Below are positions 1 to 64,000 of a stretch of DNA of 64,000 nt, piece after piece. Under the pieces are notes generated by a model that worked only from the letters and a program-made list of their open reading frames with translations, was not told the DNA's origin and made no database searches. This DNA comes from Planctomycetota bacterium (GTDB lineage Bacteria > Planctomycetota > UBA11346), in assembly GCA_038231435.1 (NCBI GenBank), contig JBBRLJ010000014.1, positions 50,010 through 114,009 on the forward strand. The letters run 5' to 3'. A program made the position numbers and the translations under genes. Each line of letters opens with the position of its first letter. Positions within the stretch are counted from its first letter, which is position 1.

Positions 1-1
1 C

Positions 2-349
2 GCCGTGGTGCATCTCAGCTGGACCACGTCTTCCGATGCCACGCTCGGCTACCTGGTCTTCCGCTCGCCAGCCGCGAACGGACCCTTCGTCCGCGTCACC
101 GCTACGCCGGTGTCGGGGACCAGCTTCGATGACACACCTGGCACCGGCGCCTGGTACTACCTGATCAAGGCGGTCCATCGCGAAGTCTCGACAAGCGGCA
201 GCTACATCGACACCAGCGTCGGTTCCGCGGCCTCTGTCACCGTGGTTCCAGCCGACGGTGGTTCGCAACAGACCAAGTGCGGAGTCGGCTCGATCGGATT
301 CGTGCTCGCTTATCTGGGGCTGCGCGTCCTGCGTCGCCGCCGCGGCTGA
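2..349 (+). CDS. 3' end of a secreted protein (FnIII/Ig-like domain) with a C-terminal sorting signal; 5'-truncated by the window edge
   Basis: Frame is open from the window start. LSW..S..GYLVFRS...SFDDT...WYYLIKAV is FnIII-like. Ends in KCGVGS, a hydrophobic helix and RRRRG. Confidence 0.75.
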   Translation, partial: AVVHLSWTTSSDATLGYLVFRSPAANGPFVRVTATPVSGTSFDDTPGTGAWYYLIKAVHREVSTSGSYIDTSVGSAASVTVVPADGGSQQTKCGVGSIGFVLAYLGLRVLRRRRG

Positions 350-397
350 GCCTCGATGGAGCGCCGAGGCTGGCGCCGGGGCACTCGACCCAACTGT

Positions 398-1324
398 TCA
401 GCTCGATGCAACCCGCAGGTGGCGCTCGAGGAACGCCATCGCCGCCGAGCGCATCACTGGAAGCTCGAGATGTCCGACGGGGTGCCGATCCAGGCTCCAG
501 CACTCCGGATGGCCGAGCTCGGCGTAGTAGCGTAGGAGATCGGCGTCGACGATGTCGAGGCCAGCGACCGGCGTGAGGTCGTCATGGATTCCCGCGAGCG
601 CCAGATGCGGGCGCGGCGCGATCAGACGGTTGATATCGGCCGTGCTGGCGTGCTTCAACAGGCCTGGCACATAATAGTACGGTCCATGGAGGGACTTGGT
701 CGCGGCGAAAGTGTGGATATCGGTGAGGCAGCAGATGTCGACGCACGCCGCGATGCGCGGGTCGAGAGCGGCCATCCACCACGCCATGGTGCTGCCCATC
801 GACATGCCGAGCGTGGCTAGGCGTGCGCCGTCGACATCGTCGCGGCCGAGCAGGTAGTCGACCGCGCGCAGGCTGTCGTGGCACATCATTCCCCACATGA
901 CCTGGCCGCGCCAGAGCATGTTCATGGCGATGTGCATCTCGGAGTCGGTGTGCCGTTCGCCGAAACCCCAATGATCTATCGCGAGCGCCGCCATGCCTCG
1001 ACGCGTGAACTCGGCAGCGTAGGGAAGCCGCTCCTGGTAGGGAGCCGACGCGATCAGTTCGTGCTTGCCGACATCGTAGAAGCCGCCGTGGCTGTGGTTG
1101 TAGAGCACGGTCGGCCATGGCCCCGAGCCGCCCAACGGGCGCACGAACAGCGCCGGCACCAGCTCGATGCCGTTGAGATCGAGACGCAGGCGCTCGAGAC
1201 GATATCCATCCTGGACGCTCGTCGATAGCACCTCGCAACGCGGAATGCCGCGCTCGGTGGGGCGATCGCCGAGCAGCGACCACAAGCGCGCGCGCTGCTC
1301 GACGTGGCTGACGGGTTCGATCAT
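398..1324 (-). CDS. Alpha/beta hydrolase (dienelactone hydrolase / acetylxylan esterase-like)
   Basis: Nucleophile elbow GMSMG, YNHSHGG oxyanion region, and C-terminal Asp/His candidates (GIHDDL, VGHLE). Confidence 0.85.
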   Translation of the reverse strand: MIEPVSHVEQRARLWSLLGDRPTERGIPRCEVLSTSVQDGYRLERLRLDLNGIELVPALFVRPLGGSGPWPTVLYNHSHGGFYDVGKHELIASAPYQERLPYAAEFTRRGMAALAIDHWGFGERHTDSEMHIAMNMLWRGQVMWGMMCHDSLRAVDYLLGRDDVDGARLATLGMSMGSTMAWWMAALDPRIAACVDICCLTDIHTFAATKSLHGPYYYVPGLLKHASTADINRLIAPRPHLALAGIHDDLTPVAGLDIVDADLLRYYAELGHPECWSLDRHPVGHLELPVMRSAAMAFLERHLRVASS

Positions 1325-1571
1325 CGTGATGACATCGCTCGCGGGCCGTATCCACGCCGCGAATGCACGACTCCGCCGGTTCGCGGCGGGTCGAGAGTTC
1401 CGATCTCGCGCCCACGGATCTGCAGCCCAGTGGCAATCGCCGTCATCGCATGTTCCCCGCCCGATCCGGGCTCGAGTCGACCGTATGGGACGGACGTAGA
1501 CGAACCAGCTCGGATCAGCCGGACGACACCTGGCAGCGGCTCGCGGCCCGGTTACGAATCACCAGGCACCG

Positions 1572-2258
1572 ATGTCGATCACGACCATCAAAAGCACCCT
1601 CGCACGCTGGTTCCCCCGCCCGTACCGCGCGTTGGCCGCGCTGCGCGCTCGCTTCATCACCAGGCGCAGCCGGTTCTCGCGCATGTATCACGAGAATGCT
1701 TGGAACGATTCCGAGTCGCGTTCCGGGCGTGGATCCCGCCTCGACGAGACGCGCTCCTTGCGCGCGGCCCTACCCGGACTGCTCGTTGAACTGCGGGTGC
1801 GATCGATGCTCGACGCGCCATGTGGTGATTTGAACTGGATGAGTCAGGTCGACCTCGGCGGCATCGAGTACATCGGGGCCGACATCGTCCCTGAACTGAT
1901 AACCGACAATAGACTCCGCTTCGCGAGCCCGACTCGCGGCTTCCGCGTGCTCGACCTGGTCGCCTCGACCCTGCCACGCGTCGACCTGGTGTTGTGCCGG
2001 GACTGCCTCGTTCATCTGTCACATGCCGAGATCTCGCGAGTGCTGCGCAACATCATAGCGAGCGGGGCGCGATACCTGCTGACCACAACCTTCATCGAGG
2101 TGCGCACGAACGAGGACATCGCCACCGGCGGGTGGCGCCGCATCGATCTCCGGCTGCCCCCCTTCTCGTGGCCCGAGCCCAGACTCCTCATCGCGGAAGG
2201 CTCGAGCGAACAAGCCGACAAACGTCTCGGACTCTGGGATCTGGATAACCTGCGCTGA
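1572..2258 (+). CDS. Class I SAM-dependent methyltransferase
   Basis: SxSGxGS N-terminal motif, MLDAPCGD motif I, YIGADIV, DLVLCRDCLVHL. Confidence 0.85.
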   Translation: MSITTIKSTLARWFPRPYRALAALRARFITRRSRFSRMYHENAWNDSESRSGRGSRLDETRSLRAALPGLLVELRVRSMLDAPCGDLNWMSQVDLGGIEYIGADIVPELITDNRLRFASPTRGFRVLDLVASTLPRVDLVLCRDCLVHLSHAEISRVLRNIIASGARYLLTTTFIEVRTNEDIATGGWRRIDLRLPPFSWPEPRLLIAEGSSEQADKRLGLWDLDNLR

Positions 2259-2365
2259 CACCGCCCCTCTGTACGAGGCGAGACATCCGCACGGAACGTC
2301 TACCCATGACCCACGCACAGGCTCCTTGCCCATTCCCTACTCGCATCCCCCTCTATCCTGTCGCG

Positions 2366-3328
2366 ATGCATATCGTCACCGGCGGGGCCGGCTTCATCGG
2401 CAGCAACATCGTCAAGGGTCTCAACGCACGCGGAGTCACCGACATCCTGGTGGTCGATGATCTCACGCAGGGTGACAAGCACCGCAATCTCGATGGCCTG
2501 TCGTTCTCGGACGTCCTGGATTTCCGTGATTTCCGCACCCGCTTGCCCGCTTTCGGCGGGGTCGAGGCGATCCTGCACCAGGGCGCCTGCTCCGATACCA
2601 TGCAAGGCGATGGGCGCTACATGCTCGACGTCAATTACGAGTACAGCAAGGAACTGCTCGCCTACGCCCTCGCCAAGCGCGTGCCGTTCCTCTACGCATC
2701 CTCGGCCAGCGTCTATGGCGACGGTACCGCCGGCTTCCGCGAGGATCCGGCCTGCGAGCGCCCGCTGAACGTCTACGCCTTCTCCAAGCTGCTCTTCGAC
2801 CGCTGGGTGCGCAAGCACGCCTCGCGACCGTCCTCGCCGGTGATCGGGCTGCGCTACTTCAACGTCTTCGGACCGCGCGAATGGCACAAGGGGCGCATGG
2901 CCTCGGTGGTGTTCCATTTCCACAACCAGGTGGCGGCCGGTGGCGCGCTGAAATTGTTCGCGGGCAGCGAGGGCTTCCGCCGCGACTTCATCTTCGTCGA
3001 CGACGTGGTCGACGTGAACCTGCACTTCCTGGCGACTCCGCCCTTGCCGACGAAGAACGGCCGCGCGGACATCCTCAATTGCGGGACCGGCGCGGCGCGC
3101 TCCTTCCAGGATCTCGCCGCCATCGTCGCGCGCGAACGCGCCGGCGCGCGCATCGAGTCGGTGCCGTTCCCGGCCGCCCTGCACGGCAAGTACCAGGCGT
3201 TCACCCAGGCGGATCTGGCGCGCCTGCGTGACGCCGGCTACACCAAGCCCTTCACCTCGCTTGAGGACGGCGTGAGCTCGTATCTGCGCGCGCTCGCCTT
3301 CGGCGGCCTGGGAGTCGCCGCGCCGTGA
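2366..3328 (+). CDS. hldD: ADP-L-glycero-D-manno-heptose 6-epimerase
   Basis: IVTGGAGFIGSNIV, HQGACSDT, YASSASVYG, PLNVYAFSK, RYFNVFGPREWHKGRMAS, GKYQAFTQAD. Start placed at the ATG at 2366. Confidence 0.95.
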   Translation: MHIVTGGAGFIGSNIVKGLNARGVTDILVVDDLTQGDKHRNLDGLSFSDVLDFRDFRTRLPAFGGVEAILHQGACSDTMQGDGRYMLDVNYEYSKELLAYALAKRVPFLYASSASVYGDGTAGFREDPACERPLNVYAFSKLLFDRWVRKHASRPSSPVIGLRYFNVFGPREWHKGRMASVVFHFHNQVAAGGALKLFAGSEGFRRDFIFVDDVVDVNLHFLATPPLPTKNGRADILNCGTGAARSFQDLAAIVARERAGARIESVPFPAALHGKYQAFTQADLARLRDAGYTKPFTSLEDGVSSYLRALAFGGLGVAAP

Positions 3329-3383
3329 GCCGCCGCATCAGCAGCCTTCTCCACGACCGGCGTGGGCCCGGATCGGCGCCCGC

Positions 3384-3926
3384 ATGACCCAGGTCATCAT
3401 CCTCGATCGCGACGGCACCATCAACGTCGATCGCCCCGACTATGTGAAGGAGCTCTCCGAGCTGGTGATCATCCCGGGCGCCGGCGAAGCCATCGCGCGC
3501 CTCTGCCGCGTTGGCTACAGCGTGCTGGTGTGCACCAACCAGTCCTGCGTCGGCAAGGGCCTGATCACCAGCGAACGCCTCGCCGAGATCAACAACGAGC
3601 TCGAGCGCCGGCTCGCCGCGGTCGGCGCGCGCATCGCGCGCTTCTACGTCTGCCCCCATGTCGACTCTGACCTGTGCACCTGCCGCAAACCGCTCCCCGG
3701 GCTCGCCGAAACCGCGCGCCGCGATTGGGGTTTCGATCCTGCCATCACCTGGGCGATCGGCGATGCCACGCGCGACGCGCGGATGGCGCGCGGCGCCGGC
3801 TGCAAACCGGCCTTGGTGTTGACCGGGAAGGGCGAGACATCCCGCCTCGAGATCCCGGAGGTCCCGGCCTTCAAGGATCTGGGAGCGTTCGTGGACATGG
3901 TGGTGGCTCAACCCGGGATCGGCTGA
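3384..3926 (+). CDS. gmhB: D-glycero-D-manno-heptose 1,7-bisphosphate phosphatase
   Basis: LDRDGTIN HAD motif, TNQS, Zn motif CPH...CTCRKP, IGD. Lies between hldD and hldE. Confidence 0.9.
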   Translation: MTQVIILDRDGTINVDRPDYVKELSELVIIPGAGEAIARLCRVGYSVLVCTNQSCVGKGLITSERLAEINNELERRLAAVGARIARFYVCPHVDSDLCTCRKPLPGLAETARRDWGFDPAITWAIGDATRDARMARGAGCKPALVLTGKGETSRLEIPEVPAFKDLGAFVDMVVAQPGIG

Positions 3927-4080
3927 GTGTTAACGGGCGTGCGGCGTACGACGTGCGGTGTGCGGCGATGGATACCCGGGTGAATGTGCGTCTTTTCTCG
4001 AGTACATCCCTCACCGTCCCGCCTCGCGCCACCCGCACGTCTCATCTTTCCCTACCCGCTCAGAGAGGCATACTGTCGCC

Positions 4081-5550
4081 ATGTTCGCCGCACCCGATCT
4101 GATCCTGCGGCTGCTCGACTCGCGCTTCGAGCGGCGGACCTGCCTGGTGATCGGCGACGTGATGCTCGACCGCTACCTGTGGGGCGAGGTCAGCCGCATC
4201 TCACCCGAGGCCCCGGTGCCGGTGCTGCGGGTGAAACGGCATAGCGTGAACCTGGGCGGCGCGGGCAACGTCGCGCGCAACCTCGCCGAGCTTGGGCTGT
4301 TCGCCACCCTCATCGGCGTGGTCGGCGACGATGTCGAGGCATCGCTGCTGCGCCAGACCTGCGCTGGCGGCGGCATGGATCTGTCATCGCTGCATGTCAT
4401 ATCCGGTCGCCCGACCATCACCAAGACGCGCATCGTCGGCGCGCACCAGCAGATGCTGCGCCTGGATGTCGAGGATACCTCGCCCCTGCCCGGCTCGGCC
4501 GAGGAGGCGATCATCGTGGCGGCCGAGGCGCGCATCGCCGGCGGCGCGGCAGCGGTGTTCCTCTCGGATTACGGCAAGGGCGTGGTCAGCGAGCGCGTCG
4601 CGCGCGCGGTGATCATGGCCGCCCAGGCGCGCCACGTGCCGGTGCTGGTGGACCCCAAGGGGGTCGACTACGCGAAGTACGCCGGCGCCACCACCGTGAC
4701 CCCCAACCTGAGCGAGCTCGCCGCCGCCACCGCGGTCGATCGCGAGGATCTCGACAAGCTGATCGCCGCCGGCGGGGAGATGCGCAAGCGGCTCGGGCTC
4801 GATTTCCTCACCTTCACCCGCGGCGAGCACGGCATCACCGTGATCGAGGCTGACCACGTCACCCACATCCCGGCGCAGGCGCAGGACGTGTTCGACGTCT
4901 CAGGCGCCGGCGACAGTTGCATCGCGGTCCTAGGTGCCTGCCTGGCGTGCGGCGTGCATCCGGTCGACGCCACGCGCCTGGCGAATCTCGCCGGCGGCAT
5001 CGTCGTCGGCAAGGTCGGCACCGTGCCGGTCACCCTGGCCGAGCTGCGCGACCGCACCATGGCCGCGCCCGAGATCGGCTATGCCGGCAAGGTGCGGACG
5101 CGCGAGCAGGCCGCGATCGCCTGCGAGGCCTGGCGCCGACGCGGCCAGAAGGTCGTGTTCACCAATGGCTGCTTCGACATCCTGCACGCCGGCCACGTGC
5201 ACATGCTCGAGGAGGCCCGCCGTGCCGGCGATCGCCTGGTGGTGGGCCTGAACGCCGACGATTCGGTGCGCCGGCTCAAAGGCGAGAATCGTCCGGTGAA
5301 CAATCAGGCAGACCGCGCGAGTCTGCTCGCCGCGCTGGCCTCGGTGGATGCGGTGGTGGTGTTCGGCGAGGATACGCCGCTCGAGTTGATCAAGACGCTC
5401 AAGCCCGATGCCCTGGTGAAGGGCGCTGACTACAGCGAAGACCAGATCGTCGGGGCCGCCGAGGTCCGGTCGTGGGGCGGCACGATCGTGCGGGCGCAGC
5501 TGCTCGAGGGACGGTCGACGACGGGGACGATCGGGAAGATGAAGGGATAG
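4081..5550 (+). CDS. hldE: Bifunctional heptose-7-phosphate kinase / heptose-1-phosphate adenylyltransferase
   Basis: GDVMLDRY..G.V.RISPEAPVPV, DVSGAGD, then FTNGCFDILHAGH and KGADY in the cytidylyltransferase domain. Confidence 0.95.
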   Translation: MFAAPDLILRLLDSRFERRTCLVIGDVMLDRYLWGEVSRISPEAPVPVLRVKRHSVNLGGAGNVARNLAELGLFATLIGVVGDDVEASLLRQTCAGGGMDLSSLHVISGRPTITKTRIVGAHQQMLRLDVEDTSPLPGSAEEAIIVAAEARIAGGAAAVFLSDYGKGVVSERVARAVIMAAQARHVPVLVDPKGVDYAKYAGATTVTPNLSELAAATAVDREDLDKLIAAGGEMRKRLGLDFLTFTRGEHGITVIEADHVTHIPAQAQDVFDVSGAGDSCIAVLGACLACGVHPVDATRLANLAGGIVVGKVGTVPVTLAELRDRTMAAPEIGYAGKVRTREQAAIACEAWRRRGQKVVFTNGCFDILHAGHVHMLEEARRAGDRLVVGLNADDSVRRLKGENRPVNNQADRASLLAALASVDAVVVFGEDTPLELIKTLKPDALVKGADYSEDQIVGAAEVRSWGGTIVRAQLLEGRSTTGTIGKMKG

Positions 5551-5715
5551 GATGAAGGGATAGGGCGCGACGTGGCCTTCCCGTCGTGAGGCTGGCGCGC
5601 GCGTCACGGACATCCGGCGGATGCGGCGCAAGAGCCGAGACGCGCGCACTGGCGAAAGCCTTAGAAGCACCCCGGGCCTGGACGCCATCCATCCACCGCG
5701 ACAATCCGCCTCATT

Positions 5716-8364
5716 ATGACCACCCTCTCGCTCGACGGCCTCTGGCACTTCCGCATCCATGGCGCTCCGCGCGGCGCCGAGGCTAAGACCGCGGGTCTCA
5801 CCCGCTGGATGCCAGCATCGATGCCGGGCACCGTGCACTACGCCTTGCAGAAGCTCGGCAAGATCGAGGACCCGTTCGACGACCGCAACGAGTTGGCCGT
5901 CCAGTGGCTCGACGAGCAGGACTGGGAGCTGCGTCGCATCGTCACGGCGAGCGCCGCCGATTGCGCGCGCTCGCGCCAGGAGCTGGTGTTCGAGGGCATC
6001 GACACGGCCGCGACCATCACCCTCAACGGCAAGCGCGTGGGGGCCTCGGCCAACATGTTCAGGCGCGTGGTCTGCGACGTGCGCGGAGCGCTCAAGCCCG
6101 GCCGCAATGAACTGATGGTGGTGATCGAAAGCCCCACCGCGTACGCGAAGGCGCAGTGGCAGGCCGGCAAGGATCGCGTCGCCGCCGGCGACTTCCGCTG
6201 GCAGACCGGCGAGGTGCGCTCCACCTGGCGCGGCTGGATCCGCAAGGTGCAGTGCCACTTCGGCTGGGACTGGGGCACCTACCTAGCCACCAGCGGCGTC
6301 TGGCAGCCGGCACGCCTCGAATGCGCCGACACCCCGCGCATCGCCTACGTGCAGGCCGCGCAGACCCACATCGGTCCCGCCGGTGCGCCCCGCGCGGTGG
6401 AAGTACGCGTGGATGTGCACCTGGAGTCTGCCGCCGCGTCGAGCGGCAGCGTGGTGGCCATCCTGATGGGCGGCGAGATGCCGAGGGACGACCGCCGCGA
6501 ACGCGCGGTGATCTCGTCGGCGACCGAGGTCAAGGTGCGCGCGGGCGAGAGCGTCGCGACCATCACCTTGATGGTCGACAAGCCGATCCTGTGGTGGCCA
6601 GCGGGCGAGGGTCCGCAGTACCTCTATTACCTGTCGGTCCATTTCATGGACGATCGCGGCAACCGCAGCCCCGATGTGCTGAAGAAGATCGGCCTGCGCA
6701 CCTGCGAAGTGGTGACCGAGAAGGACCAAGCCCCCGACGGTAAACCCGCCGAAAGCTTCCTCTTCCGCGTCAATGGGCGCCCGGTGTACGCCAAGGGCGC
6801 GAACTGGATCCCCGCCGACCAGTTCGTCGACCGTTGTTCAATCGAGGTCTACCGTCACCTGCTGGGTTCGATGGTCGAGGCCAACATGAACATGGTGCGG
6901 GTATGGGGCGGCGGGTGGTACGAGCAGGAGTCGTTCTACGACATCTGCGACGAACTCGGCCTATTGGTGTGGCAGGATTTCATGATGGCCTGCGCGCTCT
7001 ACCCCGACACCAAGGACTTCATCCGCGAACTCACAGCCGAGGCGCGCCATCAGGTTCGGCGGCTGTCCTCGCGTCCGTCCATCGCTCTGTGGTGCGGCGA
7101 CAATGAGAACCAGACCGGCGTCGCGCACTGGTGGAAGAAGCAGCCAGAAAACCAGGGCAAGGACATCGAGGGCATCTACCGCAAGGTGATGGAAGCGCTG
7201 TGGAAGACCTGCGAGTTCGAGGATCCGACGCGCCGCTTCTGGCCGTCGAGCCCGTGCAACGGCGTCATCGACGCGGATCCAGATTCGCCGAATCGCGGCG
7301 ACGTCCACTACTGGGCGGTGTGGCACGGCAAACAGCCGTTCAGCAACTACCACACGGTGAAGCCGCGCTTCGCCTCGGAATTCGGTTTCCAATCATTTCC
7401 CGAGCCTCGCACGCTCACCGCGGTGGTGCCGCGCGTCGAGCTGAATCCGTCGAGTCGCGTCATGGAACACCACCAGCGTTCGCCCGATGGCAACCTGATG
7501 ATCACCAACACCATGGCGCGCGAGATGCGCATCCCGAATGATTTCGACGCCTTTTGCTGGGTGTCGCAGATCAACCAGGCGATGGCGATCCGCACCGCCG
7601 TCGAGCATTGGCGACGCTTGAAGCCGTGGTGCATGGGCACCATCTATTGGCAGGTGAACGACCTGTGGCCGGTTGCCTCGTGGTCGTCGATCGATTATCA
7701 CGGTCGCTGGAAGGTGCTGCACCACGAGGCCAAGCGCTTCTATGCGCCGCTATTGGCGAGCATCGTCCACGAAAAAACCCATGGCAAGGAGCGCCTGGCG
7801 GTGTGGGCAACTTCCGACCTGCCGCGCGCGCTCGCGCTCGAGGGCTGGCTGGAGGTCTTCACCTGGTCGGGCAAGCGCATCGCCAGAGTGAGCGTGCGCG
7901 GTGCGCTCGCGGCTGGCGCCAGCAAGAGCCTCGCCTCGTTCGACGTGGCCAAGCTGCTCGCCGGCAAGGCCGAGCCACACCAGGTCTGCTGCTTCGTCAC
8001 CCTCGACGAACGCGCCTCCAAGCGCGGGGTCGCGACCGAGGATCGCGCCCATGCCGAGAACCACGCCACCCTGGTGCCATGGAAGTGGGCCTCGATCGAA
8101 GCCCCGCGCCTGTCACAGCGGCTCTCGGCGCGCGCCGATGGCATCGAGCTGACGGTCCGCGCCAAGAACGTGGTTCCGTTCTTCCACGCCGAATTCTCAG
8201 GCCTCGAAGGGCATTTCGACGCGGATTGGCAGGTGCTCCGTCCGGGTACCAGCCACGCCATGACCTACGTTCCCCACTACGACCGTGGCGCCACCATGCC
8301 CAGACCGCTCGAGGCGAAGGCGAAGCTCACGACCATGTCGCTGTGGGATACGTTCGCCCATTAG
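5716..8364 (+). CDS. Glycoside hydrolase family 2, beta-mannosidase-like
   Basis: FEGIDT, RKVQCHFGWDWG, KGANWIP, NMVRVWGGG, WQDFMMAC, WCGDNE (acid/base), FASEFG (nucleophile), WQVNDLWPVASWSSIDY. Confidence 0.9.
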   Translation: MTTLSLDGLWHFRIHGAPRGAEAKTAGLTRWMPASMPGTVHYALQKLGKIEDPFDDRNELAVQWLDEQDWELRRIVTASAADCARSRQELVFEGIDTAATITLNGKRVGASANMFRRVVCDVRGALKPGRNELMVVIESPTAYAKAQWQAGKDRVAAGDFRWQTGEVRSTWRGWIRKVQCHFGWDWGTYLATSGVWQPARLECADTPRIAYVQAAQTHIGPAGAPRAVEVRVDVHLESAAASSGSVVAILMGGEMPRDDRRERAVISSATEVKVRAGESVATITLMVDKPILWWPAGEGPQYLYYLSVHFMDDRGNRSPDVLKKIGLRTCEVVTEKDQAPDGKPAESFLFRVNGRPVYAKGANWIPADQFVDRCSIEVYRHLLGSMVEANMNMVRVWGGGWYEQESFYDICDELGLLVWQDFMMACALYPDTKDFIRELTAEARHQVRRLSSRPSIALWCGDNENQTGVAHWWKKQPENQGKDIEGIYRKVMEALWKTCEFEDPTRRFWPSSPCNGVIDADPDSPNRGDVHYWAVWHGKQPFSNYHTVKPRFASEFGFQSFPEPRTLTAVVPRVELNPSSRVMEHHQRSPDGNLMITNTMAREMRIPNDFDAFCWVSQINQAMAIRTAVEHWRRLKPWCMGTIYWQVNDLWPVASWSSIDYHGRWKVLHHEAKRFYAPLLASIVHEKTHGKERLAVWATSDLPRALALEGWLEVFTWSGKRIARVSVRGALAAGASKSLASFDVAKLLAGKAEPHQVCCFVTLDERASKRGVATEDRAHAENHATLVPWKWASIEAPRLSQRLSARADGIELTVRAKNVVPFFHAEFSGLEGHFDADWQVLRPGTSHAMTYVPHYDRGATMPRPLEAKAKLTTMSLWDTFAH

Positions 8365-8456
8365 GAAGCGCACACGGTTCTCGGCCCGCGGATGAGCCGA
8401 TCCGCGGGCCATGGAGATAGCGGAATGGCAGGCCCTTGCGGGCTAGTCCACTCCCG

Positions 8457-10697
8457 TCAGACCGCCGCTTCCTTCGCCAGCATCTCCGCGACGCGATCGG
8501 CGAAGACATCGATGGCGAAGGGCTTCTGCATATAGCTGGTGTCGGGTTCGCCGAGGATTTGGGCCAAACCGGTGTCGCCGCCATAGCCCGAGATGAACAA
8601 GGTGCGCAGGCCCGGCTGGGCTCCGACCAGGCGGTCGCGCAGCTCTCGGCCGGTCATGCCTGGCATCAACATGTCGGTGATCAGCAGCGATAGCCCTCCG
8701 TCGATCGAGGCCGCGACGACGAGTGCCTCGTTGCCGCTGGCCGCGCCCACCACCCGATACCCGCGACCGCGCAGCACCTGGACGCCGAGTTCGCGCAGAT
8801 CACGCTCGTCGTCGACCAACAGGATCATCCGGTCATCCGGGCGCGCGGGCGCGATGGTCGGCGAGCCCACGCGGGTCGTCTCCGGCGCTTGGACCGGCAG
8901 GCGCCGCAGATGGATGGTGAAACGGCTGCCCTGGCCAGGCGTACTCGCGACGGCGACGAATCCCCCGCTCTGGGTAACGATGCCGTAGACCGTCGACAGC
9001 CCCATGCCGGTGCCCTTGCCTTGGGGCTTGGTGGTGAAGAACGGCTCGAACAGCCGTGACATCACCTCGGGCGTCATGCCACAGCCGGTGTCGGCGACCT
9101 CGAGCACGCACCATTCACCCGCCGGGATGATGCCTTCGGGTGAAGCCTCGGGGCGAGCCAGCGAGCGCTGGCGGGTACTGATCGTCACCGTCCCGCCGTC
9201 GGGCATCGCATCGCGGCTGTTGAGACAGAGGTTCATGATCACCTGCTGGATCTGCCTGCTGTCCGCGCGCAGGGTGCCGAGTTCTGGCGAGAGCGAGAGC
9301 TCGATGAGCACGTGTGAGCCGAGCACATGGTTCAGCATCTCGGCCGTGTCCTCGACGACCCGATTCAGGTGGACCACCTCGGGCGCGAGCACCTGCCGCC
9401 GGCCGAACGCCAGCAACTGCGCGGTGAGCTTGGCGGAGCTCTCGGCCGCGCGCAGCGCGAGATCGACGTGGCGATGGCTGGGGTGCCCCGGCGGCAGTTC
9501 GCGCTTGAGCAGCTGGGCATGGCCCATGATCACCGACAGCATGTTGTTGAAATCGTGCGCGATACCGCCGGCGAGCTGGCCGATGGCTTCCATCTTCTGC
9601 GCTTGGCGGAGCTGGTCCTCGAGCCGCTTGCGCTCGGTGACGTCCATCGCAACGCCGGTCGCGCGCAGCGGCCGGCCGTCGCTCGCTCGCATGAGATCGC
9701 CGCTGGCCGCGATCCATCGGACATCTCCGGACGGCTGGACTACCCGGTACTCGATGGTGTACGGCTCCCCCTTCTGCATCGCCTCGGCGACGGCCAGTAC
9801 CAGCGACTCGCGATCGTCGGGATGGACGCAGCGCAGGTAGGCCTGGAAGTTGCCCTCGAATGAACCGGGGGCCTGGCCTAGGAGGCGTTCCATGTTCTCC
9901 GACCAGGTGACGGCGTCGGTCGTGAGATCGCGCTCCCACGTGCCCATCCGTGCCGCAGTCATCGCCTGGCGCAGATGCAGCTCGCTCGAGCGCAGCGCCT
10001 CCTCGCCGCGCTTGCGGTCGGTGACATCGTGGATGATCGAGTACAGGTGCTCGCGCCCGTCGATGTCCATCGGGCTCGAATGGATCTCGACGTCGCGGGT
10101 CTCTCCGCTGGCGAGGCGGTGACGGAATTGCAGCACGTACTTCAGCCGCTTGCGCACCAGCTCCATCTCGGCGCTGATCTCCTCGGGGGTCAGCGTGTTG
10201 ATCTGCTCGAGGCGCATGCCGCGGAGCTTCTCGATCGGATAGCCATAGAACGTGCTGGCTGCGGGATTGGCGTCGACGATGACGCGGGTAGTCGGGTCTA
10301 GCACCCACTGCACGGCGTGATTGCGCTCGAACATCTGCCGGTATCTGCTCTCGCTCGCGCGCAGCGCATCGATGCCGTGTAGGCGCGCCACCACCAAGTT
10401 GGTCACCAGCATGCCCACGCCGAGGAATACGCTCAGACGCAGGACGCGCGCCACCATGGGGAGATCACTCGACGGCGAGACTGACAGCTGGTCGCCAGCT
10501 AACGCGGCCAACACCGTCACCAACAGGCCCGGGCCCATGCCGCAGAAACGCGCGCTGATGATCACCGGCAGGAAGTAGAGCACCACGAATGGCGTGCGGT
10601 CGCCGATCAGAGGATCGAGGGCCTCGCGCACGGCCAGGGTCGCCGCGACCGAGCCCAGGGCGAGCGCGTAGCGGTAGCGGACGGCGCGGAATGGCAT
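8457..10697 (-). CDS. Membrane hybrid sensor histidine kinase (DUF4118-like TM, 2 PAS, HisKA, HATPase, receiver)
   Basis: AGGIAHDFNN H-box, NLCLNSRDAM, DTGCGM, FEPFFTTK..GKGTGMGL, receiver LLVDDE..LITDM..KPF. Start chosen at ATG 10697. Confidence 0.9.
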   Translation of the reverse strand: MPFRAVRYRYALALGSVAATLAVREALDPLIGDRTPFVVLYFLPVIISARFCGMGPGLLVTVLAALAGDQLSVSPSSDLPMVARVLRLSVFLGVGMLVTNLVVARLHGIDALRASESRYRQMFERNHAVQWVLDPTTRVIVDANPAASTFYGYPIEKLRGMRLEQINTLTPEEISAEMELVRKRLKYVLQFRHRLASGETRDVEIHSSPMDIDGREHLYSIIHDVTDRKRGEEALRSSELHLRQAMTAARMGTWERDLTTDAVTWSENMERLLGQAPGSFEGNFQAYLRCVHPDDRESLVLAVAEAMQKGEPYTIEYRVVQPSGDVRWIAASGDLMRASDGRPLRATGVAMDVTERKRLEDQLRQAQKMEAIGQLAGGIAHDFNNMLSVIMGHAQLLKRELPPGHPSHRHVDLALRAAESSAKLTAQLLAFGRRQVLAPEVVHLNRVVEDTAEMLNHVLGSHVLIELSLSPELGTLRADSRQIQQVIMNLCLNSRDAMPDGGTVTISTRQRSLARPEASPEGIIPAGEWCVLEVADTGCGMTPEVMSRLFEPFFTTKPQGKGTGMGLSTVYGIVTQSGGFVAVASTPGQGSRFTIHLRRLPVQAPETTRVGSPTIAPARPDDRMILLVDDERDLRELGVQVLRGRGYRVVGAASGNEALVVAASIDGGLSLLITDMLMPGMTGRELRDRLVGAQPGLRTLFISGYGGDTGLAQILGEPDTSYMQKPFAIDVFADRVAEMLAKEAAV

Positions 10698-10919
10698 GGC
10701 CGCAGCGTAGCGCGCACCGTGTCTCCGGATACGGGAAGGAGCGTCATCGGCCACCGCCGCGCCTCCGCCCTTGGCGCGGCTTGTCGCTCCTTGCTCGCCT
10801 TGCCCTTTCGTGCCTTCTGATGCCCTGTCGTCGCTAAGACTCGGAAAAGCCGCAGAAACACGTTGCCGACCTCGACGGAAGCGCTTTCATCGCGCGCTCA
10901 CCGCCAACCCGGAGCACCC

Positions 10920-12230
10920 ATGGGCACCCAGCGCCTGCTCGCCATCCTCGCCGCCGTCCTGTTCGCCTCGCTGACCAACGCGGTCGAAGCCGCGGAAGGC
11001 AAGGCCATCACCATCTGGTGGGCGCAATGGTCCCCCGCGGATGGACTGCAGCAGCTCGGAGATGAGTTCACCAAGAAGACCGGTACCAAGGTGACGGTGC
11101 ACCAGATCCCGTGGGGATCCTACCAGGACCAGGTGTTCCTGAACTTCGGCAACAAGCAGACGGATTTCGACATCGTCGTGGGCGATAGCCAGTGGCTCGG
11201 GCGCGGCGCGACCGACAAGCTCTATCTCGACCTCAGCGATTGGCTGCCCAAGGCAGTCGATCTCACCACCATCCATCCCGCGGCCTTGAAGTACCTGTGC
11301 GAATATCCTGGCGGCAGCGGACACTATTTCGCCGCACCGTGCGAGACCGACGCCATGGGCTTCGCATACCGCAAGGACTGGTTCGAGGACGCCACGGAAA
11401 AGAGTGTCTTCAAGGCGAAATACGGGCGAGAGCTCGCAGTGCCGCAAAGCTGGGACGAATTCCAGCAGGTCGCCGAGTTCTTCCAGCGTCCAGAGCGGAA
11501 GCGCTTTGGCTGCGCGATCGCGACCGGCCGTGGCTACGACTGCCTGGTGATGGGCTACCAGAACCTGATGTGGGCGTTCGGCGGATCGTGGGGCGATCCG
11601 GCCACCTTCACCGCCAAAGGCCAGGTCGACGGCGCGCCTGCGGTTGCTGCGCTGACATTCTTCAAGCAACTGCTCGCCAGCGGGCCGAAAGGCGCGCCGA
11701 ATCTCGACTACGGCGATCTGCTCGAGGCATTCACCAACGGCTCCACGGCCATGGCGATGAACTTCTTCGCCTTCTCGCCGACCATCGCCAAGCAGATGGG
11801 GGACAAAGCCGGGTTCTTCGTGATGCCGGCCAAGGATGGCAAGCGCGTCGTCAGCCTTGGGGGCCAGGGATTCAGCATCTCCACCAAGGTTGCGCCCGCG
11901 CAGCAGGAGCTCGCCAAGGAATTCATCGCCTGGTTCAACACCCGCGCGGTTCAGGAACGCTGGATCACCAAGGATGCGGGCTTCACCGCCAACACCGAGA
12001 TCCTCAAGAGCGACGCCTTCCGCAAAGCGACCCCCTACAACGCGGCGTTCGCCGAATCGCTCGACCATGTCCAGGATTTCTGGAACGTGCCGGTGTACAA
12101 CGAACTGCTGGCCAAGGCCGTCCAGCACCTCGCGGACGCGCTCGATGGCAAGGCGGAGCCAAAGGCCGCGCTCGAGGCGCTGGCGGCGGATCACGATGAG
12201 ATCTTCCAGGATGCCGGTCTGAGAAAATGA
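10920..12230 (+). CDS. Sugar/polyol ABC transporter substrate-binding protein (CUT1)
   Basis: GGAG RBS, signal peptide, DIVVGDSQWLG, YRKDWF, VPQSWDE, SLGGQG. First gene of an ABC operon. Confidence 0.9.
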   Translation: MGTQRLLAILAAVLFASLTNAVEAAEGKAITIWWAQWSPADGLQQLGDEFTKKTGTKVTVHQIPWGSYQDQVFLNFGNKQTDFDIVVGDSQWLGRGATDKLYLDLSDWLPKAVDLTTIHPAALKYLCEYPGGSGHYFAAPCETDAMGFAYRKDWFEDATEKSVFKAKYGRELAVPQSWDEFQQVAEFFQRPERKRFGCAIATGRGYDCLVMGYQNLMWAFGGSWGDPATFTAKGQVDGAPAVAALTFFKQLLASGPKGAPNLDYGDLLEAFTNGSTAMAMNFFAFSPTIAKQMGDKAGFFVMPAKDGKRVVSLGGQGFSISTKVAPAQQELAKEFIAWFNTRAVQERWITKDAGFTANTEILKSDAFRKATPYNAAFAESLDHVQDFWNVPVYNELLAKAVQHLADALDGKAEPKAALEALAADHDEIFQDAGLRK

Positions 12231-12282
12231 TGGTTCTCCCATCCGCGACCGACGACGGACGCCCCCTCGACGTCCCTCCACC

Positions 12283-13161
12283 ATGAGCGGTTCCCGCGGC
12301 CTCGGCTATGCCTTCGTCCTGCCGACGCTGGCCTTCCTGGTGCTCTTCAACGTCTTCCCGCTGGTCTACAACCTGGTGCTGGGTTTCACCAACTACCGGC
12401 TTTCCGGCAGCACCTGGGAATGGGTAGGTGGCCTGAATTACAGTCGGGTCTTCGCCAAGCCCGAATACGCGGCGGCGCTGCGCACCACGGGGTTGTTCGT
12501 GGTCTGCGCGGTGGCTGCGGAGCTAACCCTCGGCTTCGTCCTCGCCCTGGCGCTGACGCGACCATTCCGAGGCAAGTCCGCGGTGCTGACCCTGCTGCTG
12601 GTGCCGATGATGCTATCGCCAGCGGTGATGGGCCTCTATTGGACCCTGATCCTCAATGGCGACTACGGCATCCTCGACCAGATGCTCGGCGCCCTCGGCA
12701 TCGACCAGCCACGCTGGCTGACCGACGGTTCGCTCAAGCTGCTGTCGGTGCTGATCGTCGATGTGTGGATGTGGACGCCGTTCATGATGCTGATCGCGCT
12801 CGCCGGGCTGAATGCCATCCCCGCGTACATCTATGAGGCGGCGGAGATCGACCGCGCCTCTCGCTACACGGTGTTCCGGCGCATCACCCTGCCGATGTGC
12901 GCGCCTCTTCTGATCCTCGCGGTCCTGCTGCGCGCCACCGACGCGCTCAAGCAGTTCGACCTGGTGATGGCGATGACCGGGCCGAATGAAGGCGCGACCC
13001 AGACGGTGAGCGCCCTCCTCTACCAGACCCTGATCAAGGAGGGCAAGGTGGGCCTGAGCTCGGCCTATGCGTGCGTGGTGCTGGTCGGGGTGATCGCGCT
13101 CGCCTCGCTATTCACGCGCTACCTGGATCGCCTTGCCAGGCAGCAAGGACGCACGGGATGA
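12283..13161 (+). CDS. Carbohydrate ABC transporter permease (MalF-like)
   Basis: About 6 TM helices; EAA motif IYEAAEIDRASRYTVFRRITLP. Confidence 0.9.
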   Translation: MSGSRGLGYAFVLPTLAFLVLFNVFPLVYNLVLGFTNYRLSGSTWEWVGGLNYSRVFAKPEYAAALRTTGLFVVCAVAAELTLGFVLALALTRPFRGKSAVLTLLLVPMMLSPAVMGLYWTLILNGDYGILDQMLGALGIDQPRWLTDGSLKLLSVLIVDVWMWTPFMMLIALAGLNAIPAYIYEAAEIDRASRYTVFRRITLPMCAPLLILAVLLRATDALKQFDLVMAMTGPNEGATQTVSALLYQTLIKEGKVGLSSAYACVVLVGVIALASLFTRYLDRLARQQGRTG

Positions 13162-14069
13162 ACATCGTACGCGTCCTGGTGATCGTGGGCTACCTGGCGA
13201 TCGCGTGCCTGCCCTTGGCCTGGATGGCGCTGACCTCGATCAAGCAGCCGGCAGCGACCATCAGTACCACCGCGAAGATTCTGCCACTCCTTGGTGCGGA
13301 CTCGTTGGCGGATGTGGGGGATGCGGCAGATGCGGGAAATGCCCACTCCTTCGCCCCCACCACCTCGGCCTACGCCGAACTCGCGCGCAAGCCGGCTGCA
13401 GAGACCCCAGAGGAGGCCGCGCGCGGGCGCAGCTTCCTCGACTACCTGTGGACCAGCGCGGTGATCGGAGTGCTCTCGACCGCCGCGACCGTCGCCCTGG
13501 GCACCGCATGCGCATACGGCTTCAGCCGCTTCCGCATCGCCGGATCGAAGGACTGGCTGTTCTTCATCCTCTCCACGCGCTTCATGCCGCCGCTCGCGGT
13601 GGTGGCGCCGGTACTGATGATGTACCGACAATTCGGCCTGCCCAACACCTACGCGGGACTCGTCATCCTCTATACCGCGTTCAACCTGTCGCTCGCCGTG
13701 TGGCTGATGAAAGGCTTCATCGACGACATCCCCCGCGCCTATGAAGAGGCCGCCCTGGTCGACGGCTATACGCGCATGCAGGCGTTCTGGCGCATCATCG
13801 TGCCGCAAGCCCGCACCGGCATGGCCGTGACGGCAGTCTTCTGCCTGATCTCGGCGTGGAACGAATTCGGCTTCGCGATGACGCTCAACAACGCGCACGC
13901 GGTGACCGTGCCGGTCTATTTCGCGGGATTGCAGGGTAACGTCAAGGGCATGCCCTGGCCGCAGATCGCCGCCGGCGTGCTGGTGTTCGTCGCACCGATC
14001 GTGGTCTTCACGGTGCTGGTGCGTCACCACCTATTGCGCGGCGTCACCTTCGGCACGGTGAAGCAATGA
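13158..14069 (+). CDS. Carbohydrate ABC transporter permease (MalG-like)
   Basis: ATGA overlap with the previous gene; EAA motif YEEAALVDGYTRMQAF; AWNEF. Confidence 0.9.
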   Translation: MNIVRVLVIVGYLAIACLPLAWMALTSIKQPAATISTTAKILPLLGADSLADVGDAADAGNAHSFAPTTSAYAELARKPAAETPEEAARGRSFLDYLWTSAVIGVLSTAATVALGTACAYGFSRFRIAGSKDWLFFILSTRFMPPLAVVAPVLMMYRQFGLPNTYAGLVILYTAFNLSLAVWLMKGFIDDIPRAYEEAALVDGYTRMQAFWRIIVPQARTGMAVTAVFCLISAWNEFGFAMTLNNAHAVTVPVYFAGLQGNVKGMPWPQIAAGVLVFVAPIVVFTVLVRHHLLRGVTFGTVKQ

Positions 14070-14374
14070 GGGAAGAACGTCCGTCGTCCGTGGCCCGCCG
14101 TCCGTCGTCGGCGACAGGAGCTGGGGAGGTCACCGGGGCGCGCGATGCCATCCGATCACGGACGACGGATAATAGACCGCGGTCCGGCTCCATCCTGCGT
14201 CTCCTCGACCGGCTCGCGCTCGCGGGCATGGCTCTCGGCACCTGCCTGATGCTCCAGCCTTGGCTGCCCTCGTGCTTCCGCGCCGGCTTCGCCTGCCTGC
14301 TCGCCAGCACCCTGCTGCAGATCGTCACCTCCCACCTCGTCTCCCCGCGCCCATCCGCGCCCGATCCTTCCTGA
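14066..14374 (+). CDS. Small two-TM membrane protein within the ABC operon
   Basis: ATGA overlap; two hydrophobic segments (LALAGMALGTCLMLQPW, AGFACLLASTLLQIVTSHL). Start uncertain. Confidence 0.55.
   Translation: MREERPSSVARRPSSATGAGEVTGARDAIRSRTTDNRPRSGSILRLLDRLALAGMALGTCLMLQPWLPSCFRAGFACLLASTLLQIVTSHLVSPRPSAPDPS
14078..14112 (+). repeat. Heptamer tandem repeat (CGTCCGT-like), with a complementary ACGGACG tract near 14158
   Basis: cgtccgt cgtccgt ggcccgc cgtccgt cgtcggc read directly. Confidence 0.6.
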
Positions 14375-14411
14375 TCATCCACGGCACTGCCCTCTGTCCG
14401 TCCATCGTCAC

Positions 14412-14467
14412 CTCTCCGCTCTCCACTCTCCGCTCACCTCATTCTGCTTTCTGCTTTCCGCTTCCCC
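14412..14467 (+). repeat. Pyrimidine-rich heptamer tandem repeat
   Basis: ctctccg ctctcca ctctccg ctcacct cattctg ctttctg ctttccg cttcccc. Confidence 0.75.
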
Positions 14468-14490
14468 CCTTCTCCCCCGTGAATCGCCCC

Positions 14491-15588
14491 ATGTCCTTTC
14501 TCACCCTCTCCCACCTCGAGAAGACCTATCCCGACGGCACCAAGGCGGTGCACGCCCTGGACCTGTTGGTCGCCGAAGGCGAGTTCATCGTGCTGCTCGG
14601 TCCCTCGGGCTGCGGCAAGACCACCACCCTGCGCATGATCGCCGGACTCGAGATCCCCACCGCCGGCAGCATCTCGATCGCGGGCGCCGACGTCACGAAC
14701 CTGCGTCCGTCCGAACGGGACGTCGGATTCGTCTTCCAGTTCTACGCCCTCTACCCGCACCTGAGCGTGCGCGACAACATCGCATTCCCCCTCGCCGCCA
14801 CCGGGATGGCCAAGAAGGACCGCACGCTCGCGGTGGACGAGGTCGCGCGCCGCCTGGGCATCGAACGCCTGCTGGCGAGCTTCCCCAGGCAGTTGAGCGG
14901 CGGAGACCAGCAGCGCGTATCGCTCGGCCGCGCGATGGTGCGTCGCCCACGACTGTGGTTGATGGACGAGCCGTTGGGAACGCTCGACGCCGACCAGCGC
15001 CTGGCGATGCGCGAGTTCATCCGCGAGCAGCAGCGCGCGCTCGGCGTCACCACCATCTACGTCACCCATGACCAGGAGGAGGCTATGAGCCTCGCCGACC
15101 GCGTGGTGGTGATGGAGGGAGGACGCATCCGCCAGGCCGGCGCGCCCGCCGCGGTCTACGATGATCCAGCGTCGCTGTTCGTGGCGGAATTCGTCGGCAG
15201 CCCGGGCATGAACTTCATCCCCGGCGAGATCGATGCCGATGGCGCCTTCCACCCGCGTGGTGCCGGCGGAGCGGCTCGTGGATCCGAACGCAGAACCGCT
15301 GATGGAGGCGCGATCACGCTCGGCCGCCACCTGCGCGCCGGACCCGCGACCCTCGGCGTGCGCCCTGAATTCGTGCGCCCCCGCGCGACAGGAGCCGGGA
15401 TCCAGGGCCGCGTGCTGATGGAGGAATACCTGGGGTCCACCCGCATCGTGCATCTCGATTGCGCCTTCGGGCGCATCGCCATGCGCGCCGGGGCTGACCG
15501 CGCGGCGATCGCGGGCGAGACGCTCTCGGTGGGTTTCGATCCCGAGCACGCGCGCGTGTTCGATCACACCAGCGGAGAGCGGTTGTGA
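14491..15588 (+). CDS. Carbohydrate ABC transporter ATP-binding protein (MalK-like)
   Basis: GPSGCGKTT, VFQFYALYPH, LSGGDQQR, LMDEP, YVTHDQ, C-terminal TOBE. Confidence 0.92.
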   Translation: MSFLTLSHLEKTYPDGTKAVHALDLLVAEGEFIVLLGPSGCGKTTTLRMIAGLEIPTAGSISIAGADVTNLRPSERDVGFVFQFYALYPHLSVRDNIAFPLAATGMAKKDRTLAVDEVARRLGIERLLASFPRQLSGGDQQRVSLGRAMVRRPRLWLMDEPLGTLDADQRLAMREFIREQQRALGVTTIYVTHDQEEAMSLADRVVVMEGGRIRQAGAPAAVYDDPASLFVAEFVGSPGMNFIPGEIDADGAFHPRGAGGAARGSERRTADGGAITLGRHLRAGPATLGVRPEFVRPRATGAGIQGRVLMEEYLGSTRIVHLDCAFGRIAMRAGADRAAIAGETLSVGFDPEHARVFDHTSGERL

Positions 15589-16709
15589 ACACCCTCGGTG
15601 CCGTGCCTGCCAAACCGACCGAGGACTCGCCTTCCCAGCCGTCCCCCTTCCTTGAGGTACGCGGACTGCGCAAGGCGTTCAGCGGACGTGAGGTGCTGCA
15701 CGGCATCGATCTGGAGGTCGGCCCAGACGAACTGCTGGTGGTGCTCGGCCCCACCGGCGCCGGCAAGACCACGCTGCTGCGCCTGCTCGCGGGATTGGAT
15801 GAAGCGGATGGCGGAGCCATCGTCATGGCGGGGTCAGACGTCACCTCCATGGCTCCCGCGCGGCGCGACGTGTCGCTGGTATTCCAGAACTTCTCGCTGT
15901 ATCCCGGTTGGACGGTGCGGCGGAACATGGAGTTCCCGCTGCGCGCACCTGGCAGGGCCATGTCCGAAGCCGCGATCGCCGAGCGCATCGCCTGGGCGGC
16001 GCGCCTGCTGCGCATCGAGCCGCTGCTCGAGCGTCCAGCGCAGCGGCTGTCCGGCGGGCAGATGCAACGCGTCGCCATCGGACGCGCGATCGTGCGCCGG
16101 CCGAGGCTGTTCCTCATGGACGAGCCGCTGACCAATCTCGACGCCAAGCTGCGCGAGGCGCTGCGCGTCGAGCTGGTGGTGCTGCGCCGCGAGCTGCGCA
16201 CGCCAATGGTGTACGTGACCCACGATCAGGCCGAGGCGCTGTCCATGGCGGACCGCATCGTGGTCATCGACGGTGGCCGCGTGCTGCAGACCGGGACGCC
16301 CGAAGCGATCTACCGCCACCCCGCTTCGCCGACGGTGGCCAGGCAATTGGGCCAGCCCGCCATCAATCTGCTGCGCGCGACGCTGCGCGACGGGAACTGG
16401 TGCGCAGCCGATGGGACTCCACTCATGACGGCAGGCGCCGTCGGCAATGCCGCTGCCACGCCGATGGGCGATGTGTCGGGCGGAGCCGTCATCGGCGTCC
16501 GGCCCGAGGACCTGTCGTTGACAGGAGGCGCTCATCCCGGCAGCGTGCGCCTGGTCGAGGATCTCGGCCCCACGCGCTTGGCCGTGATCCAGTGGGCGGG
16601 AGGCGAGCAGCGCGCGGTGCTCGACAAGTCCTCGACCGTCGCGGTCGGCGACCAGGTGTTGCCGAGCATAGCTCCCGACCGCGCCATGCTGTGGGCTGCG
16701 GACGCCTGA
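15585..16709 (+). CDS. Second carbohydrate ABC transporter ATP-binding protein
   Basis: GPTGAGKTT, LSGGQMQR, LMDEPLTNLDAKLR, YVTHDQ; GTGA overlap. Confidence 0.92.
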   Translation: MNTLGAVPAKPTEDSPSQPSPFLEVRGLRKAFSGREVLHGIDLEVGPDELLVVLGPTGAGKTTLLRLLAGLDEADGGAIVMAGSDVTSMAPARRDVSLVFQNFSLYPGWTVRRNMEFPLRAPGRAMSEAAIAERIAWAARLLRIEPLLERPAQRLSGGQMQRVAIGRAIVRRPRLFLMDEPLTNLDAKLREALRVELVVLRRELRTPMVYVTHDQAEALSMADRIVVIDGGRVLQTGTPEAIYRHPASPTVARQLGQPAINLLRATLRDGNWCAADGTPLMTAGAVGNAAATPMGDVSGGAVIGVRPEDLSLTGGAHPGSVRLVEDLGPTRLAVIQWAGGEQRAVLDKSSTVAVGDQVLPSIAPDRAMLWAADA

Positions 16710-16938
16710 GGGGCCGGAGCATCCTCGAAACCAGCATACCTAGCACGTTTCAGCCCTCCCGGAGGTGTGGGGAAATCCGCCAACGCCGCTGCCGAACCCT
16801 GGCATATCATGATCATGCGGCGACTCCGCCGTCACGCTGTCGTCATCTGCGGTCGACAGGCTGCTGCGCTCTGAAGCTTCTCAACCCTCATCGCCCACAA
16901 CACCGCCACACCACCGGCATCATCAACCAGGAGTCACC

Positions 16939-17457
16939 ATGATCCGTATTCCCATCCTCTCCGCCGCCCTGCTGCTCATCGCCATGCCGATCGGCGGCGC
17001 CTGGGCCGCCAGCGAAGGCGACGCCCCCGCGGATGCGCCCACGGGCGAGGCCGCCGACACCAAGGCCGGCGACAAGTCTGCGGACAAGTCCACGGACAAG
17101 GGCGACGACAAGCCCAATCGCGCCGCCCAGCAGATCGATCAATATCTCGAGCACGTCGATTCCAAGGACGACGACAAGGAGCACGCAGCGAAGTGGGAGA
17201 AGTTCGAGAAGATGCTCAAGGACAAGCGTCCTGACGAGTTCGCGAAGCTCGACGCCGACAGCGACGGCCACATCAGCCGCGACGAAGCCAAGGCCGCTGC
17301 CGAGAAGGCCCAGGCGTCGCTGAAGGAGAAGCACGCCGACGTGTTCGACGCCATCGATACCGATAAGGATGGCAAGCTCAGCCGCGACGAGCTGCGCGCC
17401 GCGCGCGACAAGCGCAAGGGCGAGGGCAAGAAGAAGAAGGACAAGACCGGCCTCTGA
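16939..17457 (+). CDS. Secreted EF-hand calcium-binding protein
   Basis: AGGAG RBS, signal peptide (AWA), EF loops DADSDGHISRDE and DTDKDGKLSRDE. Confidence 0.85.
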   Translation: MIRIPILSAALLLIAMPIGGAWAASEGDAPADAPTGEAADTKAGDKSADKSTDKGDDKPNRAAQQIDQYLEHVDSKDDDKEHAAKWEKFEKMLKDKRPDEFAKLDADSDGHISRDEAKAAAEKAQASLKEKHADVFDAIDTDKDGKLSRDELRAARDKRKGEGKKKKDKTGL

Positions 17458-17478
17458 GCCGTCTGTCCCCGTATCGAC

Positions 17479-17518
17479 CGCCGTCCATGGTCAACGACCA
17501 TGGACGGCGTTTTTTTTT
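17479..17518 (+). terminator. Rho-independent terminator
   Basis: Perfect 14-bp stem cgccgtccatggtc-aac-gaccatggacggcg followed by T9; between convergent genes. Confidence 0.9.
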
Positions 17519-17528
17519 GCGCGCGGCT

Positions 17529-18605
17529 CTACTGCGCCAGCTCGTCCTTCAGCGCCTGCACGATCTTCTGCTGCGCGGGGCCATTGGGGTAGCGGGTGAA
17601 CAGGCCTTCGCGGACCTTGTTGGCCGACTCGGCAGAGCCCACCAGGCGCTCGATGTCGAGCACCGCCCAGCCCTGGGTGTTGGCGGAACGGATGAGCAGA
17701 TCGCGCCGCGTGGCCGACTGCTCCTTGAGCACCTCGTCCATCGGGATCGGCGGCGCGACCAGCACCAGGCGCGGCTGGATCGAGAGCGCCTCGCAGCGCG
17801 AACGCACCACGCCGAGCACGCGCTCCTCCTCCTCCGTCCAGGCCGCGCCGAAGAGCGCCTGGTTGCCCGGCGACCAGATGATGGTGCGCGGCTTGTCGAG
17901 TTTCGCGAGCGCCACCAGCACCGCATGGTGCGGAAAGCGTTCATCCAGCGCGGGGCGGAGCTCGGCGTCGAGCGTTGACCAGGTGTCCGCGCCCAGCGCC
18001 TCCAACGGATCGCCGACCACCACCGCCTTGCCGGTCGGCCGCGGCATCGAGGTACGCAGCGCGCCCCACTTGCGTTCCTCGTCCGCCTTGCGGCGGCGGT
18101 CTATGAGCACCACCGGGATGCCCTTGTCGTCGACCGGGAATCCATCCTTGAGCGCGGCAAGCGGCCATGGCTCACGGGCATCGGCCAAGCGGATGCCCAG
18201 CTCGAAGGCGCCCGACGGCAAGGTCAGCACTGCGGTGCGCACCCCGGGCGCGAGCGGTAGCGGCAGCAGACCGCTGACCCGATCGGTGTCGGCGGGCGTG
18301 GTGAATGGCAGCGCCTCTTCGCCCTTCCAGCCGATCGAGCCCTTCTGCCCGGGGATCTTGTTCGGCAACGCGAACGCCACGTTGCGGGTCTCGTCGTTGT
18401 AGGCCACCGCCGGCCAGTGCGTGAAGGCCGGATCGGGCCAGATGCGCTCGCCCGAGACCGAGGACGGGCTGGGCGGCATCGCCGGCACGGCGTTCGGCTG
18501 GGTCGAGGGCGCGTCGGCAGCGGGCGCATGACCGGCGGCTCCCAGAGCCAGCACCGACACCAGGATCGCAAACCGGTAGCTCATCCGCATATGCATCCGT
18601 GACAT
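17529..18605 (-). CDS. Secreted hypothetical protein
   Basis: Signal peptide and host-like codon usage; abuts the stop of the upstream gene. Alternative start at 18584. No family recognised. Confidence 0.75.
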   Translation of the reverse strand: MSRMHMRMSYRFAILVSVLALGAAGHAPAADAPSTQPNAVPAMPPSPSSVSGERIWPDPAFTHWPAVAYNDETRNVAFALPNKIPGQKGSIGWKGEEALPFTTPADTDRVSGLLPLPLAPGVRTAVLTLPSGAFELGIRLADAREPWPLAALKDGFPVDDKGIPVVLIDRRRKADEERKWGALRTSMPRPTGKAVVVGDPLEALGADTWSTLDAELRPALDERFPHHAVLVALAKLDKPRTIIWSPGNQALFGAAWTEEEERVLGVVRSRCEALSIQPRLVLVAPPIPMDEVLKEQSATRRDLLIRSANTQGWAVLDIERLVGSAESANKVREGLFTRYPNGPAQQKIVQALKDELAQ

Positions 18606-20897
18606 CTACCTGGTACCGGTGGGCGCCGCCAGCGTTGGCGCCGCCGAGGCCGCTCCGGCATGACCCACGCCGGCGGTGGCTTTCGCGGTGATCTTGAAGG
18701 CCAGGTGCCGAGAAAACGCCGGCAACGACAGGGACAGGTCGTCGCCGAGCGTGGCCTCGACGCCTCCCTGGGGTTCTCCGGCATCCGGATCCCACCAGGC
18801 GACCCTGATCGGGCCAGCGGCCATGCCTTCGAGCCGGACCGTCGCTCCTTGGACGAGCGGCGAGGATCCGCCCGCCGTCCCCCAGCGCGCGTCGACCACG
18901 TAACCGAGCGCGTGGCCCGGCCTGCTCCACGCCCCCGACCACAATGGCAGAGGGCCCCGCGCCTGGAGATCAACGGCCCTGGCGTCGGCGCCGCGCGCGT
19001 CCTCGCCGGCGAGGAAGCGGCCGATCGCGCCGTAGGGCTGCCAGCGCGCGCCCTGGTCGATCCATTCGAACCACCACAGCATCGGCGCGCCCGCGTGGCC
19101 GGTCACGAGCGCGGCCCACGGCGCGATGGTGTGCTGCGAGAGCACCGAACCGCCATGCGGATAGCAGCCGAATTCGGTCGCGAGGATCGGCTTGTGGAAT
19201 CGTCCAAGGCCGTTCCCGGCATGCTCCATGCTGTCGCGCAGCAGCTGGCCGAGAAACGGCGGCAGTCCGCCGAGCGCATCGGTGTAGGCGTCGATGGTCA
19301 GGTAGTCGAGGCCCGGCAGCGCGGCCACCGCCTGGTCGACGCGGCGGTAGTCGCCGCACCAGTGGCTGCACACCGGATGCCCGTACGCATCATTGGCGTG
19401 CCACGCCGCCGCCGCGCGTCGGTGCCAGTCGACCTGGACGGCCTGGTTCTCGCCCGCGGCGGTGAGGTCCACCTCGGACCACAGCTTCCAGCCCAGGATC
19501 GCGGGATGATCCGCCCAGCGCGCCTGGACGTAGCGCCGCAGGCGCTCCTGCGCGGCAAGCGCGCGCGGATCGGTGAACAGTTGCGCGGCCTCGGCGATCG
19601 GACCGCCATTGGCGACGTTGTAGGGATTGTCCACCCACTCGGTGTCGTGTCCGATCGACGCTTGGCCATGGTTCCACACCACCAGGTTGACGCGCATGCG
19701 GTTCGCCCACGCATCGTCGAGGACGCGGTCCAGCCGCCACGCCGAGTCCTCGTCGTAGCGACCGATGCCGTGGTAGCCTGGCCAGTCCTCGCGCCATTCG
19801 AGCGCCAGGTTGCGCGGGCTCATCCACACTTCGCACGCGGTGGCGCCGGCGGCGTGGAAGCGCGCGAAGTAGGCGTGGTAGGCCTGGGTGATGCGCTCCG
19901 GCGTCAGCCGCGTGGCGTAGTTCTCGTGGTCGCGCATATCCCACACCGCGTGCAGGCTCGGGCCCACCGGCCAGAACCACGCGCCATCGACGGCGAAATA
20001 GCGCGGATCAGCGGCGTCGACGCGCACGTAGCCATCGCTCGCCGGCCCCGCGACCTCGACCGGCGCTAGCTGCGTCACCACCGCGGCCCCGCCTCGCCAG
20101 CGCGCCTCGAGACGCACGCGGTGGCTGCCGGCGACGCGCGGTCGCCAACGCAGCGTGAAGCGCCCACGTCCGCGGGGCGACACGATCTCGCGATCGCCGC
20201 GATCCGCCGATTCCATGGGCTGGTCGTAGAATCCAGCGACGCGCAGCTCGGGTCCGCTCGGAGGGGTGATCACCGCTTCGAGGGTGAACTGCCCCGGGTC
20301 GTAGGGATTCGCCGGCATCGGTTCGGGGACGAGCGACGTTTCCCAACGCTCGCCGGTGCGTATCTCCCCCATTGGCGAGATCAGATCGAGCAGCCGGGGT
20401 CCGCCTTCGATCGATGGATGCTCCGATCGCGCGTCGCCAACCCCACCCTCGACCCGAAGCTCGACGCGCAGATGGGCGTGACTGCGCGTGGCGGACCAGA
20501 ACACCAGTCCAGCGCTGCGCGTGTTCGCCGCCTCGACCGCCGACCACGAGCCAAGATGCGGCATCCCGGACAGCGTGGCGCGCGGCGAGACGTCGATGTC
20601 CAGCCGATGGATGCCGGGTCGCAGGAAACCAGGCCTGAGCACCTGGTACCAGCGTCCGTGCGCTCCGGCGACGAAGGCCCCGACACCGAGATCATCCGGC
20701 GCGTCCTGGGGCACCTCGACGGTGGCGACGATGCGGTCGGCGCCGGCGAGCCTGCCCGGCACGCGTGCCACGGTCGACAGCGGAGCCGCGAGCTCGACAT
20801 CCATCGCCGATGCCTGCGCCATGGTGGCTGCGATGGTGGCTGCGATGGAGACAGCGGCCGAGAGGACGGGCGCAAACGCCCAACGCACCAGTCTCAT
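18606..20897 (-). CDS. Secreted putative glycoside hydrolase (novel N-module + DUF5060-like Ig + GH5/clan A-like barrel)
   Basis: Signal peptide; PANPYDP..F.L...PSG....GFY..RWRP (DUF5060-like); RYVQARWADHPAILGWKLWSE; ILATEFG; C-terminal WWDP. Confidence 0.7.
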   Translation of the reverse strand: MRLVRWAFAPVLSAAVSIAATIAATMAQASAMDVELAAPLSTVARVPGRLAGADRIVATVEVPQDAPDDLGVGAFVAGAHGRWYQVLRPGFLRPGIHRLDIDVSPRATLSGMPHLGSWSAVEAANTRSAGLVFWSATRSHAHLRVELRVEGGVGDARSEHPSIEGGPRLLDLISPMGEIRTGERWETSLVPEPMPANPYDPGQFTLEAVITPPSGPELRVAGFYDQPMESADRGDREIVSPRGRGRFTLRWRPRVAGSHRVRLEARWRGGAAVVTQLAPVEVAGPASDGYVRVDAADPRYFAVDGAWFWPVGPSLHAVWDMRDHENYATRLTPERITQAYHAYFARFHAAGATACEVWMSPRNLALEWREDWPGYHGIGRYDEDSAWRLDRVLDDAWANRMRVNLVVWNHGQASIGHDTEWVDNPYNVANGGPIAEAAQLFTDPRALAAQERLRRYVQARWADHPAILGWKLWSEVDLTAAGENQAVQVDWHRRAAAAWHANDAYGHPVCSHWCGDYRRVDQAVAALPGLDYLTIDAYTDALGGLPPFLGQLLRDSMEHAGNGLGRFHKPILATEFGCYPHGGSVLSQHTIAPWAALVTGHAGAPMLWWFEWIDQGARWQPYGAIGRFLAGEDARGADARAVDLQARGPLPLWSGAWSRPGHALGYVVDARWGTAGGSSPLVQGATVRLEGMAAGPIRVAWWDPDAGEPQGGVEATLGDDLSLSLPAFSRHLAFKITAKATAGVGHAGAASAAPTLAAPTGTR

Positions 20898-23800
20898 CTG
20901 CCGCGCCCGCCAATGGCTCGGCCCAGCTTGAATGCGACGTGGCTGCTGAAAGCCGGTGATTCGATCTCGACATCGCCCAGGCCGGCTGCGAGCCTACGCG
21001 TCTCGAGCACGCGGCCGGTGTCCGGATCCCACCATTCCACCTGGGCTTCGCCGCCGCCCTTGGGCCGTGGGCACGACACCGTCACATGCTGGTTGGATGC
21101 GGATCGCCGCCCACCGGTGCCCCAGCGCCGTTCGAGCACGTAGCCGAGCACGGTGCCGCCGCGTTCGCGCCAACCGCCCGACCACCACCTGGAAGCCTCT
21201 CCTGCGACCCCGACGTCGCACGGATCGCCGCCGCGCGGGTCCTCGCCGACCAGAAACCGCGACATCGCCGTGTACGGCTGCCAGCGCGCACCCTGGTCTA
21301 TCCATTCGAACCACCACAGCATCGGCGCGCCGCCATGCCCGGACACCAGCGCCGCCCACGGACCGGTGAGGTGCTCGGTGAGCATCGCGTCGTCGCTGGG
21401 CGTGCCGCTCCAATCGCCGCCAAATTCGGTGACCAGGAAGGGCTTGCGGTAGCGTGCGAGGCCCTGCTGGGGATCGAGCGCGCTGGCGCGCAGCAGATCT
21501 GCCAGCAGCTCGCAGTGCCCTTGCTGATCGTAGCCATGATACGCGTCGATGCAGGCGAAGGCGAAGCCCGGCATGGCCACGATCGCCGGATCGGCGTGGT
21601 GGTAGTCGCCGCACCAGTGGCTGGTCACCGGATGGGCGTAGACATCGAGCGCATGCCAGCGTTCGATGGCGCGCGCGTGCCACGCGGGCAACTGCCCGCT
21701 CTGCTGCCCAGCGGTGAGATCCATCTCCGACCACAGCTTCCAGCCCATCAGCGCCGGATGGTCGGCGTAGCGCGCTACCAGGTAGCGTCGCATGCGTTCC
21801 TGGCCATCGAGCGCCCAGGGATCGATGAACACCTGCGCCGCCGATTGCAGGCGGCCGCCGTTGGCGCGGTTGTACGGGCTGTTCGGCCATTCCGCGTCGC
21901 AACCGTCTGAGCCCTGGCCGTGGTTGTTGATCACCAGATTCACGCGCATGTGATGCGCCCAGGCGTCGTCGAGCACGCGCTCCAGCCGCCAGGCGTTGTC
22001 CTCGTTGTAGCGGCCCTGGCCATGGAAGGTCGGCCAGTCCGCGCGCCATTCGAGGCCGAGATTCCAGGGCGCGAGCCAAACCTCGACGGCGTTGGCGCCA
22101 TTGAGCGCGAAGCGTTCGAGATAGGCGTGGTAGGCGAGCGTTCCGCGGTCGGGGGTGACGCGGGTGCGCATGCGCTCCTGCGAACGCAGATCCCACACCG
22201 AGCGCAGATTGGGGCCGAGCGGCCAGAAGCAGGCGCCTGAGGCGCTACCATCGCCGACCCGGAAGAAACGCGGGTCGATGGCGTCGACGCGCACCATCCC
22301 GTCCCACGGCTTTCCCGATACCACCAGCGGATCGAGTTCGCACGAGACCCTGCCACCGCCCCGCCAGGCCGCCTCGAGGCGCAGGCGGTGGCTGCCCGGC
22401 TGGCTCGGGCGGTAGCGCACGGCGAATCGCCCGGCGCCCGATGGCGCCAGCTCCTCGCGGTCGCCGCGATCGCGCGAGCGCATCGGCTGAAAGTAGTATC
22501 CGGGGATGCGCAGCTCGGTGCCGTCGGGCGTCGCCACTACCAGATCGAGCGAGAACTGCTTCGCATCGTAGGGATTCTCGGGCATCGTGGCGGGAGACAC
22601 CGACAGCGACCAGCGTTCGCCGGCGGCCACGCCCAGCGCGCCTTCATCCACGCGCAGATCGTACAGCTCCGGCCGCTGCGCGTGCCCCTCCGGTGGAATC
22701 GCCGCCACCGGGCCGGACACCAGCACGCGCGCGCGATGCGGATCCGCCGTCCACAGCATCAGGCCCGCCTTGGCGGTCTTGGCCGCCTCGGCCGCGGACC
22801 AGCGACCCTGGTGGGCGACTCCTGCCAGCTGGCCGGTGGCGCCGAGATCGATGCGCAGTCGATGGATCCCGGGCTCGAGCACGCCGGGCAGCAGGTGCTG
22901 GTACCAACGGCCATGGCGATCGCAGGCGTAGACGCCCACACCCAGATCGGCAGGGGCGTCGTCGGGCACCAAGATCGTGGCGCTGACGATCAATGGCCCC
23001 TGGATTCCGCGCAAGGGCAGCAGCGTTGGCAGCGGACCGCCGACGGTGATCGCCTCGGCGCGGTCGGCATCGGCACCGGCGACCACGTCGACACTCGGCA
23101 GGACGCAATCGAGGACCGCGCCATCCGACCAGGCCATGCGCGCGCGCAGCTCCCACGCACCCGCCTCGAAGGGATGGAAGCTCACCGAGCGGCGCTCCCG
23201 ATCTCTTGGAATGCCGCGGCGCAGCGTCGTTGGCGTCGTCTGCGCTGCTCCGCGCTCCAATGCGGTGGCATCGAGCGCACCCGCCGATGCACTCGGAACC
23301 GGACGCGCCGAGAACGTCACGCACGCGCCAACCGCTGGCGCAGCCGGCTTGCCTGCATCCACATCCAGGCGCGCATCGAGGAGCGCCCGCCGTGACGGCT
23401 TCCGCAGCGGCGACATCAGCACGCGCGGCGGCGAGAGCTTGAGCACCGCGCCACCGTCTGACGCCGACCAGAACACCAAGCGCGCGGATGCCGCTGCGCA
23501 CGGCTCGACCGCGATGCGCACGCGGTCGACCCCCTGCGCGAGCGCAAGCGCGCGTGGTGCATGCAACGCCGAACCGTCGGCGGCCAGCATCACCAGCCCC
23601 ACCGAGAGATCGGCCGGGGCGTCGTCCGGCACCGCGACGCGCAGCTCGACCCCCGCGAACCCGAGCGCACCGCCCGCCGTGCTGTCGGCTGCATCCCGGC
23701 TGGGCAACACCAGGGCGATGGTCGTATCGAGCGGCGCTGCCAGCTCGAGCGCGCGCGCATCGGGAAACGGATCACGGCGAGGACCGGACACCTCGAGCGG

Positions 23801-24598
23801 AGGGAGCGGGTGGCGTACCACCACTCCGTCATCCGTCCAGCGCGCCAGCAACTCGGCCTTCCAGCTCCCGCCACGCAGCGGATGGAAGCGGGCTCTCCAG
23901 CGGCCGTCCGCCTGGCGGAGCGCCGGGATCTCGATCGCGACGGACTGCTCGTCGATGATGTACAGCGCCATGGCGAATCCGCTCGTCACCGATGCGGGTT
24001 TCGCCGACACCCCCCAGACGCCGTCGGCTTCCACGCGCGCGCACGAGCGGTCGCCCTCCACGCCCTCGACGCGCAGATCCAGCAGCCGCTGTCGATCGGC
24101 AAGGTGGCCTGCCTGGCGAACTGCCTGGCTATCTACCTGGCTATCTACCTGAGATGCCAGGCTGACGTCGTCGACCACGATCCGCGCGTGGCTCGCGCTG
24201 CTCGACCAGAAGAAGATGCCTGCGCGCGCACCGGGAAAGAAGCCCGCATCCTTGCCGTGACGCTCGCCCAGGAATCCGCCCCATGCCGCCGCGCCATCCG
24301 CATCGACACGCACGCTGATGCGCTGCTTCCCCGGGACGAGCGGCCCGGCGCACAGGTGCTGGTGCCACCGGCCAGAACGATCGACGATGAAGGCTCCCAC
24401 GCCCAGGTCGCCAGGCGCGTCGTCGGGTACGGTCAGCTCGGCCGCGACGCTCACGGGCCCGTAGCCGCAGTCCGTGGAAACGGGAATGTCGATCATGGTC
24501 GACAGCGGCGCCAGCAGCTCGACCGTCGCCGCCCGCACCGGCAGCGCCATCCCCAGCGGAAGCAGCAGCGCGGACAGGATGACGGAGCGCAACCGCAT
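20894..24598 (-). CDS. Large secreted paralog with three N-terminal repeat modules + DUF5060-like + GH5-like barrel
   Basis: Signal peptide after ATG 24598 (or 24610). The C-terminal ~700 aa is collinear with the downstream gene (ENPYD, GWKLWSE, SHWCGDY, FLVTEFG, APMLWWFEWIDQGARWQPY). Confidence 0.7.
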   Translation of the reverse strand: MRLRSVILSALLLPLGMALPVRAATVELLAPLSTMIDIPVSTDCGYGPVSVAAELTVPDDAPGDLGVGAFIVDRSGRWHQHLCAGPLVPGKQRISVRVDADGAAAWGGFLGERHGKDAGFFPGARAGIFFWSSSASHARIVVDDVSLASQVDSQVDSQAVRQAGHLADRQRLLDLRVEGVEGDRSCARVEADGVWGVSAKPASVTSGFAMALYIIDEQSVAIEIPALRQADGRWRARFHPLRGGSWKAELLARWTDDGVVVRHPLPPLEVSGPRRDPFPDARALELAAPLDTTIALVLPSRDAADSTAGGALGFAGVELRVAVPDDAPADLSVGLVMLAADGSALHAPRALALAQGVDRVRIAVEPCAAASARLVFWSASDGGAVLKLSPPRVLMSPLRKPSRRALLDARLDVDAGKPAAPAVGACVTFSARPVPSASAGALDATALERGAAQTTPTTLRRGIPRDRERRSVSFHPFEAGAWELRARMAWSDGAVLDCVLPSVDVVAGADADRAEAITVGGPLPTLLPLRGIQGPLIVSATILVPDDAPADLGVGVYACDRHGRWYQHLLPGVLEPGIHRLRIDLGATGQLAGVAHQGRWSAAEAAKTAKAGLMLWTADPHRARVLVSGPVAAIPPEGHAQRPELYDLRVDEGALGVAAGERWSLSVSPATMPENPYDAKQFSLDLVVATPDGTELRIPGYYFQPMRSRDRGDREELAPSGAGRFAVRYRPSQPGSHRLRLEAAWRGGGRVSCELDPLVVSGKPWDGMVRVDAIDPRFFRVGDGSASGACFWPLGPNLRSVWDLRSQERMRTRVTPDRGTLAYHAYLERFALNGANAVEVWLAPWNLGLEWRADWPTFHGQGRYNEDNAWRLERVLDDAWAHHMRVNLVINNHGQGSDGCDAEWPNSPYNRANGGRLQSAAQVFIDPWALDGQERMRRYLVARYADHPALMGWKLWSEMDLTAGQQSGQLPAWHARAIERWHALDVYAHPVTSHWCGDYHHADPAIVAMPGFAFACIDAYHGYDQQGHCELLADLLRASALDPQQGLARYRKPFLVTEFGGDWSGTPSDDAMLTEHLTGPWAALVSGHGGAPMLWWFEWIDQGARWQPYTAMSRFLVGEDPRGGDPCDVGVAGEASRWWSGGWRERGGTVLGYVLERRWGTGGRRSASNQHVTVSCPRPKGGGEAQVEWWDPDTGRVLETRRLAAGLGDVEIESPAFSSHVAFKLGRAIGGRGR

Positions 24599-24839
24599 GA
24601 GGCCTTTCATAGCTGGCGCATGGTCACCGACCACGCCCATGGCGACCTTGGCACCCGAGGGTCTCACTGGCCGCAGATCGTACCGGCGCCCTCTTAGCGC
24701 GTTGGCACGTCCGTGTGTTGGGTCCCCTCGGGGAGGCAGATCTGTGGAGGAGGTGCGTGCTGTTCTGATGAACGCATGGACACGAGCGCCGCTGCTGATC
24801 TCTGCTGGCCGTCCGCTATCAGCTTCCCCTACCCTCCCC

Positions 24840-25457
24840 TCACGGAAATGGCCGCTCCTCCCTGCACCCTTCCAATTTCGCCGCGTATTCCGGATCGGTG
24901 ATCTCGAGCGCGCCAAAGCGCGCCATGTGCGGAGTCTGCTGCTGGCAATCCAGCATGCGGAAACCGTTCACACGCAGGCGCTCCACCAGGTGCACGACGC
25001 AGATCTTCGCCGCATCGTCGGCGCGGTGGAACATGCTCTCGCCGCAAAAGCACGCGCCTAGGCACAGGCCATAGATGCCGCCCACCAGCGCGCCGTCGGC
25101 ATTCCAGGCCTCGACCGAATGGGTGACGCCACGACGGTGGAGTTCAACGTAGAGCTTCTCGATGTCGCCGCAGATCCAGGTGCTGGTGCGTTCGGCGCAG
25201 GCTGCGATGACCTGCGGAAAGGCCTCGTCGATGGTGATGCGGTATGGCTGCTTCCGCATCACCTTGACCAGGCTCTCGGGCACCTTCCAGGTGTCCCAGG
25301 TGATGATCGCGCGGGTATGCGGCCGGTACCAGCGCAACCGGCCGCGACGATGGTCGGACATCGGGAAGCAGCGCTGCCAGTAGGCCTCGAGCACCAGCTC
25401 CGGGGTGACCGGATAGCCGTCCGCGTCCACGACGCGGGGGTCGCCCGCCGGGTTCAC
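24840..25457 (-). CDS. aat: Leucyl/phenylalanyl-tRNA--protein transferase
   Basis: AY....FPM, W..P..RA, AF.QVI.ACA, TWI, HSVEAW...LVGGIYG..LG..FCGESMFH, LDCQ..TPH. GTG start overlaps the upstream stop. Confidence 0.92.
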   Translation of the reverse strand: MNPAGDPRVVDADGYPVTPELVLEAYWQRCFPMSDHRRGRLRWYRPHTRAIITWDTWKVPESLVKVMRKQPYRITIDEAFPQVIAACAERTSTWICGDIEKLYVELHRRGVTHSVEAWNADGALVGGIYGLCLGACFCGESMFHRADDAAKICVVHLVERLRVNGFRMLDCQQQTPHMARFGALEITDPEYAAKLEGCREERPFP

Positions 25458-26116
25458 GCCCGGGCCGCCGGATTGCCTCGCCTGTGGGCGGCGATCGCGA
25501 GCGGGATCTCGCCCGGCATGGCGAATTCGGCATCGACGATCAGGCCCTCGCGCCGACCGATGCCCCAGGCGCACCAGCCAACGCGCATGCTGGCCGCGCG
25601 TCCGGCGAGGATGTCCGTATGATGGTCGCCAATCATCCACGAGCTCTCGGACTTGTCGCCGGTAGCGGTGAGGATGTCCACCAGCTCGGCCGGATCGGGC
25701 TTGCGCGCGCGGTCACCGCCCCGGACTTCGGTGATCATCCCGGCCAGCCCGCAGGCTTCCAGTATCCGGCCGGTGAAGGCCAACGGCTTGTTGGTCGCGA
25801 CCGCGAGCGACCAGCCAGCCGCGGAGAGCGCGGAGAGCGCCTCGGCAATGCCGGCGTAGGCCCGAGTCGCGTCACAGCAGCAGGCGGCATACCGCGCGAT
25901 GAAGGCTGCCTTCGCCTCGTCGCGCGCCTGCACATCGCAGTTGGGCGTCAGCCGATCGATCAGTTTATCGACACCGTCGCCGACGAAGGCCGCGATCTGG
26001 TGCAACGCGAGCGGTGGCAAGCCGATGCTGGCGCGCGCCGCGTTACCCGCCTCGGCCAGATCCGCGCGGCTGTCTACCAGCGTACCATCGAGATCGAAGA
26101 TCACCGTGCCGGACAT
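25454..26116 (-). CDS. HAD-family phosphatase (phosphoglycolate phosphatase-like)
   Basis: IFDLDGTLVDS, VATNKP, RKPDP, MIGD...DI.AG. Confidence 0.85.
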   Translation of the reverse strand: MSGTVIFDLDGTLVDSRADLAEAGNAARASIGLPPLALHQIAAFVGDGVDKLIDRLTPNCDVQARDEAKAAFIARYAACCCDATRAYAGIAEALSALSAAGWSLAVATNKPLAFTGRILEACGLAGMITEVRGGDRARKPDPAELVDILTATGDKSESSWMIGDHHTDILAGRAASMRVGWCAWGIGRREGLIVDAEFAMPGEIPLAIAAHRRGNPAARA

Positions 26117-26151
26117 GCCCAGCAGCATGCGGCGCTGGATGGATCCGGCCA

Positions 26152-26229
26152 GGGGTTTGGAGACGGGGAACTGGGGGAAGGAGATGGGCGGATAGCGGAT
26201 AGCTCCGAGTTGAGAGCTGAGAGCTACCG
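26152..26229 (+). repeat. Purine-rich heptamer tandem repeat tract
   Basis: ggggttt ggagacg gggaact gggggaa ggagatg g gcggata gcggata gctccga gttgaga gctgaga gctaccg. Confidence 0.65.
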
Positions 26230-26269
26230 GGCGGAACGGCGGTGAGCGAATGGGACCGCCGCGCCGGGG

Positions 26270-27706
26270 CTACGACAGCGGCGCTTCCTCGTGAAATTCG
26301 ATTTCGCCGGTCTCATGCGGCGACGGCTCGGCTTCGACGTCGCGCTCTTCGGCCTGATCCTGCGACGTCACGTCGATGACCTCGCCGATCGGCTCGGCGG
26401 CGCGCGGCGCGAGGGCGATGAGGGCGAGGATGGTGATGTCGTCCCCGACCGGGCCATTGGCGAAGCGGGAAACGTCCTCGGCGATGCCATCGACCAGCGC
26501 CTGCGGCGATTCCTCGATGTGCGCGAGGACGCTGCCGTACAGGCGCGCTTCGCCGTACGGGCGCTCGTCCGGGCTCATCGCCTCGGTCAGGCCGTCGGTG
26601 TACTGCACCAGCACGTCCCCGGGCATCAGGTCGAGGGTGTCCTCGCGCAGCGTGGCGGAGAACACCCGGCCGGGCGCGAGACCGATGGCCATGCCGGGGC
26701 GCCCGAGACGGCGCAGGATCGATTCCTGGCCGAGATTCACGATCAGGCCTGGATGGTGGCCGGCGCGGACGCAAGCGAGCGCACCGGTACGCGGGTCGAG
26801 CGCGCCCGCGAACATGGTGATGAACTGCCCGGGGATCAGATCCACCTTGATCTCGTCGTTGAATCTGGTCAGCAGCGTCATCACATCGCTGCTGTCGCGG
26901 GCGATGAAACGCAGGGTCTTCAGCGCGGTCGCGACGACCAGCGCCGCCTGCATGCCGTGGCCGCTGACGTCGCCGATGACCAGCAGGATGCGGCCGTCGG
27001 GCAGGGTGAGCGCCTCATAGAAATCGCCGCTGACGCCGTGGTGGGCCTTGTAATGCACCGCCAGCTCGAAGCCGTCGAGCTTGGGCAGGTTCGACAGCAT
27101 GTTCTGCTGAACGCTGCGCGCCTTCTCCATGGCTTCATCGAGGACCTGCGGCTTCGCGAATATGGCGGTGGTCGAGCGCTGGCTGCCCTCCTTCGCCTTA
27201 TGCACGAGCAGATGCGTCTCGAGCATCCGTCCCGAACGCGCGGCCGGAGTCAGGCACAGGTGCTCGGCGATCTCGGACACCGTGCGCAGGCTGATCTTGC
27301 CTTCGTCGCGCGTGATGCCGTTGGCGAAATCGCCGGTGTACGGATTCAGCCAATGGCCATCGCGGCTGAAGATGCGCAGGCGCGGCTCGAGCGGCAGCAT
27401 GCGGATGAGGTCGAGACGCCAGCGTTCGTACTCGAGGCGCGCGAGCGGCAGCGGCTGCTGCTGCTTCCAGATCTCATTGCCGAGCAGGAATTCACGTGCG
27501 GCCTGGGCGCGCCCGAGCGAGGCGGGGATGGCCTTGCCCCCGTAGGGCTCGATCCAGTGCTGCTGGTCGGACGTCATCACCTGGAAGACCGGATCGTTGT
27601 CGATGCGCCGGACCAGCTCGGGAGCGAGGATGCGCTCGGCGGGGACCGACGCGACGCGCATGGAGGTCGATCGGCGCGCTGATCGGTTCGGTCGTCTCGA
27701 GAACAT
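26270..27706 (-). CDS. PP2C/SpoIIE (RsbU-like) serine phosphatase with an uncharacterised N-terminal domain
   Basis: GGAGG RBS; VSGDFY, IGDVSGHG..AAL, FITM, RAGH, YTDGLTEA, DDIT. Confidence 0.88.
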   Translation of the reverse strand: MFSRRPNRSARRSTSMRVASVPAERILAPELVRRIDNDPVFQVMTSDQQHWIEPYGGKAIPASLGRAQAAREFLLGNEIWKQQQPLPLARLEYERWRLDLIRMLPLEPRLRIFSRDGHWLNPYTGDFANGITRDEGKISLRTVSEIAEHLCLTPAARSGRMLETHLLVHKAKEGSQRSTTAIFAKPQVLDEAMEKARSVQQNMLSNLPKLDGFELAVHYKAHHGVSGDFYEALTLPDGRILLVIGDVSGHGMQAALVVATALKTLRFIARDSSDVMTLLTRFNDEIKVDLIPGQFITMFAGALDPRTGALACVRAGHHPGLIVNLGQESILRRLGRPGMAIGLAPGRVFSATLREDTLDLMPGDVLVQYTDGLTEAMSPDERPYGEARLYGSVLAHIEESPQALVDGIAEDVSRFANGPVGDDITILALIALAPRAAEPIGEVIDVTSQDQAEERDVEAEPSPHETGEIEFHEEAPLS

Positions 27707-27848
27707 GGCGCCTCCGTCCGTCCCCACAGCATCCCTGGGCGGACGGCGGTGGATGGAGGTCGAAACCTACCCCCTGACCAGGGGGTGCAACCGTTCGCTG
27801 TGTATCATGGTGCAACGCACGGAGGAGCCTGCAACGTTTGCATCAAAA

Positions 27849-29264
27849 TCATTCGAGCAGCCGCCCGAGATGGGCACAGGCTTCCTCGGGCAGATTCGAG
27901 CTGCGCGTCAGGTGGAGACCTCCCCTCAGCCCTTCCTGCACGACCTGGCGCTCGAGGTAGTCGTTCGAGGTCGAATGCAGGGTGAGTCCGAAGATCGCGA
28001 AACGCAGGTCGGCGTCCGTTGGATCCCCGAGCTGGGAGAGCCGTACGCGCGCGGCCGCGACCAGGCCCATGGCCAGCGAATCCATCTGTGAGAATTCGCC
28101 CTCGAGGCCCTGGGCATTCAACGCCAGCTCGACCGCGACGCGCGCGCGGTAACCGCCGCGCATCAGGTGCGAGCCCGAGAGCATCTGCAAGTGCATCTCC
28201 TGGAGCTGGCGCAGCAGCAGGAAATCGTCGTTGTAGGTGGCGATGCTGACGCGCAGGCCCGCGAACGGCCAATTGGCCAAGAGTGGCGTGCGCCCATCGC
28301 AATAGAGGTAGACGTCCGCGAGCGAGGCCAGCGCGGCCACCGGCTGCACCAGGGCCGCGGCCCCGCGCTCGAGGTGACCGAGGATGCTCGGCGGCAGCAC
28401 CACGCGCACGCGGCGCCAGCGGCGGGTGGCCTCGGCGGCGATGCTGTAGGCGTTGGTGAGCACCTGCCAGGGATTCGAGCTGCCGTCGATGGTGGCGGTG
28501 AACTGACTGCCGCGCTTCGGGTCGTCGAGGCCATCGATCCACAGCCGGCCACGGCAGTACATCCGCACCACCGGCAGCGGGTAGCACTCGGCGAGCGACA
28601 GCTGCTCGAAGGTGCGCCGGCCGCAGCGCGTCAGGGCCTGCTGACCATCCGCAGCGCCGGCGAGGGCGGCGCGGGCCTCGGTACGATCGATGCGCAAAGG
28701 CGCGCGTTCGGCGGCCAGCGAGTGCATGCCGCAACGCACCAGGGCGGCATCGACCAGGCTGAGCACCAGCGGCGTGCCGACCTCGGTGATCGAGGTGTCG
28801 GACAGGAATGCCTCTACCTGCACCAGCGCATCGGTCGCGGCCTTGCGATCGAGCTGGTAGCGCTCGACCAGCAGGTCGCCCATCCACGAACGATCCCACT
28901 GGCGGCGGCGGCCATCGAGATCGATCACCGAGAGGTTGAGCGCGGCGCAGCCGTCGCCATTGACCCGGCGCTCGCGGCGGAAGCGCTCGCGGTCGTCGCG
29001 GTAGCGGATGTAGGATTTGGCCGCGTCGTAGTAGCCACTCTCCTGCAGCACGTGCACGACCGCGTCCTGCACCTCCTCGATGCCGAGGCTGGCCTGGTCG
29101 CAGGTGCGTTCGAGGTGCTCGAGCACCACGCGGGCCAGTTCGGCCGACAGAGCACGGTCATCGATGGAGACGGCGTGGAGCGCCTTCGAGATAGCCGAGC
29201 CGATGCGGGCCAGGTCGAACGCGACCTCGCGCCCATCGCGTTTGACGATGGCGGATGGCCTCAC
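27849..29264 (-). CDS. ATP-cone domain protein; degenerate, truncated class III RNR (NrdD)-like
   Basis: GGGAG RBS + GTG. ATP cone IVKRDGREVAFD..RI..AI.KA...IEEVQDAV..VL...Y..AKSYI.YR, a second cone-like segment (WDRSW...), then an NrdD-like stretch. No glycyl-radical motif or Zn ribbon. Confidence 0.7.
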   Translation of the reverse strand: MRPSAIVKRDGREVAFDLARIGSAISKALHAVSIDDRALSAELARVVLEHLERTCDQASLGIEEVQDAVVHVLQESGYYDAAKSYIRYRDDRERFRRERRVNGDGCAALNLSVIDLDGRRRQWDRSWMGDLLVERYQLDRKAATDALVQVEAFLSDTSITEVGTPLVLSLVDAALVRCGMHSLAAERAPLRIDRTEARAALAGAADGQQALTRCGRRTFEQLSLAECYPLPVVRMYCRGRLWIDGLDDPKRGSQFTATIDGSSNPWQVLTNAYSIAAEATRRWRRVRVVLPPSILGHLERGAAALVQPVAALASLADVYLYCDGRTPLLANWPFAGLRVSIATYNDDFLLLRQLQEMHLQMLSGSHLMRGGYRARVAVELALNAQGLEGEFSQMDSLAMGLVAAARVRLSQLGDPTDADLRFAIFGLTLHSTSNDYLERQVVQEGLRGGLHLTRSSNLPEEACAHLGRLLE

Positions 29265-29418
29265 GGCGGACTCCCGAGACCATGGCGCTCGAGCGGCGGG
29301 CGGATTGACGGGATGGCCATCGCGATGGGGATCCCTCTTAAAACGACGAGCGCGGGGGACCAGCTTTTTCCGGCTGGCGCCATAGGACGGTGGCACTGAG
29401 TGGCGATGCGCTGGCGCA

Positions 29419-30036
29419 TCACTCGATGCTCTTTTCCGGGCTCTTGTCCGGACTCTTGTCCAGACTCGTGTCCAGACTCGTGTCCAGAGCATGGCTTCCC
29501 GGGCTGCCGTGATCAGGCTCGCGGGACTGCGGACGCGCGGCGGGCAGGCCTGCGAGCGGCCCGCCCTTCTGTTGCGGACCGCCGCCGCCGATGACGCGGC
29601 GCAGTTCGCCCATGAACTCGTCGAGATCCTTGAACTGGCGGTAGACCGAAGCGAAACGGACGTAGGCCACCTGATCGAGCTTGTGCAGCTCGCCCATCAC
29701 CAGCTGGCCGATGTCGTTCGACGAGACCTCGCGGTCGCCTTGGCTGAGCAGGTGGTGGTGCACGCGGTTCGCGGCGGCCTCGAGATCCTCGGAAGCCACC
29801 GGGCGCTTCTCGCACGCGGTGATCATGCCCGCGAGCACCTTGCGGCGATCGAAGCTCTGGATGCGGCCATCCTTCTTCACCACCCGCAAGGCCTCTTCGC
29901 CTTCGACACGCTCGTAGGTCGTGTAGCGCTTGCCGCAAGGGTTGCAGACGCGCCGGCGCCGGATCGCGGTGCCGTCATCGGTGGCGCGCGAATCGATCAC
30001 GCGATCGTCGTCTTGATTGCAGAAGGGGCAGCGCAC
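29419..30036 (-). CDS. nrdR: Transcriptional repressor NrdR
   Basis: [32 protein letters not shown] cone [22 protein letters not shown]. Has a C-terminal extension. Confidence 0.97.
29429..29488 (+). repeat. Five-copy 12-bp tandem repeat in the nrdR 3' end
   Basis: ctcttttccggg ctcttgtccgga ctcttgtccaga ctcgtgtccaga ctcgtgtccaga, encoding [20 protein letters not shown]. Confidence 0.85.
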
Positions 30037-30146
30037 GGCGGTGGACCGGGGATCATGGAACGACCGCACCGAGCGCAAGGCGTGGCGTTCGACAAGCTTT
30101 CAACAGCTGCCGGACGAACGACCCACGGCAAGAACAGGCTTGGCGA

Positions 30147-31010
30147 TCAGGGATCCGCGCGTAACGACGAGGGCGTCCGGCCCATGATCCGCTTGAACGC
30201 CACGCTGAACGCGAAGGGATTCTCGTACCCGACGCTGCGGGCCACATCCTCGACGGTGGACCCGGTGGACGACAGCAATGCCGCGGCCCGGCGCATGCGC
30301 AGCAGGGCCACCTGGCGGAGCGGGCTGCGACCCAGATGCCGTTGGCATAGCCGCCTCAGGCGCTCCTCGCCCACGCCGACGCTGGCCGCGAGATCAGCGA
30401 GGGCCCACGGGCGCGCGAGATCGTTTTCGACCTCGCGCCACAGCGGCCACAGACGGGATCCATCCCCGGCCGCGGCCGTGGCGATGCGCATGGCCTGGGC
30501 GTGGACCAGGGCCGACCACTGAGTCAGGATCGATGGCTCGCCCGGGCCGACCGCTTCCTGCCACAGGCCATGGACCGCCGCGCGCAGCGGCTCGGCATCG
30601 GCCTCGACCACAGTGGCGGCGGTGAGTAGCGCGAACGCCTCTTGCGCCGAAGCCTTCGCCGAGGCGGACGTCGGTGGAACGTAGCTGGCCCAACAGATAC
30701 CCCAGCGCCGCGTGCCGATGGTGCGGAAACCGTGCGCCATTCCCGGAGGGGCCAGGTAAGCGCGCCCGGGGCCGAGCCGGACCCATGCACCGGCGACGAG
30801 GACCTCGCCGGAACCGGAAACGCAGGCGATGACATGGCCGAGCGGCGATGCGCGCTTGGAGAAGCCATAGCCCTTGCCGGCATCGCTGATGCCGGCGCGG
30901 CCGATGCCGAAGGCGGACAGCGCCGGCGCCGCCTCGGGGCCGACACGCCACTCGGGAGTGTCATCTCCCACCTGGTGGATCTCACGAATGCCGTGGTGGG
31001 TTGTAACCAT
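30147..31010 (-). CDS. AraC-family transcriptional regulator
   Basis: N-terminal cupin-like domain; C-terminal double HTH (W.LADLA...LRRL....GRSP; VEDVARSVGYENPFAFSVAFKR..G.TPS). Start 31010 or 31022. Confidence 0.9.
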   Translation of the reverse strand: MVTTHHGIREIHQVGDDTPEWRVGPEAAPALSAFGIGRAGISDAGKGYGFSKRASPLGHVIACVSGSGEVLVAGAWVRLGPGRAYLAPPGMAHGFRTIGTRRWGICWASYVPPTSASAKASAQEAFALLTAATVVEADAEPLRAAVHGLWQEAVGPGEPSILTQWSALVHAQAMRIATAAAGDGSRLWPLWREVENDLARPWALADLAASVGVGEERLRRLCQRHLGRSPLRQVALLRMRRAAALLSSTGSTVEDVARSVGYENPFAFSVAFKRIMGRTPSSLRADP

Positions 31011-31072
31011 GGTAATTCCCATGCCGTGGTACCTATGATCGAGGATACCACGAATCCATCGGGAGCCCACTC

Positions 31073-31933
31073 ATGAACGCACCAGACTTGCTCGCCACGG
31101 CGCCTGCGCGGCATTCCCGTCCTGCGTTCCAGACTACAGAAGCGGCCCTGAGTCCCGACCAGGTGGCGGCCTACCGACGCGACGGACTGCTCTTCCCCCT
31201 TCCGGTGTACGACCGATCCGCCATCGCTGCCAACCGCGCCGGATTCGAGCGGCTGCTGACCCGGCTGCCGCGCGGCGCCGACGCGTTCTCGATCAACGCC
31301 TGGCACCTCACCGACCGCTTCGTCTACGACCTCTGCACCAGTCCCCGGCTCCTGGACTACGTCGAGGCGCTGATCGGCCCGGACATCCTGCTGTGGGGCA
31401 GCCACTTCTTCTGCAAAGAGCCTGGAGACGGCAAGACCGTCGGCTGGCACCAGGACGCCCGCTATTGGCCGCTCGCCCCCCATCGCTCGGTTACGGCGTG
31501 GCTGGCGATCGACGACAGCGACGTGGGCAACGCCGCGATGCGCATCCTGCCCGGCACCCATGGCAACGGCCTGCTGCCGCACCAGCAGGGCGGCCAGCCG
31601 GACAGCCTCCTCGACCTGGCCCTCGACAGCGACGTGGTGCGCGGCCTCGCTCTCGATGACGCGCAGGCCACCGCGGTCGAACTGAAGGCGGGAGAGATCT
31701 CGCTGCACGATGACAATGTGATCCACGGCTCGCCAACGAACGCCTCACAGCGCCGGAGATGTGGTCTGACCATGCGCTTCATGCCACCCGAGGTGCGCTG
31801 CGACACGAGCGTGTGGCCTCATTTCAGCGCGATCGTGGTGAGGGGCGAGGACCGGGTGGGAGCGAATCGGCTGGCTCAGGCACCGAGAGAGGGGATGGAG
31901 TCGAGGGCGATCTTGGAGGGGCATCCGTATTAG
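31073..31933 (+). CDS. Phytanoyl-CoA dioxygenase (PhyH) family Fe(II)/2OG oxygenase
   Basis: FFCKEPG, WHQD (HxD), WLAIDD...N..M..LPGTH, IHGS..N.S..RR. Confidence 0.9.
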   Translation: MNAPDLLATAPARHSRPAFQTTEAALSPDQVAAYRRDGLLFPLPVYDRSAIAANRAGFERLLTRLPRGADAFSINAWHLTDRFVYDLCTSPRLLDYVEALIGPDILLWGSHFFCKEPGDGKTVGWHQDARYWPLAPHRSVTAWLAIDDSDVGNAAMRILPGTHGNGLLPHQQGGQPDSLLDLALDSDVVRGLALDDAQATAVELKAGEISLHDDNVIHGSPTNASQRRRCGLTMRFMPPEVRCDTSVWPHFSAIVVRGEDRVGANRLAQAPREGMESRAILEGHPY

Positions 31934-32000
31934 CGGATGGCGGATGGCGGATGGCTCTGAGCACCCTGTGCCATCCCCGATCAGCCATGTGCTATCCGCC
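31933..32000 (+). repeat. Heptamer repeat (GCGGATG x3) with a complementary downstream arm; imperfect hairpin
   Basis: gcggatg gcggatg gcggatg gctctga ... gtgccat ccccgat cagccat gtgctat ccgcc. Confidence 0.7.
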
Positions 32001-32021
32001 TTGGTCCTTTCTCGCTTCACT

Positions 32022-32153
32022 CGATTGTCGCGATCGGCCAGGCAGTAAAGGTCTGCGGCCGGAGCGGCCTTGCCGCGGAAGAACCGCGGTGCCTCCGCGG
32101 CGAGCCGGCGCTCCGCCGGCCGTCCTTGACTCCGAGCACGTCCGCGACAATCG
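32022..32153. repeat. Long imperfect palindrome (MITE/REP-like element)
   Basis: Terminal 11-bp inverted repeat cgattgtcgcg/cgcgacaatcg, with nested pairs ggagcg/cgctcc and ttgccgcgga/tccgcggcga. Confidence 0.65.
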
Positions 32154-32313
32154 CGCCACTCAGGAGAAATCGCAATCCACTCCGCGAGCTTCAAAGCCTC
32201 ACAGCTTCTTCGAACTGACGCAGCTTCGAGGCTTCTTCGTGCCGCGCGCAAGGCCACGCCAGCCAGCCGGGTGCGGCGTGCACTAGCGATGCTAGCCTCC
32301 AGACCACATAGCC

Positions 32314-32745
32314 TCAAAGCCTCTCCGGTAGTCCCGCCCCCGTCCTCCCCGCCACCACCACCAACCCCCTCTCCATCAACATCTGCAGATACATCGTCAT
32401 CAGCACTCTCGCCTCATGGAACGACAGCCGGTGCTCCTGAGCCAGCCAATCGACCAGCGACTCCACCGTCGCCACGCCATCCACCTTCCGCCAGACCTCG
32501 AGTCCGAGTCCGTCCAGGCGGTAGGACTTGGTGCGCCGCAGCTTCAGCAGCGAGGCCAGCGGCCTGAGGACCGGGCCGTAGCTCAGCGGCACGGTGAGTG
32601 TCGCGGCATCCTGCAGTTCGACTGCCTCGACGCGCTGGTTGCGCACCGGGATGGCTGCGAGGCGCTCGGCGTATGAGAGATCAGCGGCCTTCGGCGCGCC
32701 ACGCTTCCTCGCCAGGATCGGGGGCGAGGGGTCAGCCGACGACAT
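32314..32745 (-). CDS. Stand-alone PqqD-family / RiPP recognition element (RRE) protein
   Basis: P.RN..V, then RTKSYRLDGLGLEVWRKVDGVATVESLVDWLAQEH.L...EA.....YLQMLMERGLV, typical of the PqqD winged-helix fold. Confidence 0.8.
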   Translation of the reverse strand: MSSADPSPPILARKRGAPKAADLSYAERLAAIPVRNQRVEAVELQDAATLTVPLSYGPVLRPLASLLKLRRTKSYRLDGLGLEVWRKVDGVATVESLVDWLAQEHRLSFHEARVLMTMYLQMLMERGLVVVAGRTGAGLPERL

Positions 32746-33629
32746 CGTCGGGCTCCAGGCGTGGATGCTTGGGTGGTCCCACCTGCTCGATCGCGTAGAT
32801 ACGGCCCTCTGTCGGATCGTGCCACATCCAGGCGTCGCCGGGCCACCAGGCGCCGGTGAGCATTTCCATCCGGCGTTCGCCACGGCGTTCGAAAGCCGTA
32901 CGCACGCCGCGCAGGCCACGGAACTCGACCGGTTGCGACGACATCACCCGCGAGCGCGCGCGGGAGAGCAGGCGACGATGCAGGCCCGCCAGGTCGAGCC
33001 CAGCGAGCACCGCGCGATCGAGGCCGATGCGGCGGGCAGTGAGATGCAGATCCTTAGCGGTCTCGAAGGTGATCGCCACGTTCGCCGGTTCGGGCGAGAT
33101 CGCCTCGAATGCGAAGGGCTCTGGCAGCTGGAGCGATACTCCGAACAGCTCGTGGCGCCTCGGCCAGGCGTGATTGGGGCGGAACGATTCCAGGAGCGGC
33201 AACAGGGTCGAGGCGGCGAACGCCTCGTCATGCTCGGGAAAGATCCACTGCAGCAGCGTGCGCGTAGAGTGCTGGTAGAGCGAGGCGTAGGCGGGCAGCC
33301 CGGGCCGGTGCCAGGCGAAGAGGAACTGCCCGACGACGCTGGTGCTCAACGCGGCGAAGACCGAGGCGTCCGCGGGCGCGGCCTTCGCCAGGAAGCGGCG
33401 ATGCACCTCGTCGAGGATGCGTGGCTGGTCCGGGGTCTGGGGCACGGTCCGCCACACCAGCTGGCCGCGCGGACGCACGCGCTCGTAGAACTGGAACTGG
33501 CCCTCATCGTTCGCGAAGTGATGGCCGGTGATCTCCCACCAGAGGGGCAGCGTGAACGAGAATCCCCGCCACGACAGCCTGCGGATGCGCTCGATGTACG
33601 GCGGCACGAGCGTCGCGCCTGCCGGCGGA

Positions 33630-33640
<11 letters not shown>
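32732..33640 (-). CDS. Hypothetical cytoplasmic protein of the membrane-transport operon
   Basis: Overlaps both neighbours. Two similar segments (SWRGFSFTLPLWW; ELFGVSLQLPEPF). GTG start tentative. Confidence 0.65.
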
Positions 33641-34466
<826 letters not shown>

Positions 34467-34471
34467 GTTGG

Positions 34472-36460
34472 TCAGTAGGGCAGCGAGGTGGTGGCCTTGG
34501 TCAGGAAGACGATGCCGATGCAGAACATGGTGACCAGGCCGACGCCGCAGAAGTATCCGGCGCTGAGCACCGGCACGTATTCGCGCCAGCGCAGACCCAG
34601 TTTCCTCTCGAAGTAGTAGCGGCCGACCAGCGCGCCGATGAACTGCGGTATCACCGAATGCGGATAGGTCTGGCCGATGCCGCGGATCAGGCCGTACAGC
34701 AACGTCACCGGGGCATTGAAGAACGACAGCACGCCGAACACCACCATGCCGACGATCAGCCCTGCCGTGACCTTCATGCCCGAGAGCGCTTCCTGGAACA
34801 CCGAGTATTCGCCGGTGGTCGACGACATCATCACCAACTGGTTCTTGGCGTTGAGTTCCCACATCTTCTGCGCGAACGGGTAGACTCCCGACGGGATCTC
34901 GGCGAGGCTCCAGATGAAGTTCGCAAACACCAGGTTGGCGATGATGATAACCGGGAAGAGCATCACCTCGGCCTTCCAGATCGAAGTGAACTTGGTGCCG
35001 GTCAGCTCAGCCTGACGATAGAAGACCGTCTGCACGCCGTAGTTGCTCATCGGCACTGGCAGGAACCACACCAGGATGCCGCCCTTGTAGCCCGAGAGGA
35101 TGAACGCCAGCTCGCGGATGAACGGGATCTCTATCACCTGGCCGGCGATGCCCTCGAGGCGTGCGGTGACGTAGCTGATGATCGGCGTGTAGAGGAAGCC
35201 GAAGAAGAACAGCACCACCATCACACCGGGATGCCAATCGATGAGGTAGCCGCATACGCCGATATAGATCAGGGTAGAGACCAAGTAGCACGCCATGACC
35301 CACGTATTGGGGATGTCGCCGCGGCCTGGCGGGGTCGAGATCTCGGCGCCGTGCGGAGCGGCCTCCATCGCGGCCTTGTCCTCCTTCGAGCGGCGCAGCT
35401 TGAGCACCGCCATGAAGCCGATGATCGCCACCGCCAGCGACAGCCCGATGCCGAAGCTGAAGTAGAAGTCGATCGAGTTCTTTAAGATGGTGTCGTTGGT
35501 GCCATCGCCCGGGGTCCACGAGGACAGGATGCCCGCGTGATAGAGCAGTGGATTCATGACCATGGTCGCGATCAGGCCGATGAACGATCCGACCATGGCG
35601 TAATACGGCATGACCATGCCCACGATGATCAGGCCGAGATCGAAGACCATGCCGGTCGCGACCGCCGGGAGGATGTCCTTGGTGTAGGTCGTCCAGTCCA
35701 CGAACGGAATCGGGAAGATGGTATACGGATTGCCGTGGAAGAAGGCACCGGTGAGCGTCGGCAGCCCCATATAGAGGATACCGAAGGCCATGCCCAAGGC
35801 CCCACCGATCGAGAATATGCGCCAGCGCCACGAACTCTCGGCCTTCTCCTTGCCCTCGAGGTCGTCGGACAGCGCGAGGATGCCCTGCGCGCCGATCGGG
35901 GCGAGCGGGAACGGCAGCTTCTCTATGTCGCTGGTCAACCGGAAGAGCCCGTAGCCCAGCACCGCGTTGTCGATCTTGCTGAAGAACTGTCGGAACAGCC
36001 ACAGGCCGAGCGCCGGCATCCAGGCCAGCTGGAAGAACGAGCGATGGTCGTAGACGGACGGATCCGTGGGGGCGAACCATTTCGGGAACAACGAGGTCAT
36101 GCCCTGCGAGGTGGCGGCGTCACTGCGGACCAGGAACTGGTTCCAGAGCAGGTTCCCATATACCGCCTGGCCCATGATCGAACCGGACATGTAGAAGAGC
36201 ACGAACAACTGCGGGCGCGAGAGCTTGGCGTTGGCGCGCTTGGCGATCTCGATGAAGAGGATGACCGTCACCCACTGCGCGGCCGAGCCCACGCCCATGC
36301 CAGCGAGCAGCTCCATGTACAGCGCGCCCGGCACCATCACCAGCGCGATGAACAGTACGCCGATGAACGACGACGTCGAGAAACCTTCGCCGAAGGTCGA
36401 CGGCACCGTCATCAGGTTGCGGTACTGCTCGAGCTCCTTGTCGATCTTGTGCTCAGCCAT
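34472..36460 (-). CDS. Polytopic membrane protein, OPT (oligopeptide transporter)-like
   Basis: Many TM helices; EKLPFPLAP motif resembling the OPT L.FP motif. ATG overlaps the upstream stop. Confidence 0.65.
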   Translation of the reverse strand: MAEHKIDKELEQYRNLMTVPSTFGEGFSTSSFIGVLFIALVMVPGALYMELLAGMGVGSAAQWVTVILFIEIAKRANAKLSRPQLFVLFYMSGSIMGQAVYGNLLWNQFLVRSDAATSQGMTSLFPKWFAPTDPSVYDHRSFFQLAWMPALGLWLFRQFFSKIDNAVLGYGLFRLTSDIEKLPFPLAPIGAQGILALSDDLEGKEKAESSWRWRIFSIGGALGMAFGILYMGLPTLTGAFFHGNPYTIFPIPFVDWTTYTKDILPAVATGMVFDLGLIIVGMVMPYYAMVGSFIGLIATMVMNPLLYHAGILSSWTPGDGTNDTILKNSIDFYFSFGIGLSLAVAIIGFMAVLKLRRSKEDKAAMEAAPHGAEISTPPGRGDIPNTWVMACYLVSTLIYIGVCGYLIDWHPGVMVVLFFFGFLYTPIISYVTARLEGIAGQVIEIPFIRELAFILSGYKGGILVWFLPVPMSNYGVQTVFYRQAELTGTKFTSIWKAEVMLFPVIIIANLVFANFIWSLAEIPSGVYPFAQKMWELNAKNQLVMMSSTTGEYSVFQEALSGMKVTAGLIVGMVVFGVLSFFNAPVTLLYGLIRGIGQTYPHSVIPQFIGALVGRYYFERKLGLRWREYVPVLSAGYFCGVGLVTMFCIGIVFLTKATTSLPY

Positions 36461-39400
36461 GGGCGGAGCCCCCTGTCTTAGCCAGGGCGAGGTCGCGGTC
36501 CGCCGAGACGGCGCGCTGCGCCAGCGCATGGTAATGCTCGACCGTGTCGAGCGGCAGCGAACGCCAGCGCAGGAACTGCTCGCGCAGATCGTCGATGAAC
36601 CCGCGATTACCGCGCATCCAGGTTCCGGGCGCTCCGTTGAGGCGCTTGAGTTCGACCACCACCTCGTCGATGCCCGGGATGTCCGAGGGCTGCGTGGTCA
36701 TGGTGAAGCGCTGGAAAACTCCGAGGTCGAACGGCGCGAGCGCCACCTCGGCGGTGATGCCCATGTTGCGGCCGCCGCCTGGACGGGCCTCGGAGACGAT
36801 GCTGATGTCGCGGGCGGAGAAGGCACCCAGCGAGGCGTCGCCATGGTTCTCGAAATGCTCGCGGATGAAGGCGAGGATGCCGGTGATGCTGTCGGCCGAG
36901 ACCGTGAACGGGAAGGTGAAGCGCAGCACATCGCCCTCGGGCTTTGGCATCTTCCACTTCCGCGCCACGCCCGGATTGGCCGAGCGACCGGCCATCAGCG
37001 CGGGATAGATGGTCGAGAGCATCACCGTGGCCATGACGATCAGGATGGTCGCGATCGACGAGAACGAGGAGAAGTTGATGTCGGGGACGTCCGCGAGGCC
37101 GAATGCGGACAGGACCGACAGCAGCTTGACCACCACCTGGCTGATCAGATAGCCACCCATGCCTCCGATCACGGCGAACACCGCGGATTCGGCGAAGAAC
37201 AGCGCGCCGACGTCGGGCGGGGCGAGGCCGAGCGCGCTGAAGGTGAAGATCTCCTTCTGGCGGTCGACGATCGAGCCCAGCAACGAGCTGAAGATGATCA
37301 GGCCACCGAGCAGCAGCGGCACCAGGACCTCCATGAAACCCGAACCCTCGATCGCCTGGGTGAAGAAGAAGCGCCTGGAACCCGAAGCGCTGGTCGCCAC
37401 CACCGGCCCGTCGATGTACTCGGCGAGTTCGCGGGCGTCGGCATCGACGTCGGCCCCCTCCTTCGGATAGAGCGTCACCAGGTTGGTGTATGACCCGAGC
37501 TTGCCCATTCCGGGAAATGTGGCGACCGCGACCAGGTCCGCGGAGCTGAAGATGAAATTATTCACATCGAGGCCGCGGAAGGTGTTCGCGAGGTTGTTGA
37601 AGCCGTCGGAGCGCGCGCCGTTGGCGGCGAAGGTGGCATCGAAGTTGGGCGGTACGATGCGCGTGCCGTCGATGTTCTCGATGTGCTTGAGCTTGACGCC
37701 CTCGAAGATCCCGGCCACGCGGAAGCGCTGGCCGCGGATGACGATGACATCCCCGACCGCGGCCGTGAGCTTGTCGGCGACGGTTCGCGGCAGCAGTAGC
37801 GGCGGGTCGCCGACGGTCGAAGCCACCGAATTCCCATCAGGCTGGGCGGCTGCCTGAGCCGCCAACGGCGCGAACATCGGATCCAGGCGCGGGACCTCGG
37901 CCGGATCGACCACCAGCACCGCCTCGAGCGCCTGCATCTGCTGGTTGCGCGGATTGCGTGCGATGTTCACCACGTCGTCGTGGAATTCGGACATGGTCGG
38001 ATCGCGGAACGACGCTCCACGCTCGCGCATCTCGTAGCGGTCCTGGAACAGCACGGCGATGGTGTCGCGCAGGCGATATGGGATCGAGAGGAACGACGGC
38101 GTATGGAATTCTATGCGCGCGTCGCCGTGAGCCGCGCCGAGATAGGTCTCCACCACCGCGAGCGACGAGCTGAACGATGCGAACACCAGGATGGTGAAGG
38201 TGAGCAGCGCCACGGTGGTCGCGGTGAGGAAGGTCTTCAGGGGCCGGTTGCGCATCCCCGAGATGCCGATGGCGACGGCGGCGAACGCGGTGCCGCCCTC
38301 GGCGGAACCGCCGTGCACCTTCGACGACAGCCCCTGCATCGCCCGCAGCTCGTGCTTGAACTTCGCCATGACCACGTGGATCACGAACGCGCTGAGTAGG
38401 ATGATGATGAACGCGAGGAAGATGATGATCGGCGCCTCGGCCAGCGCGAAGGCCGGATGGGTCTCGTAGAGGATGCCGAAGGTGGCGAGGAAGACGCCCA
38501 GGAAGCCGGCGATCTGCCGGTAAATCGAGGTGAAGCCGAACACCAGCCGCTCGACGGCGAAGGCGAAGGGCAGGCACAGGAGCAGCAGGATGATCACCGC
38601 CTGGACGAGGTCGTTGGCGTTGTCGCGTAGCGGCTGGTGCACCCGATGCCCGAGCATGTCGGCGATGGTCTCGTGGGCGGTGGCGAGCCGACTGTGGTTC
38701 TTGGCGCGGGCCTCGGCTGCCAGGTCGAGATGGTCCTCGGCGTCGGCCTGCAACTTCTCGAGCGGCTTGTTGATGATGTTGCGCGAACGCAGGGTCTTCA
38801 GGCGCTGCAGGTTGAGGTTCGCCAAGTCGTGGGACGCGACGCTGCTGGGATCGATCGACAGCATCGATCGGGGATCGAGCGGCAAGCCGATCCCCGCGGG
38901 GCTCTCGGGCGTGGTGCCGAACATGTCGATGCCGTTACCGAGATATTTGAAAGGCGCGCGCTGATCCTGGTAGAAGACCTCGAGATGGTTGAATCCTGCC
39001 GAGAACCGGTTCTTGGACTCGGTATCGCTGCGCGCGATGAGCAGGTGGCCGATGTTCGCGATGTTGTAATCCAGCGGCAGCAGGGGCGTGAAGAACCCGC
39101 CGCCGTATCCGTAGTGGAGCGAGGCGCGCGAGCCGCCCGACGAGCCGATGACGGTGAAGCGGTCGATGCCGCCGCTCGCGTCGAAGCCGAAGGCCCCCAC
39201 CCTGCCGTTGGTTCCGCCCCACGACATCTGCACGACGTTCGGGGCGAAGACGTGGCCCGTCGGGTCGACGGCAGACATCGCGAAATCGCATCCTCCGACG
39301 ATATAGCGCGGCTCGGCGCCGATCATCGCATTCGGGAAGCTACCCACATACATGATGGCATCGCTCGACGGTCCCTGGACGTCATCGCTGCCCTTGGCGG

Positions 39401-41424
39401 TATCCACCACCTCGAGTCCGGTGAGCTTGCCGTCGGCACCGGTGAGCACCAGCTGGGTAGTCATGTCCGCCGTCGGTATGTCGGTCGACGGCAGGTTGGG
39501 AGACGCCGCCAGCGCGGTGATGAAAGCCGTCAGCTGGGGCGAGAGCGCGAGCAGGTCGGCGTCGCGCCGCACCGGCATCTCGTCGGCATCCAGCGGATCG
39601 CCAACGGTCTGCAGCTGGAAGCCCGACACACCGAGCGAGAACGCTGCGGTCGATGGCACGCTGCGCTGATGTGGCGTGCACAGCGCGTCGAACCGGAAGG
39701 TGACGCTCTGGTCAGGTGTGTAGAGCTGCGCACGCTGCTGCTTGGGCAAGGACGCATACACTTCTTGATAGGCGCGCAGCTGCTTCGAGAAGGTTCCGGG
39801 CGTGACGTCTTTATGCCTCGAACAGCTGTCGGCGCCGAATGGAGAGAACATCCAGGTCTCGTCGCTCGAGGCGAAGTCGAAGGCGAAGTGCGCGGCGATG
39901 ACTTCCGGGATACCCGGATTGTCGACGGTGCCCGCCGGCTTGATCGCTGCCTCGAGTTCAAGGAACGAGCGGGTATGCCGCAGCAACGATTCGAAATACG
40001 CCTTCGACGCCCGTGAGGTCTGGGAGAGGTCGGCCAGGATCGAGGAGAAACCCTCGGCATCGGTGATGTTCTTGGCGGCGAGTTGGCCGCGCAGCTGGTT
40101 CCACAGCGTCTTCTTGTCGTTCAACTCCGCTTGACGCTGGAGCACAGACGTCAGCGTGGCGCGAACCTCGGCCAACCTGGCGGTGGCCGCGGCGGCCGCC
40201 TCGCCCGCCGCAGCGAGCTCGGTCTTTTCGAGATCCTTGATCTCGCGCTGGTATCCGAGCTCGTCGAGGGTGCACTGGCGCAGCTCGAAATTGATGTTGT
40301 TCACCAGACCCACGAGGTGGCGCTTCGCCTGCAGGTACAGCTCGACGGAATCCGCGTCGGTGCCGCTCACGAATCCAGGGCTCTCGAGCAGCGCGAGCCG
40401 GCGACCGAGGCGCGTCACCTGGTCCTGGCACAGGTCCTTCTCGCGGATGGCGAGACTGTCGGTGTCCTTGGCGTGCTCTGCCTTGTTGACCACGTAATAG
40501 AAATGGCGCGCGCCGTCCTGGGCCGCGTGGTGGCTGCCTAGGAAGAGCACGTAGACCGAACGGTCGAGGGGCGTACGCGCAAGCCGTCCAGCCACCTCGG
40601 CGAGCAGCGCGGCGTTGGCCGCCCAGCGCAGCTGCGGATCGAGATCGGGGATCGCGCCGAAGGTGTCGACGTTGGCAGAGAGCACCAGCGCCTTGGGATT
40701 GGCGACCGCGGCCCCGGCCTCCTGCTCCACTGGCTCGACGGCCTTGCCCTGGATCTTCGCCCACAGGTTCGTGGCGACGACCCGCTCCCAGCGCACCGAC
40801 AGGTCGAGCGATGCCTGGATGCTGCCATCCGCGGTGAGCAGGCCCGCCGCCTGCGCGGCCGGACGATCTATCCACACTCGGGGGAGCGAGACTGGCAGCG
40901 TGGTGAAGTGCGATTCGATGTTCCACTGATTCGCCTGGTCATTGCCGACGAACACCACCGCGCGCGCGCCTTGGCTGAACACCTCGGCGAGATGCGTGCT
41001 GCCGAACTCCATCACCGCGATGGCGCCGGCGATGGGCTTGCCGTCGAGAGCCTCGAGCGAGCCGTCACCGACATAGAGCAGCGGGCCGGTCGCCGGGGAG
41101 CCCCAGGTGGTCGCCGGCGCGACGCCGTTGGGCGCCAACGGCAACACCGGACCCACCTCATGGCCATCGATGGTCAGGCGGCAGACCTTGGTCACCGGCA
41201 CCAGGGTATCGTAGGTCTGGCGGTGGACGGCGAGGCCGGCCCCCGCCAGGGCCTTCTCGATCGCATCGAGCGAAGCCGTGTACCCAGCGCTCCCGGGCAG
41301 GCGCTGGTCATGGCTCGAGAGCTCGCGCATCACCGCCGCGTACGCCGCGCCTTCGGCGGCGGAATCTGCGGCGGAGAGCCGCGCCGCGCCGATCAGCAGC
41401 GCGAGCGCAAAGCAGGCGAACGCC

Positions 41425-41432
<8 letters not shown>
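36453..41432 (-). CDS. 1659-aa FtsX-like ABC permease with an N-terminal M28 peptidase/PA-like ectodomain
   Basis: Signal peptide; RLPGSAG, PA-like GPLLYVGDG..GAIAVMEF..GARAVVF, TNLWAKI, ALLAEVA..RSVYVLF; FtsX motifs ISGMRNRPLKTFLT and SIVDRQKEIFTFSALGLAP..V..LFFAE, STIYPA. Confidence 0.8.
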
Positions 41433-42200
<768 letters not shown>

Positions 42201-42204
<4 letters not shown>

Positions 42205-43766
42205 TCGACCCTCATCGCATCCATCGGCGCCATCCGCGAAGCCGACCACGACGGATAGATCGAGGCCAGGGTTGAGAGCGCCACGCCGGTGCCGACGCAG
42301 ATCAACCCGCACTGCATAACCGAGACAACCGGGAAGTACGAGAATAGGTAGACACCGTAGATCAGTGAGCACTTGATCAGTGCCAGGACCAGCCCGATGG
42401 CGGTCCCGACCAGCCCGCCCGAGAACCCCTGTACCGACGCTTCCATGAGGAATTGTTGGAGGATGAAGCCATCGGTCGCGCCCAGGCACTTCATCGTCGC
42501 GATCTCGCGGAAACGCTCGGTGATGGCCATGAGCATGGCGTTGGTGATGCCGACCATGCAGACCACGAACGATATCGCCATGAGGAACGCCTGCCGGCCG
42601 CTGATGAGTCCCTGGCCCGACTGGCCCGGCGGCTGGCGCTCGACCACCGCCTTCTCGACCAGGAGCAAACGGTTCTCCTCAGCGACGTCCCGTGAGATCT
42701 CACTCAGCTGCTGCGGTGTCCACGTTCCTCCGAGGATGGTGGCGACCCGCTGGTCGTCGAGCACGAGCATCTTCTTGTCGATCAGGGGATCCTCGAGGAA
42801 CGCCTTGTGCCAGGCGGCATGGCACTCGTCGGTCGACAACCGGTCGCGAACCTCGTTTCGCCGCTTCGCCCTGGCCAGCCCATCATGCACCAGTCGCACC
42901 TGGTCCGGAGTGTCGGCGAAGCCATGGGCGGCCAAGCATGCCTGGAACGATATGAGGAAGGCCGCCTCGCCCTGCGCGAGCGCGTCGGCCATGCGCCGCC
43001 TGAACGCCTCGACCGAGGCATCGGCCGAGGCTTGGGCGAGGACCGGCGGGGAATGTCCGGCACCGCCAGCATCGGCGTCCGGCGCCGCCGCACGGTCGAT
43101 GGGAGCGAGATCGTCTCGCAGGCGTGCTACCGCCGTCCGCCACGACTGCGTGAGTCCGGCGAGCCGTTCGACATAGCCCAGGTGCCCATCTGCCGAGGCC
43201 TTCAGTTCATTCAGCGGCATGGGCGGCTTGAGCGCGTGCAGCTGCGCCAGTTCGGCGTCGAATCCCGTCCATCGGCTGGCATCGGCGAGATACGCGAAGA
43301 TCTCGGCGCCCTTCGATTTGCGCACCAGGATGGCGCGGCTGCCGGCGTCCATGCCATCGAAGAACGCCATGACCCGGGACTCGCGACGGCTCTCGGCAGC
43401 GAGCGCGCGCACCTGCTCGAGCTGGGCTCCGCTGACGGCGGCGATCTCGCCCAGCGCGAGCGGGCGACCGTCCGCGGCGACGAGGCGCGCGGCCATGCCG
43501 ATCTGGTCGACGTCCGAGACCCACACGGCGAGGCGCTGCGAGGCGAACCGGCGCGCGGCGTTCTCGACGGCGACGCCGCCTCCGACGGATTTGGTGAATG
43601 CGCTCTCGCAGAGCAGCACCATGAAGAACGCCACGGCCAGGACGATCACTGTCAGGGTGAGCAGCGAGCGGAACAGGCGGTGCGCGATGCCCTTGAGGCA
43701 CAACGCGAACGCCTTCCCGAGCGGGATCTTGTGTTGCTGGCGGACATCGATGATGGGAGCGTTCAT
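42201..43766 (-). CDS. FtsX/LolE-type ABC permease
   Basis: HRLFRSLLT + TM, a large helical ectodomain, then GITNAMLMAITERFREIATMKCLGA..FLME and YPSWSASRMAPMDAMRVE. Confidence 0.88.
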
Positions 43767-43770
43767 GATG

Positions 43771-45981
43771 TCAGCCGGGAAAGATGCCGGTGTTCTTCGG
43801 GATGAGGCCGGTGTTCATGTAATAGCAGAAGCCGACCAGCAGGATCATCGCCACGGCGATGATCTCACCCATGATCAGGCCGATGAACAGGGGCTTGAGC
43901 GACTGGTAGGTCTTCCCGCCGCCGAAGCGCACGATCAGCTCCTTGGTGACCCAGCCGAGAAAGAACGAGAACCACACCAGGCTCGACGTCCACGTGCCCC
44001 ACATCAGGAAGATGACGGGGTGCAGCGGCCACCACCCGAAACGGAATCGCATCACGGACATCATGATGGTCCCGAGAATGCCGAATCCGATCCATCCGAG
44101 CTTGGGGCCATGGCCCACGTTGTTCGCCAATTGACCGAGCTTGGCGAGTCCGTGCGTCGACTCCGAGCTCGCGAACTGGCCAGTCTCGTGCAGCACCGCG
44201 AGCCCGGCGGTGGCGATGCTCAGCTTGTTCTCGGGCAGATGCAGCGCGTAATCGTCATTGTGCGCGCCCTTGTTGTACACGCTGTAGGTCTGGGAGACGA
44301 AGCCGATCGCGAAGGCGACCAGGGTCGCGAGCGCTCCGACCATGATGATGCGCGGCAGGCGAATACCCACGTTCTCGGAGATCTTCAGTGTGTTGGCCAC
44401 GTATGGCGTGACGCACTCGCGGGCATCGGGGTTGAGCACCAGGCCCATGTACATCACCATGACCCAAGATGTCGGGCCAAGCGCCGGCACCCCGAGCGTC
44501 AGGCTCAGCATGTAGCCGATATCGAAGTTCGCCTGAAGGAACGGGATGCCGGTCTCTGCTACGATGCGAGCGAACACCAAGAAGTAGATCATCAGCGACA
44601 TCGCGAAGATAAGCGCGATGAACCAATCCATGTCGAAGACCAGCACCAGCATGCTCACGAGACCCGCGAAGGCGCCGAGGAATATGCGCGCCGCCCAGAT
44701 CGGCTGGCGATCCACCGAAGTGGAACCACGTAGTCCCAGGGCCTTGGCGAGGACGTTCAGGTAATAGTGCCTGCCGGTATACAGCAGGATCAGGAAGTAC
44801 GCGCCATACGCGCCTGCGAGGACGCATGACTTGTCGTCGTCTGACACCGTGGTTCCGGTAGCGAGGAAGAATTGCGCGCCCACGATGGTCACAGCGATGG
44901 TCGACAGACTCATGCTCAGGCTGATCTCGGATGCGATGAAGTACGAGAAGCCGATGATCATGAAGGTGATCCGCTGGTCGCATACCACCCACGCGCCCAC
45001 ATTGTTGAGCACCGGAAATACACCGACGATATCCCAGGCTCCCCACTGCAGCGGGATGCGCGGCAGGTAGTTGGGGAACCAGGCTTGCAGGTAGTTGATC
45101 AGGTGGATCGCGAACACCGGAGCGAATCCAGCCCAGAACAGGCGCGAGTAGAAGAGGTCCGACGTCAGCCGCGACCCCGTCCGCTCGATCAGCGCGGTCG
45201 ACACCGACGCCATCGGGTAGCTCAGCTGCTCGTGGTGCGCCCACTGGCGATGCACCAGGAAGATCATGGCGATCAGCGCGGTCGCCATCAGCAGCGCGAG
45301 CGGAGTCCAATATACCATCGTCGGCAGCCATTCGCGCAGCGGCGCCTGGGACAACTTGAGGCTCTCGTCGCCTTCCGGAATCCCACGCGTGAAGCTGCCG
45401 TACACCCGTTCGTACGCCTTTCGCACCGCGAGCGTCTCGGCCGTCCCCGGCGCGTGCTTCGTCGGATCCGTTCCCGGATCGTGCCTGAGCGGGTACACCT
45501 GGTCGGGCAGGAAGGACAGGGTCTTGTTGGCCTGCCACTCCGGATGACTGGCCTCGTTCGTCCATGGCATGATCACCGAGTAGTGGAAATAGCGGTAGAA
45601 ACTCGAGCCCGGCAACCAGCTGCAGATCAGCATCATGCCGAGCACCACCGCGAGCTCACGGGTGCCGAAGCGCAGGCGGGACCACAGACGTCCGATGAGA
45701 GGATTCCACACCGTGGCCAGGAGCAGGATCAGCGTGAAGGCGCCGATCGGCATGTGGTTGCCGACCAGCGGCGAGAGCTTCAGGACGCGGTCGTTGGTGT
45801 TCGAGTAGAGGCTGATGATCGCCACGCCGATCAGCCCAAAGAGAACCGCCTTGAGGGTGATGCCCGGGCCACCCGGAGCCGCTACGGCCGGGGAACCTGG
45901 TGCAGGCGCCATGGGCGAGTCCGGTGGGACCGTCGCGGGAACGGGCGCCGGCTCGGCGGGGGATGATTCGGATCCGGCCAT
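43771..45981 (-). CDS. Polytopic membrane protein, DUF6785/DUF6784-like
   Basis: RQW..HEQLSYP, IIGFSYFI..EISLS, RIVAETG.PF, RFGWWPLHPV, ..RFGG...Y...KPLFIGLI.GE. Confidence 0.75.
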   Translation of the reverse strand: MAGSESSPAEPAPVPATVPPDSPMAPAPGSPAVAAPGGPGITLKAVLFGLIGVAIISLYSNTNDRVLKLSPLVGNHMPIGAFTLILLLATVWNPLIGRLWSRLRFGTRELAVVLGMMLICSWLPGSSFYRYFHYSVIMPWTNEASHPEWQANKTLSFLPDQVYPLRHDPGTDPTKHAPGTAETLAVRKAYERVYGSFTRGIPEGDESLKLSQAPLREWLPTMVYWTPLALLMATALIAMIFLVHRQWAHHEQLSYPMASVSTALIERTGSRLTSDLFYSRLFWAGFAPVFAIHLINYLQAWFPNYLPRIPLQWGAWDIVGVFPVLNNVGAWVVCDQRITFMIIGFSYFIASEISLSMSLSTIAVTIVGAQFFLATGTTVSDDDKSCVLAGAYGAYFLILLYTGRHYYLNVLAKALGLRGSTSVDRQPIWAARIFLGAFAGLVSMLVLVFDMDWFIALIFAMSLMIYFLVFARIVAETGIPFLQANFDIGYMLSLTLGVPALGPTSWVMVMYMGLVLNPDARECVTPYVANTLKISENVGIRLPRIIMVGALATLVAFAIGFVSQTYSVYNKGAHNDDYALHLPENKLSIATAGLAVLHETGQFASSESTHGLAKLGQLANNVGHGPKLGWIGFGILGTIMMSVMRFRFGWWPLHPVIFLMWGTWTSSLVWFSFFLGWVTKELIVRFGGGKTYQSLKPLFIGLIMGEIIAVAMILLVGFCYYMNTGLIPKNTGIFPG

Positions 45982-45987
45982 GCCTAT

Positions 45988-46023
45988 GCGAACAGGATCG
46001 CGAACAGGATCACGAACTCGATC
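45988..46023 (+). repeat. 12-bp tandem repeat immediately upstream of the DUF6785-like gene
   Basis: gcgaacaggatc gcgaacaggatc acgaactcgatc. Confidence 0.6.
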
Positions 46024-46274
46024 GGGCCGCCGCCGGGCCGCCTCGGTACACCGATCTCCGTCCCGACCCCATCGGCGCTCGTGGTCGCACCCTGATCATC
46101 GATCCGTGACACCGCGACCTCCGCAAGGGCTTGGGGCTGCTGACGCTGAGTTGAACGACGGGCCGTCGAAGGCGTGACATGGTGGGTGGTTGCGCCAGGG
46201 CACAACAGGTTTGGACGGCCGTGGAGCGACGCTTGGACACCGCGTCCATCTCACCCGTTGCGCGCGGTCATCCA

Positions 46275-48389
46275 TCAACCACCGGTGAAGCCGGTGTAGC
46301 CGGGGGCGCCGGTTATCAGCCAATGGAGGAATGCCCCCACCGTGAGCAGGGCGCCGCACATGATCTCTCCCAGGATCAGGCCGAGGAACAGCGGCTTACA
46401 GGTCCGGTAGCCGCTGGCGCCCCCGAAGCGCACGATCGACTCCTTCAGGCACCACCCGAGCAGGAAGGAAAACCACAGGAACTTGCACGGCCAGGTATCC
46501 CAGATCAGGAAGATGATCGGGTGCAGCCAGAAGCCGGGGTAGCGGAAGCGCACCAGCACCAGGGCCAGCACCCCGGCCATGCCGAATCCCATCCACGACA
46601 GCTGCTTCCCGTGACCGACGTTCTCGCCGAGCAGGCCGAGCTTCGCCAAGCCGTGGGCCGCCGACGAGGAATCGAAGCGGCCCGTGTCCGCCAGGGTACC
46701 CAATCCGCGCGTCGCCTGGTCGATGGTCGAGGGCAATGTCGATTCCAGGACGTGGAAATTGTCGCGCTTGCCCCCGTAGGCGTAGGTGGTGTAGGTCTGG
46801 GCCGCGAAACCGAGCACCGCCGCGAGCGCCATAGCGCCGAGCCCGGCGGCGACCAGGCCGCCGACCCGCGTGCCGGTGTTCTCAGCGACCTTGAGCCCAT
46901 TGGCGACGAACGGCATCATGCACACACGGGTGTCGAAGTTGATCACGCTGCCGAGCCAGTAGATCATCACCAGGCACGACGGGCCGAGCGCGGGGAAACC
47001 CATGATGTTCGCCAGCACCATGCCCGAGTCGAACTCGGCCTGCATGAACGGCACGCCGGTCTCGCAGATGATGCGCGTGACGACCAGGAAGAACATCTGT
47101 ACCGCCAGCACGTACACCACCGCGATCATCCAATCGAGTCCGAACCCCCACCACAACACCAGGGTCAGGCCCGCGGACGCGGCCAAGAAAACTCGCGCCG
47201 CCCATACACCCTGGTTGTCGCCCTCATCGCTCGCGCGCCGCGCGCGCAAGGCCCGCGCCATCATCGAACGGTAATAGGTTCGTCCGGTATAGACCAGGAT
47301 GAGCGCGTACGCGACATAGGCTCCGGCCACGATGCTCTTGCAGTCGACGTTGCTCATCGGCTTGCCGGTAGCCGCGTAGACCTGGACCGAGACCAGCGCG
47401 AACCACAGCAGGTTGGTGCCGAAACTGAAACTGATCTCGGACGGGATGAAATAGGCGATGCCGATGATCATGAACTGCGTCCAGCCACGCAGGTTCAGGT
47501 CGACGTTCTTCAGCACCGGGAATAGCTGACTGAAATCGTCGCCGACGTAGAACGCCGACGAGATCCACGGGAACTTGCCGTGCGTGAGGATGGCCAGGTA
47601 GTTGATCAGGTAGAATATGAACGGCGGCGCCGCGCCCATCCAGAACAGCCGCGATCGGAACACCTCCGGGATGCGGCCATCCGCCTTCGGGATCATGGCG
47701 CTGAACACCGTCGCCAACGGATAGGCCAGCTGCTCGTGGCGCGACCACTGGCGATGCACGAGCAGTGCCAGCGCGGACATCGACAGCGCAAGGCAGCCGA
47801 TCAGCGGTCCCCAGTACGCCATGATCGGCAGCCAGGCGCGCCATGGCGCCTGGGCCACGCTCAGCACGCCGTCGCCGACCGGGATGCCGGTCTCGAAATC
47901 ACCGTACACCTTCTGGTAGGACGGGTCTGCCTGATCGTGGGCGAGCGGGAACAGCCGGGATGGCAGATATTCGAGGGTCTGGCGCGCGATCCAATCGGCA
48001 TGGGCGGGCTCGGCGAGCCACGGCCGGATCAGGTAGACATGGAAGGTGCGGTAGAAGCCGTAGCCCGGGAGCCAGGCCGCGCACAGCATCATCACCAGCA
48101 CCACGGTCAACTCGCCCGGTTCCAACCGCAGCCGCGACCACAGCCGACCGGCGAGCGGATTCCAGACCAGAGCGAGCACGATGATGGCCGCCATCGGGAA
48201 GATCGGCAGATGATTGCCGACCATTGGTGGCGCCTGCACCGTGTTGTTGGTGAAGTCCGCGAGCAGCGAGATGGTGGCCACGCCCAGCGCGCCTAGAGCC
48301 ACCGATCGCCAGGTCACCGAACGGGCGCGCGCGGACGCGGCCGGTGGCGGCTGGTCCGGGATGCCGTCGGGGATCTGCGTGGTCGCCAT
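46275..48389 (-). CDS. Second DUF6785/DUF6784-like polytopic membrane protein (tandem paralog)
   Basis: Collinear with 43771-45981 (VGNHLP, HRQWSRHEQLAYP, RIICETGVPF, HPIIFL, VRFGG..YR..KPLFLGLILGE). Confidence 0.78.
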   Translation of the reverse strand: MATTQIPDGIPDQPPPAASARARSVTWRSVALGALGVATISLLADFTNNTVQAPPMVGNHLPIFPMAAIIVLALVWNPLAGRLWSRLRLEPGELTVVLVMMLCAAWLPGYGFYRTFHVYLIRPWLAEPAHADWIARQTLEYLPSRLFPLAHDQADPSYQKVYGDFETGIPVGDGVLSVAQAPWRAWLPIMAYWGPLIGCLALSMSALALLVHRQWSRHEQLAYPLATVFSAMIPKADGRIPEVFRSRLFWMGAAPPFIFYLINYLAILTHGKFPWISSAFYVGDDFSQLFPVLKNVDLNLRGWTQFMIIGIAYFIPSEISFSFGTNLLWFALVSVQVYAATGKPMSNVDCKSIVAGAYVAYALILVYTGRTYYRSMMARALRARRASDEGDNQGVWAARVFLAASAGLTLVLWWGFGLDWMIAVVYVLAVQMFFLVVTRIICETGVPFMQAEFDSGMVLANIMGFPALGPSCLVMIYWLGSVINFDTRVCMMPFVANGLKVAENTGTRVGGLVAAGLGAMALAAVLGFAAQTYTTYAYGGKRDNFHVLESTLPSTIDQATRGLGTLADTGRFDSSSAAHGLAKLGLLGENVGHGKQLSWMGFGMAGVLALVLVRFRYPGFWLHPIIFLIWDTWPCKFLWFSFLLGWCLKESIVRFGGASGYRTCKPLFLGLILGEIMCGALLTVGAFLHWLITGAPGYTGFTGG

Positions 48390-48594
48390 GCCGCGGACAG
48401 CAGATGTCGCCGCGCCGCCGCGCAATCTCCGAACCGGGCCGTACCTGATCCCCGGCTCATCTCACCTGGAGCTCATGTGATCCCGGATGAGCAGATGTGA
48501 TCCTGCACGCGGTGTCCGCGGCCATCTCCGGCGTTGCGGCCACTCATCGCTGCACTGGCACCGACGACCGTGGGCTGACCGCTATTGGCGATGC

Positions 48595-50271
48595 TCAGAA
48601 CAGCTTGTCGGATCCGCCCTCGGGCTCGGCGGACGGAGCCTGCGAGCCGGCGAAATGGTCCTCGTCGCCCGAAGGCTTGTCCTGCATGCGGCGGCGCTGC
48701 TGCTTCTGGTAGGCCTTCTGCGGTGCGGCCGCGAAATCCCCGTCCACGTCCTCCTCGACGCGCGACGGCACGAAGCGCATCTTCGCGGGATAGAAATCCA
48801 TCGCCGAGCCGCCAGTCTGGCCGAAGCGATTCTTTGCCACGATGATCTTGATCTTGCGGACCTCGTCCTCCTTTGAGCCCTCCCCGCCATCGGTCCGGTG
48901 CATGAAGATCACCGCGTCGGCATCCTGCTCGATGGAGCCCGAACCGCGCAGGTCGGATAGGCGTGGCTCGCGCGGCTGGGTGGAGACCCCCTTCTCGCTG
49001 TCACGCGACATCTGCGACAACGCCAGCACGGGAATCTTCAGGTTCATCGCCATGACCTTGAGGATGCGGCTGATCTCGGAGACTTTTTCATACTCGCTGG
49101 CGTCGGACTTGTTCGAGCTGAGCAGCTGGAGGTAATCGAGCACCACCAGCTTGAGCTTGCCCTGGTTCTCGAGCATCTGCCGTTTCACCACCGAGCGCAG
49201 CGCGTGCACGGTCAGATCGGACACGTCCATGAGGTTGAGATTCCAGAGCTTGAGCTCGTCGCCCTTCTTGGCGATGGCTTCCATCTGCACCGAATCGACC
49301 ATGCCGGTGTCCAAGGCCTTGAAATCCACTCCGGACTCCGCCGCGAGCAGCTTCTTGAGCAGATCGATGCGGTCGATCTCCAAGCTGAAGAATAGCACGC
49401 CCTGCTGGGCCTCGGCATTGCCGGCGATGTTGGCGACGATCTTGAGCGCCAGCGAGGTCTTGCCCACGCCAGGTCGCGCGGCGAGCACGTAGAGTCCGCC
49501 TGGGCGCAGGGACATCAGCATGTTGTCGACATCCTCGAGCCCGGTCTTCACCGCCTGCTCGGGATTCTCGTTCTGGTGCACGATGCGGTGGATGGTCTCG
49601 TCGACGACTCCGGCGATGCCGTGCACGGTCGCGAGCCGATTCATGCGGTTGAGGTCGAGCACCGCCTGGTTGCCCTCGTCGAGCAGCTTCGGGAATTCGT
49701 CGGTGGTGCGGTAGGCCTTGTCGCACAGGCCCTGCAGGCGCTGGATGAGGCGACGCTTGAGATAATAGTCCCACAACAGCTCGACGTTGCGCTTCAGACC
49801 GGCGGCCGAGCCGAACGCCTGCTGCATCAGATCGAACACCGCGTTGGCCCCGCCGAGCGCCGCGAGCGCGCTCTCAGCGAACTGGGCTGCCGATTCGTCA
49901 GGCCCCCGGCGGTACAACTCGCGCAGCCGCCTGCGGTCGAGGCCGTCGATCTGCTCGCTGTCGAAGAGGATCTGCTGCTGGCGCAGGCGCTCGATCATCG
50001 CCTGGAAGGGATACCGGCTGAGCAGTTCGGTCACCGAGCCGGCATCAACGCGCTGGCCGTCGTCGTCCAATTCGAGGCAAGCCAGGTAGACCATGCGGTG
50101 GTTGCGATGGAAGAATCCCATCGTGTGTTCAACCACCGCCCTGGCCGACTGCATCGCGACTGCGTGGCGGCCATCGAGCAAGACCGACAGCACCGCGCGC
50201 TCGAGCTCGAGGTTGTGCGGCAGTTCGCGCATCGCCGGCGCCTGGGCCACCTCGTTCTTCTGCTGGCTCAT
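48595..50271 (-). CDS. dnaB: Replicative DNA helicase
   Basis: LPHNLELERAVL, LAARPGVGKTSLAL, FFSLE, VVLDYLQL, ALSQMSR, PRLSDLRGSGSIEQDAD, IVAKNR.G. Confidence 0.95.
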   Translation of the reverse strand: MSQQKNEVAQAPAMRELPHNLELERAVLSVLLDGRHAVAMQSARAVVEHTMGFFHRNHRMVYLACLELDDDGQRVDAGSVTELLSRYPFQAMIERLRQQQILFDSEQIDGLDRRRLRELYRRGPDESAAQFAESALAALGGANAVFDLMQQAFGSAAGLKRNVELLWDYYLKRRLIQRLQGLCDKAYRTTDEFPKLLDEGNQAVLDLNRMNRLATVHGIAGVVDETIHRIVHQNENPEQAVKTGLEDVDNMLMSLRPGGLYVLAARPGVGKTSLALKIVANIAGNAEAQQGVLFFSLEIDRIDLLKKLLAAESGVDFKALDTGMVDSVQMEAIAKKGDELKLWNLNLMDVSDLTVHALRSVVKRQMLENQGKLKLVVLDYLQLLSSNKSDASEYEKVSEISRILKVMAMNLKIPVLALSQMSRDSEKGVSTQPREPRLSDLRGSGSIEQDADAVIFMHRTDGGEGSKEDEVRKIKIIVAKNRFGQTGGSAMDFYPAKMRFVPSRVEEDVDGDFAAAPQKAYQKQQRRRMQDKPSGDEDHFAGSQAPSAEPEGGSDKLF

Positions 50272-50471
50272 GGCCTGGTCACGAAGCCGCTCGCAGGGCC
50301 TGGCGAGTCGAAACGACCGGCCTCGACCGGGATGGACGAGATGGATCGGGGATGGCTATCCAGGGAGGCGGGCAGGGAGGCGTTCATGGAGTCGTTGCGG
50401 CGGGGCCGATGCAGGGAATGTGCGAGCACGGGGCCCCCGGCAAGAGCCCGTTTTAGGGATTTCACGACAAG

Positions 50472-50480
50472 TTTTCCACA
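50472..50480 (+). promoter_or_regulatory. Putative DnaA box upstream of dnaB
   Basis: TTTTCCACA matches TTWTNCACA, in an AT-richer patch ~200 bp upstream of dnaB. Confidence 0.45.
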
Positions 50481-50500
50481 TCGCCACGCCTACATCGCCC

Positions 50501-50980
50501 TCAGGGGGCGGAATCGGGGGATTTCGCCAGCCTTTCCCGGATAGTTTCGATCCGGGAACGGTTCACGCCAAAGTCGGAATAGCCGATCCTGGCGCAGGAG
50601 CGGGCCTGGATGCGTCCCGGCTCGGCGAAGAGGAATTCCACATCGTCGGTGAAGCGCATCACCAGCGAGGTCGAGGTGGCGTGCAGATAGGTTCCGCGAT
50701 CCTCGACCACGAGCGTCCGCGGTAACGCGGCGAGCACCGCCAGCAGGTGCTTTCGCGCGTCGTTCTGGTCTCCGCTGTACAGGATGGCATCGACGTGGTG
50801 CTGTGCGTCTGGCGACTCGCTGCTCACCCCGTTGGGATTGCCGGTGCACGGGGCGAGCGCGCCTCCGACCACCCCGCGAGCGGCGGTCGCGCAACCCCCG
50901 ACAGCCATGACCAGCGCCAGGAGCGTCAGGCACGAAGCGACGGCGATGATGACACGGTGGCGCATGGGCGTGGTGGCCAT
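50501..50980 (-). CDS. DUF1499 family protein
   Basis: N-terminal TM; LAPC...PNGVSS, YLHA..TS..MRFTDDVEF, RS..RIGYSDFGVNR.RIE.IR. Confidence 0.88.
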   Translation of the reverse strand: MATTPMRHRVIIAVASCLTLLALVMAVGGCATAARGVVGGALAPCTGNPNGVSSESPDAQHHVDAILYSGDQNDARKHLLAVLAALPRTLVVEDRGTYLHATSTSLVMRFTDDVEFLFAEPGRIQARSCARIGYSDFGVNRSRIETIRERLAKSPDSAP

Positions 50981-50985
50981 CGTGG

Positions 50986-51645
50986 TCAATTGGCGGACGG
51001 CTTCCACCGCTCCACCGGTGGTCGCGGCACGCTGCCGAGCGCACCCAGGGCGCGCCGTACGAGCTCCATCCGCACCGATGGAATCCGGCATTCCAGCAGT
51101 TCCTGGCGTTCATCCGGAACGCTCAGGAGCAACGCTCCGAGCCGATACACCAGCTGTGCATGCCCGGTCGACGCCGCGAGCAGATGAGCGAGTTCCGGGG
51201 GACGCAGCTCGATGCGGTCGCCGAGACTCGCCAGCTGATCGAGCAGCACCTGCATGCCCGAATCCAGGCTTTCCCGAGGCTCGGGCAGGTCGTCGAGCAC
51301 CCGCGCACGCGCCAGGCGATAGGCGTCGGGGCTCGGGACCTCGGCCAACTCGCAGGGGACGATCCCTTCGACCAGGATGTGGTATTCGCCGTTGTCCTGG
51401 GGCTCGATGCGGCGCGCCAACGCGGCGGCGGCGATGGGCTGGATGGCGGGCGAGCCTTCGTACGAACCCTCCCAGCCCGGCTTCAGGCGCGGGATGGCGA
51501 GCCAGCGCTCGCCATCGGCGGACTTCAGCAGATCCCCGGCCAGGGCCCGATAGCGCGGTTCGAAGATGCGGAATCGCGCCGGCAGGCCTGGAAGCAGCAC
51601 CTGATCGGGTAGTGGAAACAACGGCAGCAGCTCAGGGACTCGCAT
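50986..51645 (-). CDS. Lon protease N-terminal (substrate-binding) domain protein
   Basis: LPLFPLP..VLLPG....FRIFEPRYRAL, G.YHILVEG, ERQELLE. Confidence 0.85.
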   Translation of the reverse strand: MRVPELLPLFPLPDQVLLPGLPARFRIFEPRYRALAGDLLKSADGERWLAIPRLKPGWEGSYEGSPAIQPIAAAALARRIEPQDNGEYHILVEGIVPCELAEVPSPDAYRLARARVLDDLPEPRESLDSGMQVLLDQLASLGDRIELRPPELAHLLAASTGHAQLVYRLGALLLSVPDERQELLECRIPSVRMELVRRALGALGSVPRPPVERWKPSAN

Positions 51646-51695
51646 GAGGCTCCAGCTTGGCTGAAAACGGCCTTATGCCGATAGTTATTCGTGAC

Positions 51696-51704
51696 TTTTC
51701 CACA
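51696..51704 (+). promoter_or_regulatory. Putative DnaA box upstream of the Lon-N gene
   Basis: Second TTTTCCACA, in an AT-richer intergenic gap and in the same orientation. Confidence 0.4.
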
Positions 51705-51738
51705 AGCGTCGGATTGCCTGTCGATTTCGACGTCCAGA

Positions 51739-53136
51739 TCAGAACAGGCGGTTCAGCCCGTTCAGGGCCGCCACCCGGTAGGCCTCGGCCATGGTCGGAT
51801 AATTGAAGGTGGTGTTGATGAAATACATCAGGGTGTTGGCTGGGCCACGCTGCGAGAAGATCGCCTGCCCGATGTGGATGATCTCTGAGGCCTGGGCACC
51901 GAAGCAGTGGATGCCGAGGATCTCGAGAGTCTCGCGGTGGAAGAGCAGCTTGAGCATGCCGACGGTCTGGCCGGTGATCTGGGCCCGGGCCAGGCTCCGG
52001 AATAGCGAATGCCCGAGTTCGTACGGGATCTTGGCCTCGGTGAGCTCGCGTTCGGTCTTGCCCAGCGAACTGATCTCAGGGCTGGTGTAGATCCCGGTCG
52101 GGATGTCCTGGACCAGGCGGGCGTCGCACGAGCCCTCGATCAGATGGGTCGCGGCGAAGCGCCCCTGGTCGTAGGCGGCGCTGGCCAGGCTCGGGGCGCC
52201 GATGACATCGCCGACCGCGTAGATGTGCTTCTTCTCGGTCTGGTAGTTATCAGTGATCGGGATGTGGCCACGCTCGTTGGGCTGGATGCCCAGCGCCTCG
52301 AGACCCATGTCCTGCGAGTTACCGGTACGCCCATTGGCCCACAGCAATGCGTCGGTCTTGAGCTTCTTGCCCGATTTCAGGTGCAGGACCACGCCATCGT
52401 CGTGGGGCTCGACGCGTTCGGCGGTCTCCTGGTGGCGGATCAGCACACCCTGGTCGCGCAGGTGGTACGCCAGCGCGTCGACGATCTCATCATCGAGGAA
52501 CTCGAGCAGCTTCGCGCGCGTGTTGACCAGGTTGACCTTCATGCCGAGGTTGCGAAACATCGAAGCGTACTCGCATCCGACCACGCCCGCACCGTAGATG
52601 GTGATCGACTGGGGCGTGTCCTTCATGCGCAGCACGGTGTCGCTGTCGAGGACCCGGGGGTGGTTGAAATCGATGTCGGCCGGGCGGTACGGTCGCGAAC
52701 CGGTGGCGATGACGAAGCCGGCGCCACGCACGCTCTCACGCTTGCCGTCGACGTTCGTCGAGCCGATCTCGATGGTGTTGGTGTCGGTGAAGGCGGCGTG
52801 GCCGTGGATCACCTTGATGCGGTTGCGGTCGTAGAAGCCGCTGCGCAGCGAGACCTGCTTGCGGATCACCGTCTCGGCGGCGCGCAGCAGCTGGGGGAAG
52901 GTCACGTCGACGGTCTCGGCCGCGGCGGTGAACAGGGGATTGGTGCGGAATTCGAGCAAGCGGCCGATGGTGTGGCGCAGCGACTTGCTGGGGATGGTCG
53001 CCCAATGGGTGCAGCCACCGCCGACCTCGGAGAACTGCTCGATCATCGCGACCGACCTGCCCTCCTTGGCAGCCTTCATCGCCGCGCCCTCGCCGCCGGG
53101 GCCGCTGCCGATGACGATGACGTCGAACTCCTGCAT
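51739..53136 (-). CDS. sthA: Soluble pyridine nucleotide transhydrogenase
   Basis: [25 protein letters not shown] (single Cys), [35 protein letters not shown]-terminus. Confidence 0.95.
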
Positions 53137-53345
53137 GCTCGGCTCCTGGGCCGACGTTAGGCGCGGCGCGCCGAGGCGCCAGATGGCAGCGGCTGTGCAG
53201 TCGGCGACCCAACGCGGCGAGCTCCGGGTGCTACCGGCTCCAATTCAGGTCCGGCATCGCGTCGTCGATCCCGATCCCATCCAGGCTTCGGACCCCGGAT
53301 CGCCTTCTTCGACGACGGGCCACCGACGGCAGGTCGGGGAGATGC

Positions 53346-54452
53346 TCAGATCTTTCCGCACATCGCGAGCAGCGTCGCGAGCGAGCGCCACGCGACCGGC
53401 TTGAGCGTGCGCGGGTGTTCGTCCGGCTTCCAACCGTGCTCGGAGGCCTGGCGCCTGATCTGCACGCCGGTGGCGACGCCGCGCAGCGCCTCGGCCACGG
53501 AGTGCGGCCCGGCGAAGGCGATCCCCACCAGCCGGTCGATGCGCTGCAGCTCATCCGGTTTCGGGATGCTGGGCACCTGGCGCAGCGACCACACGCACAG
53601 GTCGACGCGGCTGGGCGGGGATACCTGCTCGCGGCTGAGCTTCTGCGAGATCCACGGCTTTCCAGCGAGGCGCGTGATCACGCTCGAACGCGTATGGTGG
53701 CCATCGTGGCCGCAGAGCTTGCGCGCCGCCTCGTACTGGAGCACCAGATCGAGCGCCTCGGGCTGGTCGCCGAGGGGATCGAGCAGCCAGCGCCGCACCA
53801 GATCGGCAGTGAGATTGAAAGGCGGGTTGGCGATCACGCGCCAGCGGCCGGTCAGGCGCGGGCCGACGCGCAGGGCGTCGCCGGCGTGCAGCACGAGCAT
53901 GCGCGAGGCGATCTCGCGCGAGAACCGCTTGGCGAGCACCGCGCAACGGTCCTGATCGCGCTCGATGGCGTGCACCAGCGCGCCGGCCTGCAGCAGTTCG
54001 GCAGTCAAGGCACCGCGGCCGGCGCCGATCTCGAGCACCACGTCGCCCTGGCGCAGGTGGGCGCCGGTGACGATCGCGCGCGCCGCTGCGGGCTCGAGAT
54101 CGTGCTGCTGCAGATCGTTCGAGATGCGTGGCGAAAGGATCCGTGGCGGGCGCGGGCGCTCTAGCGCCGGACGCGGCGACTCTGGGCGGGCGGGTGCTCC
54201 GGCCAGGGACGCGGCATCGGGGTCCTGACGCGCGGGGCGGGTAGCGTCACGCGCGCGCTCGCGGTGGTCCCGCCGGCCAGCGCGCTGGTCCGGGCGTGGT
54301 GGGCGCGGGCCTCCGCGCGGCGGGCGGTTCCCCGGCGACGCCGGCTTCGCATCGCCTTGGGGATTTCTGCCTGGGCGGCGCGGAGCGTGCTCACCATGCG
54401 CATCCGCATCGACATCGCCGGGGTCGCTGGCGCCGGGACCGTGCGGGGTCAA
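53346..54452 (-). CDS. rRNA adenine N6-methyltransferase (Erm/KsgA family) with a disordered N-terminal extension
   Basis: VLEIGAGRGALT, HAIERD, GDAL, VIANPPFNLT, LQYEAA, PPSRVD. TTG start overlapping the upstream stop is tentative. Confidence 0.75.
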   Translation of the reverse strand: MTPHGPGASDPGDVDADAHGEHAPRRPGRNPQGDAKPASPGNRPPRGGPRPPRPDQRAGRRDHRERARDATRPARQDPDAASLAGAPARPESPRPALERPRPPRILSPRISNDLQQHDLEPAAARAIVTGAHLRQGDVVLEIGAGRGALTAELLQAGALVHAIERDQDRCAVLAKRFSREIASRMLVLHAGDALRVGPRLTGRWRVIANPPFNLTADLVRRWLLDPLGDQPEALDLVLQYEAARKLCGHDGHHTRSSVITRLAGKPWISQKLSREQVSPPSRVDLCVWSLRQVPSIPKPDELQRIDRLVGIAFAGPHSVAEALRGVATGVQIRRQASEHGWKPDEHPRTLKPVAWRSLATLLAMCGKI

Positions 54453-55609
54453 GCGAGCCGTCCGCGCGCCCAGTCGGCGATGAAGCCGATGGTGTCGTCG
54501 AACGAGGCGCTGCGCGCCGCGCGGATGAAGAATCCACTGGTGGCGGCGGCGAGCGCCAGGCGCTGGCGGGCGTCGAGGCCGAGCATCAGGCCCAGGCAAT
54601 AGCCCGCGTTGAAGCGGTCGCCGGCGCCGGTGGTCTTGCGGGGCGAGGCGCAGAACGGTCCGGGCGCGACGGCGGTCGCGCCGCTCTCATCGGCAACGGC
54701 GTTGATGCGTGCGTTGTGCACCACCACCTGGCTGATGCCCAGCTCCGTTCGCAGCTGGTCGGCCCGCGCCGTCACCGCCGCCGGCAGGCGCTCGAGCACC
54801 CCCAGGCCGAGCACCCGCGACAGCGCATCCGCCTCGGTGAGGTTGACGCCCAGGACGACCTTGCAGCTGCGCTCGAATCCGCTCATGGCCGCGAGCATAT
54901 CGCGGACCTCGGCTTCCGCACGGCTCGACGGATCCACGAGATCGATGAACAGCCAGGGCCGGTGGCTGATGCGCGCGAACACCGTCTCCTGAAGCACCCG
55001 CCAGCAGGCGGTCATGTGCGGGTACAGCGTCCAGTTGGTGATCGCGATCAGCCCGGCGGCGGCGCACACCGCGGGAAAGGCCCCCTGCGAGGCCACCTGG
55101 CGCATCAGCTCGGGCGTCAGCTCGGCGAGCTGCTCGACCGCGCTGAACATGAACTTGCCGTCCGCGAACTCGAAGGCGAGGGTGCGTCCATAGGATCTCC
55201 CGAGGGCGGTGGCCGACCGGCAGCCCCCCGCGAACGCATCGAAGGCCGGGTGGCGCGGCGTGCCGATGGTGCCGAAGAAGTCGAGCCCCACGCCGAGCGC
55301 GCGCAGCCCGTCGCCGAGATTCACCGCACAGCCGCCCGCGTCCTGGCTGCGCACCACGATCTCGCGCAGGCTGTTGCGGCCCGCCGCCGCCGTGATCACC
55401 GAGCCCAGCTCCGCCATCGAGTCCAGCCGCGTCCAGTCGCCAGGGCCACGCCGTTCACCGACCACCGAGATCATCTCATCGACGAAGCCGTCGAAGCCGG
55501 CGACCGCCGACAGGCGACCGACCTCGGCGGCGCGGTGACGCAGCAGCACCGCGAGGTCGTCGAGCTCCGCTGGCGAGAGCTCGGGTGCCTGGGGACCGCC
55601 GCCGCTCAT
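54449..55609 (-). CDS. PfkB-family carbohydrate kinase-like protein
   Basis: GFDGFVD, AGGCAVN, FIDLVDP, N.TEA, TTGAGDRFNAG. ATGA overlap. Confidence 0.8.
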   Translation of the reverse strand: MSGGGPQAPELSPAELDDLAVLLRHRAAEVGRLSAVAGFDGFVDEMISVVGERRGPGDWTRLDSMAELGSVITAAAGRNSLREIVVRSQDAGGCAVNLGDGLRALGVGLDFFGTIGTPRHPAFDAFAGGCRSATALGRSYGRTLAFEFADGKFMFSAVEQLAELTPELMRQVASQGAFPAVCAAAGLIAITNWTLYPHMTACWRVLQETVFARISHRPWLFIDLVDPSSRAEAEVRDMLAAMSGFERSCKVVLGVNLTEADALSRVLGLGVLERLPAAVTARADQLRTELGISQVVVHNARINAVADESGATAVAPGPFCASPRKTTGAGDRFNAGYCLGLMLGLDARQRLALAAATSGFFIRAARSASFDDTIGFIADWARGRLA

Positions 55610-57411
55610 GCCGGATCGGGGACGCGCGTGATCGCCTGATCGGTGAAGATGTCCGCCTCGTCCCGCGAGCGGGTCGAGAACTCGCTGACGATCGCCCCGG
55701 CCGGTCCGGCGACGAACCAGTGCGGGGTGTTGGGCTTCAGGGTGTACTGCTCTCCTGGCCCGAGGTGCACGTGCTTGAAGACCGTCATCGCCGCATGCTT
55801 GTCCGCGGGCACCATCCGCAATGCGAACTCGCGTTCGGCGCCATCGCGCTTGCTGCCCGGCAGAAACAGGTGCACCTCGCCGCTGCGCACGCGGAAGGTC
55901 TCCTCCTTGCCGGGCTCGGACGCTCCCGCGGCCTCGGCGGGGATCGGCGGATGGCGATGTTCTGGACAGATCTGCCCAGGCAGCATCACCAGCTCCTTGG
56001 CGCAGCAGCGCTCGGTGTTGACGTACACCTGGATGGCGAGGCCGAACTGCTCGAAGCGACCGAGTCCGAAATCGGCGATCTCGATCACGGAAGCTTCGGC
56101 AGCGGTTAGGACGATCCCGGCGGTGCGCATGGCGGCGGCGGCGGCGGCGCGTCGGTCGGCGATGCTCTTGGCAGATGGCACAGCAGAGGGCGAAGCGGAT
56201 GGCGCGGCTGCGCCACTGGAACCGCCAGCGCGGGGTTTCGAGGCGTTCTCGGCGGCGGTCATGAAGGGATCCTCCAGGGGAAGCGCGGTGGCGGCGGCGA
56301 GCTGCGCGGCGACGCCCTGCGAACGCAGGCGCAGCCAGCGTTCGGCTCCCGGCTCGTCGGCGTCGGGCGTGTAGGCGCAGGCGAGCAGCACGTGGGCGAT
56401 GATCGCGGTCGGTGCGACCCCCTGCGCCAGGCACAGGCGCGCGGCGCCGACCAGGCGATCGTCGGCAGCCAGCTTGCGCAGCGGATCGCGGGCGACCCGC
56501 GCCACCGGATCGCGCAGGGCTGGATTCGCATACCGCAGGAAGAGGTCCTCGAGCAGGCGCGCGCATTCCGTACGGATCGCCGCGCGCGCCGGCTCCTCGG
56601 CTGAGCAGGCTCCGTGGGCGCGCGCCAGCGCCTCGATCGCTTCGGCTCCAGCGGCCCGCGCCGCGGCGGCGATGGGCTCATCGAGCACGCAGTCGCGGAT
56701 GGTGGCGAGTCCGCGCGCATGGCCCGCATACGCCAGGCAGGCGTGGGTGAGATTATGCAGGTAGAGCTTCTGGCGCAGGACCAGCTCGAAGTCGTCGCGC
56801 GCGTCCAGGTGCGGCACCACCGGCACCTGGCCGATGAAGGCGGCGCGTTCCACCGGCAGGCAGGCATACGGCTCGACGGCGATGTCGAGCGGATCGCCAC
56901 CGGTCGCGGCCGGGATCATCCGCCCGATCGAAGTGCGGACCAAACCGAGACGCGCGTCGACAGCCGGTCGTTCAGCGGCTGGGAGCCCGGCGAGCACCGC
57001 GCGCCGCAGCAATCCGGTGGCGTCGGCGCCGTTCTCGCACACCAGCACGTCGAGCGCGCCGCGGTGGGCGGCGATGCGCGCCGACACTCCGCGCGCGAGC
57101 GGCGCGCCCAGGCGCTCGAGCACGTTCAGGCCGACGGCGGTGGCGACGAGATCGCAGCCGGACAGGGCGGCGGTGACCGCGGCCTCGTCGCGCGCGTGGA
57201 TGCCACCCACTGGCGAGACGCGCAGCGCGCGCTCGCCCGCGGCGTCGACCTCGCGCACGGTGTAGGCGCCGCGGGCGTTCAGCGCGTCGATGCGCACGGC
57301 GTCGACGTCGACGAACACCACCCGCCAGCCGGCCGCCGTGAAGGTCGGGGCGATGAAGCCGCGGCCGATATTGCCGGCGCCGAACTGGACCAGGGTGGGC
57401 ACGCCGTCCAT
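55606..57411 (-). CDS. Fusion of mannitol-1-phosphate 5-dehydrogenase-like domain and D-lyxose/D-mannose isomerase (cupin) domain
   Basis: N-terminus: QFGAGNIGRGF, ATAVG, CEN, RQKLYLHNLTHA, RVARDPLRKL..DRLVG. C-terminus: EIADFGLG, YVNTERCCAKEL..LPGQICPEHRHP, GKEETFR, PNTPHWF, SEFSTRSRDEADIFTD. Confidence 0.88.
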   Translation of the reverse strand: MDGVPTLVQFGAGNIGRGFIAPTFTAAGWRVVFVDVDAVRIDALNARGAYTVREVDAAGERALRVSPVGGIHARDEAAVTAALSGCDLVATAVGLNVLERLGAPLARGVSARIAAHRGALDVLVCENGADATGLLRRAVLAGLPAAERPAVDARLGLVRTSIGRMIPAATGGDPLDIAVEPYACLPVERAAFIGQVPVVPHLDARDDFELVLRQKLYLHNLTHACLAYAGHARGLATIRDCVLDEPIAAAARAAGAEAIEALARAHGACSAEEPARAAIRTECARLLEDLFLRYANPALRDPVARVARDPLRKLAADDRLVGAARLCLAQGVAPTAIIAHVLLACAYTPDADEPGAERWLRLRSQGVAAQLAAATALPLEDPFMTAAENASKPRAGGSSGAAAPSASPSAVPSAKSIADRRAAAAAAMRTAGIVLTAAEASVIEIADFGLGRFEQFGLAIQVYVNTERCCAKELVMLPGQICPEHRHPPIPAEAAGASEPGKEETFRVRSGEVHLFLPGSKRDGAEREFALRMVPADKHAAMTVFKHVHLGPGEQYTLKPNTPHWFVAGPAGAIVSEFSTRSRDEADIFTDQAITRVPDPA

Positions 57412-57556
57412 CTTGGCGGGCCCCTCCTCGGTCAAGTCCGCTCCGGCACGTCCACGTGGTCCGCTTACGCTAGGACGATGCCGGATGGCGATCCTCTGCG
57501 TGTACGCCCTGCCGTCTGGCCGATTGAGCGCCAGGCCCGGCAACGACACTGCGGCC

Positions 57557-57976
57557 ATGCCGGCCATGGACCCCGAGTACGCGTGCGCCTTGGCCCAGGA
57601 TGCTCGTGGCTGGTGGCTCCTGCAGCTGCGCCCCGCCGATGCGCCGGTCGCGCCAGCGCAGCTGACCTGCTTCGGTGGGCGCCGCGAGCTCGGCGAGGAT
57701 TCGGAGTGGTGCCTGCGCCGCGAACTGCTCGAGGAGACCGACTGGACGCCGCGCCAACTCGGAGCGGCAGTCGAGCTGTGGCAGGGCGCGCGCTTCGTCG
57801 CGCGTTTCTATCGCGTCGCGCTCGACGTCCCGCTCGCGCGCATCCATCCCGAGGCCGGATCGGTCGCCATCCTCACGCCCACGCCGGCCCTGCCCGGACT
57901 GCCCGTGAGCCCATGGCACCGCCAGGTCCTCGAGGCCGCGCTGCGTGGCGAGACCCGCGTGGAACTCGCGACCTGA
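57557..57976 (+). CDS. NUDIX hydrolase
   Basis: NUDIX box FGGRRELGEDSEWCLRRELLEET. Confidence 0.8.
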   Translation: MPAMDPEYACALAQDARGWWLLQLRPADAPVAPAQLTCFGGRRELGEDSEWCLRRELLEETDWTPRQLGAAVELWQGARFVARFYRVALDVPLARIHPEAGSVAILTPTPALPGLPVSPWHRQVLEAALRGETRVELAT

Positions 57977-57998
57977 TCGCCCAGCCGATCGGGTGGAG

Positions 57999-59669
57999 TC
58001 AGCCGGCGCGGATATCGACGACCATGAACCCGCCGCCGCCACGTTCGCGCCAGGACCTCCATGATTGCAGCACGCGTCCGCGCGCGACCTTCATCGACGC
58101 GGTGATGTGCCCGTTCTCGATCGTCCACGGCTCGGCGACGAGGTGGACGCGGGCGATACGCAAGAAGGGCTCGGCCTGTACCGCGTTGTAGGCGCGCACC
58201 GCGTCCACCGCCTCGACACCCGCATGGCCGTGCCGTGGCTCGATCAGTGCGATCAGCTCGCCGTCCACGGCCACCACCGCATGGTGGACGGCGAGGTGCG
58301 CGTGGAGGATCGCCTCGATCTCGGCGGCCGAGGCCTTCTCGCCATTGGCGAGCTTGAGCACGTGATCGGCGCGCCCCGACAGCTTCAGCCCCGCGTCGGT
58401 CCAGGCGCCGAGATCGCCGCTGTCGAGCACGCTGCGCACGCCGTCGCGCGCCAGGCATGGCGACTCGCGCTTGAAGTAGCCGAGCATGACATTCGGGCCG
58501 CGCACCAGGATGCGGCCGGTGCCGCGCTCCACCCCTACATCCACGCCGGGGATCGGTTGCCCGACCACGCCGGGCTCATGGCGCGAGCCGGGCGGCGTGA
58601 TCACGGCGCTGGGGCTGCATTCGGTGAGCCCCCAGCCTTCGTACACCGGCACGTGCGCCGCGGCGTACCACGAGAACAGGGCTTCCGGCAGCGGCGCGGC
58701 GGCGGTGAACGCCCACTTCAGGCACGAGCGGTCGAGCACCTCTTCGGCGATCACCAGCGCATGGATCTTCGGCACGCTCATGAACACCGTCGGGCGTACC
58801 GCGCGCATGGTGTCGATGAAGCGCTGGCGGTCGCGTCCGCCGCCAGGCACCAAGGTCACCGTCGCTCCGCGGCACAGCGCCCACAGGCGTTCGGCCAACG
58901 AGCCGAAGCTGTGGTGCCAGGGCAGATACGAGGCCAGACGGTCGCCAACGCCGACCTCGGGCCAGAGCATGGCGAACGCCGCCTGCTGGCTCGCCACGTT
59001 ATCGTGCGACAGCACCACCCCGCGCGGCGTGCCGCTCGAGCCGCTGGTCCCGCTGGTATAGAGGATCAGGCACGCGGTATCCGCGGCTACCGGGCGGTCG
59101 GCCGCGGTGGCTGACTGTGTGGCTGGCCGCGTGGCGAGCTCCCATAGCCTCTCGGGCGCGAACGCTAGGCAGCCGGCTGGCAGGAGCCGGACATGCGCCG
59201 CGTCCGCGACCAGCGCCGCGCGCGGCGCGAGTTCTGACATCAGCTCGCGCAGGCGCGCATCGCCGAAGCCAGTGAACACCGGCGCGGCGATCGCGCCCAG
59301 GCGCCAGGCGGCGAGCTCGACGACCAGGTGCGCGGCTCCGTTCGGCGCCAGGATGGCCAGGCGCTCACCGGCGGGAAGGTGCTCGGCCAGCGCGCTCGCC
59401 AGCCGCGACGACCAGGCATCCAGATCGCGCCACGAGCAACGCCTCCCTTCGTCGAGGAGTACCGTCGCATCTCCGTGCGCCGCGACGCAGCGCGCGACCA
59501 GTTCGGGGATGGTGGTGGCACGATCCGCTGGCAGCGGCGCGCCAGCGCGCCAGTCGACAACGCCGGCAGCCGGTCCGCAGGAGCGGGAGTCGTCATCCGA
59601 GGAGTTCGTGGCCGCCATCGGCGTCGGTGGATACGGTTCCGCGCCCTCAAGGACATCGAAAAACGCCAT
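57999..59669 (-). CDS. AMP-dependent synthetase (long-chain acyl-CoA/acyl-ACP ligase)
   Basis: ILYTSGT..GTPRGVVLSH, SYLPWHH, YEGWGLTE, VRGPNVMLGY, SGDLG, GR...KLANGEK, NG..TASMK. Start 59669 or 59618. Confidence 0.88.
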   Translation of the reverse strand: MAFFDVLEGAEPYPPTPMAATNSSDDDSRSCGPAAGVVDWRAGAPLPADRATTIPELVARCVAAHGDATVLLDEGRRCSWRDLDAWSSRLASALAEHLPAGERLAILAPNGAAHLVVELAAWRLGAIAAPVFTGFGDARLRELMSELAPRAALVADAAHVRLLPAGCLAFAPERLWELATRPATQSATAADRPVAADTACLILYTSGTSGSSGTPRGVVLSHDNVASQQAAFAMLWPEVGVGDRLASYLPWHHSFGSLAERLWALCRGATVTLVPGGGRDRQRFIDTMRAVRPTVFMSVPKIHALVIAEEVLDRSCLKWAFTAAAPLPEALFSWYAAAHVPVYEGWGLTECSPSAVITPPGSRHEPGVVGQPIPGVDVGVERGTGRILVRGPNVMLGYFKRESPCLARDGVRSVLDSGDLGAWTDAGLKLSGRADHVLKLANGEKASAAEIEAILHAHLAVHHAVVAVDGELIALIEPRHGHAGVEAVDAVRAYNAVQAEPFLRIARVHLVAEPWTIENGHITASMKVARGRVLQSWRSWRERGGGGFMVVDIRAG

Positions 59670-59722
59670 CGCCCACCGGCTCCGACGCTTGCTCCGGAGC
59701 TCGTCCGCTCGACCCTGGGCTG

Positions 59723-61366
59723 ATGCCGCGGATCGTCGCCACCGCCGTAGCCACGCCGCTCGGCGATCTCCGCGCGACCATCGCCTCGCTCGATGCCGGA
59801 CGCGGTGGTCCCGGACGCCTGCCCCAGCCGTTGCTGCCGACCCTGCTGGCCCTCGCACGTCAGGCGCTGGGCGCGGCGAAACCCGACCTGGTGCTGTTCG
59901 CCACCACCAAGGCGGATCTGGATGTCTGGTGCGAGAGCCTGCTGCGCGCGCCCGGCGATTACGCGGGCGGGCCCGCCCACGTGGCCGCCGCGCTTGGCGC
60001 CGCGCTCGGCGCTCCCGCATTCGCCGTGAGCGCTGCGTGCGCCAGTTCGCCGGTCGCGTGCGGGGTGGCGGCGCGCGCGCTCGCCGCTGGCGGCGCCACG
60101 CGCGTGCTGGTGCTGGCCGGAGATCGGCTCGGCCCCTTCGTGCTCGATGGTTTCGCCGCGCTCAAGGCCCTCGATCCACTCGGTTGCCGACCCTTCGATG
60201 CGGCGCGCGCCGGCCTAGCGCTCGGCGAGTCTGCAACCGCCGTGGTATTCGAAGCGGATGCCGATGCGGCTGCCGGTTCGGATGCAGATGCCGGGCCCGA
60301 GGCGGGCGTGCATCTGCAAGGCTGGGGCGCGAGTCTCGACGCCAACCACCTCACCGGTCCGACGCGCGACGGTTCGGGGCTCGCGCGCGCCTGCGCCGCC
60401 GCGCTCGCGCGCGCGGCGGTCACCGCGCCGGTCCTGGTCATCGGCCACGGCACCGGCACGCGCTACAACGACGACAGTGAGAGTCTCGCCTACGCATCGG
60501 TCTGCCCAGCGGCTCCGGTGGCGGGCTACAAGGGCGCGCTCGGGCACAGTCTCGGCGCCTGCGGGCTGGTGGAACTCGCCATCGCCACCGAGAGCGTGCG
60601 GCGCGGCGCGGCGCCCGGCACCGTCGGGCTCGCTACCCAAGGGTGCGCGGGCGCGATCCGCGTGCTCTCGCCCGGCAGGCACGCGCTCGCCCACGGATCG
60701 GTGCTCGCCGCCAACGCCGGTTTCGGCGGCATCAATGGCGCGGTGGTGCTCGGCATCGCGCCCAGCCCGACCCGCGCGATCGCCCACGCCAAGCTGTCTA
60801 CATCGATCGTGCTCGACCATGCCGGCTGGAAGCGCCGCGGTGCCGATGGTGGAGAGAGCTCAGGTGCTTGGACCGAGCGCGACGAAGCCGGCGCGCCGCG
60901 GCTCACGGCCAAGGACGTGATCGGACGCATCGAACCGAACTGGGGACGCATGGATCTCGCCTGCCGCGCCCTGGTGGCGCTCGGCGCTTGTTCCGCGACC
61001 GGCGGGGCTGGTAGGATCGGGCCTGCGGGAACGGCAGCTGGCATGCTGGGCGAGGACACGGCCGTGGTGCTGCTGAGCGATGTGGGCTGCGCCGCCAGCG
61101 ACCGCGCCTTCGAGCGCGAGCGGCGAGCGAGCGCCGCCGACCCGCAGCGATTCCCCTACACCCTGCCCACCGCGCCGGTGGGCGAGGCGAGCATCCGCCT
61201 GCGCTTGCGCGGCCCCGGGTTCACGCTCCTAGGCGCCAGTGACGACCAGGGGCGCCAGGTGGCGCGCGAGCTCATCGCGGATGGCTGCCCACGCGTGCTG
61301 CTGGCCCGGGTCGAGGCCGACGGCGCGCTCGCCACCGCCTGGGCCGAGGTCTGGAGCTCCGCCTGA
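59723..61366 (+). CDS. Beta-ketoacyl-ACP synthase fused to a C-terminal chain-length-factor-like domain
   Basis: Catalytic C-H-H triad (SAACASS, GHGTGT, KGALGHSLG), CRPFD..R.GL.LGE, GFGG.N; then RMD...CR and PQRFPYTLPTAPVGEASIR...GP. Confidence 0.85.
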   Translation: MPRIVATAVATPLGDLRATIASLDAGRGGPGRLPQPLLPTLLALARQALGAAKPDLVLFATTKADLDVWCESLLRAPGDYAGGPAHVAAALGAALGAPAFAVSAACASSPVACGVAARALAAGGATRVLVLAGDRLGPFVLDGFAALKALDPLGCRPFDAARAGLALGESATAVVFEADADAAAGSDADAGPEAGVHLQGWGASLDANHLTGPTRDGSGLARACAAALARAAVTAPVLVIGHGTGTRYNDDSESLAYASVCPAAPVAGYKGALGHSLGACGLVELAIATESVRRGAAPGTVGLATQGCAGAIRVLSPGRHALAHGSVLAANAGFGGINGAVVLGIAPSPTRAIAHAKLSTSIVLDHAGWKRRGADGGESSGAWTERDEAGAPRLTAKDVIGRIEPNWGRMDLACRALVALGACSATGGAGRIGPAGTAAGMLGEDTAVVLLSDVGCAASDRAFERERRASAADPQRFPYTLPTAPVGEASIRLRLRGPGFTLLGASDDQGRQVARELIADGCPRVLLARVEADGALATAWAEVWSSA

Positions 61367-61442
61367 CCATCGGCCTGACCATCCTCTAGACCTCAGGTGA
61401 CCCGGCTTGCGCCGCACGCGTGCGGATTACCCTGGTGCGGAC

Positions 61443-61757
61443 ATGACGCCGTCCCAGCTCACGCTCGCCCAGCACCTGATCACGGGACTGAACCTCGAGG
61501 GCATCGGCCCGGCCGACATCCAGCCCGACGCGCCGCTGTTCGGCGAGGGGCTGAAGCTCGACTCGATCGACGCCCTCGAACTCGCCGTGATCATCGAACG
61601 CTCCTATGGCGTGCGCATCGCCGACATGGATGCGGGAAAGAAAGCCTTCGCGAGCCTGGCCGCGCTCGACGCCTTCATCGCGTCGCAGCCGCCGGCGGCC
61701 GGCGGCGGTCCGGCCACGAGCCCAGCTGCCAAGAGTCCCTCTGCCAAGAGTCCATGA
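61443..61757 (+). CDS. Acyl carrier protein (aryl-polyene/type II PKS-like)
   Basis: DAPLFGEGLKLDSIDALEL (phosphopantetheine Ser), YGVRI, F.S...L..FI. Confidence 0.9.
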   Translation: MTPSQLTLAQHLITGLNLEGIGPADIQPDAPLFGEGLKLDSIDALELAVIIERSYGVRIADMDAGKKAFASLAALDAFIASQPPAAGGGPATSPAAKSPSAKSP

Positions 61758-61798
61758 GCATGAGCCCATGAGTACGCGACCATGAGAAAGCCTCGGAC

Positions 61799-62269
61799 AT
61801 GATCCAGGACGCGCTCGCCAATGCCGGCCGCTACCACGCGCTGCATCCGTTGTTCGCACCCGCCTTCGCGTGGTGCGCCGATCCCACGAACCTGGCCAGC
61901 GTCGACGGCAGGATCCCTATCCGCGGTGAGGACCTCTTCGTGATCGTGGATTCAGGCGCCACCGCGCCCGCCGCGGACAAGCGGCTCGAATCGCACCGCC
62001 GCTACATCGACATCCAGGTCAACCTCACCGGCCCCGAGGTGATGGAATGGTGCCCGGTCGCCGACCTGCGCCCGGCCGACGACTTCGCTCCAGATGGCGA
62101 CATCCGCTTCTACCATCAGCCCGCGTTCACCCCGACCCGTCTGCTGGTACGACCACGGGAGTTCGCCGTGTTCTGGCCCGAGGACGCGCATAAACCCTGC
62201 TGTAACCCGGACGGCGGATCGGCCCGGTTCCGGAAACTGGTGTTCAAGGTCGCGGCCTCGGCGCGCTGA
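61799..62269 (+). CDS. YhcH/YjgK/YiaL (DUF386) family protein
   Basis: ESHRRYIDIQ...G.E, DI.FY, FAVFWPEDAHKP, RKLVFKV. Confidence 0.88.
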   Translation: MIQDALANAGRYHALHPLFAPAFAWCADPTNLASVDGRIPIRGEDLFVIVDSGATAPAADKRLESHRRYIDIQVNLTGPEVMEWCPVADLRPADDFAPDGDIRFYHQPAFTPTRLLVRPREFAVFWPEDAHKPCCNPDGGSARFRKLVFKVAASAR

Positions 62270-62363
62270 ATCCGTAGCGCCTCCCCCGGTTTGCCGTGAC
62301 TCTCACCGGCTTGTCTTGCCTGGAGGCGGGCATACCGTGCTCCGCTCAGTCCCCGGCCCCCAG

Positions 62364-62435
62364 GCCCGAGTAGCTCAGCGGTAGAGCAGCGCTTTCGTAA
62401 AGCGAAGGTCGGAGGTTCGATTCCTCTCTTGGGCA
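62364..62435 (+). tRNA. tRNA-Thr (anticodon CGT), no encoded CCA
   Basis: Acceptor stem GCCCGAG/CTTGGGC, D arm TAGCTCAGCGGTAGAGC, anticodon loop TTCGTAA, T loop GGTTCGATTCC. Confidence 0.93.
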
Positions 62436-62741
62436 GTTTTTTGGAGTGGGGACTGCGGGCTGCTGATCGCCGCGAGGCCGGATCTCTCACCTGCTTTCCT
62501 GCTCGAGTAGCAGAAAGTGTCTGTCCTAGAATTCGCTAGTAGGACCCACGGGGAGCGACGCAGAGCCATTTTATCGCAGTTGAGTTTTCCATGCATGGAG
62601 AACGCTACGCGGGTCATTCGAAATCTATGGACAGATCATCGATAGGAAACGTGGATCAAAAATGAGAGCCTCATCTTCTTACCCCTTGTCCTGCCTCTAG
62701 GGTCCGGATCCATGACCTGTCCATGACCTGCTCGCCTCTAT

Positions 62742-63869
62742 TCACCATGTGTCCGTCCTGAATGGAAGAACCGGATAACCGTCTCCATCGACGAGGTTCA
62801 CCCTCGGGTTACCGGACCATGCGTAGCGGACGTGCCGCGGAACCGCTACCCCTTCGACACGCAGTTCGATGGCATCGCGGCCAGCGATAGTCGCCTCTGC
62901 GCTCCGGAACACCCCATCAGCTCCGGCGATGGCGAAGGATCTTGGCGACTCGCCATCACGAGTCTTCAGACTGGCACGCACGCCGATCACTACCACACGG
63001 ACCATATTTCCACTGAACGCGCACGACTCTATTCGTGGACTGCCCGACCGTCCACCCGACCGATAGACCTGGGCCAAGGCCCAGTCAGCGAGACGGTGGG
63101 CAGGCCGCTGCTTGTCACGCGGATGGACATCGTCTGGTTCCCCGGAGTCGACAGCGGTAGCGACTCCTGCATCTCCCACCGTATCGGCCACAAGCTGCTG
63201 GGCCTCTCGGAGGCGGGCCAGGTCGCTATCCATCGGCACCGAGCAAACAGGCCCCAGATCGGAAAGCTGCACGATGCCGAAATGGAGGTGCTCCTGACGC
63301 CACCGGGCGCGCCAATCCCGGATGAGCGCGGACAGAAGCAGGCGGTAATCGGCATGGTGGGGTACGTCCGTCTCTCCTTGGTACCAGAGTACGCCTCTCA
63401 TGGCGAATCCCGCCAAGGGGGCAATCATGCCATTGAAGATGCGTGCTGGGTGCCGCATGTCCCAGGGTGCGCCGAGTGGCCACGGAGGGCTGCCGACCAG
63501 ACGTTCACGATCCGGTTGTCGAAACGAACATGCCATCCGACTCGTCCACCCGGCTCCCAGCGACCTCCAGGAATCCGGGACCCCGACAGAGGACCAACGA
63601 ATGGTATCATCCGCGCCATAGCGGGCACCGGCGCAGAACTGCAAGACCATCCGCACCACCAGCCCATGGAGTCCCTGCCTGGCCAATCCCGACGGCAGGA
63701 TGAATGAGCATGGCTTCAACCAGTGGAAGGGATCCCGGTCAGTCTTCGTCCACACCTGGTCACCATCGAAGAAGACCTGCACCTGCCCATCAATGATTCC
63801 CAGGTCGCAACACAGATCGCTGCCCACCCAGTCAGGCGGGATATCGATCTCGCGACGGAACTGTGCCGC
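62742..63869 (-). pseudogene. C-terminal part of a sialate O-acetylesterase (SASA/SGNH), 5'-truncated by an IS
   Basis: FRREIDIP, FNGMIAPL...RGVLWYQGE, LIRDWR, GIVQL, LREAQ, DVHP.DK, FAIAGADG.F..A.A, VRYAW..NP..NL....G.P..PFRTD. The frame is cut by a TAG at the IS junction and lacks the N-terminal half. Confidence 0.75.
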
Positions 63870-63870
63870 C

Positions 63871-64000
63871 TAAGCTGAATTCGGACTTTAACTGTGAGTA
63901 TATCTCACGAGGATCCGACCATGCCTACCCCCGACTCCAAGCCCCGCCGTCACTGGACCGCCGCCGACAAGGCGAAGTTGGTCCGCCGACACTTCCGAGA
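63871..64000 (+). mobile_element. Left end of an insertion sequence, probably IS3 family
   Basis: Abrupt junction TAAGCTGAATTCGGACTTTAAC, a small hairpin gtgag-tatat-ctcac, a GAGGA RBS and a transposase-like ORF start. Confidence 0.6.
63921..64000 (+). CDS. Transposase OrfA-like N-terminus (partial)
   Basis: MPTPDSKPRRHWTAADKAKLVRRHF matches the R..[WFY]T...K...VR HTH_Tnp_1 pattern; runs off the window. Confidence 0.6.
   Translation, partial: MPTPDSKPRRHWTAADKAKLVRRHFR

Follow-up and report, generated by a model that had tools for sequence, protein, structure and literature searches.

What might a bacterium do with a protein that carries a peptidase-shaped outer domain on an ABC-type permease? 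This question is raised by one gene in a 64,000-nucleotide stretch (the window) of contig JBBRLJ010000014.1, from a Planctomycetota bacterium (assembly GCA_038231435.1). The gene (36453-41432, minus strand) occurs once in the host genome and encodes the core protein P0001, of 1659 aa and free of internal stops. It is not a chance reading frame, since it has 222 homologues at E<=1e-3, the best 119 of them at 38-61% identity. A preliminary description made from the sequence alone was sound at this level: the frame is intact and conserved, and every motif that it quoted was found in P0001 (RLPGS at 44, TNLWAKI at 221, SANVD at 252, ALLAEVA at 275, RSVYVLF at 291, GSHHAAQDG at 299, LGYQREIKDLEK at 392, QAELNDKK at 434, RKWKMPKPEG at 1491 and FDLGVFQ at 1568).

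P0001 is an M28-shaped outer domain fused to a MacB/FtsX-type (type VII ABC) permease, with the following plan:

36453..41432, minus: core protein P0001, M28-like ectodomain plus MacB/FtsX permease module (Pfam, homologue search, AlphaFold, structural matches)
41364..41432, minus: predicted signal peptide, residues 1-23 (hydropathy; putative cleavage site)
40752..41228, minus: PA domain and two linker strands, residues ~69-227, inserted in the M28 domain (secondary structure; alignment to 2EK8 and YwaD)
40473..40751, minus: middle part of the M28 core, residues 228-320 (sequence and profile alignments)
39918..40472, minus: four-helix insertion, residues ~321-505, inside the M28 domain (model; spacing counts across relatives)
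39480..39917, minus: C-terminal part of the M28 core, residues 506-651 (alignments, structural match)
38613..39479, minus: beta-rich domain (residues ~652-860) and three-helix bundle (~861-940) (AlphaFold model)
38364..38612, minus: three family-specific, strongly conserved TM helices, residues ~941-1023 (hydropathy, conservation; predicted count)
36981..38363, minus: MacB/FtsX module, residues ~1024-1484 (Pfam FtsX and MacB_PCD; matches to YtrF, LolC, MacB)
36456..36980, minus: conserved soluble C-terminal domain, residues ~1485-1659, predicted cytoplasmic, no family assigned (searches of PDB sequences, Pfam and Atlas)

The permease assignment comes from a Pfam FtsX match (42 bits for a cut-off of 25.5; E 9.5e-11) and from matches to YtrF (E 1.4e-5), LolC and MacB; MacB_PCD matches weakly and below its cut-off (E 7.6e-4), and is a precomputed annotation on many relatives. 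The three-helix C-terminal module of FtsX with its coupling helix is present (Pfam, YtrF), and from sequence the whole MacB/FtsX module reads best as an amphipathic helix, a TM helix, a periplasmic core domain and three TM helices with a coupling helix. Two TM blocks followed by a soluble C-terminal domain had been described. The conserved soluble domain stands, but the membrane part is best read as three family-specific helices plus the four-helix MacB/FtsX module, with a predicted helix count. The C-terminal domain gave no usable match in PDB sequences, Pfam or Atlas.

The ectodomain and its metal site

Modelled by AlphaFold (pLDDT 93.8, pTM 0.93), residues 24-945 take the alpha/beta Zn-exopeptidase fold, as seen by Foldseek and by superposition. 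The model matches the M28 aminopeptidase 2EK8 (Foldseek E 5e-17), as does the family profile (E 5.7e-10), bearing out the M28+PA layout first read from the sequence. Aeromonas aminopeptidase (1RTQ) aligns over 252 residues (Z 22.8, rmsd 3.0 A), the single-zinc glutaminyl cyclases match at Z about 21-22 and GPAA1 at Z 18.2, and TfR1 is also a structural match. Besides active aminopeptidases, the profile of the outer group finds nicalin (E 2.4e-9), TfR1 (1e-4) and nicastrin (5e-3); the aminopeptidases outscore nicalin, which is the best non-peptidase sequence match and has a loop of equal length after the HxD position in that alignment. Neither nicalin nor nicastrin is among the top 50 structural matches to the P0001 model. 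The M28 domain had been given the N-terminal ~330 aa; it actually reaches ~650, and structural matches span model residues 1-623.

In sequence and profile alignments, the five M28 metal-ligand positions (His, Asp, Glu, Asp/Glu, His) fall on N254, W270, H302, D519 and E618. The first His has become Asn, the bridging Asp Trp, the Glu ligand His and the last His Glu, leaving D519 as the sole zinc ligand kept; the general-base Glu is H301. The altered segments already pointed out, SANVD and GSHHAAQDG, are thereby confirmed, with N254 at the first His and H301/H302 at ExE. R269 and N273 of the M28 core are conserved, and the close clade never varies at D617; the last-His position itself falls on E618 in the alignments.

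This loss extends across the family: the EE pair (general base plus ligand) is found in none of 260 unique segments, and none of 310 relatives keeps more than three of the six catalytic residues, so that no sampled relative has a complete site. A remnant pattern is nevertheless common. His occupies the general-base position in 103/127 close and 80/98 outer members, the Asp ligand is kept in 121/127 and 79/98, and Asp stands at the last-His position in 79/98 outer members; a further count of the three (His, Asp ligand, Asp at last His) gave 120, 123 and 119 of 133. One group of 85 relatives is mostly without this pocket (His in 9, Asp in 14). With D519 the only metal ligand left of five, the general base replaced and every relative sampled incomplete, the alignments support the earlier view of the ectodomain as a dead peptidase. 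The further suggestion that it is the substrate-binding module of an ABC complex fared worse: type VII permeases typically pass no substrate across the membrane (accessible text of PMC12646458), and the pocket is gone in the group of 85.

The insertion at residues ~321-505 is modelled as four helices of 22, 48, 42 and 39 residues, the stalk helices being ~60-70 A long. A long helical or coiled-coil stretch following the peptidase-like part had been noticed. The helical stretch is there, but it sits inside the M28 domain, and because heptad counting showed only modest enrichment we call it a helical stalk and not a proven coiled coil. It is absent (spacing <50 residues) in 63 of the 88 measurable outer members, and 9 have a hydrophobic segment at that place; the stalk of P0001 is a derived, lineage-restricted insertion.

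Operon partners and the DUF6785 expansion

P0001 lies in an operon whose other genes are:

46275..48425, minus: DUF6785+DUF6784 membrane protein, copy a, OPT-related (Pfam; profile comparison)
43771..45981, minus: DUF6785+DUF6784 membrane protein, copy b, sharing 46% identity with copy a (Pfam; profile comparison)
42201..43766, minus: small FtsX-type permease, 521 aa, likely second ABC membrane subunit (Pfam)
41425..42204, minus: ABC ATPase A, with Walker A, signature, Walker B and H-loop intact (Pfam, motifs)
34472..36460, minus: OPT/YSL-fold membrane protein, ~662 aa, fixed partner; longest ORF to 36529 (Pfam OPT in relatives; fold match; adjacency)
33630..34466, minus: ABC ATPase B, motifs intact, 54% identical to ATPase A (Pfam, motifs)
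32732..33760, minus: conserved operon protein, no family assigned, uncertain start (Pfam; conserved neighbourhood)
32314..32745, minus: PqqD-like (RRE-type) small protein; longest ORF to 32919 (Pfam PqqD E 7e-8; NCBIfam lasso PqqD E 4e-5, below cut-off)

P0001 thus has two cognate intact ABC ATPases. Of 40 distant loci, only 20 have an ATPase near the core and only 20 a small FtsX, as judged in windows of <=19.5 kb that sometimes end at contig ends; the ABC unit may therefore be optional or encoded elsewhere. PqqD matches accompany the core in fewer than half of those loci. Pfam found no cell-wall hydrolase, LytM activator or amidase domain in the operon.

The OPT/YSL-fold partner and the expanding DUF6785 paralogues were missed by the preliminary description. 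An OPT/YSL-fold gene follows the core in 40/40 distant and 42/58 close loci, and is absent from two loci (L033 and L044) with at least 4 kb downstream of the core. The core-plus-scaffold fold of OPT/YSL proteins is present in the partner at 34472-36460, which matches barley YS1 (TM 0.65/0.71, E 2.6e-10; Z 21.6, rmsd 4.1 A over 547 residues at 12% identity), the next fold scoring Z 4.0. Pfam OPT does not match the partner in the window but does match 19/57 relatives at E<=0.1 (best 1.1e-10). Profile similarity alone would also give DUF6785 the OPT fold (hhalign of partner and DUF6785: probability 84.6, E 6.8e-6, 143 columns); PDB profile searches with the two proteins returned nothing meaningful. 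For carrying or selecting a substrate, the partner and the DUF6785 paralogues are better candidates than the dead head.

Co-occurrence was followed through 702 genome searches (401 genomes of a first phylum, 301 of a second). In the first, all 65 DUF6785-positive genomes are among the 68 core-positive ones, and 0/333 core-negative genomes carry a strong DUF6785 match; in the second, the 44 core-positive genomes (of 301) are also the 44 DUF6785-positive ones (44/44). These counts partly reflect operon linkage and kinship. Core relatives are also labelled Armatimonadota, Latescibacteria, Poribacteria and others. What is new here is that strong DUF6785 matches, in the genomes searched, are confined to those that carry the core, and that DUF6785 multiplies, at solo loci, as core and OPT partner stay 1:1. 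Five genomes chosen for their many DUF6785 candidates have core/OPT/DUF6785 counts of 3/3/18, 4/4/11, 1/1/8, 1/1/7 and 3/3/6, one core thus standing alongside up to eight paralogues; three others reached via loci have one DUF6785 each. In the genome of the window, which has a single core, a third DUF6785 stands solo among glycoside hydrolases (GH42 and GH92) and a GntR/LacI-type regulator. Around solo DUF6785 genes generally, a scan of 122 of the 243 neighbouring ORFs, without control loci, showed a mixture of catabolic and housekeeping genes.

A candidate machine and its alternatives

Starting from an M28 fold that has lost its metal site, the set of operon genes, the 1:1 OPT pairing and the DUF6785/6784 expansion restricted to core-holding genomes, we tentatively favour, at somewhat less than an even chance, a reading in which P0001 is both scaffold and motor: in a complex of the inner membrane, ATP would be spent on driving or resetting uptake by OPT-fold subunits. 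The type VII unit would be a heterodimer of the LolCDE kind, made of P0001 and the small FtsX with both ATPases, and the three extra P0001 helices would hold the fixed OPT-fold protein. Because OPT/YSL proteins are dimers, we propose that this protein might pair with a single DUF6785 paralogue at any one moment; specificity would come from the paralogues, much as S-components provide it on a shared ECF module. ATP-driven motion, and not passage through the FtsX helices, would power or reset the elevator. The dead head would serve as a lid or docking surface without proteolytic activity, in the manner of nicalin, nicastrin and the transferrin receptor; in some clades a ligand may bind to what is left of its His/Asp/acid pocket. 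The bolder version, a new class of primary active importer that joins a type VII motor to OPT/YSL elevators, with one shared core, scattered exchangeable DUF6785 specificity subunits and a nicalin/nicastrin-like dead cap, is possible but doubtful.

The dead head could instead be the specificity receptor, its old active site binding a peptide or other solute and passing it to the membrane part. The His/Asp/Asp pattern kept in close and outer members fits, as does the structural match to TfR1, but the group of 85 mostly lost the pocket residues and keeps the gene set, and one core for up to eight DUF6785 paralogues points to specificity elsewhere; we regard this as unlikely.

The nicalin-containing BOS complex has a role in membrane-protein assembly. 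By analogy, P0001 might serve an assembly or quality-control machine that inserts, extracts or licenses OPT-fold proteins, with DUF6785 as clients. This would account just as well for why DUF6785 depends strictly on the core, and it agrees with the nicalin sequence match and loop length, with the match to GPAA1 and with type VII systems extracting things from membranes (accessible text of PMC12646458). It leaves the fixed 1:1 OPT-fold neighbour unexplained, however, and the scores of active aminopeptidases and the place of nicalin outside the top 50 structural matches also argue against it, making it quite improbable.

Slimmer still is the chance of a remodelled enzyme, in which His301, Asp519 and Glu618 would make up a site with one metal or none that acts on a PqqD-delivered peptide, for peptide export and maturation. 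The conserved His/Asp/Asp pattern, the common fold of the single-zinc glutaminyl cyclases, the PqqD-like gene and a Glu-to-His mutant of AAP (E151H, PDB 2ANP) called 'functional' in its title are in its favour. Judging by the same title that mutant alters one residue, whereas in P0001 the bridging Asp, the Glu ligand and the two His ligands are replaced as well; moreover, the pattern is missing in the group of 85 and PqqD accompanies the core in a minority of distant loci. Finally, a fused FtsEX-EnvC analogue, whose stalk would relay ATP-driven motion to a periplasmic cell-wall hydrolase, suits such long helices in a type VII permease and the LysM domains found in two relatives, but is most improbable given the many outer members with no stalk or with a hydrophobic segment, an operon without hydrolase and three unexplained OPT-related genes.

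OPT/YSL proteins are described as proton-driven carriers, with peptides or metal chelates as their substrates. If the transport-motor reading is true, a type VII motor joined to them would couple ATP to uptake in a new manner, DUF6785/6784 (up to 18 copies per genome) would gain a role, and about one sixth of the sampled genomes in two phyla (68/401; 44/301) would be concerned.

Relation to known systems

The proposed uptake machine is widespread and apparently undescribed: the literature searched, with supplements and most subscription journals outside its scope, yielded no description of a P0001-OPT system, including in the accessible text of PMC3061005, PMC2678158 and PMC12646458, and a term search of the accessible text of PMC5898192 gave no mention. 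With the type VII ABC systems (MacB, LolCDE, FtsEX-EnvC, YbbAP-TesA, YtrEF), P0001 has in common the C-terminal FtsX helices, a predicted MacB-like periplasmic domain and two intact ATPases. Such proteins are described as motors acting outside the membrane, with a function set by the partner and permeases that typically move no substrate across it (accessible text of PMC12646458). What P0001 adds is a dead-peptidase head of 920 residues, three further helices, a C-terminal domain of a novel kind and partners with the OPT fold, none of which was found on a type VII system in the accessible text of the papers searched. Its family departs from FtsEX-EnvC in the stalk, absent in most measurable outer members, and in an operon without LytM activator or amidase domain.

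From OPT/YSL proteins (barley YS1, 7WSR) the partner has the whole fold at low identity; YS1 is a proton-driven homodimer without ATPase (accessible text of PMC9691689), and its independence of any ATPase speaks against a transport motor. Group II ECF transporters place dispersed membrane subunits on a shared ATPase-linked module (accessible text of PMC10368641), and the DUF6785 pattern resembles this sharing of one motor in its genomic logic: one ATPase-linked core, and many dispersed membrane paralogues only where the core is. The likeness is by analogy only, as EcfT and S-component folds are absent here and the membrane subunits are of FtsX and OPT type.

M28+PA aminopeptidases (2EK8, YwaD/BSAP, PaAP, GCPII) and AAP have the fold and the PA insertion in common with P0001, which differs in keeping one of five metal ligands and in its His general base, 185-residue insertion and membrane fusion. 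Nicalin, nicastrin, TfR1 and GPAA1 likewise place an M28 fold on a membrane anchor, have ectodomains with non-catalytic roles and match the P0001 family in sequence (nicalin, nicastrin, TfR1) or structure (TfR1, GPAA1). P0001 is prokaryotic and fused to an ABC permease; it offers a bacterial model for the dead M28 ectodomains of eukaryotic membrane complexes.

The core protein and its M28-like head

The core protein P0001 (1659 residues, minus-strand ORF 36453-41432) is encoded by one gene copy in its genome, and all sequence motifs quoted in the preliminary description were found in the translated ORF. Taken alone, its sequence matched FtsX in Pfam (residues 1370-1483, E 9.5e-11), MacB_PCD weakly and no other family; its PDB matches were YtrF, LolC and MacB. 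A homologue search returned 222 proteins, and among the best 120 listed, P0001 included, the other 119 show 38-61% identity. A search with an ectodomain profile picked up 1715 representatives at E<=1e-3, of which 482 reach E<=1e-30.

Taxon labels of the relatives include Planctomycetota, Lentisphaeria, Kiritimatiellia, Armatimonadota, Latescibacteria and Poribacteria. Two labels call for caution: locus L001 is titled Polyangiales yet has 60% identity to P0001, and protein P0334, labelled Bathyarchaeia, starts with unrelated sequence. An Atlas cluster, 71% archaeal, is a lead only. Core homologues also occur within open frames of ~2780 aa (L095:4599-12932 and L097:6697-15048, with ~1000 additional N-terminal residues) and 3902 aa (G412:C3), and the ectodomains of P0353 and P0357, one labelled Poribacteria, carry LysM domains.

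The M28 plus PA layout proposed earlier was borne out as a fold by structure prediction and superposition. A 115-sequence profile matched the M28 aminopeptidases 2EK8 (E 5.7e-10) and YwaD (E 1.5e-6), and an AlphaFold2 model of residues 24-945 from 64 sequences (pLDDT 93.8, pTM 0.93) had 2EK8, BSAP, PaAP, TfR1 and GCPII as top Foldseek matches. A wide structural search added 1RTQ (Z 22.8; 252 residues aligned at rmsd 3.0 Å, spanning model residues 1-623), glutaminyl cyclases (Z near 21-22) and GPAA1 (Z 18.2). Because structural matches span model residues 1-623, the M28 domain reaches approximately residue 650, not the ~330 residues first assigned. It is interrupted twice, by the PA domain and by a set of four helices (22, 48, 42 and 39 residues); the helical stretch noticed earlier is therefore present, within the M28 domain rather than after it. 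In the model, a beta-rich domain and then a three-helix bundle lie C-terminal to it. Hydropathy and MacB homology suggest that three extra membrane helices, the four-helix MacB module and a cytoplasmic domain come next; this last, predicted cytoplasmic domain is conserved among relatives and gave no usable match in PDB sequences, Pfam or Atlas.

Catalytic residues and the helical stalk

Alignments to 2EK8, YwaD and AAP and between clades placed the six catalytic positions at N254, W270, H301 (general base), H302, D519 and E618, D519 being placed by strand position and the nicalin alignment. The first segment was obtained from 262 of 268 full-length members (260 unique): 18 have His at 254, which answers whether this ligand is retained elsewhere, 27 have Asp at 270, 14 have Glu at 301 and one has Glu at 302, with at most two of the four positions canonical in any member. 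A tree of 314 C-terminal modules (310 counted, four left without group) contains a close clade of 127 members (support 0.66), a second group of 85 whose support is poor (0.26) and 98 outer members, the first two joined at support 0.99. No member among the 310 has more than three of six canonical residues and, with N254, W270, H301, H302 and E618 non-canonical in P0001, the suspected inactivity of the domain is supported.

The loss is not random. General-base His and the Asp ligand are kept in 103/127 and 121/127 of the close clade and in 80/98 and 79/98 outer members, which have Asp at the last His in 79/98; the group of 85 has them in 9 and 14. The outer-group profile matched nicalin (E 2.4e-9), TfR1 (1e-4) and nicastrin (5e-3), all more weakly than 2EK8 (7e-24). 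PDB entry 2ANP, titled as a functional Glu151His mutant, counts against certainty of inactivity; still, the head is very probably not a classical peptidase.

Insertion-site spacing is at least 158 residues in 211/211 measurable members of the inner groups (close clade and group of 85; medians 194 and 207), whereas it is below 50 in 63/88 measurable outer members, so the stalk is derived. In the small FtsX permease, the distance from first helix to FtsX domain is ~330-450 residues in 41/41 inner loci and 65-198 in 9/13 outer loci, which may reflect a single shared event. A hydrophobic segment lies at the insertion site in 9 outer members; that a probably transmembrane one occupies the place of the stalk in L100, L107, L114, L119, L093, L094, L108 and L109 suggests a membrane-facing site.

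The operon and its OPT-related proteins

The operon comprises nine co-directional genes:

DUF6785+DUF6784 membrane proteins (two genes)
small FtsX permease
ATPase
36453-41432, minus strand, P0001
34472-36460, minus strand, 662-aa membrane protein (OPT partner)
ATPase
unknown
PqqD-like protein

Motifs are intact in both ATPases. The OPT partner adjoins the core downstream in 42/58 close loci; among the other 16, 13 end inside or just past the core, and the partner is missing from the 1 kb that follows in L042 and from the 4 kb or more that follow in L033 and L044. It comes next after the core in 40/40 distant loci, where an ATPase and a small FtsX are each near in 20/40. Its model (pLDDT 88.2) has barley YS1 as sole structural match (TM 0.65/0.71, Z 21.6), and hhalign shows it to be a relative of DUF6785 (84.6%). 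Beside the sole core of G328, the partner is split into two overlapping frames (L094:13302-15308), by frameshift or assembly error.

Several genes flank the operon. A DnaB helicase (48595-50271) lies directly upstream, with ~150 residues between N-terminal match and C-terminal domain, and a divergent AraC regulator and a PhyH-family dioxygenase (30147-31933) immediately downstream. Further on are NrdR, followed by a 547-aa ORF with an ATP-cone plus a long stretch without family (27849-30078), and three co-directional ORFs of 1340, 763 and 358 aa (17529-24916) with only a weak DUF5060 match in Pfam.

With two to four candidates scored per genome, in mostly incomplete and partly related, non-independent genomes, the core was found in 68 of 401 genomes of the window's phylum and DUF6785 in 65, every one among the 68. 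In a second phylum (301 genomes), full-length core matches (E<1e-130) occur in 44, leaving out 101 genomes with weak matches (E 1e-15 to 1e-19; those listed cover the FtsX part alone); strong DUF6785 matches fall in the same 44, and weak ones near 2e-7 in two further. Five genomes picked for many candidates and scored fully, split matches merged, have core/OPT partner/DUF6785 counts of 3/3/18, 4/4/11, 1/1/8, 1/1/7 and 3/3/6. Many operon-linked DUF6785 genes (G374:C13, G162:C96, G401:C18 and others) encode 800-1160 aa with a large insertion at profile positions ~125-135.

Solo DUF6785 paralogues of one genome have a median identity of 23-40%. At 40 loci picked as away from the core, no core, OPT partner or small FtsX lies within ~4 kb, and an ATPase is close at 1/40. 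The third, solo DUF6785+DUF6784 gene of the window's genome (L129:9458-11647; G000:C1, ~16.5-18.6 kb), 41-44% identical to the operon copies, neighbours GH42, GH92, a GntR/LacI-type regulator and an F5/8C-domain protein; elsewhere solo neighbourhoods are mixed (122/243 ORFs scanned), PhyH genes recurring close to the copies in G374.

Candidate mechanism and known systems

We tentatively propose, as a possibility somewhat short of probable, that P0001, the small FtsX, two ATPases and the fixed OPT-fold protein would form a shared core complex engaging exchangeable DUF6785 paralogues singly, in turn, for uptake, with the dead M28 head serving as lid or docking surface. That the head is instead a receptor is unlikely, and that the complex is an assembly or quality-control machine rather more so. 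A remodelled enzyme, for which the 2ANP title leaves some room and the catalytic losses little, is slightly less probable again, and an EnvC-like relay is very improbable.

The system is real, and is a form of type VII ABC system for which we found no earlier description in the literature covered (supplements and subscription journals lay outside it); the available part of the OPT family survey PMC3061005 gives no such genomic context, and terms for such a system are absent from PMC5898192. Our proposal of a shared core with exchangeable paralogues would possibly make it a new class of importer. In the available portions of the respective sources, type VII ABC proteins usually perform mechanical work without substrate passage, their function coming from the partner (PMC12646458); YS1 forms dimers and works as an elevator coupled to protons (PMC9691689); and group II ECF transporters have a single motor for which several S-components compete (PMC10368641).
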